DNA of 61,511 nucleotides, counting the filler, from Sphacelaria rigidula (Eukaryota), in the NCBI GenBank assembly GCA_964200075.2. It is 7 parts of 7 records of this genome, joined end to end, with 100 filler letters (N's around TTAATTAATTAA, not from the genome) between each part and the next. Parts side by side here need not be neighbours in the genome. Positions count along the whole stretch, not along the records: positions 17,606 to 26,307 come from CAXNAA020010331.1; 6 more parts are not named here. One strand, written 5' to 3'. Under the pieces are notes generated by a model that had not been told where the DNA came from, searched no databases, and saw only the letters and a program-made list of their open reading frames with translations. Positions 1-61,511 of the stretch are shown here, piece after piece (position 1 is the stretch's first letter; the number at the start of each line of letters is the position of its first letter). The position numbers and the translations under genes are program-made.

Positions 1-510
1 TACTGTCTGATGCATCAAACGATTTCATGCCACCTTTGTTCACGTCCCGCATGTCCCCCTCTATAGCACGTCCCGTTCCTCATGTATACTTCACACTCTG
101 CCACTATATGACTTCTGCTCTCTATTCCTTCGCCACAGAGGCAATTCTGTCGATCTTCTTCCTCGTCCTTTCGACGACTGTCATATCTCTTCCTTCTTTC
201 TGGCAGGTCTAGGTCCCCCACCCGAAATCACAGTTTTCATATTTTTCGCAGCGTCCATTGGGCTATGCAACTACGCTGTCATCCCAATCCCCTCTCTCAA
301 TCACCCGTAAATCTCCAGGTGTTCTTCCTCGCCTACTTTGCGTCTGAGCGCTCCTTTTCTGAGCGCTCCTTGTCTAAGCGCTCCTTCCCCCCTTGTTCCT
401 ATAATATCTCTTACTTGTGCCTTGTACCCCGCGTCTTCACCTATGGACAGTATGTCGTCTTGGTTTCCGCCTATCTCCTTCCACACTTTGGAGAGAGGGG
501 GGGGGGGTTG
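1..510 (-). mobile_element. 3' fragment of a non-LTR (LINE) retrotransposon ORF2, decayed
   Basis: Aligns by eye with about 30977-31460. Translation GDLDLPERRKRY...NCLCGEGIESRSHIVAEC matches the C-terminal cysteine/histidine region of the LINE at 30879-31274. Confidence 0.85.
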
Positions 511-648
511 TTTCCTTCCCCATATTTTTGCGCGAATGCAAGCTTCGCCGGCCAACACTGATTTTATTTGATTGACCAATGTCGCACATTAGTACTACAA
601 TTGATCCCCAAGGAACCCAACCAGCCGTGGTCACAAGATTCAAGACAG

Positions 649-979
649 CACACGCGGCCATTTGGCTACTCCCTAAATTCCTCCATGTGGGAAAACGTTT
701 TGAGCCTCCCGAGGAATGAAACGCCTTCGGAGGGGTGCGCGGCCCTCCAGAGGAGATTTTTGGTTTCCTCCAGAGGGATTAAACGCCTCCGGAGGCTTAT
801 CTTTGCCTCTGGAGGGCCGTGCATACCCCCAAATTCCTCCGGAGGGGTGCGCGGCCCTTCAGGTCGGTATTGTTTGGTTTCCTCCAGAGGATTGAAGGCC
901 TCCGGAGGCCTGTTTTCCCTCTGGAGGGCCGCGCATCCCTCCGGAGGCATTCTGGGGGGTAGCCAAATGGCCGCGTGTG
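649..979. mobile_element. MITE with CAC...GTG termini (CMC/CACTA-like), copy 1
   Basis: TIRs cacacgcggccatttggctactccc (649-673) and ggggtagccaaatggccgcgtgtg (ending 979). AG on both flanks is a candidate 2-bp TSD. The interior is built from repeated cctccggagg/ccctccagagg motifs. Confidence 0.85.
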
Positions 980-1835
980 AGATGTATGCCCTGGTTAATG
1001 TGACGGAAATGAAAAAGCACTACACAAACAGAGCCCTGAGTGAATCAGATAGTCATATCTTTCGAACGGCAACGCGTCAGAGAGCACAAGCTGAGCACAA
1101 CGCCATCTGCTAGTTCAGGCGGTCAGGCGCAGCTACCCTAGCCTACTAAGAGATCCGCAGAGCAAGTAGTGAGTATCATGAAACCTGGGTCTCCGTGCCA
1201 GTGCATGTCGTTTTGTATCACGTTCTTGCGTTGCTCTGTCGAGTTTCCTTGAAAAAAAACACGCGGATGTTGTCCGAAAGTTTTGAGCGTGTAACCCCCG
1301 ACGCGAGAGCGAACAAACGAATCATATACTTCTCATCCCGTTATTCAGTCGTGCTACTGTACGATAGGGTAAATCTGGGCCGGCGTCCTGGAGTTGAATG
1401 TAGGCTCTCGCGCACTCGCAGCAGCGCAGTTAGGACGAAGTTGCGTTCAATGTAAAAGGCGATCCTCTCGCAGGCGAGCATCACAAATCATTGTTCGAAA
1501 TGAAAAACGGTTTCTGTCGCAAGCGAAAATACCCCAGACAAGCTTGTCAATAAATGTACACGTAACTACTACTACCTCAGCACGACTCGATTCATCGCTC
1601 TTCGAACGCAATGACTCTACCTATGCTACATGTGAAATACATTTAAATGCATAGCGATCTTGGCGCAAACATGGCCGAGCGCTGCTCAATTTTCAACTTA
1701 CTTGTCGAATCGAGACCCGAATTTTTCACAAGTGACTTGCAATCGATTCCCCGATACATTTCTTCGCCACCGGAGCCTTTTTTTTTAAAGCGTTTTCGTC
1801 GAGATACGACCAACCGAAAGTATGTCGTATGGATG

Positions 1836-2127
1836 CACACGCCGCCATTTGGCTACCCCCCAAAATCCCTCCATATTAAAATTGAACCCTCTGTTGACGC
1901 CTCCATAAGGGTCGATTTTGTCCGTGGAGGTGTTTAATCCCTCTGGAGGGGGGTCAAAGTTGACTCCTCCAGTGTGGGCTATTCCTCTAGCCACGTTTAA
2001 TCCCCGCGGAAGGGGTTACTATTCAATCTCCACAGGGATTATACGCCTCCAGAGGCTTTTTCTCCATCTAGAGGGGTCAATTTTCGTGTGGAGGGATTTT
2101 TTGGGGGTAGCCAAATAGCCGCTTGTG
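1836..2127. mobile_element. MITE of the same family, copy 2
   Basis: About 55-bp imperfect TIRs (cacacgccgccatttggctacccccc... / ...gggggtagccaaatagccgcttgtg), with the same internal ctccag/ctggagg motifs. Flanks are TG and CG. Confidence 0.85.
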
Positions 2128-2360
2128 CGGAGAGTCGGAGGTACGCTGGCGGAAACGAGGAGACAATTTACGGGCCAAATTACGGAAGTGTGCTACGGTA
2201 GGGATTGAAGAATATTTTCTGCGGCTTTCATTGTCGGGAGCTCTTAACCCCATCCAAAAAACGATTCATGAAATATGTGAGAGTAGGCTGCTTCCTACGA
2301 TGGCAAACAAAATAATTCGTGGTAACTTGCCCTTTAGGTACTTCTGCGTCGTTGTACGCC

Positions 2361-3305
2361 TCGGGCTAGTTCCTACACATCAGAAAATCAAACATGTTGA
2401 AAAGTGCATCTTTGGCCCTTTCCCGTCGTTTTTTCCCAGAAAAGAGGGCTAGGCGGACGTTGAAGCCTTGAAATGACTTACTCTACTCGCTGAGATCATT
2501 CCAAATTACCTCTGCGTTTTCCGTACGTCACAGTTTCATTTTTGGCCAAACTTGCATTTTCAATAACAAAGGGTCAAGTTATCCAAAAAAAGGCAGTGTT
2601 CCCCCTGTTCATTGAACCCCCCCTCGATGAGGGGTGTCGTTATGTCATGCAGTGCTTGTCTTGATACACCTGGTATGCTTGTACGTATGGCTGTCCCTCG
2701 AGAGGTCGAAATATGGAACCTTGCGATTCTTAGTTCTTCGGTTGGCGGTATTTGGGGCATTGAGTCTCGCCCGTAGCCAGACCCTATGTTCATTCCTACT
2801 TAGCGTCGCGCGTCGAGTTGGAATGCCGGGTGCCACCCTCTGAACTCCGAATGGTCACCTGCGGCACCGGATCTTCTGAGGTTAGCCATATGTGCTCTCC
2901 TTCTTCTTCATGATTTATCCCTGTTTTGCTTGTATCGCGTTTTGTGAGGTATAATGTGGGTCTATTATTCTTTTTTGCTAGCCTGCGACCACGGAAGGCG
3001 TCCGCATCAGATGCCCAGTACGAATGTACCGCGCAGATATCGGAACGGTTTTCAATGTGAAGACAATAACAACAACAACAACACAATTGATAACTCGAGC
3101 ATTTGTTATTGAAAATGAAAGTTTGGCCAAAAACGAAAGTGTGACGTACGGAAAAGGTAAAGGTGCTCTGGAACGGTCTCAGCGAGTAGAGCACATCATT
3201 TCAAGGTGCCAACGTCCGCCTAGCCCTCTTTTCGGGGAAAAGACGACGGAGAAGGGCCAAAAATGCACTTTTCAGATTTTTTTTGATATTTAAGAACTAG
3301 CTCGA
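2361..3305. repeat. ~200-bp diverged inverted repeat pair (2361-2570 and 3102-3305)
   Basis: gaaaagtgcatctttggcccttt...aaagagggctaggcggacgttg...cattttcaataacaaa is mirrored by tttgttattgaaaatg...caacgtccgcctagccctcttt...gggccaaaaatgcacttttc. Confidence 0.85.
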
Positions 3306-4172
3306 TTCTCACCCGTGACACAATTTTCGTGGCCATTTGACCACGGCCAGGAAATCGCCAATAACCCTCCGTGCGGACTTCCGATAATTTTCGGTCCCGT
3401 TGTTCATGCCGATGAGTGTTGTTTCGGGCAAATGGGCAGCGTTGATTACAGGGACTGCAACCCTGGGGTGAAGTCCACGTTCGCGGCTTAACAGCCAGAC
3501 GGACTTCGGACATTTGCTGTTGTTGAAAAGCACAACAACCACTGAGCTCCTCAGCCAGCGATGACTGAGTAGCTTGGCGGTTATTGTGCTTCTAAATAAC
3601 CTTGACAGAGGATTTGGTGGATTTTAACACCATGAAATGACTCGTTCTACTTTCGTTGAAACGGTTTCAGGACACCTTTGCGTTTCCTGGTGGCCGCGGT
3701 TCTTTTTTGGGGTCTATAGCCTCTGCCAGACGATCTGGACAAGAGGGCTATTCAGTGAGGGACTTCTCCAGAATCTACTGGCCTCACGCTCGATAAGAAC
3801 TTCTCTTAGAGCTCCATTCATGAGGTAAGCAGGCGCGACCTGTACCATCAGGCTTATGCTACACAGCAAGGGTCATCATCCGCAGGATGCCCTTGTCCCC
3901 TGGTCATCATCCAGGATCCTACACATGCTACATCTACTACGCCCTGGTGTATTTTGGCTACAGACCTGTATTATCCGTCGGTAAGACCCTACCCACAATC
4001 TAACAGTGAGGAAACGCCCACACCGACAAGAAATAGGAAGAATGCTTTGGCTATGTACCCGGTAGGAACCCGGGTGAGGAGGTCAGTAGACGACGGAGTC
4101 GGCATAGGAGTAGCGACAGGTAGGTGATGTATATGATTATCTTGACCCATACTGGCGAGCAAGATACCGGAC

Positions 4173-5330
4173 AAAGGACCAAAATAGTCCCACGAAACTA
4201 CTTCACCAGGCCCGTTTTGAAGCAGCATGAAAACAATCGGCCAACGAACTGTTTGACGTGAAGTCTTGCGCGCTTGGCACAAGAGACAACGCCGAACCCA
4301 CCAACGAGTACACTGATCCATTCAAATCCACCGATAAATACGGTCAAGCATCTGGGAGATCCTAATGGGGCCTAAATGAGTTGATGCCTGCGAATGGCAT
4401 TCGTGTAGAACCTATGGGCGCAGGAGCATCGGGATATTAATTTGGATGGGTTCATCACCTTGCAAGCGGGCATGTCGACGTGTAGATGTCCCCCTGGGGA
4501 GGGAGGCCCGCTGTAGGCCGGCGAACAAACAGAACTACACCATCATCATCCGAAGGCATACGTTCAGTGAAAGTTCAGTAAAACATCTTCCTGTGTGGGG
4601 CTTTGCGGTTCCCGACGGGCAAGAGGAATTCGGTTTGCGAAAATGGACATGGACAGCCTTTGGATAGATAGTGGATAGCCGATTTACAAGCAGGTTCTGC
4701 CTGTTGTTCCCGGACCCAATCGGCGTGGGAAAGGAGACTGAAACGTTCCTTGAACATGCCATATGTTGAAGCGTCTATTTTGGTTTGGCCGGGTGAGAGT
4801 GAAGATAACACGGAGCGATGATATCGGAATCAAAAGTGACACTACCAGGTAGTGCATTCTCAGGCGGAACGTAAACATCTACTCCTGCGTCGGTTATCGT
4901 TGTTGGCGGTGTGGTGGTGTTGTCAACACCATCACTAAGGGAGGGGGGCACAGCCATGGTTTCGGCTATGGTTGGCAAGGGATTCGCAGTCGGGGTCGAT
5001 TTCCTGGGGGCCTTGCGACTTGGAGGTTGGATGGGCGCGAGGAAATTATCGGGGACTGGGACGGGGGCAGGGAGGGGAAGGTCAGAAGTAGATACGGCTA
5101 ATCTGATGGCCGTGTCGGCGGTCCGCCGTCCACGAGTTCTAGTCGAAATAAAATCTCGAACTTGAACTGGTAAAACGGACTTAGTACAGGACGGTTCTGT
5201 ACCTGCTGCGAAAACCATGCGTTGGCCAGTTGCCAACAGTATTCGCAGGCAGTTCATTTCAAACTAAGTACAACGATTGAGGTTGCAAACTGCCCAGCAC
5301 CGATGAGTACCCCAAATTAGCCCCCATCCC
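4173..5330 (-). mobile_element. Ty3/Gypsy LTR-retrotransposon pol relic (linker, integrase zinc finger, start of catalytic core)
   Basis: Reads LHECHSQASTHLG...WI*MDQCTRWWVRRCLLCQARK (HHCC motif), then VSWDYFGPL (first catalytic Asp). Upstream is DWVREQQAEPACKSAIHYL. Contains stops and frameshifts and is truncated at about 4173. Confidence 0.85.
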
Positions 5331-5483
5331 GACCCATGACTGTGTATTGTGCACACAAGCCACGACAGTCATAAACATATCTCCAACATTTTCAGCGCAT
5401 TTTGCCGACTTTGTGAACATACAGCACTGAGCGAAACCATCATTTCACTTTGCTAACACCCCCCCCCCCCTCCCAACTCAGGG

Positions 5484-6056
5484 TAAAATGACGGTTTCGG
5501 TCTGCGCTGTAAGCTCACGGAGTCGGTACAAGGCATTCAAAAGTATCGACGCGATTGAGGGGCATTCGGCCAACAAAAACGGCATCGGGCACCGTCACTA
5601 TTACAGCGTCTTCGCGAGATTGAGAGTGGGCGACCAGGCTTTCATCCTGTGTGCGCCTTTCTCTCCTTGTCACACTGGCGAGTGCTTACAGCTACACGCT
5701 CTTATCCTACTCAGGGATATCAAGAACTTCAGTGGCAAGCTATCATACTGCAGAAAACGTATCGGGCCTTGTTAGAGACCATTTCCGAACTAGAACGATC
5801 TATTCACTGTTTGACAGCTCCTCACCCTCAATCGTATCCTTTACTCTCAAATTCACAAAAACAAAAGTGTGGGAAATGCGCTATTTTGGACTTGAACCTC
5901 ATTTCAGATATTTGTCCTAAGTCCTAGTATTGATGTCAGATAAAATAACGGTGTCGGTCAGCGCTGTAAGCTCACAGAGTCGGTGAATGCGCCGAAGAAG
6001 TATCTACGCGATCGATGGGCATTAGGCCAACACAAACGTCATTGAGAACCATCGCT
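5484..6056 (+). repeat. Diverged ~115-bp direct repeat (5484-5598 and 5942-6056)
   Basis: Both copies read aaaatRacggtKtcggtcWgcgctgtaagctcac.gagtcggt...aagtatc.acgcgat.ga.gggcatt.ggccaaca.aaacg. Confidence 0.75.
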
Positions 6057-7832
6057 CAAAGGGTGAAGAAAGCACTCTTGTGGGTTTGAACCTCGTTTCA
6101 GTGTTATCCGCCTTCCGAAAAAAGGGAGTGTTGCCTGATCGGGTCGAACATGAATATTTGTGTTTAAATCCACCAGAGCCCATCCTCTCTTGTTTTCATA
6201 TCTGCTCAATCAATATGGGTATGACACGCCCTGAGGTTTCCTGACGCACCATCAACTTTCATTTTGGTATTTTACATTGGAAGGCTACTATTGGGTGGTG
6301 ATGCTACACTAGAGAGACGTGTTGCGTGGCGTAGGCTGTCTCAGTATGGCGGAGGATGCACAAGCGCTATGAAGCTGACTTGACTATTCCAGACGAAAAT
6401 GAAAATCAGAAACATGATGTTCACGGGCCCTCATGTGGCCGAGATCAAGGAGAAACCTGTATCTTCTCAAAGAAAAAGAGTAGTGAGAGTATTGGCTGGA
6501 GGTGATCGAGATCGTGGAAGCCATGCTGGGATCATTCTTGAAAACCCGATGCTGCGTTACTAGGGACAAGTGTGTCGAACCAGATTGTATCATTTCATTC
6601 AACGTGCTCCTGATTCATTTGTCTTCCCAACTCTTACGATAGTTTCACTGTACGTAATGCGGCCTGGTTGCTTCGCGACGTCTATTCATCATGCTAGCCC
6701 TTTTTTTCCAGAAATCTCGGGCTAGCGGTCACCAAGCCATGGCACAAAAATCAATTTACGAAGGAAACAAAGATAAACTGCTCACGGAAATGAAAACACG
6801 GTGCTTCAGCAGCGCAAGGTTCAACAAACACTTCAGCTACAGAACAAACAAGCTAAAAAACGAAATTACCGGCTACATGGTACGTTGACCAAAGCCGGCC
6901 ACAATTGTGTACCACGGGAGCTACGCAGGCCGGCATGCCCAACACGTTAGGTCAAGGTAAGGCAGAACAAGGCACGGCTAGACGACCCAACACGGGTGAA
7001 GGGATGTTGGGATCCAATGCCGCACCTCCTAAGGAGGACTCAAGAAAAACACGACAAGCGCAGAACAAAGCACGAGAATAGAAACGAGAAATGATAAGAA
7101 AATACATTACGAAAAAAAATAGCAAAACTGTTCAAAACGAATCATCACAGGAGAAACCGAAGAGAGACAATAGAAAAAGATAACAACATGACAAACCAAT
7201 AGAGAGTTTTGGAAAACGTTTTTTCGTCATTTCAGAGTACAAATATCGCAGAATTAGAGCGTAACGACAAATTATTTCTCCCTCCGTCAACTGTCGTATC
7301 CCCTTGACATTTTTGCGATGAGGTGGTTTTTTATTCTGCAATCTGATACTGAGATATTTGCACTCTGAAATGATCAAAACGTGGTTCCCGAAACTCTTAA
7401 ATAACACAAGCAAAGCACAAGAAGGAAGCGAAAAAGGCAAGGAGAGGAAGGATGCAAGAAGGGGAATGTCAACATAAATTAGACTTTGCATCACAAGTAG
7501 GGGTGGAAGAAGGGGCCGTATCGTCAGATGGCTACGTATGCCGCCATGCGTGCTGCCCCCCCCTCTTCGTCGTTTCTCTGGCAGTTGTGCAGGGTCCTCC
7601 CTGCTTTCCGATTTATTTCTTTGCTCTAACCCAGTACCTTGACTGTGTCAAACAATAGCTGCATTTTTTGTATCTCACTCTCCAGCGTTGTACGTTGCCC
7701 GAGTGACAAATCTCATGCAATCAGTAACACGTACAATGAAAGGTCAGAAGATCACATTGCTATGGTGGCATTGCCACACGAAGGTGCAGTCTGTGCCGTC
7801 CGACATCACACACAACCCTCCTTTTTTGTTGT

Positions 7833-7924
7833 TGTGTGTATGCAAGTGTACGTGTGTGTATGCGCATACGTATGTGTGTGTGTGCGTGCGTGTATGTGTA
7901 TGTGTGTATGTGTGTGTATGTGTG
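7833..7924. repeat. (TG)n-type imperfect microsatellite
   Basis: Visible tgtgtgtatg/tgcg run. Confidence 0.95.
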
Positions 7925-8703
7925 AATGATCGCGTCTCCATGCCGTACTGGAGCTGCCCCACATGTTGGAGGCCGGGTTGATATAGTTCTGGAACTGTGG
8001 TTCCTTTGTTCGAACACATTTATGAACCGAGACAAGATTATTCAACCGCATTGGAACGAGCGCTTTTTCCGTTTCGACAATTGGCTCGACCAAGTGTCAC
8101 AGCTCGCCATATGGTACTTGTGAAGACCCCACATTGAAGTTTTACTTCCTACAACCCACCTGAGATTGGCGAACTGGTGAATTACTTGAGGACGTGTGCG
8201 TGTTCATCGTATGTATGGAGTTCTGAGTTGCGAATATTCCGCAGTTTTACCCTCCCGTCCTCGTTTGGATCGACATCCCTGGGAAACTCAGGCTACATCG
8301 CCATCTCTCCCTCAACCGTCATCCATTCTGTGCCGAATTACTCACTGCAGTTGCTCCGTGCTAGCTGTGAGGATCCCAGCCACCTTCGTTTCTTGTTCAT
8401 TTGTTTAGGTTTTTCTTGTTTTTGTTCCTGCGCCTCCCCGACATTTACGGAAGCCACCGACACAGGCAATTCTAGTGGCCTGTTGGGCCCGAGACGATCC
8501 GTCCCTTCTTTTCACCCCAACATTGGCGAAAACGGATGGCCGATACTTCGAGGGCTTTCTCCGTGGAAGTTGCTTTACGTAGTCGGTCGTGTGTTCGGCA
8601 TATGTACCAACGAACAGCCGATCCTAATTTTTAGGGTTGAAACATAAAACGAGGTTGAAGTCCCATTTCTCTCTTGCAGGGGAGATACGAAAGAGTAACA
8701 CAG

Positions 8704-8803
8704 NNNNNNNNNNNNNNNNNNNNNNNNNNNNNNNNNNNNNNNNNNNNTTAATTAATTAANNNNNNNNNNNNNNNNNNNNNNNNNNNNNNNNNNNNNNNNN
8801 NNN
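8704..8803. other. Artificial contig spacer (N44-TTAATTAATTAA-N44)
   Basis: The identical 100-bp spacer recurs at 17506-17605, 26308-26407, 35109-35208, 43910-44009 and 52711-52810. Confidence 0.98.
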
Positions 8804-8930
8804 TGCTGAGATTGTTCGGCCCGAAGCTTACTGATTATCTTGCATTTGGATGACATCCTACAATGAGTTGCTTTATTTTCTGGTATCGCCACTCCCTGAG
8901 ACAGCCACGGCCTATACACTGCCTCATGGG
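8804..8930 (-). mobile_element. Internal fragment of short retroposon family A
   Basis: ggatgacatcctacaatgagttgctttattttctggtatcgccactccctgagacagccacggcctatacactgcctcatggg matches 20921-21008 and 23338-23420, and 40637-40720 in reverse. Confidence 0.85.
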
Positions 8931-9141
8931 TTCAGGGGATCCTAACGATCCCAGCTGCACAAGAGTGTAGGGGTCAGGGTGTCCCTGTTTGCAAATTCAT
9001 TCGAGATATCCCTAGCACACTGGAAAAGTGATCCTGGCTTACTTTCACACATTTCATGAGTCGTATTTGGGAGGAGATACTGTAAAGGGCTCCTAACAAC
9101 TCTGACCTCGGAAAATATTTGTGCATCCCTGCCGTAGCATC
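8930..9141. mobile_element. Partial copy of the MITE at 15572-15819
   Basis: gttcagggg.tcctaacgat...gtttgcaaattcattcg...ctgacctc.gaaaatatttgtgca.ccct.ccgtagcatc is shared with 15615-15820. Confidence 0.85.
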
Positions 9142-9285
9142 AACCCAACCCTGCTATGAGCGTACGCCGACGGGGTCGACGATATGATGCTCCCGTGTTG
9201 CGCTTCATGCCCCTTGAAGTCAGCAACTCACAGCTTTCAAGAGATTGCCTCCCATCATACATAGACCATATACTTTGTATGTATA

Positions 9286-12200
9286 CTACCATCGTGGTCG
9301 ACGAACCAGACCCTGTTTTGGCCTCCAGGCCGGATGCAAGTTGTTCAACTCGGCATCTACACCCCCCCCGCTGGCCCCTCTACCCGCGACACGTCCTCCC
9401 CCCCATCGTCGTCCTTGGCGACGCTGTACATTACCGCGACCCGCACGCTCGAAATGCCCGCGCTGATCTCCCAGCCGTCCCTGCAATCCACCGGGTACAG
9501 CTAGCTGTCTGGGGAGAACCCCCGAAGCAGTGGGCAGCGGTTCGGTGGATCTTATATTCGGCCACGATCCGGAATTCCCCCCCACGTTTTTATGATGATC
9601 GCCATCCAGCCCGCTCATTTCGGCGATGTCCCCATGGGTCGCATGCGAAGCTCGATTGTCTGTTGCAGTCACTCGCTGCTGCTGTCTCGCCGGCATGTCT
9701 CGTGCTGCGTCGGACACCGCCGATGTCGCCCCCCTGACGTGACGTGTACGGGATGGGGTTGGTCGTTGGCTGCCACGCAACAACCCAGCGCCGGAAGGAA
9801 ACGCCATTCTTCCTGCCGCTGTCGCTACCCTATCGTCACCCTTTTCGCGAGAAATCCACCTACCGTGGTCAATAGTTCCGTGGGCCATGATATTTATGGT
9901 ACCGTGTCGAGGTGCCTTGGGCACAGCCTCCACCGCCGCTTCGGCCGCCCCAGAAGCCGCGATGTCAGATCCCTGGTGTTGGGGCAAGCGTGCCCCCTTT
10001 TCTTCGCTCCAGCTCTCCAGTGGGTCTGAGCGGCCAACGACAGCATCGGTCAGGCTATCGACGTGCCCGACAGGATGATTGAAGGTTGTATTGATGGATC
10101 GCCTCATGATTGGGCTGTGATAGTCTACCTTTGGGGTCAATCCCCGCCGGAAGTGTGTGGGGTTGTCCACTCCCGCGCCTGACGCGCCTCCGCGTTTCTC
10201 CTGTCGCAACGACGATGCGGGGAGAACACCCGAGCATATTTAACAACATAGGGGCGTGGGTGGGTGGGTGGGTGGGCGGGTGGGGTTAACCGATTCAGAA
10301 TAACCCTGAGTAATGACATTACTTTCGTTTTCTGCTCTCCCGAACCGACAAATAAGTATCCTGACTCCCATGTTATTGTAGTACGTGTGCTTGAAATACC
10401 AAATTGCGGCGAGGCCTGGGCTGTTCTAGCCATACCGGGAATAATAGGACATTCTACCCGAGCCCGCAGTGCTCATGAAAACTAGCGAAATGGCTACGTC
10501 TTTTTCAAGGCTCACCCCCCCGCCGGTGAAGCCGGGCGGCGCGGCTGAGAGCGCCGAATCATTCTTGTTTCCTATTTGGGCATCGAATGACGAACCCTGG
10601 TCGCTGGCCTTATTCCACGCAGAAATATCTGCAACCGTGGACGACTCAGCCGGCACGCTCGTGAACAGGTTCTTGGACTGCTTTCGATCGTCTGTGCTCC
10701 CGTTTTCACAATTTCGACCAACGTCTCCATCTCTCCCCGCTTCGGTGCCGACCATGTCGTGCTCCACCGCGGATACCGGCGCGCGGTAGTGATGGTCGCT
10801 GCTTTTTCGACCCGACGGGCTCGAAAGTGACGGCGATGCTTCAGTCTCGTCGGCGGGGGTTGGTGAGGCGACCGCTATTTTGGGCGGGGACGGGGCGGCA
10901 AACGGAGGAATCTTGTGCACGTGCTGTGGCGGTGAGGAGCTGATCGCCCGGCGATTTGCTTCAGCCTGTGTGGGAGGGTTGTTGTTCGTGGGTTGGGAAA
11001 AGGTGCACAGAGCGAGTTACGCTGTTCTTGTGGCAGTCGAGATTCAATTCGTTGGGAAATGAAATGAAATGGATACACAACGACACAAGAGCAAACCCGG
11101 GGCTTGTGCGGACGTCAATCACCAAGGGGGGCGTTCCTAGGGGACCGGCCAGTATGCAACAATCTCTCAGTCGATCGATCAGTTACAATACTTCGCCGGT
11201 CGTCGGGTGGGCGTTTCAACACTGTTCCACCCGATATGGTTCAGCATTTGAAAGCTGGAACCGTGGAAAAAGATACGAATATCTCAAGACGCGAATCTCT
11301 CCGCAGTACATCATCGGAATATCCTACGCCTAGTCTCGAGGCCTTGGATATGTGCTCGGGGACTACGATTCTCGATGCAACTCTTCCCAAGAGCAAAGTT
11401 TCCCGACATTCGGGCCGTAAGGATAGGATAACAAACCCGGTGTTGGAGCGTCCACCTGTAATTGCGAAGGCTGTGCGCTGGTGAAAGTATGCCGCGGTAG
11501 TTGCGACCTTGCATCGCTTGTCGCTGTGCTTTCCAGCAGGTTGGGGATTTGGACGTCGCGGCGCCCTTCGATCCCTCCCGCGCTTTCACTGCGTGTGGCG
11601 GCCGTCTCGGATGGTGTCGACATCTGGCTCCGTGAGTAGCTATCGTGTCGTATACCCACTCCGAGAGATCGGTCGTGAAACGTGTTGCCCATAACTTGTA
11701 TAACAGCCGGCGCGAAATCTCTCGAGTAGGACGGGACCTTCCCTCGTTGACTAGTCATTTTTCAATGCGCGACGGTGTGGACACGAAGAACAAGGAAGGA
11801 GGTTGGGCAGCCCGAGTTGTACACGTAAGGGGTGCGAAAAGCTACGATTGGCCGCCGTAAAGAACGACATAATAAGGAGGTGCATCAAACATCACTTTAA
11901 CGGTTCAATGTACAGCAAGTCGTCCTTGCCGGATTTTGCCCCGACGACCCGCAATGGGCAACGGAATGAATCTCCTTGGCAATACATCGTATAGGTGAAA
12001 GCACACTGGTGCATCAAGCGCCTTACAGCTGCCACACGGAGCGCGCGGTGACGGAGCTCACGAGCGGGAGCTAGAGGAGCAACTCACGACGGTCGGGCAA
12101 GCAACTCGCGCTAGCTCAAACCATAACCCAGGGTGTGGCACCTTAGCACGCGGCGAGACTTCGAGAGAAGCCGCTTCTTAAGCGAGCGCTCCTGCCTCTC

Positions 12201-15200
12201 CAGTTTCGCTCTTTCGGCCTTTTGCTCCGTTAGCTCTGCCTCGATCCACTCTCGTATACTGGCGTAACGTCGATTCTTGACGGAGATCTAACGGCGAGAA
12301 AGAGTGTGCGTATATACTTCAATCAGTGTAAACAAACGGCGAAGGCGTCGTCGGCTTTAGACCAAGGTGCGGGGGCAAAAAAACCCCCAACAACAACAGC
12401 CCAATACCTCAGTTCGGCCGTACCCGGTGACATGCCGGTTCGGGATCACGTTGAGTAAATTCTGCAACTCTTTTCGCACACTCTCATATATCGTACAGAG
12501 AGAGAATCCCAAGGGATCGCCAAGATGGGAACGAGGTTACTCATGTCTGGAAACATCAACCCGTGCATCTTATTATCACCATAAAAATTGCACCGTCTGA
12601 TAGCTAGCCTCCCGTTATCAGCGCGTATCAATCTCAAGAGTTTCGGACGTGGGTTGTTTTGTTGAAGCAAAAGGCATCCGCGCACGGTATGAAGGTGTTT
12701 TCCCCCAGGGTGTCGTGTGTGTTTGTTGCAGAGCTGTCAGACACCCTGGCGGGTGACGCCACAAGGAATTCCCGATTGTTCAAACAGCACTTCTGAGCGG
12801 CATACGCAGTTCGTTTCCAGGATATCGACGGGAGCACATCGTGGGGGCTGATGAGAAAAAAAAAAGGGGACAATTTATGGTTATACGACACTAGGGTACG
12901 GCGGTCGGCAGAGTTTTCACACGCGACAAAGGGAGCGGAAACTTTTATCCCTATCTTCGCAAAGAATGTACGAGCGACCAGAAAACAGCACGATAATAGC
13001 ACCCACGGAAATTTTGATGAAGAGCAGTCGGGAAATACTTTGCCATCATGGGACAGTTTAGGGTACAGGACAGGTCTGGTATTGGTTGATTGATTGGTTG
13101 ATTATCTCGCATTAGCTGCTTGCAACAATCCAGCCCGTGGTCAGGGGCAGCAAGAAAAAAAAGAAACAGAATGAGAAAGAAAAAAAGGAAAGAAACAGAA
13201 ATAGAGAGAAGCAACAGCAACAGAAAGGAAAGAAGAAAGGGGTATACACATATGTATATATATATATGTATAACCCGTATAGCTGCGTGCTGTGCTGTAC
13301 CCTATCCCGCTTATTTTCTTCCGCTTTCCATGCAGCATAACTTTAGAAAGGAAGCTACACTGTGGGTTTGTTCGCGAAAACGATCGAGCGAGGCCTACAG
13401 TCTGTTTTCGGTGGGGGGACATCCCCACTGGCCACTGTATCGCAGCAGAGTAGCAAAAAGGTGACCACGTACAGCGTTTTCTTGGTCACTCCTCATGTAT
13501 TCCCTCACTCCAAATCGAGAACTCTGACGGTCGGCGGAAACCTCCATCTTGGTCAACCCATTGGTCTTCGAATCTCGCCTTGAATATCAGCGCAATTATT
13601 GAAAAAGTGATCCTCATCCCCCCCGCCGCCGGTTTCGCACCAGATTTCTCCGTGATTTTTTACTCACAATCTCGGGACCAACGCTCAGCACGCGGTGATG
13701 TCCTTGCACGTTCGCCCAGATCCTTACCAGATACAGGCAATGAATGCCTTATCTCCGGCGAGTGTTGTGTATTTTTTTTCTCACAAATACTCCATCTAAA
13801 TTACTGGTGCCGTTTGAAATATATAAATCGTTGATTCTAACATACTTGTAGCTGCAGTACGAACGGTTTCTAATATTGTCGCCACCGCAGAAACCTCGAA
13901 ATTTCGCTCCGTGCTTGTCATACTCTTGCACGGTGCGAGCTAAACACGCGGGTGCTACCTGCGTCTTTTTTTCTTCTTTAATTTTCAACACTTACGTGTG
14001 TTCTCAGCGTGTTCCATGCACTTCCATTCAACTGGTAAGGGGCCTACTAGAAGTAGCAATCGTGCTTGAGTCTTGCCCCGCACTTTGACTTCGTACCTGT
14101 GGTAGATGGTAAACCCACTTGTAAGATTTCATGACGCGCTCCCACAAACATTCGTATTGACGGTTCAGGTACTGGATGCCGCGATGCCGCAGGTGGTCGT
14201 TGTCGAACATAGCGATCAGGCCATTCGATAGCGACCGGGACCGTCCGCGTAGCCCGGGCCATTCGCAGATCAGGGGTGACGGCCGTTAAGAGGGACAGTG
14301 AACGGGCGCAGTTGGATAGTCGAACAGATGCACCGCGAAAACAAGCCGGTATTCAGTGCACTGTGTCAACAGGCAAAGTGCTGCGGATGTCTTTTCAGCT
14401 GGGTGCGAGAGTTCGTCAGCCTCAAGCGACTTTCTCTGGTTCTGTATAGCACTGCTCCCATTCCGCAACGTACTGGTTTTCTCGGCCATTTCTTTCCGGG
14501 AACTAGATCCAGCAACAGGGGGAACGGGAGCTGTGCAGGTGGCCAGTCGGACATTCCGAAACGGAACACTGGTCGAATCTTTGCACGTATAAACGCTGTT
14601 TCGCGTATCTGTCTCTCTGTGCGACTGGCAAGGCAATCATCAACCACGTGTCATGAGACTGGTAGGGCGAGCAGTTGCGATCCTCGGCGGTAGCAACGGA
14701 AGGCATTGATACGCACCATGGCGCTTCGGTACCTTGAGCAGGGTCTCCATTTTGTTTTTCTTCTAAACGGTAATGTGCTTCGCTGAAGCACCCCTCTGTC
14801 GCTGGCAATTCCCCACACTCACAAGTGGGTGAGAAATGCGATTTGGGGTGAAGTACGATGAGGCGTCCACTCCACCAATCCCTCTATTGAGACCATTGGA
14901 TTCGGGCTTCTCAGAAGCTCGACGATTTCAATCATCAGCTATGCTGAGGCTACGTTTGTCAGCGCTTGGCTTGCTCCCGCAGGCAAGTAGTTTGCTCTGC
15001 AAGGCCCAGAGACAAGTTCTACGAGGTTTCCGAAGGCGAGGTGATGTTGGATGATTTGCATTGACGTTGCCACAACAACCGAACTCTGTCAATGCACTGA
15101 CGAACTTACGCCGAGGCGCCCGTTGGCCTGAGCAAGGCCTCTGGCCCTCTTCTCCCGTCTGGAACGCATGCTTTCCAGATCTAGTGCCTCCACTTCGGGG

Positions 15201-16900
15201 TCTGCGATCTGCGCATCCAGCAGCTGAAGGGCAACGTCCTCGGTCGCCTACGGCGTCATTGTGTATTGTTGTTTACGGTTCGGGTGAGGATGAACGTCAC
15301 GGAATAGTTGTCAACACAAAATGCACAAAATATCACAAGCGATTTCATTAGTTGTTTCCGTCGCGTTTGCATTGCGTTACAGCGAAGCTCAAGTCTTGTC
15401 GTCGCTTCGCAGTGAATGAGAACATCTACTACCCCGAACACCCGAGCTCCTCATCAGGCACCCATCATCGATCTTTTTTTTTTTTCAGATTTTTACAATA
15501 GTACAAAGCATACCGCACAAGTCTAGTGCACCCCATGCTAAACAATCAGTAACACTTTCACCGGGGGAGCAATGCTATGGTAGGGGTGCACTTTTTTCGC
15601 AAAATCTTGTCTAGTTCAGGGGGTTCCTAACGATTCTAGATGCACAATAGTATGGGTCAGGGCATCCCCGTTTGCAAATTCATTCGGGAACTCCCCAGCA
15701 CATCGGAGTAGTAATCCTGGCGTACTTTCACATATTTTCATGAGTTATGTTATGGATGAGATGAAGGGCTCCTAAACATTCTGACCTCAGAAAATATTTG
15801 TGCACCCCTACCGTAGCATCACTGGGGGTAGAGATGGATTGATCCCTTGAGACCACGGACGCATCATCCCGAGGAAGGGGAGGGGTTCAAAGTGCGACAA
15901 ACAAGAAATATATATCGGCAGTACTGGACGCAATTTGCCATCGACCTCGTGTGAGGTGTCACGATTTCGTCGACTAACACGAAAATGTCAAGCACTCACG
16001 TCACACATTCAGCGACTGCGGCTGTGAGTCGTGGGGACCGTAGTCGCGGGACAGGCCGTCGCATGTTTCTGGAGTTCAGGCGCAGGAGTAGATTGTTGAG
16101 GATCTTACCAACAGATCTGTTGTTTTACCGAAAATCTACGAATGCTTGGGGGAAAGACTTGTCTGCGAAGAATGTGAGAGCAGAATTCTTACGCAGGTCA
16201 GGCAATAGAGCACTTTACGACCGGCTACAAATTTCTTCGAAAATCTAGCGTCGGTTTTCTTTAGGCAACTTTAATTTCGTCGAAAGAAGTCGGGAAAAAC
16301 AAACAAACATTTTTTCGGAAAAAATATGAAACTCTGAAAAATAGTGTACCTCGTCACTTTGACCCCTACAGTATCAGTCATGATTTCCCGAATTTAGTGG
16401 TGGGATCCGACTGTACGTCGTCCTTCATTTTGTTTTTTTTAAATTTAGTCGTATGAGTCGAAAATCACGACGAAGGAGCCGCCGGGCGTGAAAAGTATTA
16501 CCAGTGCCGGTGCAACTATGCGTGAAACGATATCGTTTGTGACGGTAAGGTGGCGCTTGAACTCAAACTTGCCTGGAGTTTCTGAAGGTTGCTCCTCTCG
16601 GACAGTAGCTCCCGCTCCCTTCCTGCTACCTCTTGCAGTATGCTTTCCAACTGTACCTCCTATTTCGTCAGCGTGTGTGGACGAAGGGAGGTGTGGACAG
16701 GAACGCACGTTGTTGTTGTGGTACTCACCGCCGCGTATGTATCGGGAACAATTTGCGGTGTCATCTTTCTCCAACGGCTTATCGAGCTTCGTGATTTTGA
16801 GAACTCGAAAAAGGTTATCTCGAAGGTCGCATTTTCGCCGGACTTCAGCGTCGACGTCAAACTCGACATCAAGACTTTGACGGACGGTGACACTCTAACG
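9286..16900 (-). CDS. Candidate multi-exon gene or decaying gene, coiled-coil plus low-complexity protein of unknown function (partial)
   Basis: Exon-like blocks with AG acceptors and GT/GC donors: ~16728-16900, ~16573-16659 (EVQLESILQEVAGRERELLSERSNLQKLQ), 15110-15247 (ATEDVALQLLDAQIADPEVEALDLESMRSRREKRARG), 12142-12287 (YASIREWIEAELTEQKAERAKLERQERSLKKRLL), 11456-11639, 10516-10923 and 9286-10200. The intervening exon structure is unresolved and some blocks contain stops. Confidence 0.45.
15572..15819. mobile_element. MITE with 20-bp TIRs
   Basis: atgctatggtaggggtgcac (15572-15591) and gtgcacccctaccgtagcat (15800-15819). A second partial copy lies at 8930-9141. Confidence 0.85.
15822..15897 (+). 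repeat. Dispersed repeat shared with 37155-37226
   Basis: ctggggg.agagatgg.ttgatcccttgaga...cggac...catc.cgagga.gggg...ttcaaagtg occurs in two different contigs. Confidence 0.75.
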
Positions 16901-17012
16901 CTGCTTCTATAGTGTAACCATGTACTGCAAGGGGCAAACAGATTGCGCCCCGTGGGCCCACGGTATCACGCTGGAGTTGGATACTTCGGGCGGCGGGGGT
17001 GGGGGGTAAGGG

Positions 17013-17090
17013 GTGTACTGATGATCTTGCATGCCGTAGTCATATTACCATCGGCCTCGTATCCCTAAAAAGCCGGGACGACGCACGCCA
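17013..17090 (-). mobile_element. 5'-truncated copy of short retroposon family A, between G tracts
   Basis: gtgtactgatgatcttgcatgccgtagtcatattaccatcggcctcgtatccctaaaaagccgggacgacgcacgcc, G-rich on both sides. Confidence 0.85.
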
Positions 17091-17432
17091 GGGGGGAGGG
17101 GAGGTGAAGCAAGGGATATGTCCTTGAGTTTGGAGTACGTCGAATATTTTCACTTGAGTTTAGTGTCGACCAGTTAAATTCTAGGGTAAAGCTTGTTCAT
17201 CCTTGATCACTTGACCATCGTGTACCCGCCTGAATCCTACACAACAGTCGTAAGTGTGTTGCAATGGCCACCAAATGCTCAAGTCGCTGAGTGCTACGTG
17301 CTAAGCCCCTGAGTTCAACGTACTGAACCGCTAATCGCTTGAGCGCTGTCTACCGTAGCCCGCCATCAACTATGACCAATATTGGAATAGGGGAATGACT
17401 TTTTGGGGCGCATGCGCAGGGGGGGGGGGGGG

Positions 17433-17471
17433 TACTCATTTGTTGCTTGCCTTAGTCATTTGACCATTGAG
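17433..17471 (-). mobile_element. ~39-bp 3' tip of short retroposon family B with TSD
   Basis: tactcatttgttgcttgccttagtcatttgaccattga is flanked on both sides by gcgca followed by a 13-14 G run. Confidence 0.85.
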
Positions 17472-18217
17472 GCGCAGGGGGGGGGGGGGAGGGGGGGGGA
17501 GTTAANNNNNNNNNNNNNNNNNNNNNNNNNNNNNNNNNNNNNNNNNNNNTTAATTAATTAANNNNNNNNNNNNNNNNNNNNNNNNNNNNNNNNNNNNNNN
17601 NNNNNCTAGAACGAACCCAAGCGTGGGAATTCCCAGCTTCTCGTTGTGCTCGGCTATTCCCATTTCGATTTACGTGAAGATTTGGCCTCCCAAAACCGTG
17701 CACTTTGGGGGAGGGGGGGGGCTATCGTAGAAAGTGTCCGAAAAAAAGAAAATAAATAAATCGCTGAAGAATGGCGTAGGATTATGGTGTTTTGAAATGT
17801 GCCTCAATGACAGCTACTCGGCGACCAAGCCGTATTTCCACGATATCCTTTTCGAATGGTAGGCAATTCAAGTAACGTAAGAGAGTAGAGGTTGGTTTTC
17901 CTCTGCATAAGAAATGCTTGGGTTGAACGATGTTGTGTGTTACACGAATTCAAGGGTGTTAAGACCGCCGATAAATATATACTGCGGTAGTGCGTTCGCC
18001 GGGGTAGTGCTAGTGCTCTCAATCATGGGAGGAGCTCCTCAGCAGCTCCAGATTGCGACGGGGTTACTGACTGCGAAGGGTTTTACTCGATCAGAGATGT
18101 CTGTCAGGCCGCGTGCGCATGGAAATAATGTATCAAGCGCTGACGTTGTTGTTTTTTGTTCCCCTTTTTTTTGTGTGTGTGTTTTTTTTCATTCGTTTTT
18201 GGCCACCTGATTGTAAG

Positions 18218-21200
18218 GCGATGCGCAAGAAAAACAACAAGGATCAGCGGTCGATGAGCAAGATGGAGCTCGAAGTTCGCCGTCAGAAGGCCGCCGCGGC
18301 AAGAAAGGATACTCAGGTGCCGCATATCAAGATTTCTCGGTTCGGACGAATCATAGCCGGTTCGAATCATCACCAAATCCGCGGTATTTCAGGCCTGGTT
18401 GCTTGAAAGAGGGGGGGGGAAAAAGTCGACCGCAGGTCAAATAGGTCTTGACGCAATTTTTGCGCCATCACTACGTGCCCGGGCTGTGCGTACCCAGGTT
18501 GCAACGGTGAAAACAAAGCCGCCTAAGGATTGATGCGTACGGTACGAATCAATCACTCTAAAATCAAGTGATTTCTTAACGAATCATGTATTCCTTCGAC
18601 CTTTGGAAGACCCGGAGGGTGTGTTTGGTGAAGTACATACCTGGGTATTTTCTTTCCACCGTCCTTCTTCTGTGTGACCCCGGCCGATGTGCTCACATAT
18701 GCAGATAGGTATAGACTGATGTCTGGAGTAGATGGAGTGTCGACACATACACGCACAGCGTAACCACTTACTTCGTATATATCCTAGGTGTACAATAGTC
18801 GCTATGTTTCCATGTTCTGACTTGTTCACACATTGGACAATATAGGGCCAACAGATACAAAAAACGAGAGCTGTACTGCATAAATTATGAGCCTGTTACA
18901 ACTATTGCCGACCGACAATAGCTGCAATGGGCCTATACTCTGTGCAGTACCTTTCTTGTCTATTGCAACCACTGATCATATATTGTCCAAGGTGTGGACT
19001 TGTTCAAACAGCCCTGCGAGGGCCGTTAGCCGTCGAACTCACCGGCGTTATAATCTCTTAGATGGCACAATTGGCACCGCAGGGCACCAAACCTTTTGAA
19101 CACCTCGGGTGTCCCCGACAACTTTGAACACCTTCGCCGTTCCCTTGTCTGCATCGTCGTCATCCTCCACACAACTCTCGACCCTGCTTCCCACCTCGAC
19201 TGCCTTCCCCGCCTACCCAGGTGGGCCGCATCGGCGATAAGCTGAAGAAGACGGAGGAACATCTTTTGCGCTTGTTGGCGCTTAGAAAGCAGCAGGGGAC
19301 CATAGATCGAGCCAGATTGCGTGCCGGCGCAGCTTCGAGGCGTGGTGCTGGGGGAGGGGCGACGGCGGCGTCGGCGGCTAGAGCAGCGCAAGTTGCAGGC
19401 GGGGATGCGGAGACTCCCAGCGGTGTGTTTTTGCTGCTGCTGCTGCTGCTGCTGCTGTTGTTGTTGTCGTCGTTGTTGGCGTTAGAAACGGTCCCGATTT
19501 GTGCGCAGTCACTTCTCACTTGTTGTAGTAGTGAAAGTACCAGGGTCGAAATCACTATCTCGTGAAGGAGTTCATGAAATAAAACAATATTTGTGCTGAA
19601 AAGTACCCCCCTTCCCCCCGATGATTCGGCAAATTACTTACATATGTTTTTGTTTTTTTTCTCAAGGAAGTGGCTTCATTCTACCGTAGTATGATCTGAT
19701 AACGGTGAACACTAACACAGTAACATGCGTACCATCTCCTGTACCGTCAATATTACAGTTTTCTGGGCGTACCTTTCGAGGCTATACCTGCTACGACACC
19801 ACCGGTCACTCCGCAGCTGTTTTTTTCCGCTCAAACTTTCATTTTTGGGGTATGTTTGTTTTTTGTGCATAAACATGTCCTCTGCGTTTTCACGATCTCA
19901 TCCATCACCAAAGCAAACGTGTCCAGCACCTGATACGTTTTTTTTTGTAAATACCGGCCCGCTCGCTCGTGTTTCTATTTTTTTCATGTCCACTCTGGTG
20001 CGCAGCACGCGCCGCTGCGATGGCTGCCGCTGCGGCTGCCGAGGCATCTGATGCTAGGGTCTGTGCCGCCAAGCACGTGCTGGATGGAGTCGTTGCGTCG
20101 AGGGTGGAGCAAGCCGCCCTTCGGCAGGCGTTTTCCGCCAAGATCCGTACCTACGACGAACTCACATCTTCACAGGTGAACCATCCCATGGTGGGGGTTG
20201 GGGGAGTGTGTGTGTGACTGACTTGACCAACCCCTTTTCCACGAGAATGTGTTTTGAAAACCCTGCTTTGTTTCACTCCTCTCATGAATGACTACCCCCG
20301 TCTCGAACGGGCGAAGAGGGCGGGGGTCTACTCATGACCTTGCATGATGTAGTTTTTTTTTTTTCCTTCTTTGACGGAAGGTGGGAACCCAACCCAACAC
20401 TTACCTCGCAAACGAGTCCGTGTGCCGATTACCCGAAGGCTCGGCTAGACCGCCTCATGGCAGTCATGTGGGGTAGGCGCTTCGAGCGTTCGCAAGCTTT
20501 GCGCAAGGCAGTGTGGGGATGCTCCCACTTCACCCCCCTAACAACTTGGCGCAGTACACGCGCTGCCATGCTCTTATGAGCTTCGGCCCTAGTGCATGCA
20601 TGCCGGAGTGATATGGCCATTGACCTCGCATCCCTACAAAGCCGGGACGGGGCACGCCGGGTTCTCGCCGGACCAGTCTCGCTATCACCAAGCGCGGATC
20701 GCCCCCTCGGGGGGTTTACTCATTACATTGCATGCCGTATTCATATCGTCATTGACCTCGTATCCCAACGAAGCCGGGGCGGAGCACGCCGGGTTTTCAC
20801 CGGACCAGGCTTGCCGTTGAGAAGCGTGAAGCGCCGTGATGTGTTCGACGAGTCGCAAGAAGGGTGGCCTGCATCCTGCCAAGATTATTCGACCCGAAGC
20901 GAAGCGATTGTCTTTCGTATGGATGACAGCCTTGAATGAGTTGCTTCATTTTCTGTTATAGTATCGTCATTTCAACAGACAGCCGCGGGCTACACACTGC
21001 CTCATGGGTGTCTCACTATTTGAAGACTAGTGCTATCATCCCGTTTGCGCGAGGTTGATGTTCTCCCACTCCGCGAAATATGATGTAGCTCGACTACCAT
21101 CATGGTTACCGCCAAAAAAAACGCAAGCGAAAAAAAAACGGTAACCTGGTTTCCTCGCTTGCGCCATGAGTTTCATATTTTACGGCATCGTTGCCAATCG

Positions 21201-24200
21201 ACGCCAACCCTTCACAGCGAAATAAGGGTTGGGGGCGGCGATTGATTGATTTTTCCCGGGAAGAACGGAGTTCATAAGGTGTTACTGTTACCGACACAGA
21301 TGTCTCTTCGTACGTGGAGCTACCACTGTGTTTGCTGAAGACCGACAGAAAGAATACTTTATGCACGCACTATTTCCTCAAGCAACCTCTGAAGAGGCTT
21401 TCAAGTCCCTTATTCCGTATGTTTGGGCAAAAAATCGGTCAAAATACCCCCCCCGTTTCTCCCCCTCCAACCACCGGTAGATGAGTCGAGTAGGATGCTC
21501 GGACGAAGAGGGTGAGATGTTTCACATATTCGTTGTTCTATGGATGAATGTGTCTTGATATCATCACGCGTTCCTGGTGCGTATTGCAGCTATGCCTCTG
21601 CTCTTCCTCCCTGCTTTCCCCCCCCCCTAAAAAAAAGAAGGATGATTGAAGGAACGTAATGAGCGCCATAATGTTGGAGGTGTCACTATTAGGAGTAGGA
21701 ACGGTGCTCCGTCTCGAAAGGGGTTCGTGGTCAACGGTCAAACGACTAAGGCAAGCAACAAATGAGTCCCCCCCCCCCCCCTGAAAAAAAAAGTTTTGAC
21801 CGTCTACCCACCTAGCCCCCGGTTGCTTTAGGTAGTTTCCAATCAATCAATCAATCAATCAAAAAGGATCACTTTTCGTGAAAAAAAACAACAGCATTGA
21901 ACCTCGAGGGGTGCGACCAGCAATTCTAACGTCAGAGTACCGTGGACCACCACACTTGGAACAGAACACAGTTCAGAGGAGTCTACACCATACTGTACTC
22001 GTACTGCACTTGCGCTTGTTTGTTTCATTTGTCCTTGCACGTGAACCACTAATGTTTTGTTTTGTAGTGCCATCATGATGTTACCCCGTACTGACGTGTT
22101 TTGTCTTCTCGTCTTGTTCCAGGTGGGCAACATCAGCATGCTCAGAGACTACAGAGCACAGCTGAAGGAACTCAAAGCTACCGCTGGCGCAGCTGCCGCT
22201 GCCGCTGCCTCGGGTACACCCGCCACGCGCTGGGCAGACTACAGAGATGCAGGAGGAGCCGAAAACGTCGACCCGGGCAGTCGGTCGCGAGCGAGGCCGG
22301 GCGCGGCCATCGGCAAGAACGGAGGGAGAAGTAGTGGGGGTAGCGGAAGCGTCAGCAGCAAGGATGTTGGGTCTTCTGTAGGGGAGGTGGCGGACGTCGA
22401 CACCTTCGAGGGGCAGGCGGCTGTGCTGGAGGCACTGGTGCAGGAAACCGAAAAGGTAAATGTGTGTGTGTGTGTTTGTGTGTGCGTGTAGTGTGTAGTG
22501 TGTTTTGTGGATAGGAGGTTGTAAGGTTTTATGGGTTGTTATTCGGGAGTGTCGGCTGCGGAAGATCTTGTGGTCGCAGTCGCTACGAGTGGTTTCCGAG
22601 TTCTGATGTGCTGTTGATGGATGATGGATGTCCTTGGCGCTGTTGTAGTCGTGCTGGCCGTTGGGTTCTTCTCTCTTGGTCTTCAGCATGACGAATGTTA
22701 TCTTATTCTCTTCCTGTTCTTGAGAAGGCAGCAATCCTGGCCGTGTACCTCGCTTTTCTCTAGTTTTGTACAGAGGGTTTGACCACCGAGGTCCTTGCGG
22801 CTCCACTTGCCCGCCTTCTCGGGTGTCTGCCCTCGAGCATACCTGTCATGATGACATAGCTGGTTCGGTGTGTAGCGGGAGGCATCAAGCAGCAAGGAGG
22901 GGTGCGAGCGTCATGTATTCATTCCTTTGTGGGCACTAACAGACCGACAAGTATATCTGACTGGACATTCAACCACGGTATCAAGTACACGAGATGCCGG
23001 GTGAGCCGCAGCGGTCCACCTGAGTGGGGGCCTGTAGTGGCAGACCCATTCGCCACCCAGGTTCCCAGTTCGACGCAACGATAATTGAGCGGACTTGGTT
23101 TTTCTGGGCGGTGAGGGCGAGGGGCAAGGATATTCATGATCTTGCATGCCGTATTCAAATTGACCTTTGACCTCGCGTCTCTACAAAGCCGGGACGGAGC
23201 ACGCCGGGTTTTCGCCGAACCAGGCTCGCAATCAATCACCAAGCGTGAAGCCCCGTGGCGTGTTCGACGAGTCGCATCAAGGGTGATCTGCATTCTGCTA
23301 AGATTTTCGACCCGAAGCGGGCTATTTTTCTTGCTTATGGATGACAGCCTTGAATTAGTTACTGCATTTTATAATATCGTCATTTCCGGAGACAGCCACG
23401 GCTCATACACTGCCTCACGGCGCTCTCACTATTCTAAGACTTTATAGTACGATCATCTTCTGTGCACGGAGTTGAGTTTTTCCCACCCCGCACAGTATGA
23501 TCTGGCTCGACCAGCGTCATGTTTACCGCAAGAAAACGCAAGCGGGCGGGCGAGGGGAAGCGGGGGTGGGGTTGATACAGTTGGTTTCGATTCGTTGGAG
23601 ATACAGTTTGGGTTTTGTTCTGACAAATATCTGATTTCTGCCGTCCAAGTCTTGAGGACATGAGTAGCGACCAAAGTTTGTTTGACTAGCGTACACAGAA
23701 AGGGACAGAGAGGGTTCGATCGAGACCCAAGAGGACGGTAAAGTTTCCATGGCGTGTGATGAACGTCCAGCTTGTGACGACGGCTAGATTCTCAGCTGAT
23801 CGACCAATCGATCAAACGAGTCGGACACATTGACCATGACGTGTGACACGACCATGGACCGTGCTTGCGCCGGTGGTAATGCGCGGCCGGGCATGTACGA
23901 ACCTTTCGAGTTTTCCAGGCCTTACGAAAAGCGCAACGAAGCGATGAGTTAAGGCAAACACCTTGTGCCTGTTTCCGTCATCCGCAGCACAATGGCTGCC
24001 GCACACATTGTATTTTTGTTGTTCTCTCTCTTTCTCTTTCTAAATTTAGATCTAAATCCAAGTCTAAATCTGAATCTTAATTTGAAAATAAATCTTAATT
24101 TCAACCTAAACTTGTTGAGAAACATTCGTCAGTGCTCGATGTATTTCTAGCGTCCATTCCGGCCTACGAACACCTTTAGCCGAAATTTCACAGGATTGTC

Positions 24201-26177
24201 CGTAGACAGAAAAAAATGGAACAGTTTACTATGAACGATCGATCCAAGGGGCTCAGCACTTGCATCTCTCGGGGATGACGTCGTGCCCTTCCTTCCTATT
24301 TTTTTTTTTTCCTCACGTTCGAGTACCGCACTTTTTCGCCATCGTTTAATTTCATATCCTGTGTTCATTCAAAGCATGGCGATTTTCGGCGTGCTTCCAC
24401 ATCTTACTCCACTCTCCACAGCTTTTCAACATACCTCTTGATTCTCAAACACTTTCTTCCTCCTTTCCGTCCCATCCCGTCCCGTCCCCCCCTTTTTTTT
24501 CTGTTTTTTTACAATCGCAGGCTGTGGACGAGACCCAACAAAAGCTGGAATTACTCGGGGGTGAACTTGACGACATGTGCCGTCGCCTTGGCATGGGAGA
24601 TAGCTTCCAGGTAGACTTTTTTTTTCTTTCCTTGTCACTTTTTAACCCCGCCCCCACCCGCTTGTCCATGCTCCGTGCGACTCGGTAGTCTCGAGGGATC
24701 TTTGGACCTCGCACTGCAGGTACTATTTACACTGTTCTCGTATTGTCATTGAGAGAGGCTGCTATTATAATATACTGCAGTGATGACAAATGGTGGTCCT
24801 TTGGGGAAGAATCTGGCGTACATTTTTTGTCTCTCGGGTAGTTTGCGTTGAACGAAATGAAAAAATGCGCCACATTTATGATTTTGGTGGTCTTTTACAA
24901 CGCGGACAGAACACAGATTTTTTCACCTGCATCCACAAAAGACGATATATTAAAAGTAATTTCAAATGGTGAGAAACTGATGGATCTGTAAGCGCGAATA
25001 CCTTGTATGAGCCCCCTCGACCGCCATGGTGGATCAACTAGGTCTTGCTATTGTACATTCTTTTTTGAAGTGAAAGCAAAAGGCCACGTGTGCAGCCCAC
25101 GCACACATTTCGCAATATTCGTCGAACAAACCCCGGATGTGTTCCCATGCGCATCAAAAGAGCGGAGAAGAAAGGACCCGGTGCTGCAGCACGGGTAGCC
25201 TCCAGGAAATGTTCAGGTTTGCCAACTTTGTCAAGCATCCTCATACTGAATACCCCGCTTCCACTTATCTCCTTTTTCATGCGATCTCCCCAGGGCAGGT
25301 CGTGTAGGGTGTACCCGATATTGTTGGTATTTTGGAAAGTGGAGATCCGATCTATGCCCACAGAAGCAGCCAGCCCAGTGTTGTTATTCCCCTCTCGAAA
25401 GTCCATAATACTCGTCACTGTGATTTGGGCAGGTGATATGCGACTTTTGGGGAAAACTAAAATATCGAATATACCTCACTCGACCTTCCCGTGCAATCTT
25501 CTCAAAACACTCCTCCCCTTCGCCGATGAACGAGAATATATGTTCTTAACAACCAGTCATCATCCTCTAGCAAGGCACGGTAGGACAGGTAGTCTGAGTA
25601 CACATGGCACAATGGTACGTGGGCCGTGTTCAAAATTTCGGATGTTGCAGCTATGCTGTGATAACTATTACACTATATTGTACGTTTACTGCCTCTTTTT
25701 CAATGCCGTGTCTCTTTTACTTACGAACCGTACACATGCCGACAGCGGACGAGTCGTACGTGTTTCCTGTGCCGAGTATGACAGCTAGCTCCCAGCAGTA
25801 GGGGAGCACCCTGTGCCTGCGGTGTGCATCTTGTATAGGGCAATGTTTATCGTGATGTCGATCAATAACCCCACGCCTGCCCCCTCGCTCGCCCGCCTGC
25901 CCTCCCGCTCGCTGCCCCGCGCGTACACTCGTGATGCCAACACGTGCTCTGAATACTGCTTTTTCAGGGTCGGAGCGGCGACGTTGCTGTAGAAAAAGGG
26001 CACGACTCTCCGACTCGCACCGCCGGCGGCGGCGGCAGTGCAACAGATCCGAAGGAGTTTAAAGCTGTGGAGGGCTTGACTCCTGCTGAGGCTCGTATCC
26101 TGGTCGCGGGGCTGGTGGATGATATGACCGCGTCGGGTATAGGGGAGATGCTGCGCCAGGAAGAGGCCAACAAGATG
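18218..26177 (+). CDS. Internal exons of a coiled-coil protein, resembling the kinesin-4 (KIF4/KIF21-type) stalk
   Basis: Phase-compatible GT-AG exons at 18218-18316, 19221-19422, 20006-20175, 22123-22455, 24521-24610 and 25968-26177. The joined product includes MRKKNNKDQRSMSKMELEVRRQKAAAARKDTQVGRIGDKLKKTEEHLLRLL and GLTPAEARILVAGLVDDM. No motor domain is in the contig, so the family call is tentative. Confidence 0.7.
18827..18996. mobile_element. Palindromic MITE with 8-bp TSD (hAT-like), intronic
   Basis: Termini cacacattggacaatata / tatattgtccaaggtgtg, exact TSD gacttgtt (18819-18826 and 18997-19004), and an internal inverted repeat gtactgcat...tgcagtac. Confidence 0.88.
19431..19478. repeat. 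(CTG/TTG/TCG)n trinucleotide repeat at an intron 5' end
   Basis: Visible run directly after the donor site at 19423. Confidence 0.9.
20326..21130 (-). mobile_element. Tandem family A retroposon copies, the first interrupted by a poly(A)-tailed insertion
   Basis: Terminus tctactcatgaccttgcatg at about 20327 resumes at about 20594 (tgcatgccggagtgatatggccattgacctcgcatccctacaaagccggg). A second, long copy runs from about 20713 to 21130. Confidence 0.8.
20350..20592 (-). mobile_element. Probable 3' end of a poly(A)-tailed non-LTR element
   Basis: T run at 20353-20364 on the plus strand. The minus-strand frame RAEAHKSMAARVLRQVVRGVKWEHPHTALRKAC ends upstream of it. tgcatg occurs on both sides. Confidence 0.5.
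21638..21769 (+). mobile_element. Longest copy of short retroposon family B, with TSD
   Basis: Ends gtgctccgtctcgaaaggggttcgtggtcaacggtcaaacgactaaggcaagcaacaaatgagtc. Flanks are C10-T-A8-G (21618-21637) and C14-TG-A9-G (21768-21793). Confidence 0.8.
23129..23545 (-). mobile_element. Near full-length (~415 bp) copy of short retroposon family A
   Basis: Collinear with 20713-21130 to the same endpoint (...taccgc.a.aaaacgcaagcg). Flanked by gggcgaggggcaag and gggcgaggggaag (candidate TSD). Confidence 0.85.
24041..24111. repeat. Degenerate (AAATCT)n hexamer repeat
   Basis: taaatttagatctaaatccaagtctaaatctgaatcttaatttgaaaataaatcttaatttcaacctaaac. Confidence 0.8.
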
Positions 26178-26205
26178 GTGCGTGTTCCCGCCGGAAGGGG
26201 AAGGG

Positions 26206-26231
26206 GTGTACTCATGATCATGCATGCCATA
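26206..26231 (-). mobile_element. ~25-bp 3' tip of family A between G tracts
   Basis: ggggtgtactcatgatcatgcatgccata followed by a long G run. Confidence 0.75.
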
Positions 26232-26849
26232 GGGGGGGGGCGGGGGGGGGGGGGGTAGCACGGTTGTCGAGGCCGTGGGTGGTTTCGCATCAATCCCCGA
26301 GGATGTCNNNNNNNNNNNNNNNNNNNNNNNNNNNNNNNNNNNNNNNNNNNNTTAATTAATTAANNNNNNNNNNNNNNNNNNNNNNNNNNNNNNNNNNNNN
26401 NNNNNNNAGTACACCTCCTCCCCCCCCTCCCTCCTCCCTCCCCTCCGTGACAGATGGCCGTTATGATCCACAGGGCTTCTGGCCGGTGACCTCGCTAGCC
26501 CCCCACGGGAGCTTCAAAGTGCAGCACTAGAATCCTGGTGCTGGCGCATTTTCGTGTCCATCGCCGGCCCAACTGTCTGGTCGCCGTTCACCGCCCCCCC
26601 GCTGAAATCTCAATATATCGTCCACCAAGTGAACACCTTGAGGATGTCGCCATCTCCCGACGTATGACATTCTTTCCCAGGAGCAGAACACTACGCCACA
26701 CTGTCCCTATCCGGCCGAACCTGCGTGCTGTTTCGGAACCCGCCCTGGCAGTGGCACCCGCGATAAATCGTTACATGCCGCTGCCAATGACCGGCAGTTC
26801 GACACCGGTAGTGTCAATGGCTCGACAAGTACCGACGTATGTTTAAAGA

Positions 26850-27119
26850 GTGTTTGCGCGTGTGGAACATAAAAAGAGCACAATCACCTTGCCTCAATTG
26901 GTCGCGGCAATGAAAAAGCATGCTGGGCATGCGGCGGGCACTTGCCACTGTTGTGGCCAGGTCGGCCATTACGCGCGCGATTTCCCAACGTCTTCCGGTG
27001 GAGAGCCTGGGCAGTCTCATACCGCGCGCCATCAGCATCATCAGCACAAGGGCAAAATACGAGGTAATCGGGGTCGCAGCGGCGGATCCTCCGGTGGGGG
27101 AGGGTCGCAGTCGAGTTCT

Positions 27120-27150
<31 letters not shown>

Positions 27151-29100
27151 GGCAGAGGGGTCAGCATGGGTTTGGTTCTGGGTACGGCGCCGCTGTAGGT
27201 GTTGCTGCTTCGCAACGTTGCGTTGCGGTGCAGGTACCCGACTTCTACGGCGTCAAGCACTGCACCGGCGCCGGTGGTGGCGCCGGTGGCGAAACCGGCA
27301 GCAGCACCAGGCGCGACGCCTCCTGCTGCGCTGGTCGGGAGTTCGCCAAATTCTTGGTCTGCTGGCCGGGGGTCACACCCGCCGGCGGTGCCGTTTCAAT
27401 ATGCCGGGGCGTCTTCGCCTGCGCAGCTTGCGCAGCCGTGGCGTCAAGGATTGGCGGCGCATCGGTCAGCGAGTAAAGTGCCAGTGGAGTCTGCGCACAG
27501 ATACGTTCCTGCGGAGCTGTGTCTTCCAAATCAACGGGACGGTGGAGACATTGCGGTTCGGGCTAAATGGGATTCTGACCCCCACTTGACGGATCATGTG
27601 GGTCTGTCGGTACAGATTGTAGAGGTGTTGGAGCGTCTTCTTCCGAGTGTGCCGCTGCGCAAGCCGTTTTCGCTCGGGGCGCGGCAGGCCATCACCGCGT
27701 CGGGTCAGAGCATATTGTTCCGCTGCAGCTGACTTTCACGACTTCCTGGGGGCCGGCGTCGTTGCCTCCGATCTCGTTTGCGATCATGCCGGGGTCGGAT
27801 GGCGTCATTCTTCTGGGGTTGCCGACGCTTCTTCACGATCTTGGAGTCGACGCTCGGTGGTTGTGGGACTCCATGAAGACGCGCATATCTCCGCCTGGCC
27901 CACGCTTGGAAATGCCCACCTTTTTGGGCAGTCGTCGCGTGAGCTTGTCGGTGGATGCCTTTCAGGAGGCTGGGGAGCAGGTGACTGAGGAGCGGGATGC
28001 GGCGGTGGAACGCTTGGTAGAGCACGGCCCGGATATGTTTAAGGTTCGGACGGAAGAGGAGTCCGCTCGGAACGTCGCGCTGGAGGAGAGCGTGACGGAC
28101 GCTGTGGCGAAAGGCCTCAGCGTTTTAAAAGCGGAGCGCCTGCGTGGCATATCGCAACACCGCGTCAACGCGTTTCGTCGTGCGCTGTGAGGTGATCCCC
28201 CTGCGCGCGTGGAGCCCATGCGTGTTCAGCTCAAATCTAGGGCGTCCGCGGTGAAGGCGAAGCCGCGGCGGTACGATCCGGTGGAGTCGAGTTGGTTGGC
28301 GTCGTGCATGGCGGCTCTTTTGGCGCTCGGGTTGGTGTTACGGAATCTGCAGGCGGGGTGGTCCAGTTCAGATATGTTGTTTTCGGAGAAGGCTGCATCG
28401 TGGACGGAGGGCAGGCTGCAGGCGTGGACGGCAGCGAAGGATCTGGAGGCTCATGCCGTGACGCCGTTCCATCCTCGTCCTGATTATCAGGTGTCACTGT
28501 TTCCGGATGCATTTGAGTACCATTGAGGTAGTTTGGTCATGCAGATGCCTAAGGTTGAAATGCAAAGACGCTTGCCGGTCGAGGATATAAAGCATGAACC
28601 GCTGGCTTTCCTTAGTGGTAACTTCAAGGGTTCGCAGTTGCGTTGGGTCACAATTGACAAAGAAGGTTTTGCTATCGTGAGCATTTTTCGTCGTTTGGAG
28701 CATCTTCTGTGGGATGGCGTGCACATTTTCACGGATCACCGAAACCTCGTGTTTATTTTCAACCCGGAAGCGTGCGTTACGCCTGTGTCCAAGGCATTGG
28801 CACAACGTTCAGAGGGTTGGGAAGCTGTTCTCGGCCAGTATCGTTAATCGATTCGCGATATTTCGGGTGAGCGTAACGCGTGGGGTGACCTGCTCTCGCG
28901 TTGGGTGAATATTCCGGCTTTGCCTGTGCGCGCTGTGGCTGTGAATGGTCCGTGTGAACCTGACGACTCGATACCGTCCGAATCTGTTGTCCGCCAAGCG
29001 CAGCGGAAAAAACTTCGGGCCGAAAATGCGGATGTGCAGTCTTTCAAGTCGGACGTTGTACTGCTATCTTGGACAATGGAGGTCTATGTCGTGTGCATGT
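26850..29100 (+). mobile_element. Ty3/Gypsy retrotransposon relic: gag zinc knuckle, protease region, RT start, RNase H; RT core absent
   Basis: CHCCGQVGHYARDF (degenerate CCHC), polyQ, FAIMPGSDGVILLGLPTL (protease C-terminus), EPMRVQLK..AVKAKPRRYDP (RT N-terminus), LFPDA...LAFLSGNFKGSQLRWVTIDKEGFAIV...IFTDHRNL...NAWGDLLSRW (RNase H). Several stops and frameshifts. Confidence 0.9.
27120..27149 (+). repeat. (CAG)n repeat within gag
   Basis: Run of CAG codons giving polyQ. Confidence 0.95.
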
Positions 29101-30799
29101 GCGTGCTCAGAGAGGTTATTGTGCCACGTTTTCCCCGAGCTGTGCTATTGACATACGGTAACACCCCTGTTCAGCCTTCCGGGTGAACGACATCGGACAC
29201 ACACGCGAAACACAACGCCGAAAGCACCAATATAGCTAGAACTTGCTTGAGCGTGTGAAGTCATGTAAGCCTAGCAGACGTGCTTATTCGACTTGAGCTG
29301 CCACGGTCATGTCTAGGGAGTCAATACTCACAATACTTCTCGAGCACCGTCGGATTACTGGTTTTGTTGCTCAGTGCGTCCGGAGACACAAGCAAAACAA
29401 AGAGCCGGGGGCTACTGATGGAGCTGAAACTTGTTGAGGGCGTCTAACGTGATGTTGGATGGACCGTGGGGTGCTTATTTCGCGCCGCGGGGCTTATGGG
29501 ACGTAATTAGTGGGAACAACGACAGCAATTTTGGCTAGTTTATTTTAGTTGAAAACTCTAAGCAGGTGTGGCTAGGTACACCCAATTAATGCTGTGTACG
29601 CATGTGTCGCTTACGATGCCACCGGAGGAGTAAGGGCCGATAGGAAGCTCCTCGCCCGTGTCTTTTGTGTCTCCGTTCGGCCATTAACAATCGCTCGAGA
29701 TATTGGCATCAGGTTACCACCACATACCCAATTTGCAAGCCCTTTCGCCGGCACAAGAAGGACAGGTGCTTGGACAGCCCCCACCCCCAAGTTCGGGTTG
29801 CCGTGTCTTGACTGATGTATTCGTGTCTTCTCTGTCGCGCTGATCAATGCAAATATCGATCCCTTTCTGCCTCTCTGTTTGGACAGGACGTGCCTCTGTG
29901 AGCTACAGAACACGTCGTCGCAAAACAGGGCGACATTCTTGTCACCGCTATCTCATTGTCATGTACACACGTGCGAGCAATGATTCTTTCGCGAAGATCC
30001 AATCGCGTGTGCGGAATAGTATCCTTCGTTTTGGGCGACGGCGATACAAGGGATATAGTCGTACACATCCGGGTTGAGGGGATGTAGATGTATCAAACGC
30101 CCATGCAGACTTCCTTGGCTGGCCTGGCGAAACAAGTTACGTCTGGCGGTGACCTGGCTGCTGCTGGCGTGGCCCACATGGGGGCCCGCTGTGAGCTGCA
30201 ACGCGTTTTTTGTGATGAACAATCAATGCGCACTGTGGCGGGGAGGGGTCGTGTCTTCATTTTTTCGACTCCGCCGACGCCACCATATGCTTTTGCCTGA
30301 CGCAAGATATGGTTCCACCAGGAGTACAAGAATGTTCTCGTAGAATATGGACTACTTACCGTGTCCATTTGTGGGCCACGCCGTTGAGCGCTGGCAAACA
30401 GAGTCTTGTTTGAGATAGGTCGGGGAGAAACCCAGACAACTCATTGCCACTGACTTTACGCGAATGGTTTCTGTCTCCCGACCAAGTACGAACATACTCT
30501 GAAGTTGGAACTATTCCCATAGCCTCATGACGGGTGGCAGAAGGTGGCAGAACGCGCTGTCATCGGCTTCCGCCAGGCATCAAGAGATCGATGCCACACG
30601 TTTTTCGAGCTCTGGGGAAAATACCCAAGGACAATATAAATAACTAGTAGGACTACGTTGAGGAGTAGTACCTGCCGTACCTTCGGGCAATACCTCATTT
30701 CTAGTGTGGACGCTGGGGAGGTGTTCGTACGGCAAGTGATCGACCAGACAAACATATGCATGCAACCTTGGTGGAGTCTTGATCCACCACTCGACTAGA

Positions 30800-33700
30800 A
30801 CGACATAATCTAGCGGCCAAAACCCACACGGGAGGCCACTGGTACACGTTATCTGCATTCTGGAGCATTACGTTTCTTTCATACATTACACAAAAACCTT
30901 TGACATATCCTATCCCTGTCCTGTTTCGCCGTCTCTGGCCACCATCTATCTCCTAGTATAGTCATTGTTTTCTCCCTACTGTCTAATGCACCAAACGATT
31001 TCATGCCATCTTCGTTCACGTCCCGCATTTCTTCCTCTAGCACGTCCAGTTCCTCCTTCACGTCCCGTTCCTCGTTGCATAGGTCACATCCTGCCACTAT
31101 ATGACTTCTGCTCTTTATTGCTTTGCCACAGGGGCAGTTCTGTGCATCTACTTCCTCCTCCACACGACTACTGGGATATCTCTTTCTTCTCTCTGGCAGG
31201 TCCAGGTCCCCCACCCGAAATCGCAGTTTCAATTTTTTCGCAGCGTCCATGGAGCCATGCAGATATGCTTTCATCCGATCCCCTCTCTCAACGACCCGTA
31301 TATCTCCAGGTGTTCTTCCTCGTCTACTTTGCGTCTCAGCGCTCCTTTTCCCCTTATTTCTATCATGTCCTTTACTTCTGTCTTGTACCCCGTGTCTTCA
31401 TCTATGGACAGTATTTCGTCTTGGTTTCCTCTTATCCCCTGCCATACTTTGTCAACTTCTCGATCCCACCTTGTTCCAGCCTTCCCTTTCGTACTTTTCT
31501 CCCATGCAGCCCGATCAACTATAGCTGGCAATATCTTTCTCTGCATGTTCTCTACGCTATACTGCCATCTCAATTTCCTCATATTTCTGTTTGTTTTAAG
31601 TGAATACATTCCCACCTATGCTCTCAACGCTGTAATACTCGTCATTTTCGAGCATCCAGGTATCTTCTTAGCTGCTGCCACATGTACTGTTTCCAATTTC
31701 TCCGCCACCTTCACGTTCCCCTCCCGTACTTTTCCTGCATATTCCAGCTTTGGTACAATCACATTCATCAGGATACATATCTCAATCCTAGTGTCTAGGT
31801 GCGAGTTTCTGAGGACAACATCGATCCTACCTCTGTGCCTTATCCTTTCCTATTACTTTATTTATGTGTGCATCCTAAGAACAGTTTCTTGATACCTTTA
31901 CAAGTACAACAAGGTATGTGTACTGGTCTACGATCGGCAATTCCTCTTCTCCCCACTTCCACTTGAACTCTACCAGATTTTTATTATCTTCGTTGCAGAC
32001 GAATACCGCGCATTTGTTGACGTTCGCTGTCACTCTCCATTTCCTAGTGTATTCTAGAGCCTTTTCTATTTGCTTTTGCAATCTTTCTGGTGTTTCTGGA
32101 ATCCCCACAAAATCATTCGCGAACATCAAAGCTGATGTCACATCTTCACCCACCTTGAGTCCTTGATTTGCTTCTACCGCTTTCATCAAGTCATTAATGA
32201 ATACCCTGAACAAAGTGGGTGATAACGTACATCCTTGTGCAACTCCTTATAAAACATCGAAATATTTCGATATTTCCCGGCTAGCATCATGGCACGTTTG
32301 GGCACATTTTGTCATCTTCTTTACCATTTTCCATATCTTTCCTCTGATCCCAGTTTCTCACAGTTTTTTTCACAATCCGTTTCTCCATACTGTGCCATAA
32401 GCTTTTTGCACGTCCAGAAAGAAACAGTACGTTGTCAACCCGGCGTCTTCCCTACCTTGAATAATCTTACCTAGTGTGTACACGTGGTCTACGCAACGAC
32501 GGTTTGGTCTGAAACCTGCTTACCCCTCGCTGATTTTTTCGTCCTTTTCTAGAATCGTTCCTACTCGATCGTTCAGAATTTTACAGAATTTTTTCCCTAC
32601 CGTGCTCAGTAGCGTTATCCCTCTATAAATCCCTGGGTCAGCCTTGTCTCCTTTTTGGAAAGATTGACTACTACTCCTCCTCTCTACCTCTTGGGTATAT
32701 ACTCGTTTTCCCATATCCAGTTGTACAGCTCAACCATCATGGTAATCATTCCCTCCCCCCTGTACTTCGTTCATTGACGACTAAGGCAAGCAACGAATGG
32801 GTACGCCTCCCCCCCCTGTACTTCAGAAAAAAAATCACAATTCCGTCTGCCCCTGCTGCTTTTTTGTTCTTGAGTTTAGCTACGCACTTCTTTACTTCAT
32901 CTCTGGAAATTCTCTCTGCAAATCTTCCGAGCCACTATCCTCCGGTTTTGACGTCTCTGCATGTGCTTCTGCCCACTCATTGATCTCTTTCTCGAATTCC
33001 GTGTCGAACTTCGTGTTAGTTTTTGGTGTTTCTAGTTTACGGTAGTGCTCGACTAGCACTTCTCGCTTCCCCTTCGAACTACTGACTATTTTGCCGTTCT
33101 TTGTCCGGAGTGTAGCTATCCCGTTGTCTATCTTTCTTGACTGGTTTCCCACAATCCCTTCTATCCTCACCCACATTTGTTTTATCCCGCCATCGAAAGT
33201 TTCATTTGTTTTAGTTTCTACACCTTCCCATACTTCCTTTTTTTTCTTCTGTGCCATAGTTTTTACTTCCTTCCGAGCTTTAGTATACTCCTCCCATCCT
33301 ACCGTGCTTTTGCTCGACATCCGCCTCGCGTGGGCCTCTCTCCTTACTCTTATAGACTCTTTTACTTCCTCATCCCACCAGTGTACTGCGCTGTTGCATA
33401 CTATCAGTTTCCTCCCTATGACTTCACTCGCTGTGTTCTTGACCAGCTGCTCCCGTCCTTCTACAATCCTCGCTCCTGCCCGATTTCTTTCCATTTCGTA
33501 TCAACTGTTCCTACGTGTTCAAACAGTTCGGAAAATTTCACTGCGTGTTTGGTCATTTCTTCTTAAAAATCTTGCTGTTTTCCTTCCATATTTAGTTCAT
33601 CGATTCTCCATTTGTACAACTTCCCACCCCGCATATTTATTTCAGCTCTCGCCTGTTGGCTTCCTGTTCATACAAGATAGTGATCTATAGTTCCCACGTC

Positions 33701-35040
33701 GACCGGGCATACATGTACTTCCATTTCTTCACTATTTCCATACTCTACCGCTATATAATCAAGAACGGAGTGTTCTCTCTTTTTTCCTGTGCATTTCCTC
33801 GCCCATGTCCATTGCACCTCTGACTTTAGTACTCTATCTTTCAGCGTCTTCATCCACCCCAATCATGTTCTTATCTTCCCCCCTATTGCCCAATGATATC
33901 ATCCGGTTGACCTGTTTTTCCTACCCTTGCATTCAAATTTCCCGCTAACATTACATCTTCTTGCATTTTATACTTACGTACATCTGTTGACATCTCTCCA
34001 AACCTACGCTGAATATCGTTTATCCTACTCTTCAATTCTGGGGACATGTAGATGTTCCCCACGAAGAAGTCCTTCGTTCCCCGCTCTCCTGGTACCCTTA
34101 TTCATATGCTCTCGTCGAATTTCGTGTCATCGATCACTTCGGTAATGTCACACAGGTATTTCTTGACTAAGAATCCTACTCCCCCCGCTCCCCTGCTATT
34201 GGGCTTCTGTCTTTTCCACTTCTTCCCTATCCATGCGTTATCTTCCACTTTGCATCCTATTTCCATTTCTTCTTTCTCCCATGACTCTTGAATTCCTACT
34301 ATATCTAGGTCGTGCTTACTTGCTTGTTGGGCTATCTTCATTCCTTTGCGTTCGTCTGTGGCGAAGCCACACACGTTCCACGATCCTATTCTCAACTCTT
34401 TCCGAATCATATTCAGTTCTCTTGTTGTCTGCTATCCTCTTTCCGTGTATCTTACTTCTACCCTTCCTTGCTCGATTTTTCTGCCCCTTGCCGGTTTGGT
34501 CTTTGCGTAGTTGCTTCGGGCCACCATGTCCCCTCCCCTCCCCCTTCCGGGCATTTACCTGTTCCTGCCTCTCTTTCCCTCCGTTTGCCCGTGCACTACG
34601 TCTTCGGTTTTTTATTCCCTTAGCAGTGCATACTCTCCATCCTACCCTTCTAACCCATGCCGATACCTTACTTATTTCTATCCTTTCCCACTCCTTGCTC
34701 GCGCTCTGTTTTAGCGTGGATCGGAAGTGTTCTCCTTCCCTCTCTACTTTTCCTGTTGCCAAACAGTATAATCCAACTTCATCGTATTTCTTTTTAAGTT
34801 CTACTCTCGTCATGTCGCTACGGACTCCGAATAACAGCACTACTTGCACTTTACCCGACCACTCCTTACTCCTCCATCGGCCCTTCCTTACCATCTTCCT
34901 CTCGATCTCCTTCGAGAGAATCTCCAGCTTGTTGGTTTCAATCATATTGATGGGATATCGTCAACGTTCTGGGACACATCCCAATTCTAGTACTCGTTGG
35001 GGGTCTGGTTCCTCTCAGTTTTTTTGCTGGCTCACCGACA
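30800..35040 (-). mobile_element. Near full-length decayed LINE (ORF1-like region, APE endonuclease, RT, C-terminal Cys/His motif)
   Basis: APE: LRIGSWNVCG...DIVGIQESW, LDYIAV, TIDHYLV. RT: YRGITLLSTVGK, GVAQGCTLSPTLFRVFINDL, LMFANDFVG, YTYL. C-terminus: CPCGKAIKSRSHIVAGC. Basic upstream ORF at 34316-34945. Many frameshifts. Confidence 0.93.
32769..32805 (+). mobile_element. 37-bp family B tip inserted in the LINE RT region
   Basis: gttcattgacgactaaggcaagcaacgaatgggtacg is flanked by duplicated cct(C)n-tgtacttc. Confidence 0.8.
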
Positions 35041-35749
35041 CTAAATAATGCCTGCAACATGGGCTCGTAGCCTGAAGCCAAGTTCAACACCTTTGACACA
35101 AATACCCCNNNNNNNNNNNNNNNNNNNNNNNNNNNNNNNNNNNNNNNNNNNNTTAATTAATTAANNNNNNNNNNNNNNNNNNNNNNNNNNNNNNNNNNNN
35201 NNNNNNNNCTCGGGGAATCAAGCCCTCCTACTCCACCATCAGAAGGTTACGAGGTTACCAACTGAGCCACCGGGGCGACCGGCAACGGTTTGGAGAGGCA
35301 AAATCTACACGTGAATCAAAATAAAAAAAGCCGGGCACAATGAGCAGCCGGGAATTCCCACGCTCGAGTTCGCTTCCGCCAATGTCGCCCGTATGAGGTG
35401 CTTCATGCAGCCTGACACCAAACACCAAGCGGTGTATGACCATCTTCTTCGCGACAGTTTTGAGCTGTTTTTTCAGGGGGGACTATCGTAGAAAGCGTCG
35501 TAATCTGAAGGAATCGGCCCGTGTCAATGAACCCTTTGGGTATCCTCCCCTTCTGTCCCCGGGTCAGACGCCTCATTATTTTAACGAGCCCTGGCGAAGA
35601 AAGAAAATATAGAAACAGAAGTCGGTCGACCATTTTCACGGCGGAAGGCCACAGAAGGATCCAGCAGCATACGTCATGCGCGCACCAAAAATGTCACCCC
35701 GGGTGCGGTCGGATTACTTTTGCCCTGTAAGGGACGCAAGTTTGTTCGA

Positions 35750-36248
35750 TAGCGTTGGATTTCGTATCGAGAGTTTCGATATATCGTATCGAAAGTTTCG
35801 ATATATCGTATCGAAAGTTTCGATATATCGTATCGAAAGTTTCGATATATCGTATCGAGATTTTCGATACATGGTATCGAAGTATCGTTATCGTCATCGT
35901 ATCGAAAACATTTCGATTAAACGACAAAACGTGCGGTGTGACTATCGGGTTTTGTTGAATCTCGACACGTTTACTCCCCCGCTAGGAGACCCTGATGAGG
36001 CCAATTTCGATTGGGGATATAAAATGAAGCCATGTATCCCAATTTTCTCGCATCCAGCGGCGCATCCGGCGGGACCGCCTCACGAACCGCGCGCGCGCGG
36101 GGGGGGGAATTCGGGGCTCGCACAGCGAGCGGACTCGCTGCGCTCGCCGAGGTTAGGCTTCGCCGGAATGTATCGAAAAATATCGTTATCGAATGCTGAA
36201 AAAGTCGATATCGTATCGAAGTGCTAAATGATTTGATATCCAACACTG
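35750..36248. mobile_element. hAT-like MITE with internal 22-bp tandem repeats
   Basis: Termini tagcgttggatttc / gatatccaacactg and flanks ttgttcga / ttgttgaa (6 of 8 match). Tandem tatcgtatcgaaagtttcgata units at about 35763-35880. Confidence 0.75.
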
Positions 36249-36937
36249 TTGTTGAAGCTTGTGCACACGGGCCAAAATCAAGCCTTGCGTGCCTGAAGCC
36301 TATACAAACGAAAAGCGGCACCACCTGTGTATTTTCTATATACTGAGTCCCGTGCGGGCACTGGGGAATATTTTCAGTCGGGTCTGAAAAACACGCCTCG
36401 GGCTAGTAGTTTTGCGTGAAAAACTGTAAATTGTCAGCCATGTGTCGTTTAGAAAACAGCACCTCGAAATCCGCACTTTTCCATTGCCGGTACCAAGAGG
36501 GTTTAAGGTGACGCACCATGCATTTCATCATCGGATCGTGACTCATCAGTACGCCCATGGGTATCCCGTTGAATTTTCGTTCGTCGACAAATTTGGCAGT
36601 TGTATAGTTCGAACTGTCGAGATTGAGAAATGAATGATCCAAAAGTGTATCTGCAGTGAGTACACATGGCAAAAAAATAGACTTTTGTGGGTAACAAAAA
36701 AAATAGAATCTAAATGCGTGTATTTTTTTTTAATAATTGGTACAGTCCGAGTTCACTACTCGGACTTTTTCCCGTTCATTTTTATCTTCTGTTTTTTTTT
36801 TCTTCCTTTTCTCGTCGATGTTTGCGGCATGGTCAAACGCATTTTTTTATTTTTTATCGACAGATACTCTCACATGCGAAAGGTGATGGATCCTGGACAG
36901 ATACTCGCGGTGATTTACCCCTTTTATATGCCGCCGC

Positions 36938-37155
36938 GCCCTGGTGGTGTAATGGTCCGACTGTTGCCATTAGGGTGGAGAGAACGGGGGTTCGATTCCC
37001 GATGCGTTGGGGTTTTTCTCCGTAATGTATGATTTTCACCGTGGAAAGCGTGAGAACGTGAGTAAACAGAACAGTCGACTGGGTTTGTGTGACATGAGTT
37101 GACGCCGTGCGGGAGTGCTGACCCGATCCGCGAGACCAAAATGAAAGGCACGTAC
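36938..37155 (+). mobile_element. tRNA-derived SINE (Pol III A and B boxes)
   Basis: A box tggtgtaatgg (~36945-36955) and B box ggttcgattcc (~36989-36999) at tRNA spacing, but no pairing acceptor or anticodon stem. The 3' extent is approximate. Confidence 0.65.
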
Positions 37156-37552
37156 CTGGGGAGAGATGGGTTGATCCCTTGAGAACGACGGACTCATCTC
37201 GAGGAGGGGGGGGGCTTCAAAGTGTGAGGAAAGAAAAAGAAAAAGATGGTATATCCACATGCATACACCGTTTATTTCACACGCCGTACAGCTCATGAGC
37301 CACCTCAATATCACGTCTCATTAGTTTACTGATCCGGATCATGAGCTAGCTCATTTGGCGTCTGTTCCCACGTTTGATCCCCACAGCGCTGGACGCCGAG
37401 CACGCGCAGTAGCGCTTTGGCTTCTCCGACCCCGCTGTCATGTATCTTGTGTTTTGGGACAACGGATCTCAGAGTTCTCTTCGAGTAGATTTTTAGGTAG
37501 CTAGCTCATGCGCTGTCCGATGTGTCATGCATTTCTTGTGCTTCTCCTGCAG

Positions 37553-40500
37553 TATGCTGAAGCGTTAAATCTGGAGTCAAGCTCGGGCGGATCGGATACC
37601 GAAACTCTCCTATCCAGGGCAGGGGTTGTCGTGGACTTCTTAGATTGGGCACTGCCCGAGATTCTCCATCCGGATATCGCCGGTGAGAGATCCAAGCGTA
37701 ACTGCCTCTTCGAGACACGGTGTCATGATCCAATTATCGATCTATTAGCTTGAGGGTGGCGAAATGAGGGTAAAGATTGAGGACCGCTGTCAACAAAAGT
37801 TTTTTTGTTTTTTTCCTCAAATTTTATGAAGGAAAATGGAGTCCACGTGAGGCACGCTCTAACCAATTGGTCAACCAATACTGTAAAGGGGAACGAGTCT
37901 TAGCACGTAGTCTCCGCATTCCTCCCTAGAAGTACTCGTAGGCTTGTGTTTTCAGTCATTGTCCAGGGGTAGGTAGGCCTGTAATCCTTGAGCGTACATG
38001 GCAGAATTCCCTCTCAAAACCTTGTGCGAAACTTCCATGTTTGGACTACGTGCTTCTCTTCAATTTGGGTGCCTTATCAATGAAGCAAATCAAAAGGGTT
38101 GCCACGTTCCTGTGTTGACCCCTTCTCCCGTCCTCCCCCTCCCGCTCAATTTATGCATTTGATCGTTCGCGGAAACATGACCACGATCTGTCGGCCTTCT
38201 GCTCCGTGCAGGCCCCGTAAATCTCGGCTTCGACCCCTTCGCAGTTATGGCAACGGGGGACCACGCGGTGGGAGTGCTGCTGGGACTGGACGCCTCCAAT
38301 CGCGGGGGATTGTTAGCCAAGGCAGACTTATCGAGGTAGGTCACGGCGTCACGGTGGAGAACTAGAATAGGGTGTGTACGACACCCGGGTAATGAAGTCT
38401 TGGGACCCTAAAACTTGCCAACCAGGGTTGTTTTTTAGGGAGGGGAGTGGGGGGTGCTCTACTGCGGTACGTACTCGCGGTGCAGTATCCATATGATGCA
38501 AACGACAGCCAGAAACTCGTCCCCCACTTGTGGTATTCAACGGGTGGTATTTGGCGTATGGGTGATTCAGACAATCATCTACGGCACTCATGCGTGCCAG
38601 GGCTGGAGGTATACCTCCGACAGCGGGGTCTTGCTGTGGTGGCCGAAGACGGCAACGAGCCTTCTGGGGGACCAAAATGTTGAGGGTGGTACATTAGTCG
38701 GCCTCACGTTGACTCAGTAAACTTTAACACTCGGTAGTTGACAGATAGTCCTCGGAAAGTTCCGGTTTGTGACAGGTGCAGTATTGGATTTTAGCGCGGA
38801 CACCGAACTCCGGATCTTTGGAGGGGCTATGCTCCTGGCGTGCTCCTAGCGTGCGCAGAACGCGTTTTTGTCTTAATCGGCGTCTGGGGCGCCGATTCGA
38901 GGTCTGGCAACGCACTCTTCGCCTAGGGAACACGTTCTACCCCCCTTGCCCGAGGGTTCTCGGTATGTCCTCGTTGGGGTTAGGGTTAGTGCATCAGCAC
39001 CTGCACAAACCATAAATTTCCGAGAAATATCTGTCAACTACCGAGTGGTAAAGTCACCTCCGTTGACTTGGTACGGGACGCATCGACGGCGTCGAAGACG
39101 AGAACTGTCGCACGGGGGACGCTCGAAAATACCATGTACAGCACGCAGTGCTGCATGCAGTGACGCTGAATCAGATGAGAACAGATTGGTGCCGTGCGTG
39201 TGTCGGCTCTGTTTCGCACCCTTGACGTACATACATAACGAAGGAAAGGCACCCGAACGCTCGGCGCTTCCCTCCGTCCATCGCCTCGAACCGCATCAAC
39301 GGCAAAGAGAGCTAGAGAAGTGACGGATTGTACAGAAACTATAGGTGTTTTGATTACGCAAAGCTTGAAGATTGCTGCAACGTCGCAGTACTTTTGAGTG
39401 TCGGGCTCGTCCGTGAAGCAGGTTTGCTGATCGTCTCAATCACACCCGAGCATAATTGTTCCGAGCCGAAGAGCTGACTGTCCCGGGATTTGGAAAATGA
39501 CCCACAGGCATAGCACATGTAGGCACTGCACACGGGTTGGTGGACACGTGGGAGCTGAAGAGATTATTCTCGAACGCGGAAAAAACTTGCATACGTCGGA
39601 CGAGCACGAGTGTGACTCGTGGCACTCGCACTCGTTGGGCTGCTCGTTCGCCGTCAAAGTTAACAGAGCAAGCACTCGAGTCATTGCTCGTTGTGAAAAA
39701 AAAAATAATAGGGCGAGCACTCGAGCCAGTGCTCGTTGTGGAAACAAACTAATAGGGCGAGCACTCGAGCCATTGCTCGTTGTGGGAAAAAAGTAAGAGG
39801 GCGAGCACACGAGTTACTGTTCGTTGTAAGAAGAAGTATTGACTCGAGCACACGAGTCGTGCTCGTTGTGTTTTCGAAAAACATCCACGAGTGCATTCGT
39901 TTCGACGAGTAATGACTCGTCCGAGTGTGATAACTTGGCCAATAGGATTAGCTCTCGAGTCTTGCGCCTTGTTTCGAAACGGAAGAACCACGCTTTACCC
40001 GCGGAGATTGGAATGCTAACTTTTTGCACTCGGATTTCTTTCGGAGTATCTCTCTCTCTCACGCCCGAAATATGTTTGTGAAACACCCGAAGCTGCGGCG
40101 TGATGGTTCGAAATGCGGAACAACAATTGGGAGAATACAATGTTCATGGTATGTATGCGCTTGCAACACCCGAGAATGAAAACCGGATGTCGTTATACTT
40201 ACAGTGATGATGTTCCCAGCGCCCGCGACGAGTCAATACCATCGATGTGATTGATTCATTGGTTCATTGATTCATTGATTCATTGATTCATTGGTTCATT
40301 GGTTCATTGATTCATTGATTCATTGATTCATTGGTTCATTGGTTCATTGGTTCATTGGTTCATTGGTTCATTGATTCCTCGATCGAATGATTGATTGATT
40401 GCACACCCTCGTCCAAAAGTGTACTGCGGGTGCAGTATTGACTATTGCGTCTATTGCAGTAGACGATATATTCCATACTGTATGCAGCACAGTTTTGGAC

Positions 40501-41959
40501 ACTGCCATCTTTTGTCCAGGGCGTGATTGGTTGGTTTACACTCACTCACTCACCCACTCATTCACTCACTCACTCACCCACTCACTCGCTGCGCAAAGGG
40601 GATGATCGTACGACGTAGTGTTTGAACGGTGAGATACCCATGAGGCAGTCTACAAGCCGTGGCTGTCTCTGGAAGTGGCAATACCAGAAAATAAAGCAAC
40701 CCATTGGGGGCTGCTATTTTTATACAAGATAATCAATACTCTTCGGGCGGAACCATCTCAGCACGGCGAAGTTCCCCCTTCATGCGACTAGTCGCCGTGC
40801 ACACCACGGTGCTTCGTCCTTGGTGATCGATACCGAGCCTGGTCCGGCCGAAACCCGGCGTGCTCCGTCCCGGCTTTGTACGGATGCGAGGCCAACGGTC
40901 TCATGGCCATGGCATGAAAGATGATGAGTGTCCACTCACTCACTGGCCTACTCTGGCTTAAGGACTTATTCACTGGTTGATTGATGGTTTGTTTCACATC
41001 CACCGATGCAATGTGATATGCGCCCCCAAGGTAATTATAGAGCGAAACCTGCAGAAGCTTTTGTGTTGTCGTGGGTCTGCTGTACTGTACCGCGAACGAT
41101 GCCCAACGCCTATTGTCTGGAGGTGCTGTCCCACAGTACATCTTTTCCCCCTCCCTTCGGTCCTCCCAAGCAGTTTTTGCGGGATCATAATGGCCGAGTT
41201 GCAACGTGTTGTCCGGGTGGGCGGGATACTGTCGGAGGCCTACCGCGATTTCTATCGAGAACATTTTATATTGTGTTTTTCATTTTGCCACTGCTCGAGT
41301 TTTTGTTGAAGACTTGTCGTTTGTTTTTGTTGGTCGTGTCCTTGCACTCCCTGCGACTCGATTTTGTATTTTCTGCGAGTGTTTTGCGCGTTCAGCTTCC
41401 TTTGGGGTACTCGTACGAGGTGTGTCTTCTGGTAACGCCGACTGTTTGTTCGCAGTGGATTAGTGTGTGTGCCAGAGAGACGATCAGACAGATCGACCTG
41501 GCTGATGATGTCAATTTATCGAACGACGTGTTGAGTCAAAGGTGATGATTTTTATCGGATGTATTACATGGATCAAATCAAATTAAACCAGATCACATCG
41601 AAACAAAGCGAAGCGAATCAATCGAATCGGGTCAATCAGATACAAATCAAATCAGATCCATCACATGAAGTCACATCACACCGAATCAGATCAGATCAGA
41701 TAAGCTTAAATCTGACCAGATCCGCTTAAATCTGACCAGATCCGCTTAAATCAGACCAGATCAGATCGGTTCAAGTCAAATCTAATGAATTGATGAACAG
41801 GTTACGCGCGCGAGCAGCGATGTTGGCCGGTGCCAATCTGTTGGAGGAGGGAAAATGGCGCGAGGCTTCGGTGCAGGCTTTCGCAACGGCGGTGTCTGCG
41901 TATCCGGACGATACTGAGACTCTGGCTTCTGCCGGAGAGGGATCCTTGGAGTATGGCAG
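37553..41959 (+). CDS. Internal exons of a TPR-like helical-repeat protein (partial)
   Basis: Phase-compatible GT-AG exons at 37553-37682 (YAEALNLESSSGGSDTETLLSRAGVVVDFLDW), 38212-38335 (GDHAVGVLLGLDASNRGGLLAKADLS) and 41801-41959 (ASVQAFATAVSAYPDDTETLASAGEGSLEYG). Confidence 0.7.
38721..39054. mobile_element. MITE with ~50-bp TIRs and an internal TTAGGG-like motif
   Basis: actttaacactcggtagttgacagatagtcctcggaaagttccggtttgt versus acaaaccataaatttccgagaaatatctgtcaactaccgagtggtaaagt. ggggttagggttag lies at about 38976. Confidence 0.8.
39662..39880. repeat. Tandem array of about five 44-45-bp units, each with an internal inverted repeat
   Basis: The unit aatagggcgagcactcgagccagtgctcgttgtggaaa... 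repeats near 39662, 39707, 39751, 39795 and 39841. Confidence 0.85.
40248..40401. repeat. (TTGATTCA/TTGGTTCA)n microsatellite
   Basis: Visible 8-bp periodic run. Confidence 0.95.
40402..40525. mobile_element. Short palindromic MITE related to 18827-18996
   Basis: Termini cacaccctcgtccaaaag / cttttgtccagggcgtg, flanks attgattg / attggttg, internal gtactgc...gcagcac. Confidence 0.65.
40604..40932 (+). mobile_element. Family A retroposon copy next to (CACT)n
   Basis: Reverse complement of the 23129-23460 sequence. Ends ggcatgaaagatgatgagtgtc followed by cactcactcact, with a (CACT)n run at 40539-40587 upstream. Confidence 0.85.
41570..41790. repeat. Degenerate (ATCAR)n pentamer repeat including three ~20-bp tandem units
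   Basis: atcaaatcaaat...atcagatcag, with gcttaaatctgaccagatcc repeated at 41704-41762. Confidence 0.85.
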
Positions 41960-44009
41960 GTGCAAAATCCGCGGTAGTTCAGTACCTTATGAGTTCCAGC
42001 GATTGCCGGTCAGAGTAACCTACAGTAAGCTCGAGTGATTTCGGAGGTACACATTGATTGCGTAATATTTTCTCTGCATGTCGTCGAGCAGAGTTGGCGG
42101 CCCCGGGAACAATACTAAGTGATGGCGAGCGTACGAAGTTTGTGCGGGTGCTATACATTAGAATCGAAAAGGACGCGATTTTTTTAGTTTTTTGCGGGGC
42201 CTTATTTCTTCTCAACTGGATACATTTTGCGTTTCAGCTATGATGTTGGAGATCAAACGATAAATGGTTGCGTCGTTTACGGCTGCTGGTCAATATTCGT
42301 TTCATTTTCCAGCTAACGCGCCGTTTATTTATACTTGTTTTCATCTTTTTTTCTGGGGGCAGGAAGGTTTTGCTACATCATGAAAGCTTGCGCACGTTGA
42401 AAGCCTAATTGTGACATACTTCGCTGTCGAATCGTCTTGAGATACCTGGTTGATCCGTCAGCAGCCAATATTTTTACCAGGGGGGGTAGGGAGGGGTATT
42501 CCAGTACAATAATCAACGATGCGGTCATTAGACATGAGTCTCATGAAGCATGTTGTCTGCGACGTCACAATTGTCATTTTCGTCCACCTACGCCTCTTTT
42601 TATTTTCAGGCCAATTTGCACTGTCGCTGCCCATCAAACTCGTCTTTGTTTTTTCTTGTTTTTTCACGCTGGCACTTTTTCACCACTAGGGCTTCAATTT
42701 CAATCTGCGCATAGATTAAAGATACGAAATCCCGACAGTCCCCCATCCCCACCCCCTCTTCTACCCCCGCTCGAGAAACAAAGAAAAAACAGGCCCAATG
42801 TGTGAGCTAAATTTTGTCGTTTCCCGCCATTCTCCTGTTGCATTCTCAGTGCGCTGAATATCTTCTGGCCGCAAGTGCTTAAACAATGAGACAGAACCCG
42901 TCGGTCCCAAGACGGCGTCCCCTTTGCTTCTGCATTGGTGTAGTAGTATCAATATTCCTTCGTGCGATATATACACGTATCTATATATACACATTTCGAA
43001 TCAAAAAAATATTCCGTGGAAAGTGAACGCGCGCCTCGTCCAGTAGTAAAGGTTCATTCGCCAGCATCGTCATCATCCGATCGCCCGCCCGTTCACGCCT
43101 TGCATGCAGCTGATGCTGAAGGGGTGGAGAGTTTCGTGTGCAGTGGTATCCGTGCCATGTATACACTTTTTGATCAACGCTATGTATCGCCTGCTAGTCG
43201 TCGGAAAATACTTTTTTTTTTGTTTTTGCGAAAAAATAAAAAGTGAGCTATCGGTACGGCCTCCAGAGACTGGAAAAAAGAAGAAAAAAGGGAAAGCGCT
43301 GGGAGAATCACGAGAATATATCCTATCCACTGCTCACTATCAGGGTCGCAACGGAACAAGGGGGGATCGGCGACTTTAGTCCCGCAACAACGTATCGACA
43401 TCAAAATTGTACTTCTCTAGTTGAACCGCACCGGTTTCGACACCCAACTCATCGCCGTTCGGACGGCGTGCTCCCGAAGACAAAATTGTGGGTAAGCATG
43501 TACGAAAAAAATGGGCGGAAAACTTCGCAAGTCCCGAGGAATCAATTGTGCGCACTTTTGGGATTTTCGTCGCTTGAGGCTTTGAGAGCCGAGACGTGAA
43601 ATGAAATGCTGCTCAGAAAAGCAACATGAAATCACTCGGAACCAATTTTCACGACTGTCGTATGTGCGATTCTACTTTTCCATCTTTGAGAAAATTGGAT
43701 CTTTGTTGCAAAAATTCAGTGGAGAAACCGTGAAAAAAACATAGGGCAGTGCAGGCCTTCGGATAATGAATTCGTTCACCTCTGATCACATTTTCTGGGC
43801 CTTAACTCCTGAACCTCTCGAGTGATGGAATCTCCGTATATTATCTTTTGGGCAATGGCCTAGAAAAGGTATACCTTCTCGTTTTTTGCCCAAGAAAGGT
43901 ACGAAAAATNNNNNNNNNNNNNNNNNNNNNNNNNNNNNNNNNNNNNNNNNNNNTTAATTAATTAANNNNNNNNNNNNNNNNNNNNNNNNNNNNNNNNNNN
44001 NNNNNNNNN

Positions 44010-44070
44010 CATTTGTTGCTTGCCGTAGTCGTTTGACCATTGACCACGCATCCCTTTCGAGACGGAGCGG
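44010..44070 (-). mobile_element. Family B copy cut by the contig start
   Basis: catttgttgcttgccgtagtcgtttgaccattgaccacgcatccctttcgagacggagc followed by a G run. Confidence 0.85.
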
Positions 44071-44303
44071 GGGGGGGGGGTTCCGTGTCCGAACTTTTTC
44101 TCTCGAAAGACCCTTGATGCTACGTGTAATGTTTTACCCGTGTTCTTGATGACCGCCGAAAGTCTTAGGGAGTCATCGAGGACACTACTGGCTTTCAACT
44201 TAGCACAATCGTTGATCTCAGCATTGCTTGCAAGACCTGCTATTACGTAAAAAACGGGCGGTTGAGACGCGCAACAATCGCTCCGCTACGGCTTTGCTGT
44301 CAG

Positions 44304-47300
44304 ACCGCAAATGGAACTGCAACGATCGGTGGCGAATTTTCGCTCATCCACGGAGTCAACGCGTCAGCACCCTTGGCGCACAACGCGTCAGCTGCAGACG
44401 TTGCCGAAGCTATAAACTACATCAACGATTGGGCGGGCGTTATATTGGTGGAAAGAGAAGAGCTCAGCGAGTGGACTGATAACCTAGGCGACATGTTCGA
44501 ATGGAGGATGACATTTCCACCGGAACAGGGAGATGTTCCCGAGTTACGGGTAAGATACTTCTATGTTTTCTTGCTGTCGCACCCCGATTGGATATTGTAC
44601 CCATCTTTGATGGCACCTACCCGTTGCGATACATCGTGGCAAGCATGTTGAGCACAGTAATACATTATATATGCCATACTCATTGGAAGCTGCTCGTAGT
44701 GTCACCTCCACACATGAAAATAAAATTTGAAGGGTCCGGCGGTCAGTATGTCCACGCGTGCACCCAACAGCTAGTTATTGTGCCTGTCCCAGAATAAAAT
44801 CTCAGCCAATCCCACATGCACCAGACTAGGCCTGCACGGGCTAAGATGGAAATGTTTTGGCGGGGGAGTATGTTGTATGAAAGTTCAGCTGGTCTAGGGT
44901 ACAGGCTAAGAATGGGAGGTCACTCACTGCGATCACTCGGTGTGTAATGAATGACGAAAACATAACACCATACAGTCATTCAAATGGACGGCGATTGCCA
45001 AAAAAAACAGAACATGTTGTCTATCCTGTTGTCCAGGGCAGGGACGTGCTTACGCCAGAACCATATTCCTTCAACTAAATGTTGACCAATTTTCAAATCT
45101 TATTGTGAGACGAGCGTGGAGTGGCCAGTTTATCTGCAGTCACCGTTAACCCTGTCGTTTCAGATGCGAGTGCATACTTACGTTAACATTCGCTTGTTTG
45201 GACTTGCACTTTTAGTATGTGCGTCGACTGCGTGCATGTTGTGCGCGATGGCGTGTTTCGTGAGCAACATGCTATCGACCTCAACTACACCTCAAATTGT
45301 GATACTGTGTACGAGTATACCCGGAATCACGAGATGATCGGCAAGTGCATACTGCCACGTTGGAGACGGAAGAGTTTTACTTTCTCCACTCGAGCATGTG
45401 CGTGTTTTAGCACATTCATTTGTGCCTCGATCATGCAGGTATTACACCAGGTAGCGCAACATGTATGAGATCATATTAGCTTTTACAACATGTTGATGAG
45501 CATGGTGGCATAATTCACAGGGAAGAGCGTATCCCCTGTTTTATGCGTGCTCTAACACGTCGGGTCAATCGCCCCCTGTTTCGCAGGTGTTCGGCGATGA
45601 TCTCACTGGGCCAGATGGAGTAGCGGTCGAGATAGAAACCCTGGTCAATGGTTCCTTCCGTGAATTGTCGGGAAACTTCACCCTACGGTATGGGGCATCG
45701 GGGGGGAACCCTACTTGGCCCCTTCTCTTCAACGCGACTGCAGAGGACGTGGAGATCGCTCTAGAGGTCAGGAGTGTACACGTGATTCAAGATTCCAAAA
45801 CAGCATGACTCATCTCAAGTCTGATATAATCCGATTTAGCAGCCCCCCGTGGATTATATCTCTCCCTTATGCGTTCACGAGATGTATGTCAGCTGCTTTG
45901 AGATTTGTGTCGCAACAACGTGGCTCTCAAGGTTCATCGCACCCCCGGTAGTAACACTTTGACGCATGACCGATGATCATTGGAGGTGGGTGATTTAGAA
46001 ATGTGTATGCTGTCTGGGATATCGCGGTTTCGACGGGAGCATCACTAATTTTCATAACACGATACGCCACCCCCTAGAGCTTCGTAAGTGTAGACAATTT
46101 TCGTTTGTCGTGAGAGGGCGTCAGGAGAGTTGACAGAGTAGTACCTGGTACTACGCGAGATATTCTACTAGGGAACATCTTTGTACCTACACGTACAAGC
46201 GCCCAAATGCATAAGTCATCCGTGGGGGGTTGGAAGTACAAACGAGGCCGAGCAGCCCATTACACGCTGGAGATGCTCCGCACGGACTACACTACGCTGA
46301 GAAGCGCTTGGATGCCAAGCAACCAAATACACTACTCTACTGCCACCGGTAGATCAAGCCGCAACATGCCTCAAAACCGGACAGGCGATACTGTGGAGAA
46401 ACTGGAACAGTGGAGCTTTAGCTTAAGGCGAAACTATGTGGTTGACAGGACGACTACTTGATTTTAGAGTGAAGAAAGTTATAAGAAAATTTATGGTTTG
46501 GGGCAGGTGAGCGGTGGACCCAGCTCGTCCAGAACGTTTTTGTCCAAATCGATTCCGACGGCATCGATTTGAGGTCTTCCAACGCAAAATATTGCCTAGG
46601 CGAACCTTTGCACCCCGGGGAAAGGGTTAGGGTCAGTGTTACGGTTAGTTCGTCCAAAAAACAACCATAGATTTTCGCCGAAAGCTAAAGGTCGCCTCAA
46701 CTGGCAACTTTGACTCTATCAGACCTGAAGTACATGATGATATTTTCCTGGAATATCATCCAACAGGCACTTGACGGCATAGGTGATGTGAACGTCACGA
46801 CTCAAGAGCAGTATTCTGCAGAGCAGGGCCGAAGCGGGAGACAGTGGACAGTTTCGTTTACCTCAACGGGGAGCCCTGCACATATCGGTGAAATAAAGGT
46901 GATCGTTGACTTTCATTTTAAAGGTAGACATATGCTTTAAAGGGCAAAGCCCCCCCGAGTGATAAGGGCAGCCGGCCGCTTGTATGTATACACATGTTAT
47001 ATTTATGCGCATGCGACAATCAAGCAATCACAATCATCACACGCCATGCAACTCGAGTGTAGTTCCCAATACTTTTTTTTTTCAGGCCTCAGCGACTGGT
47101 GTAAATTTAATGCCGTGAAACGTAGGCCTACCTGCCAGGGCATGTCGGGTGTGCTAGATATAGACCGTCAATTCTTCTCCGAACTCTCACTGTTTCCTTC
47201 AATACCATACGTAGGTCAACCTAGTGTGTATGGTTCTCATTTCCCCCGCCCCGAGCCAACAGAAAGGCTACATGTCGACCTTACAACAATCATTGGCAGT

Positions 47301-50300
47301 GCGCGATGGTCTGGCGGAAAATATCATTTCCGAGACTCCCCCATCCTCTACATAATCATTGACTCACCGAAGAGCAAACAAAACATGTATTCTCATTTGT
47401 TTTGTGAAGGACCTGGAAGTGCTACGCGACAATCTCACTGGCACCGGCGCGATGGGACTAGTTACACCACTCCAAGCCGGCTACGGGCCATCAGTACCTA
47501 TCGCAGTCAGCATAAACGGTGGCACAGAATGGACACGTCCCGCCGAAGATGTTAGCGGCATCACGAACAACAGCGCCGACAGTGAAGTGCACTTCGAGTA
47601 TCACCCTTCATTTACGCTGGGTTCCCTTTACCCCCTCAGCGGTCCTGCCATAGGGGGTACCCGAGTTACCATTTCACTGTCTGGGGCAGACAACAGCGAA
47701 AACACGACGGAAGCCGCCACCACAAACAGCGCCAACACCACAAACAGCACCGAATCCTCAACCCATTACTCGGATTCCGAGTGGAATTTTTCATTTGATC
47801 CCGTTCGAGACGCCCAGGCCAAGTGCTTCTTCAATCGTACAGCCGTCTCCGCAACTGTGGTTTCGAATACTTCTGTGGACTGTGTTGCGCCGCCCACCAT
47901 AAGAGGGGGTGGGGTATCCCTTGTCCGCGTTGCTGTGAATGGTGTTGACACCAAAGCAAGCGCCAGCACCAGCAGCATCAGTAGCACCAAGGATCCAGTC
48001 AGCGACGATATGTACCAAACGGATGCGTTGAGGTTTGTGTACCTTCCCGATGACAGCGGAATGTCGTTGTTCCCCGCCACCGGACCCGTCGGAGGGGGTA
48101 CGGCCGTGGTGATATCAGGCCGCCATATTGCTGACGCAGCGGCAACGCTATTTTCACTCCAAGCTAGCGATTTTGCTGGGGGCGTTAATGATAGTATCGC
48201 CAATATTTCAGTGAAAAACGCCGACCAGTACCCCTTGCTTTTGTCGCCTTCATCAGTGGTATGCTCGTTCGGTGGGGTATCAACAATGGTCGCTACAGAA
48301 CTGTCTTTCGATTGGGATGGTGCACTGGACGCGGCTACAGGGCTAGAGTACGGCGTTGGGCATATTTTATGTATGTCCCCGCCAGCGGCCAATGGCCAAC
48401 CTTCCGCTGTAGATGTGGAGGTATCATTGAACGGAGGCGAAGATTTCACAAACAGCGGTCAAGTTTTCAACTACAGGCCAGAGGCCCATGTGTCTAGTGT
48501 TGAGCCGGAGTATGGTCCGGTCTCTGGCGAAACTCCTGTGCGAGTCGAAGGGGGACCTTTCCGAGACGAAGGTGCGGGAGTGATTGATCCCACGGCGCGA
48601 ATTACTCGGTGCCGATTTGGGGACTCGGAAGTAAGCGCAACGGTGCACTCGGCGAGCCTGATATCATGTCGAGCACCAGCCTTGCCGACCGTGCCCGAGC
48701 AGCAGGACATAGAGGTGCGTGCAGGAAATACCTCATGGGCACCGTTGCAATATCAGCCTTTACGTGCTACGCCCCCTTCATATAATTTGTAGTTCATTGG
48801 TACCAGTTGTTGGGCGTCTCTTTGACTCCACGGAGCAGCGCTGCTGCTACGCCGGTAACTAGTCCGTATACGCGCCACGGTGGGTGATAAGGTAAGTTAC
48901 AGACGATTCGTGAATTCCCGCGGCGTAAGGACGCACGTAATTATGGAATTATGCCGCTATAGCAGGGATGTTGTAGCGGAGCAAGCGAAAATGCTGCAAT
49001 TGATCATCGTGCCCTTTCACGAATCCTGCTATCATTCGCAAAATTTAGAACAAATAATACACTGCCGGTCGCCCCGGCGGCTCAGTTCGTAAACCCGACA
49101 CCGTCTGACGGTTAAGACGTGGGTTTGAATCTCGGTGAAGTAACACAATCTGAGGGTTTCCCTCATATCATGCTCAACAGTAGAGAGCGACTTTATCGTG
49201 GGTTCACAATGTGCATCTTCACGATTGACGAGGGAAAAGGACAACGGAACGCTTCTCGAGATAGGAATTATGGCAAGCACCGCAGGGGAAGGTGGAGGGC
49301 TAAAACAAAGAAAAATAACAACAACTCCGTGTTGGTCTTCCTCCTGTCTGATCCCTGCTAATGCGCACACATATTCCGAAAGGTGCAGACTCGCGTCTAG
49401 AATATATGGGATGGCAAAACAACACACACATACAACACACCTTGGCTGCACCATCCCCGATGCGACGCTGCATATATTCGAATGCGATCCGAGAGTGGTT
49501 TCACAACAATGTTCTGAATATTTTCGCAACGCAGAGGCCGGAAGCCTCTCTGCTCCACCTTTTTGTGGACACTAGTCGGACCTCATGCACAGCTGGCCAG
49601 ATATAGCTTACACGTTGAGCGGTGGATAACGAAACGCTGACGCCAGGCACAAGCCGTAAAGACTACTAGCGATCAAGACTGTTCTGAGTGGCAGCACATT
49701 AGGGGATCTCTCATTATCTTGAGAGGGCACCACAACCTATCCTTCCTCGTCCCGCGTTTCGTTTCACCGCTACCAACTTGACCGCGCCAGGTGTGGACGC
49801 TTGCTTGGGCTCCCGAAATTCAAACACTATCCATTGTTGCAGACGACGCCAGTCCGGAGGTGTTCAACATATCCACAGGTACCAGCCAAGAGATACTTCC
49901 CGAGGTGCAGATGATCTCCGTTTACTACGACGACGTGGACGAAGTTCAGACGATCACTACGTCTCAGGTAAAGTAGGATAATAGCTCCACACAATGTTGA
50001 CGTCGCTCACGTGAGTAAACAGTAGGTTAGTCAGCAGGAACAAAGGGGTTGGGGACAGGGCATGCTAGAAAAAGCGTACTTTTAGGCTGGTCTTTCCAAC
50101 TTATCCAGGTTGGGTTTTTCAGAGCGGCTTAATTTCCCTTCAAATTCTATAACGACCCAGTTTAGTTGGTACCATGAATGCATGTTTCAGCTGTGACCAA
50201 CCAAAATCATTGGAACCTCATCACCTCTGGGACCCCAGAGATCAGAATAGAAAGACATTCGTGCACGGCCCAGATACAGGACAATCTTCGCCAACTCGAA

Positions 50301-52511
50301 ACCGAACACCATGAAACCACGCACAATGTGCACACATATGAAGGACACAGAGCGATGTACTGATATTGGTCAAACCCTCAAGTTTGTTCTAGCTGCAACA
50401 GACTGCCAAAGGCCAGCTATCGCAACAGGTGGTGCATTTTTTTACGTGTCCAGCGGGTTATCTAGGTCGTGCTTTTTATGCATACCACGCTACCAGCTAC
50501 AATGCATACCTGTATAAGGAGAAAATGAGCGTTGTCGCACGAATGGATGTCCTTGAAATATCATAGTCTTTTTACCACAAGAGCAACTTACATTACGGCG
50601 GACCACCCACCGATGCCTCTTTTCAGAATCTCATGGCGCCGGTGGAGGTTACGGTGTCACTCACCGCCGAGGCCTCGCAGCCAGAGATCCAAGAACTAGT
50701 TCTTTCCGCTGACTACACTCGGGAAGTGCAATCGATAATCATCAAGGCTTTCGCTGATAACGATGCAGCATCTACACCTGCCGCAGAAGTTTCGGAAGTA
50801 CAGCGGGTCACAGTTGAGGTAAGGTTCGATTCGTCCTCCCGTTGCCCGTAAAAAAAGCTGGAATTGCGAGGACTAACAACAGAATCAAGATAACCACACA
50901 CAAGCAATAATGAAAAGATTTTGCGAACGATGAAGTGACCCTATGTACATCTGCGAGCGGGAAACAGGGTCGGAGAGAGAAGAGCGAGACGAGAGGAGCA
51001 GTGAATAGTCGACAGGTTCCATGCTCTAGTTGACGCCACGGAGTACGTCAGAGTACATTTCAACATTAGTTATTGGGAATTCGTGTGTCGAATGCTGGAG
51101 TCCCGAGCGGAAAAAGGAAAATGCTCTTGCTCACCCACACTGCCAAGTGGTCGCCCGAACACACAGCAACGAAAATGACGAGGAAGGTAGAGGGAGGCCT
51201 TAGCGTGCTATTGCTTCGCCGTGACTTGGTTGTTGTGAAATTCATCACGCGTCCTCAAGCACCGGGGCCAAGGGGGTGGAGAAAGGGGACGGGCAGCGGG
51301 TAAAACGTTCGCAGGTCAGATGAACCTACCCGAGTCTACTTCCGACTATGCTAATGCCCCCACGGTGCAGTCCTACGCAGACGTGGCCGAGGACGACGCA
51401 GCGTACGTTTGTGTTGCGTGAGAACCGTGGAACAGTACAAATACGTCAAAGTCGCATGGAGCGCGACGAAGGAGTCACAAGACCCACCTCATGTTAGACT
51501 AAACACTGGCAGAGACGCCGAATATTACGCTCAATGTCTAGGTGAATCTCAAGTGAAATAATTAAGAATCACACATGATAAAATGTGGCTTTGCAAGATA
51601 TCTTGCTGCTTGTTTATAGAAGTTGTTGAACTACCCGTCGCCCGTAGGGTCATCAATACGGAGATGGACAATTTTCACTGGAGCTTCAAGGTGGTGTGGC
51701 TACCGTCCCATTCACGGCCGGATCAGCGGTTCTGCGAGCAGCGATTGAAGCAAATTTGACGATAGCGTCGACAACTTCCGTCTCTTTAGAGGAGGCGTCC
51801 ACCACCTACCGATCATATTTGGTAACGTTTCCGGCAGAGCTCGGAGACGTGTCGACGATGGTCGGGTACGGGAGCAACGGTGTTTCGTCGGTGACCATCA
51901 CGCAAGAAGTGCAAGGCAGTGTTCAGGTAGGAACAAGAGTAGCTCGTGTATGCAAGGTTCGCATCATTTTCGGTCATATGAGGGGTTGAGGAAAGAAGAA
52001 ATCGTTCTCAACATATTCATAGGTACTGAATATTTTCTCCAGAATAACTTGATTCGTTGCTCAATTGGTTTGTCGCGCTGCCGGAGCAAACATGAACCAC
52101 GGCTCGAATGGCTGATGCGGTACTGTGCATTGAAATGGGTTAGATTAACAACGGGATGCGCCGGGCGCTATGGATAACGAGTCAGCGGCCCATCTCTAGT
52201 TCTGTCTTCTCCTCGGTTCACGTCAATAGCACCTGGGCATCACAACTTGACGATCCATGACTTAGCCATGACCGGCAAAGATACAGTGGATTTGCGTTTG
52301 GCATTTCGTTGACGTATGATGCACAGTATCGTTCGGCTCGAAAGTCGTATTTGGTTCGCGGCTTGAATGTCGGGAGCTTGAACTTCGTGCGCATCCAATC
52401 CAGGAGATACAACGCATCGCCCTGAGCGGGGAAGCGGGTGGTGGTACCTTCACCCTGGCGTTTGACAGCGAGTTCACCGGTGCCGTTTCGCATAACGCTT
52501 CGGCTGAAGAG
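44304..52511 (+). CDS. Internal exons of a giant extracellular IPT/TIG-domain repeat protein (partial at both ends)
   Basis: Exons at 44304-44549, 45587-45766, 46767-46898, 47410-48714, 49791-49967, 50627-50818, ~51320-51406 (tentative), 51648-51926 and 52404-52511. Three IPT/TIG starts (LYPLSGPAIGGTRVTI, LFPATGPVGGGTAVVISG, VEPEYGPVSGETPVRVEG), VEVSLNG motifs, and repeated EVQ/EIQ and G.F.L...HNASA..V motifs. Many N-X-S/T sequons. Confidence 0.9.
46485..46677. mobile_element. MITE related to 38721-39054 with telomere-like motif
   Basis: Inverted ends gaaaatttatggtt / aaccatagattttc, core cagaacg.ttttgtc...gaggtct..caacgca...gcctagg shared with 38857-38927, and gggttagggtcagtgttacggttag. Confidence 0.7.
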
Positions 52512-53974
52512 GTGAGAGAAGTCAATGTCGAGCGGTCGTACACGACACTGCGTTGCGTTAATGTGTGAGGCAATACAACACCTGCAAGCGACGCAGTGGT
52601 TACGTGCACGCTAAATCGGGCGGAACGATAATGCCCGTGCCAAAACGTCGCGTTAATGAATTAGTTTTCTTATTTCATCGTGCTTTTGGCCCCTTGTCGC
52701 CCCCGTTCCCNNNNNNNNNNNNNNNNNNNNNNNNNNNNNNNNNNNNNNNNNNNNTTAATTAATTAANNNNNNNNNNNNNNNNNNNNNNNNNNNNNNNNNN
52801 NNNNNNNNNNAACGGGTATGACTAAAATTATCGGTCACATAATTTTTCTTGAATTTTTGTCTTCGCGCGTTTTTTGTTCCTACTTAAAATGTTCCCCCGT
52901 AATGGGTTGTGACCAGTAGATCACCCTGTTTTTCTTGGGTCCGGACGTGATGCACGGTACTGATCCCAGGCTTGTCTACCTAGTAAGTACCTGATATCAT
53001 GCACAACTGCGAATCTGGGCACCAGATGGGGTCAAGCTGACCAATCGTTAATTTTCTGGCATTCCGTGCACCAAAATCGCCCCTTGAAATATATGACACA
53101 ATGTTTCGTGAATTTTCCTAACATGCACCGTTGAAGCTACCAGAAAATGGGCACAGCACTTGAATGTGTTCACGCCTGAAGGGCTTGCGTGCGGGCTACT
53201 TCACCGATGCGAAACCAAATATCATCGAGACAAGCGTACAAGAGATCTCAACCGCTTCAGCCGTGGTCGGCACATCGAAGAAATGAAAAACACCTGGTTG
53301 AAGTATTCGTGAAATATAAGCTGTGAATGAAATACAAACCATGGGGTTGGGGGCACGCGGGGGGGGGGGGGGCACGGGTACCGACCATATCCAGGTAAAG
53401 CTTGCTCCACAGACCAGGGACTTCCAACCGAGATTTTATACAGCAGTTTTGATGTGCTTTATGGGGAACACATTATCGGTGTATGGACTAAAGTAGCCCA
53501 AGTAGAAACCTTCGACGATTTACATACAAGTTGCCCATGCTCGGGGTTTAAGTATCATTCATCTTGTGTATGACTAGCGGAAAAACAACGCTGTACTCAA
53601 GAATGTGGGGGAGGACGTCGGAAGAGGAATGCACTTTGGGATATCACTTCACGTTCCGAGATTGATCTACATGTGAGACAACATATATTACCTCCAGTCT
53701 CAGCCGATTTCTATTGATAACGGCGGCGAGTCCCCGTCCAGCTCACTGTTTACACGTTAACGTTCTTTACACCCTACACTGCCTGTTTTTAGTTGCACCT
53801 TAATTGATGTTTTGTTACATGTTTGGGCTCGTTGGTTGCCAAGTGGCATAGTCCACCGCTCTATGGAACCAGCTGGGGGATTGTGTAACACTGACTGTAT
53901 TCTTTTGCTGGCATGTCTGACCGGTACCTGGTCTTTTTTTCCTTCAACACCCACACAAAAAGTAGAACACTCGC

Positions 53975-56900
53975 CCTCCCCGTCGTGTTGCTCCTCCTCT
54001 TCCTGTGCGCTTGACGTTCCTCGACCTTCAGGCGAAGCGTAGCTGATGCGATCAGTGTCTTGGGAGCTTTCACCGGTCCCTGAGTGTGTTAGGGGTTCAC
54101 GAAAATTACTCCAAACGATACCTTCACTGCGCCGCTGGTGAAACATACCAGGAATTGAAACCTAGTAAGTGAGTCAGGGTGACATCGTACTATGCGTAGG
54201 AATGGCTTATGGTAGAATGTAGACAACGGCGAATTTCTATCTTATTCGAAGTGTAAAAGCAACGTGCTGTACTCCAACCAGCCCACCGAGTAATACCATC
54301 GGATTTCCCGTAGAATTGCACCATTCTTACGGTCCAGTACTAATATGCACATAAAGCACCTTTTTCAGCCCAGTATCATCCACAGTAAAGAGTCGCCACG
54401 CGAAAAATGCTTCCCGAGAAATCAGCCTACGGTGCTCGTTTCGCCACGTGGCCGAAAAATCGATATGGGTCTTCTCCCCTGCACCACTCACCGTCTGAAC
54501 ATGATCCACGCGACAGAGCCTTGAAGCCCTCTGCTCCTACTTGCCGTCTCGGACGTCGCTGTGCGGGGGGGGGCGTTGGGGTGGCAGGTACCAGCGGTTC
54601 GCTGCTCTTGGCGCTGCTGTTGCAACCCTTGCCCCGTGAACGGTTCGCAGACTCTTTCTGTGGAGAACTTTGGGGGCGGTTGGCAAATGATTCCCCGGAG
54701 GAACTAGTGGACCGACTCGTAGATTTTTCCTGTGGCGCAGTAGTAGCTGATGTAGCGCCGGTTGTTGTGGAATCACTGCGCGACCTCGTACTGGGCGTCG
54801 ACAACGACATGTCCTACAAGAAGAGGGTGCCCGTGTTTTGAATGGAATAATGGGCCCGGTGGCAAGAGGGAATTCGGGAGAAGCTTGGCCACGCTCTTGA
54901 CGAAAAAAATGGTTCCCGCCTCCTTCCAAATTAAAGCCCGGTAGTATCAATAGTAACCGACACAACGATGGCGCTGACAGCTAATACTCGGCGCGATAAA
55001 GAAGATCGCCATCAACTGCAGTTCGGCTAGTGGCACTACAAACGAATGCGATCGTGAGCACGCGGGTAAAACTATCGCCTGATTTATTCCACGTCTCTTG
55101 AGCCGTGATGTACTTGGGTGTCTATACTTCGGCAGGGGAAATAGAACACTGCGCTGAAATCCGGATTCAGTGCTTCAGTCGCATCGGCACCCAAAAATGA
55201 GTGCCCTCCATTATCGTGCATGGTACCAGAGTAACGTACCAGTGTCACTGGCACCTCAGGTACCACTAGCACCTGCCAAGGCCCACTCACCCTACCACTA
55301 ACAATAACCCTGACCCTAACTTCAACTGTAACCCCGACCCTGACCCTGACACCGACCCGTCTCCTGGCGCCAACCCGAATCGAATCGGACTGTCATACCC
55401 GTTCTAAACGTTGCGTTTGCCGCATATCGCCACATTTTCCGACTCTCAAAGTGGCACTGGCACCATGGACTGTGGATGGATGACTGTACCATGATTTCAA
55501 ACAGACCACCACCGTCGCGATGGGTGCCTATGCGGCGGGAGTAAGTATATGCATGCGGTTTTGTTGACGTGAAGTGATGAATCTATAGCTTGACCCGTAG
55601 TAAATCATATATTCTTTGATATGATAGTACAGACGGTTCACCATCCCGCACAAGATACTAAGGTGATACCAGGTAACTGAGAACACAACTGTCTATAACT
55701 TAGCGGGCGATATCTTGAAGAGACAGTGGCGCGCACGCTCATGACTACTCCAGCAAAAAACAGAGTCATGAACGTCATTTACTGAAGTGAACGGCTCATT
55801 CATAGACAAACTTATACCACGCAAATCGTATGAATACAAACCTGTGTATCGCTATTCAGTGGGGAATTGAGTGATGTTTTTTCGATGCGGGGGATCGAAG
55901 GCTGCAGAGTTCTTTGACAACGTGTGGGGACGGTGTTCGACTATATCTACACACTAGGGAACAACTCGAACATGGCGCCACACTATTGTGTGAGGCGCAT
56001 TTCCAACCAGCTTAAATGGTACCACCAAAAACGATTCCCAGATTCTGAACCTATCCCGCGTTCACCATGATCGTCAACACAGTCCTTCTTGTACGGACCT
56101 GCGTAAGCAGGAGCAACAAGTATCGTATTGAGAGAATCGTGCAGCAAGAAAGGCACCAGCGGGGCACGTAAACCTTGAAATGTGCGTACAACAAGCGTAT
56201 GCGCACCTTCTCCGGTTTGGGGGTGGAACGAGTAGTTCTTCCGTACGTCGGCAACAGATCCAGCTGGCGTGGAGGTTCGATCCACGAATCCCCCACCTCT
56301 TCCCACCGCCCTTCTACCCAGCCTTGCTCATCGTTCGCAGCGAGATGAGAACGGTCTCGACCATCGTCACTCGTGCGTCCCTCGGCGATGCGCCTAGTAG
56401 AGTTCACCGCCTGGTACGTGGCGGTGGTACAAGCGTAGTCATTGTCACGTCACCGTACCACTCCATCTCAACGGAAGTATCCGTAAGAGCGAGCTACTCG
56501 TTGGTGGGCTGTCGGGGGCAATAGAGAGGGAACGCGCCATGAGGACGGCGGTTATGGCCCCCAAGACGAGAACCCGTCGCCTCAGCATTGAACGCTTGTT
56601 TCAAGAGTACGGTACGGTACGTGTGAGCGATGCGCACGAGAATGGGACGCATGCCTTGAGCCACCTCTTGCGCGAAGGAGCACTTTGAGGCCATACTACC
56701 GGTAGCAAATCCCCTTCGAGGGGTCAAAATACGACTGTGACAACGCTCGTACCCAAGTGCTCATAAAAAAGGTGCTGGATTGCATAGCTATCCATGAATT
56801 TTTTTTTTCCGAGTCGCAATCAATGTCGCTGTCGTCAGATCATCCATGCGCGGGTGTCAAATGCGCGACGTTATGGCCACAGAGCTGTTGAAGAAGGGGC

Positions 56901-59900
56901 CCAGGGAAAAAAGCGATCATCGATCGTATCCAGAGTATCCATCGCCTGGGGAAATGACTATATGTTTGGCATCCCATGCGGATCATGTTCGCTTTCGTGG
57001 CATCGTGATTATGGGAACGAGAGAATTGAACACAAGCATAACGAAACGAAACAAAGCGGGATGGAGGAAGAAACCCGGAGGAGTCGGGAAATGAAAACAA
57101 GTGAGGCGCATGAGCTGGGTTCGCGGCGAATTGAACACGCCACGAAGCTGGAAATGACGTCAGCCATGATATGTAGAGCAGATCCGTCAAGACTCGTAAG
57201 GGGTTACTTCCTTGCTTCCTAATAGAGTGAACCGGGTGACCGTCGTGGCCACGCACTCCACGACCTGGACCAGCCTAAACATGTGCATATCCCGGGCACA
57301 CAGTAACTGTTTCAGCTCCCCGAATAGCCCGATATAAGTATACCGCTGTGAACTGCAGACCGACCTGTTAATAAACGCTCTGCCGCTGAAAATAAATGAA
57401 AAAAAAGGACTGCATAATATGTAACCTCGACGAGAGAACCAGATTTTGCGGGGGGGAGTAAGAGTATGTGGCGGGAGTCGAACTCGTGACCTTCATAACT
57501 GGAGGCTCTTGTATCACTTACATTGCCGGGGCGCAGCGATTCCACACAAAACGTTGCATACGCAACCCAATATCGGGGGTCTTGAGTCGGAACCTTACAG
57601 AGATCTGCGCGTAAAGTGGAAGTTCGTGTGACGGAAGCGACAACTGCTTTTCGTGTTCTCATGGACTTATGGCCCTATCGTTTTTTGCTAAAACTGAAAC
57701 TCGCTCCAACTTTCTGCTTTCCGTTTTTTCATCGTTGCTTCGGAAATGTTCGGCGCATTGTTTGTATAAGTCTCGGGTCAAAATTTCAGCTCCTAACTCC
57801 TAAAATCAAGCTGCGCGTAACTGTTCAACAGCCAATAGGGCCTCTTGACTGATCCACCTCACAACCGGGCGTAAGCACCCACCACGACTTCAGACTACTC
57901 TACAGCAGTACGACAGTTAGCGGGGCAGCAGGGTGGTCTTACAAGCGCGTCCATCATATACCTTCCGGGCGCTATCGCCATCTCCAGCTTCAGGGTTTGT
58001 TGCTTGTACTGTGGCAGCAAACACCGTAGGTGCTGTGCCGGTAGTGGTGGCATTTCGCTTCTTGCGTGAGGATGATTTTCGCCGTTGGGGAGACTCCGGT
58101 GGCACAGCGGCAAGTATGTTTTGCTAATGGATGGATCGGAAACATGCAGGACGAAACCGAAGGACAAGAGACGGGAACACAAAACCGAACGGAGTAGAGG
58201 GGACCGGAAAGGGGCGAGAGTGATAGCAAACATGGCTTGACCTTGGTTCACATCGTAACAAATACGCAAAAGGCATTAAATCCGCTTGAACTTCGCGAGC
58301 CCAGCTGCCAATATCATGTGTCAATTTTGTACTGAAGAAATGGTATGGGGAACAGGTACGGCGGTAATTGGGTCCACACTCCCGCACACCTAATCAACGT
58401 TTCGAGGATGCTTCGTCCGAACCCGGTAAAGCAGGTTACCATTCGACCCTGTTGCATGCGTGATTGATCGAGGATATCCCTGAAATCATGTAGCGAGAAA
58501 TGGCGACAAAGCCGAGTCCTACCTCCGCGCTCATATCGTTCCGGTCTAACGGCCCCGCAAATGCTACTACCCCTGCGGTGCAATGCTTCCGGTACGGCGA
58601 AACGACGAACCTGCTGATATCTGCGTACACAGCCTACACATACAAAAAATGAAAAGTATCCGTCAGTCCTGCATCGCCCCTTTTGTTCTCATCCGAGTGA
58701 AATCGCCCCACCACGCCGTCGTATTTATCGTGGCGTACACCCGATTGCGCATCCAGGGAAAAAAACTTGCCTGCTTATGAGTATGGCAGGAGGACAAAGC
58801 TTTGCGAGTGGTCTTGGAATCAATCTTACGCACGGTACCGCCATCTCTCTCCTGCTTCCTAGGTGCTGTCGAGGTTGCCGCTGAATTTCCGCGGGGGATG
58901 CACCGCCCGCCTGATAAACCGGGCGATGCCTGCAGGGTTTACATGATAAAACAAGATTCAACTGGCGGTGACAATGCGTGACTTCTTTTCAGCTCAGGGG
59001 ATGCGATACTTTCGTGCCACGTCCACTTTTTCGAAAAACCCATAGGCATACTTGCTGCAACATATGCTTGATGAACCTGTAGAAGTTCTGGCGCAATGAT
59101 AATTGTCCCAGAAAAGACGCGCGTTCAGGTTTATCTGGTGGGAAAGTATATTGTTGCGATCAAGTGTATCCTGCCTTCAAAAGCTGAGATGTCGATATAT
59201 CCATGGATGCATATAGGATTCATATATGCGACTTGTCGAGCGGTATCATCGGAATGTCAATCTGCCCCGTATATCATTTACTTGTTTGTGGATAAACACA
59301 GGCGAACACTCCTGCTTCGCGAGTGCGCTTACCCGCACGTCCCGTGCGCTTTTCGCCATGCTGGTCTTGGAAACTTTGTGGTGGCGCTCACGTGCCACCG
59401 TCGAGCGAAGGTAGCTGAGTGCCTGAACGCAAGTGGAGCGTGACGTGCTGGTGAAGCAAAAAATTCTGCTGATGTATGGTAGGGACGAATCCATGTAGTC
59501 ATAGTCCGATATGGAACCAATAGCAGGTCCGTCTTAGCGATGTTTTATTGGATAATCAAAGGGCGTGAGACCACGTGCTACACACATTACCACGCACTTA
59601 TGCACAAAACAGGAGAGGTCAAAGGTTAATTGTAGCACACCTTTACGCTACCATACAATCGTACTCGGGAGCATTGCTTCTTCGGCCCCCAAAGGCTGAT
59701 ACTGGCCGCTTTTCGACGCAAAAGTTTTGCCTTGAAGTAAGGTTGTCAAGACACACATGAAGTCGAATCCCCCCATTCGTTGCGCCTTGCTATGATTGAA
59801 CTTATTTCCCATCCCCTACTACGCGACAAGAACGGTGCAAACACGCCTTTCCCCGGTCGAGGCCTCGCCCTGCTGCGCTGGCATAACGCACCTTGCGCAA

Positions 59901-60935
59901 GTGGATGAAGTCTCTGGCGACGCCTCCGAGTCGTATCACCAGTATACAGCGCTCACCGCCCGTGGTCTCGCTGGGGGGCATCTCCGCGACCCGGGAAAGG
60001 GCGGGACACTGGAGAAAAAACAAGAGCGGCAGCATGGTTGTGTCGTGGTAGGCTTCAGCTTCCGCCACTTGGGACAATCCGGATCTCAACCGGGCAATAG
60101 GATGCAACTACGACTCAATCGCGTTGGTAAAATGCAAGGATATAACTCTGGACGATGTCCATGTACTGTTATCTTGTGGGACAGCACGCATGAGCTACCG
60201 CCAGGAGTTAGCGCTAGGAGCTGGCGCTTGGGTTGCATCAGCGTTAGGTTTCGCTATGAGATAAGCAAGAGCATTGGAGACCAAACGTGCGGTTCCTTCT
60301 CTCTTTCGCCACGGCCTGGATATATCTGCAATATGTGCGCACAAGGCGTGAACCCACCTCTGTGAATGGGACCTCGATGCGCAGGGATCGCGTGCTTACT
60401 AGCTCCCTACTTGACGCGGCGACGACCTCGGCAGGTATACTGAGAAACACCGCCCCCGTGGCGGTTTCATAGCCTTTTCCGCCATTTCCGGTACCTTTTT
60501 GGTACACCTTAAACGTGCAGTGATGAAGTCAGTGGATCGTAGGATGCATATGACAACTCAATATGTCAATATGCTGCGCTGTCAAGGTGTGAAACGGTTT
60601 GGCAGATTCCTACGCAAAAGATGTAGCTGATTCGGTGGCCCATCGGTCGTGTAACTTGCCAAGAAACACCATGCTGTGAAATCATTGTTGAGAAGTGTTG
60701 TTAGGACTGCTCTACGTAGATTTCGTCTGCAAATGATGGGGGAAAGAGCGGGGCACGTATGTATAGCTCGCCAAAAGTACCTTGCACTTAGCTCTGTTCG
60801 CTGCGTTCCGTCAGACTATGCAGGGTCAAACTCGATTGTTAGTCTCACTTTCAATGTGACAGAATCGCTTCCGACATCCAGCCACTCCACCTCGCCAATT
60901 GCTCGTTCGCAGCCAAGTCCTGCCCAATCGGTCAC
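53975..60935 (-). CDS. Candidate multi-exon gene of unknown function (partial; may be more than one gene)
   Basis: GT-AG exon-like blocks at 60849-60935, 60400-60507 and 59892-60008 (these three join in phase 0), then 59333-59447, 58830-58910, 58523-58610, 57962-58123, 57522-57604, and Ser/Thr-rich 54541-54813 and ~53975-54161. Not all phases could be reconciled. Confidence 0.5.
55289..55378 (+). repeat. Degenerate (CCCTAA)-like hexamer tract
   Basis: accctaccactaacaataaccctgaccctaacttcaactgtaaccccgaccctgaccctgacaccgaccc. Confidence 0.7.
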
Positions 60936-61139
60936 CTGCCACCAAAGTATACAACAAAAACACGAGAGGGGGGAGAGACGCACGCAAAGATAGAAACACA
61001 TAGAGGAACAAGTAGGCAAAAAGAGACAAGAGATAGACGGGGACGTACGAACAGTCACGAACACCGATACAGGAATGGAGAGAGGGAGCGAGCAAGGGCA
61101 AAAAGCCAGGCAGGAAAGCAGGTCGGCAAGTAGGCAGGC

Positions 61140-61300
61140 AGATGCACACAGGCACAAAGACAAACAGACACGACGCACAGACGCACAGACACCAACACAC
61201 AGGCACACACAGAAACACAGAGACGCACAGACAGACGCACAGATAGATAAACACATAGACACACGGATAAAAAACACACACAGACACACACAGACAGACA
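61140..61300. repeat. Degenerate (GACA/CACA)n microsatellite
   Basis: Visible acag/acac run, which explains the spurious CV-rich ORFs here. Confidence 0.9.
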
Positions 61301-61377
61301 AGAAAAAAAAGGAGACACGAAGAACGCCGGACGCATGTCGGGTTTGCGATTTCGGTGGTTCCCAGGTGAGTCTTTTT

Positions 61378-61511
61378 CACACCTTGGACAATATATGGTC
61401 AATATTTGCAATAGACAAGAAAGGTACTGCATAAAGTACAGGCCTATTGCGACTATTGTCGACCGGCAATAGCTGCAATAGGCCTATACTTTATGCAGTA
61501 CACTTCTCGTC
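61378..61511. mobile_element. Palindromic MITE, same family as 18827-18996, cut by the window end
   Basis: Starts cacaccttggacaatata. Near-perfect hairpin gtactgcataaagtacaggcctattgc...gcaataggcctatactttatgcagtac. Confidence 0.88.

Follow-up and report, generated by a model that had tools for sequence, protein, structure and literature searches.

LINE/SINE pairs of the 'stringent type' have a 3' tail in common, and the examples treated in PMC3747384 include partners from the RTE and CR1 clades, Bov-B/Bov-tA and the eel pair; a stem-loop is common in such tails, and the same source also lists non-autonomous LINE partners without a Pol III head. Closer to the elements considered here are the RTE-X families of the brown alga Ectocarpus. 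As tabulated in PMC12477816, RTEX-1_Ec32 and RTEX-2_Ec32 are characterised by a 'single EN-RT ORF; (C)n 3'' and by a 'C-rich' TSD, and the (C)n terminus is given there only for RTE-X families, with (CAA)n for RTE and (CA)n for CRE. Also described there are several non-autonomous families whose 5' parts are of unknown origin and which have 60–100 bp of the LINE 3' end in common: RTEX-N1_Ec32, which 'can be present in tandem', is 607 bp long and 83% like RTEX-1/2 over its 60-bp 3' end, and RTEX-N2_Ec32, of 188 bp, has a similar tail. Tandem copies and a very high copy number are recorded for the set (PMC12477816).

The window analysed here (61,511 nucleotides including filler, made up of seven contigs, each complete, from the brown alga Sphacelaria rigidula) holds an arrangement of the same kind. 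What appeared to be a novel structured RNA turns into an annotated pair, namely a C-tailed EN-RT LINE and a non-coding passenger, family A; the partnership between the two is of the ordinary LINE/SINE-like kind, and the same arrangement is already on record in the Ectocarpus table (PMC12477816). The LINE resembles RTEX-1_Ec32 and RTEX-2_Ec32 in its brown-alga host, its single EN-RT ORF, its (C)n 3' end and its C-rich duplications, and proteins from Ectocarpus have the same C-terminal peptide; family A resembles RTEX-N1_Ec32 and RTEX-N2_Ec32, and the Sphacelaria pair shares tandem copies and high abundance with the RTE-X set. It differs in belonging to another order (Sphacelariales) and in the length of the passenger, ~413 nt against the tabulated 607 and 188 bp. 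The tail of the Sphacelaria LINE is, moreover, coding, a property on which the table in PMC12477816 is silent for the shared tail of Ectocarpus. As in the stringent-type pairs treated in PMC3747384, a short passenger carries the 3'-terminal ~70–100 nt of the LINE; unlike in those pairs, the tail is contained in the ORF, leaving hardly any 3' UTR, and the element terminates in a C homopolymer where they have a short tandem repeat or poly(A); dependence on the tail is putative. A literature search with three core motifs returned only chance primer matches, and one on poly-C non-LTR/RTE elements gave nothing relevant among the matches listed. Neither the coding tail nor the re-creation of C runs described below alters the current understanding of LINE/SINE biology.

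The shared core and family A

The preliminary description of this DNA had proposed two short families, A and B, whose unrelated bodies end in a homologous core. The core is indeed common to both: it lies at 21704-21767 and 40860-40932 on the plus strand and at 44010-44068 and 23129-23202 on the minus strand, and a covariance model (CM) built from A copies alone (n=4) finds the two B cores, termed B1 (35.2 bits, E 7e-9) and B2 (33.3 bits, E 3e-8). The pattern CGWGGYCAAHGGTC has 4 exact matches in the window, which are these same four copies (21704, 44010, 40860 and 23129), and when up to 2 mismatches are allowed it has 13, where 4.0 would be expected and 0 of 100 shuffles have as many. The aligned cores also agree with the loops first described, GAAA in B and 9 nt in A. 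The shorter loop of B led MAFFT to align its 5' part wrongly, and the CM alignment, which leans towards structure, was used instead.

Identity between A and B cores (66–72%) is close to that found within A (68–79%), which is what a single, uniformly diverged repeat family would give. Such a common family is nevertheless highly improbable, since upstream of the core B consists of LINE coding sequence to which A is unrelated: when the B head was compared with three A bodies (Smith-Waterman), 353, 217 and 98 of 500 shuffles scored at least as high, nhmmer homology ends at the border of the core, and comparing A and B in translation with the LINE of the window gave nothing significant. The two bodies are thus unrelated, as had been claimed, and A and B are distinct. 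Between A and the LINE, homology is confined to positions 341-411 of the A profile against 174-110 of L001, the outside LINE locus introduced below (nhmmer, E 2.5e-9), with nothing found upstream.

Family A is a non-coding, non-autonomous element of ~413 nt, of which only the last 65–71 nt are held in common with the LINE; the initial picture of an element of ~72 nt gives way to the full-length copies recovered with the nhmmer profile. These are A2 (23129..23541, minus strand; profile 2-414; CM 87.6 bits), with its core at 23129-23202, and A3 (20715..21122, minus strand; profile 3-413), which lies head-to-tail with A4 across a C6 run. A4 (20597..20702, minus strand; profile 290-399), directly downstream of A3, is 5'-truncated, and unrelated sequence takes the place of its last ~20 nt. 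A1 (40582..40933, plus strand; profile 66-414; CM 91.7 bits) is missing its first ~65 nt and sits in a (CACT)n tract, A5 (17015..17092, minus strand; found by CM and nhmmer) is a 5'-truncated 78-nt copy comprising the core only, with C-rich flanks, and A6 (8804..8931, minus strand; profile 120-248) is an internal part cut by a contig edge. Two further copies are remnants of the tail: A7 (26207..26231, minus strand; CM and nhmmer), of 25 nt, is bordered by C14-G-C9 (26232-26255) and, on its 3' side, by C-rich sequence, and A8 (20328..20351, minus strand), of 24 nt and followed by a C-rich flank, is weak when taken alone (nhmmer E 0.48, CM E 0.88). A Pol III-type head (tRNA, 5S, 7SL or snRNA) was sought over two full A copies, where no Rfam family appeared at E <= 10 and no tRNA was found. 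This places family A among LINE-dependent non-autonomous elements and not among strict SINEs, the treatment also given to RTEX-N1 by the Ectocarpus authors (PMC12477816).

The LINE behind the core

The sole match of a contig scan beyond the window, L001, covers 749 nt of the 5259-nt contig CBRFFM010000043.1 and is also recognised by the A-built CM (51.2 bits). On its minus strand, a 211-aa ORF, open at the 5' side, extends across the B head and core as far as a TGA, which is followed by GTACG (5 nt) and then by C13. In the LINE, the core is accordingly protein-coding: it consists of the last 22 codons (...NGAPSRKGCVVNGQMTKASNK), the TGA and ~5 more nt, after which the C run begins. The contig of L001 is labelled as a bacterial MAG; we read it as mis-binned algal DNA.

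With the L001 ORF as query, a 'longer' protein search gave 11 proteins at E <= 0.001, the named relatives being from Ectocarpus sp. and S. rigidula. Full-length proteins are P0045 (1360 aa, 85% identity over all 211 aa of the query) and P0047 (1328 aa, 69% over all 211 aa), both of which end in the same peptide as the L001 ORF. They carry Exo_endo_phos (3.4e-12 in P0045, 8.1e-15 in P0047) and RVT_1 (9.8e-31 and 1.7e-32, respectively), laid out in P0045 as EN 170-414 and RT 740-989 within a single EN-RT ORF. Judging from these predicted proteins, the LINE is an element with one ORF of ~1330–1360 aa, whose product combines an APE-type endonuclease with a reverse transcriptase. In all probability, the core is the 3'-terminal module of this autonomous brown-alga LINE, the partner that presumably provides the mobilising enzyme for family A. 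The preliminary description was right to look for a reverse transcriptase (RT) element behind the core; the enzyme that it left unidentified is that of a single-ORF EN-RT LINE whose ORF ends inside the core. The predicted link between the body of the ORF and the tail has L001 (one outside locus of 749 nt) and the protein relatives as its whole basis, a full-length LINE with this tail being absent from the window. A putative place within RTE-X is suggested by likeness to the described traits of Ectocarpus RTEX-1/2, that is, the single EN-RT ORF (P0045) and the (C)n terminus with C-rich duplications (L001, B1, B3 and B4).

Since the L001 ORF covers the B head as well as the core, and since its full-length relatives are EN-RT proteins, the four B copies are 5'-truncated copies of the LINE; with B being the LINE itself and no short element, the picture of two short elements loses its support. 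B1 (21638..21767, plus strand), of 130 nt and 90% identical to L001 (112/124), contains the last ~36 codons, the TGA stop at 21763-21765 and 2 more nt, and matches aa 1324-1359 of P0045 at 80.6% over 21652-21759 (tblastn). B2 (44010..44068, minus strand; 97%, 57/59) is preceded by C12 (44069-44080) and has lost its last ~8 nt at a contig edge, the N run starting at 44009; its core lies where it was first placed, and what had been taken as the element end is that edge. B3 (17433..17471, minus strand), of 39 nt, is 100% identical to L001 (39/39), and B4 (32769..32805, plus strand), of 37 nt (90%, 26/29), is inserted in the degraded LINE of contig 4, in the opposite orientation.

That degraded LINE (30867..34891, minus strand) is nearly full-length and belongs to a sister lineage that has the same EN-RT protein but differs at the 3' end. 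It aligns with aa 1-1326 of P0045 at 55–69% and diverges from this 1360-aa protein only in the last 34 codons; it has Exo_endo_phos (2.4e-6, 34102-34431) and RVT_1 (1.3e-9, 31875-32246), and its identity to L001 is 67% over 134 aa. The statement that the LINE at 30800-35040 does not show the core end is correct for that copy, at whose 3' end no match to the core was found by the CM with filters off, by nhmmer --max or by blastn with word size 7. This LINE is nevertheless a relative of the one that bears the core. A second, 5'-truncated copy of the sister LINE occupies 1..507 (minus strand; element at ~1-491, 77.7% over 507 nt to 30977-31451); C11-TCTCTC (497-507) lies directly before it on its own strand, and its 3' end is beyond the contig edge.

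A likeness seen by eye between the B head and the stop-codon region of the window LINE was marginal when taken directly (8/500 shuffles; E 0.28), and is explained through L001 as true homology of the coding ends. A2 also matches 14/15 nt at the stop-codon region of the window LINE (7/500 shuffles).

Possible RNA fold and coding function of the tail

Three stems, P1 to P3, had been drawn in the core, together with a claim of compensatory pairing. In the intact tail of L001 all 16 proposed pairs are satisfied, and for this tail alone (66 nt) the MFE structure is the fold as drawn (-17.3 kcal/mol, z -2.01, 9/200 shuffles as good). The z value becomes -0.65 when the C's are added and -0.10 in a context of 145 nt; in longer context P2 and P3 persist and P1 is replaced by other pairing, so that the three-stem fold is predicted for the isolated tail and is lost beyond it. 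Compensatory pairing did not survive comparison with shuffles: among 7 cores, which are too few and mostly decayed, 80.7% of the cells are paired against 80.2% in shuffles (207/500 reach the observed value), and the covariation score is 0.176 against 0.179 (280/500). As the aligned rows read, the two cells in which both sides have changed stem from A4, with its unrelated 3' end, and from the contig-cut B2. The P3 variant GGTC/GGCC is present in A1 as described, yet in only 1/5 A copies, the other four having 1–3 of the 4 pairs. RNAalifold keeps only P2 (-6.94 kcal/mol, covariation term +0.96), and five window cores fold no better than their shuffles (z +0.82, +0.11, +0.82, +1.50 and -1.00).

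Such values are compatible with a tail that is common by descent only, in which case family A would have arisen once, for example through template switching or as a deletion derivative keeping the LINE end, and would be mobilised by the terminal nucleotides and the C's alone, with no fold being read and the stems incidental to coding. The lack of covariation among the 7 cores, the non-recovery of P1 and P3 by RNAalifold, the z values near zero for 5/5 window cores and for L001 in context, and the fact that the most invariant block (GGCA-GCA-A, 9/9 aligned copies) falls in a stretch unpaired in the proposed model make this a serious possibility, if not the one to be expected. Other features fit it poorly. 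Family A keeps 65–71 nt, more than the terminus alone, and the borders of the shared module coincide with the two P1 strands, starting at the 5' and ending at the 3' strand. Differences between A and the LINE are concentrated in loops, the A and B consensus sequences differing at 1/32 stem and 8/31 unpaired positions, with loop 2 replaced (Fisher p 0.013, from a post hoc hand count). Finally, conservation is higher in the tail peptide than in the region next to it, which is what a second constraint would produce: compared with the L001 ORF, the last 22 aa are retained at 22/22 in P0045, 21/22 in P0047 and 18/22 in P0048, against 156/189, 124/188 and 122/188 in the preceding residues. From these alignments the 22-residue C-terminus would appear to be conserved from Sphacelariales to Ectocarpales, and more so than the rest of the C-terminal region. 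Conservation of the stems in the LINE is itself ambiguous with respect to a fold, because it is confounded by the coding constraint.

A tentative and on balance doubtful proposal is that the last 66 nt form a dual-purpose module, encoding the 22-residue C-terminus and at the same time forming an RNA domain, closed by P1, to which the RT would have to bind before reverse transcription of a C-tailed template can begin, and that family A captured this closed domain. Were this so, protein and cis-acting RNA constraints would overlap codon by codon, and the tail of the parasite, like the putative coding recognition tail as such, would offer a natural case for separating the two.

With a stem closing it off where the element ends, and with a GNRA-type loop in the LINE version, the core could also recall a known structured RNA, such as a self-cleaving ribozyme, a Mauriceville-type tRNA-like end or the head of a small-RNA-derived SINE. 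This is most unlikely: Rfam at gathering score gave 0 matches over the whole window, at E <= 10 it gave over 20400-23500 (4 cores) only snoR24 (E = 9), off the core, and ARAGORN found 0 tRNAs. The 3' C's are no CCA end, because they are 8–14 long and repeated at the 5' flank, and the earlier analogy between an 'A-CC' terminus and the Mauriceville tRNA-like end is left unsupported.

Insertion marks and proposed route of mobilisation

Copies range from 25 to 413 nt, with a variable 5' truncation and a fixed 3' end, ...GAGTA(C). 5' truncation and target duplications are marks of target-primed reverse transcription. Duplications, all of them C-rich, are clear for B1, B3, B4 and A2. B1 is flanked by C10-T-A8-G (21618..21637, plus strand) and C14-TG-A9-G (21768..21793, plus strand), a duplication of ~22 nt whose own-pair score is 17, with cross-pairs averaging 7.7 (sd 2.9); positions 21768-21781, taken at first as part of the structured end, are the C14 run that opens it. 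B3 has a perfect 18/18 duplication, C13-TGCGC, with the 5' copy at 17472-17489 and the repeat within the 19-nt C14-TGCGC at 17414-17432; that of B4, CCCCCCTGTACTTC, matches at 14/14 (32755-32768 and 32811-32824), and that of A2 at 18/21 alignment columns (2 gaps, 1 mismatch). The duplication of A1, CACTCACTCACT (12/12), resembles (CACT)n and not a C run, and its place inside a microsatellite makes it ambiguous; A5 and A7 are ambiguous as well, and A3/A4 have no assignable duplication in the comparison made. Lengths are thus 14–22 nt in the B copies, where the duplication begins with a C run, and 12–22 nt across all copies. The run after the tail is C14 in B1, C14 in B3, C8 in B4 and C13 in L001, and in the clear cases the 5' and 3' runs measure 10/14, 13/14 and 6/8, the 3' run being longer in 3/3. 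According to the flank listing, 9/20 C/G runs of at least 8 nt in the window adjoin an element end.

Short, abundant and clustered copies might also suggest a DNA transposon or MITE with the core as its terminus, an origin that is barely conceivable here, given a common 3' end with variable 5' truncation (25 to 413 nt), duplications that vary from 12 to 22 nt and a partner that encodes an RT. The arrangement in which a SINE borrows a LINE tail, invoked in the preliminary description, applies in kind, with one 3' module common to an RT element and a non-coding passenger and with truncation and duplications present.

The marks are consistent with a route in which the endonuclease would nick the bottom strand at a G run and the freed G-rich 3' end would pair with the terminal C's of the RNA, whereupon RT bound to the tail, recognised either as fold or as sequence, may begin cDNA synthesis. 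Incomplete synthesis would leave the 5' truncation, and second-strand repair the 14–22-nt duplication opening with a C run. Family A presumably borrows the LINE enzyme through its 65–71-nt tail. Each insertion would leave C runs on both sides and hence new targets, which would explain the tandem and clustered copies; insertion at C runs that recreates C runs may be a simple way in which copies come to lie in tandem and homopolymer tracts spread. L1 uses an A-rich target and poly(A) priming. The duplications here resemble those of L1 in opening with the same homopolymer as the element tail, as would be expected if the nicked strand primes on the tail, and differ in that C takes the place of A and in the specific 70-nt tail held in common, a feature dispensable for L1 passengers.

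The 60.9 kb contain no fewer than 12 copies or fragments, besides a single remnant of the tail at a contig edge, and for A and LINE-end copies this amounts to ~1 per 5 kb. Several contig ends fall inside A or LINE copies; with this abundance, such copies probably limit the assembly, and masking before gene calling is advisable. The remnant at the edge is found at the start of contig 4 (26408..26427, plus strand), where a copy cut by the contig edge shows the last 6 nt of the tail, AGTACA, followed by CCTCCT-C8.

Origin of the shared tail

The 3' end common to families A and B (the core, 65–71 nt; 21704–21767 in copy B1) is a real feature, and it is explained as the end of a C-tailed LINE together with that of a passenger which has borrowed it. 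Inspection of the sequence bears out the core where the preliminary description had placed it, and a core pattern allowing up to two mismatches gave 13 matches against 4.0 expected, a number reached in 0/100 shuffles. A covariance model trained on four A copies alone, with the three proposed stems (P1, P2 and P3) supplied as structure, scored five A cores at 60–92 bits and detected two B cores at 35.2 bits (E 7e-9) and 33.3 bits (E 3e-8).

The identity of family B rests on one outside locus and its protein relatives. A search of prokaryotic genome contigs with a 30-nt degenerate core pattern yielded a single locus, L001, which occupies positions 1–749 of CBRFFM010000043.1, a contig of 5259 nt recorded as part of a bacterial MAG. 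On its minus strand, a 5'-open ORF of 211 codons spans both the B "head" and the core without a break and terminates at TGA, followed by GTACG and then C13; identity to L001 is 112/124 for B1, 57/59 for B2, 39/39 for B3 and 26/29 for B4. A search for longer proteins returned 11 at E <= 0.001. Two are full-length: with 1360 aa, P0045 shows 85% identity to the L001 ORF, and P0047, with 1328 aa, shows 69%. Both cover the whole query, carry Exo_endo_phos and RVT_1 domains and have the same terminal peptide as the L001 ORF. Family B therefore consists of 5'-truncated copies (B1–B4) of an autonomous endonuclease-RT LINE, whose 3' end they carry. The named protein relatives come from Ectocarpus sp. 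and S. rigidula. L001 is a eukaryotic EN-RT LINE end on a MAG-filed contig, and over 39 nt its identity to a window copy is 100%; most simply, the contig represents algal DNA that was probably mis-binned. One further relative, P0048 (Ectocarpus sp., 1927 aa), is a gene model in which Gypsy-type RT/RNase H and NADAR domains are joined to the C-terminal portion of the LINE protein, as if a nested insertion had been annotated as a single gene.

According to the 2025 survey of Ectocarpus transposons, the RTE-X LINEs of that alga encode EN and RT in a single ORF, terminate in (C)n and have C-rich duplications, the remaining LINE groups ending in (CAA)n or (CA)n (PMC12477816). The survey also describes RTEX-N1, a 607-bp element of unknown head, at times in tandem, with more than 6000 copies and a 3' 60 bp that is 83% like the LINEs, and RTEX-N2, of 188 bp, with a different head and a similar tail (PMC12477816). 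Compared by description, the Sphacelaria pair matches these elements feature by feature, and the terminal peptide is common to the Ectocarpus proteins; from the features described, the LINE probably belongs to RTE-X. The general arrangement is also that of stringent-type tail sharing between LINEs and SINEs, as reviewed in PMC3747384. A C-tailed LINE with a borrowing passenger is now found in a second brown-alga order; the one mildly unusual point is that the LINE's tail is coding. In the main texts of the paper library, neither the core motifs nor poly-C LINE tails led to anything relevant.

Family A and the sister LINE

Family A, earlier taken to be ~72 nt long, proved to have a length of ~413 nt. 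Its profile matches L001 only at profile positions 341–411 (E 2.5e-9), A and the LINE being unrelated upstream of the core, and no small-RNA head was detected in the family. In place of the LINE's GAAA the A tail carries a 9-nt loop; with this and a further 1-nt indel, it is out of frame and non-coding. Further copies came from the covariance model and from nhmmer with a full-length A profile: tail remnants of 25 nt (A7, 26207–26231) and 24 nt (A8, 20328–20351), a 5'-truncated core (A5, 17015–17092) and an internal piece (A6, 8804–8931). Contig 4, too, opens with a piece of a tail, its terminal 6 nt, and a C-rich tract comes next. Copies A3 and A4 lie head to tail with a C6 run between them. 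The stretch separating A4 from the A8 remnant weakly matches profile positions 53–136 at 20446–20531 (minus strand; E 5.8). This match may represent a third A-like copy, heavily decayed or with an internal deletion, in which case at least four insertions would be nested here.

The degraded LINE of contig 4 (minus strand, 30867–34891) aligns with P0045 residues 1–1326 at 55–69% identity and retains endonuclease and RT signatures. It is 67% identical to the L001 protein over 134 aa and matches the L001 nucleotides at 148/196 positions until ~34 codons ahead of the stop, beyond which the two are unrelated (43/107); the earlier statement that this LINE lacks the core thus holds for that copy. Judged from these alignments, the element belongs to a sister lineage whose 3' module differs. 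A second sister copy, 5'-truncated, lies from 1 to ~491 with C11-TCTCTC directly upstream on its own strand, which suggests that the sister lineage also inserts at C runs. The A body has CAGAATGCAGATCAC at 23243–23257 (minus strand), of which 14/15 nt match 30848–30862 (minus strand), just beyond the contig-4 LINE's premature stop; the match was equalled in 7/500 shuffles, not significant alone, and may be a trace of an origin of the A body in the 3' region of the sister LINE.

Insertion marks and the question of an RNA fold

Across copies, the 3' end is fixed (...GAGTA with or without C, CA or CG) and the 5' ends are cut at varying lengths. Clear target-site duplications surround four copies: B3 (18/18, C13-TGCGC), B4 (14/14, C6-TGTACTTC), B1 (~22 nt, C10-T-A8-G versus C14-TG-A9-G) and A2 (18/21 columns, C-rich). 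Given these duplications at the flanks, the C14 run of B1, which falls within the coordinates first given, begins the 3' duplication, together with whatever C tail the copy had, and belongs to no fold. The A1 duplication sits within a (CACT)n tract, the flanks of A5 and A7 are C-rich yet ambiguous as duplications, and none was assigned for A3/A4. For cross-pairs the flank score averaged 7.7 (sd 2.9, n = 56); own-pair scores were 13.5, 7, 6.5, 8.5, 6.5, 17, 18 and 14. Misplaced boundaries account for two of the low ones (A2, since corrected, and A3, left as it was). By reading of a flank listing, the window has 20 runs of C or G that reach 8 nt or more, and 9 of them adjoin an element end. The 11 others, of 8–14 nt (497–507, 5459–5470, 53359–53372 and eight more), have no recognisable element beside them and could be either unoccupied target-like sites or the remains of earlier insertions.

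Compensatory pairing, proposed earlier for the tail, is not seen across seven cores: paired cells amount to 80.7% versus 80.2% when shuffled, and the covariation score is 0.176 versus 0.179. Two double changes read from the aligned rows fall in one copy with an unrelated end and one clipped by a contig edge, and the GGCC variant of P3, ascribed to family A, is private to one decayed copy. RNAalifold retains P2 only, and for five window cores the predicted folding was not better than that of shuffled sequences. In the intact L001 tail all 16 pairs are formed, and its minimum-energy fold is the model first proposed (-17.3 kcal/mol, z -2.0, 9/200 shuffles as good); the signal fades to z -0.65 with the C's added and z -0.10 in 145 nt, and in longer context P1 is replaced while P2 and P3 remain. 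The captured module is bounded at both ends by the two P1 strands. The A and B consensuses differ at 1/32 stem positions versus 8/31 unpaired ones, with loop 2 swapped (hand count, post hoc, Fisher p 0.013), and the last 22 residues are conserved more than the preceding 189 in each relative having them; both observations are confounded by coding constraint. The evidence for the tail as a structured RNA is mixed, and we give slightly less than even weight to a requirement for the fold.

Layout and other features of the window

The window consists of seven pieces (8703, 8702 and 8702 nt, then 8701 nt for each of the other four), separated by runs of N in the form of N44-TTAATTAATTAA-N44 linkers at 8704–8803, 17506–17605, 26308–26407, 35109–35208, 43910–44009 and 52711–52810. 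The pieces are whole contigs of a fragmented brown-alga assembly, and adjoining ones are not genome neighbours; four contig ends (8804, 17505, 26408 and 44010) lie within A/B repeats. A palindromic repeat unrelated to A/B, each copy matching itself in reverse, occurs at 18824–18999 and 61372–61511 (79–85% alike, the second running off the end of the window) and is a possible foldback or MITE-like element. Another dispersed family (8930–9142, 15614–15821 and 2187–2288; 72–80% identity) has one copy adjoining the truncated A6, and an inverted pair of ~220 nt (2361–2583 and 3089–3305; 83% identity) is spaced ~500 nt apart. Finally, a gene for an IPT/TIG-domain protein with apparent introns lies at 46833–48792 on the plus strand (Pfam TIG 4.1e-20). 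The best named relative of its ORF (47356–48792) is a Sphacelaria rigidula protein that maps to 46833–46898 (100% identity) and 47404–48723 with intron-like gaps, and the many unnamed relatives of the gene at 47–61% identity suggest a large brown-alga family.
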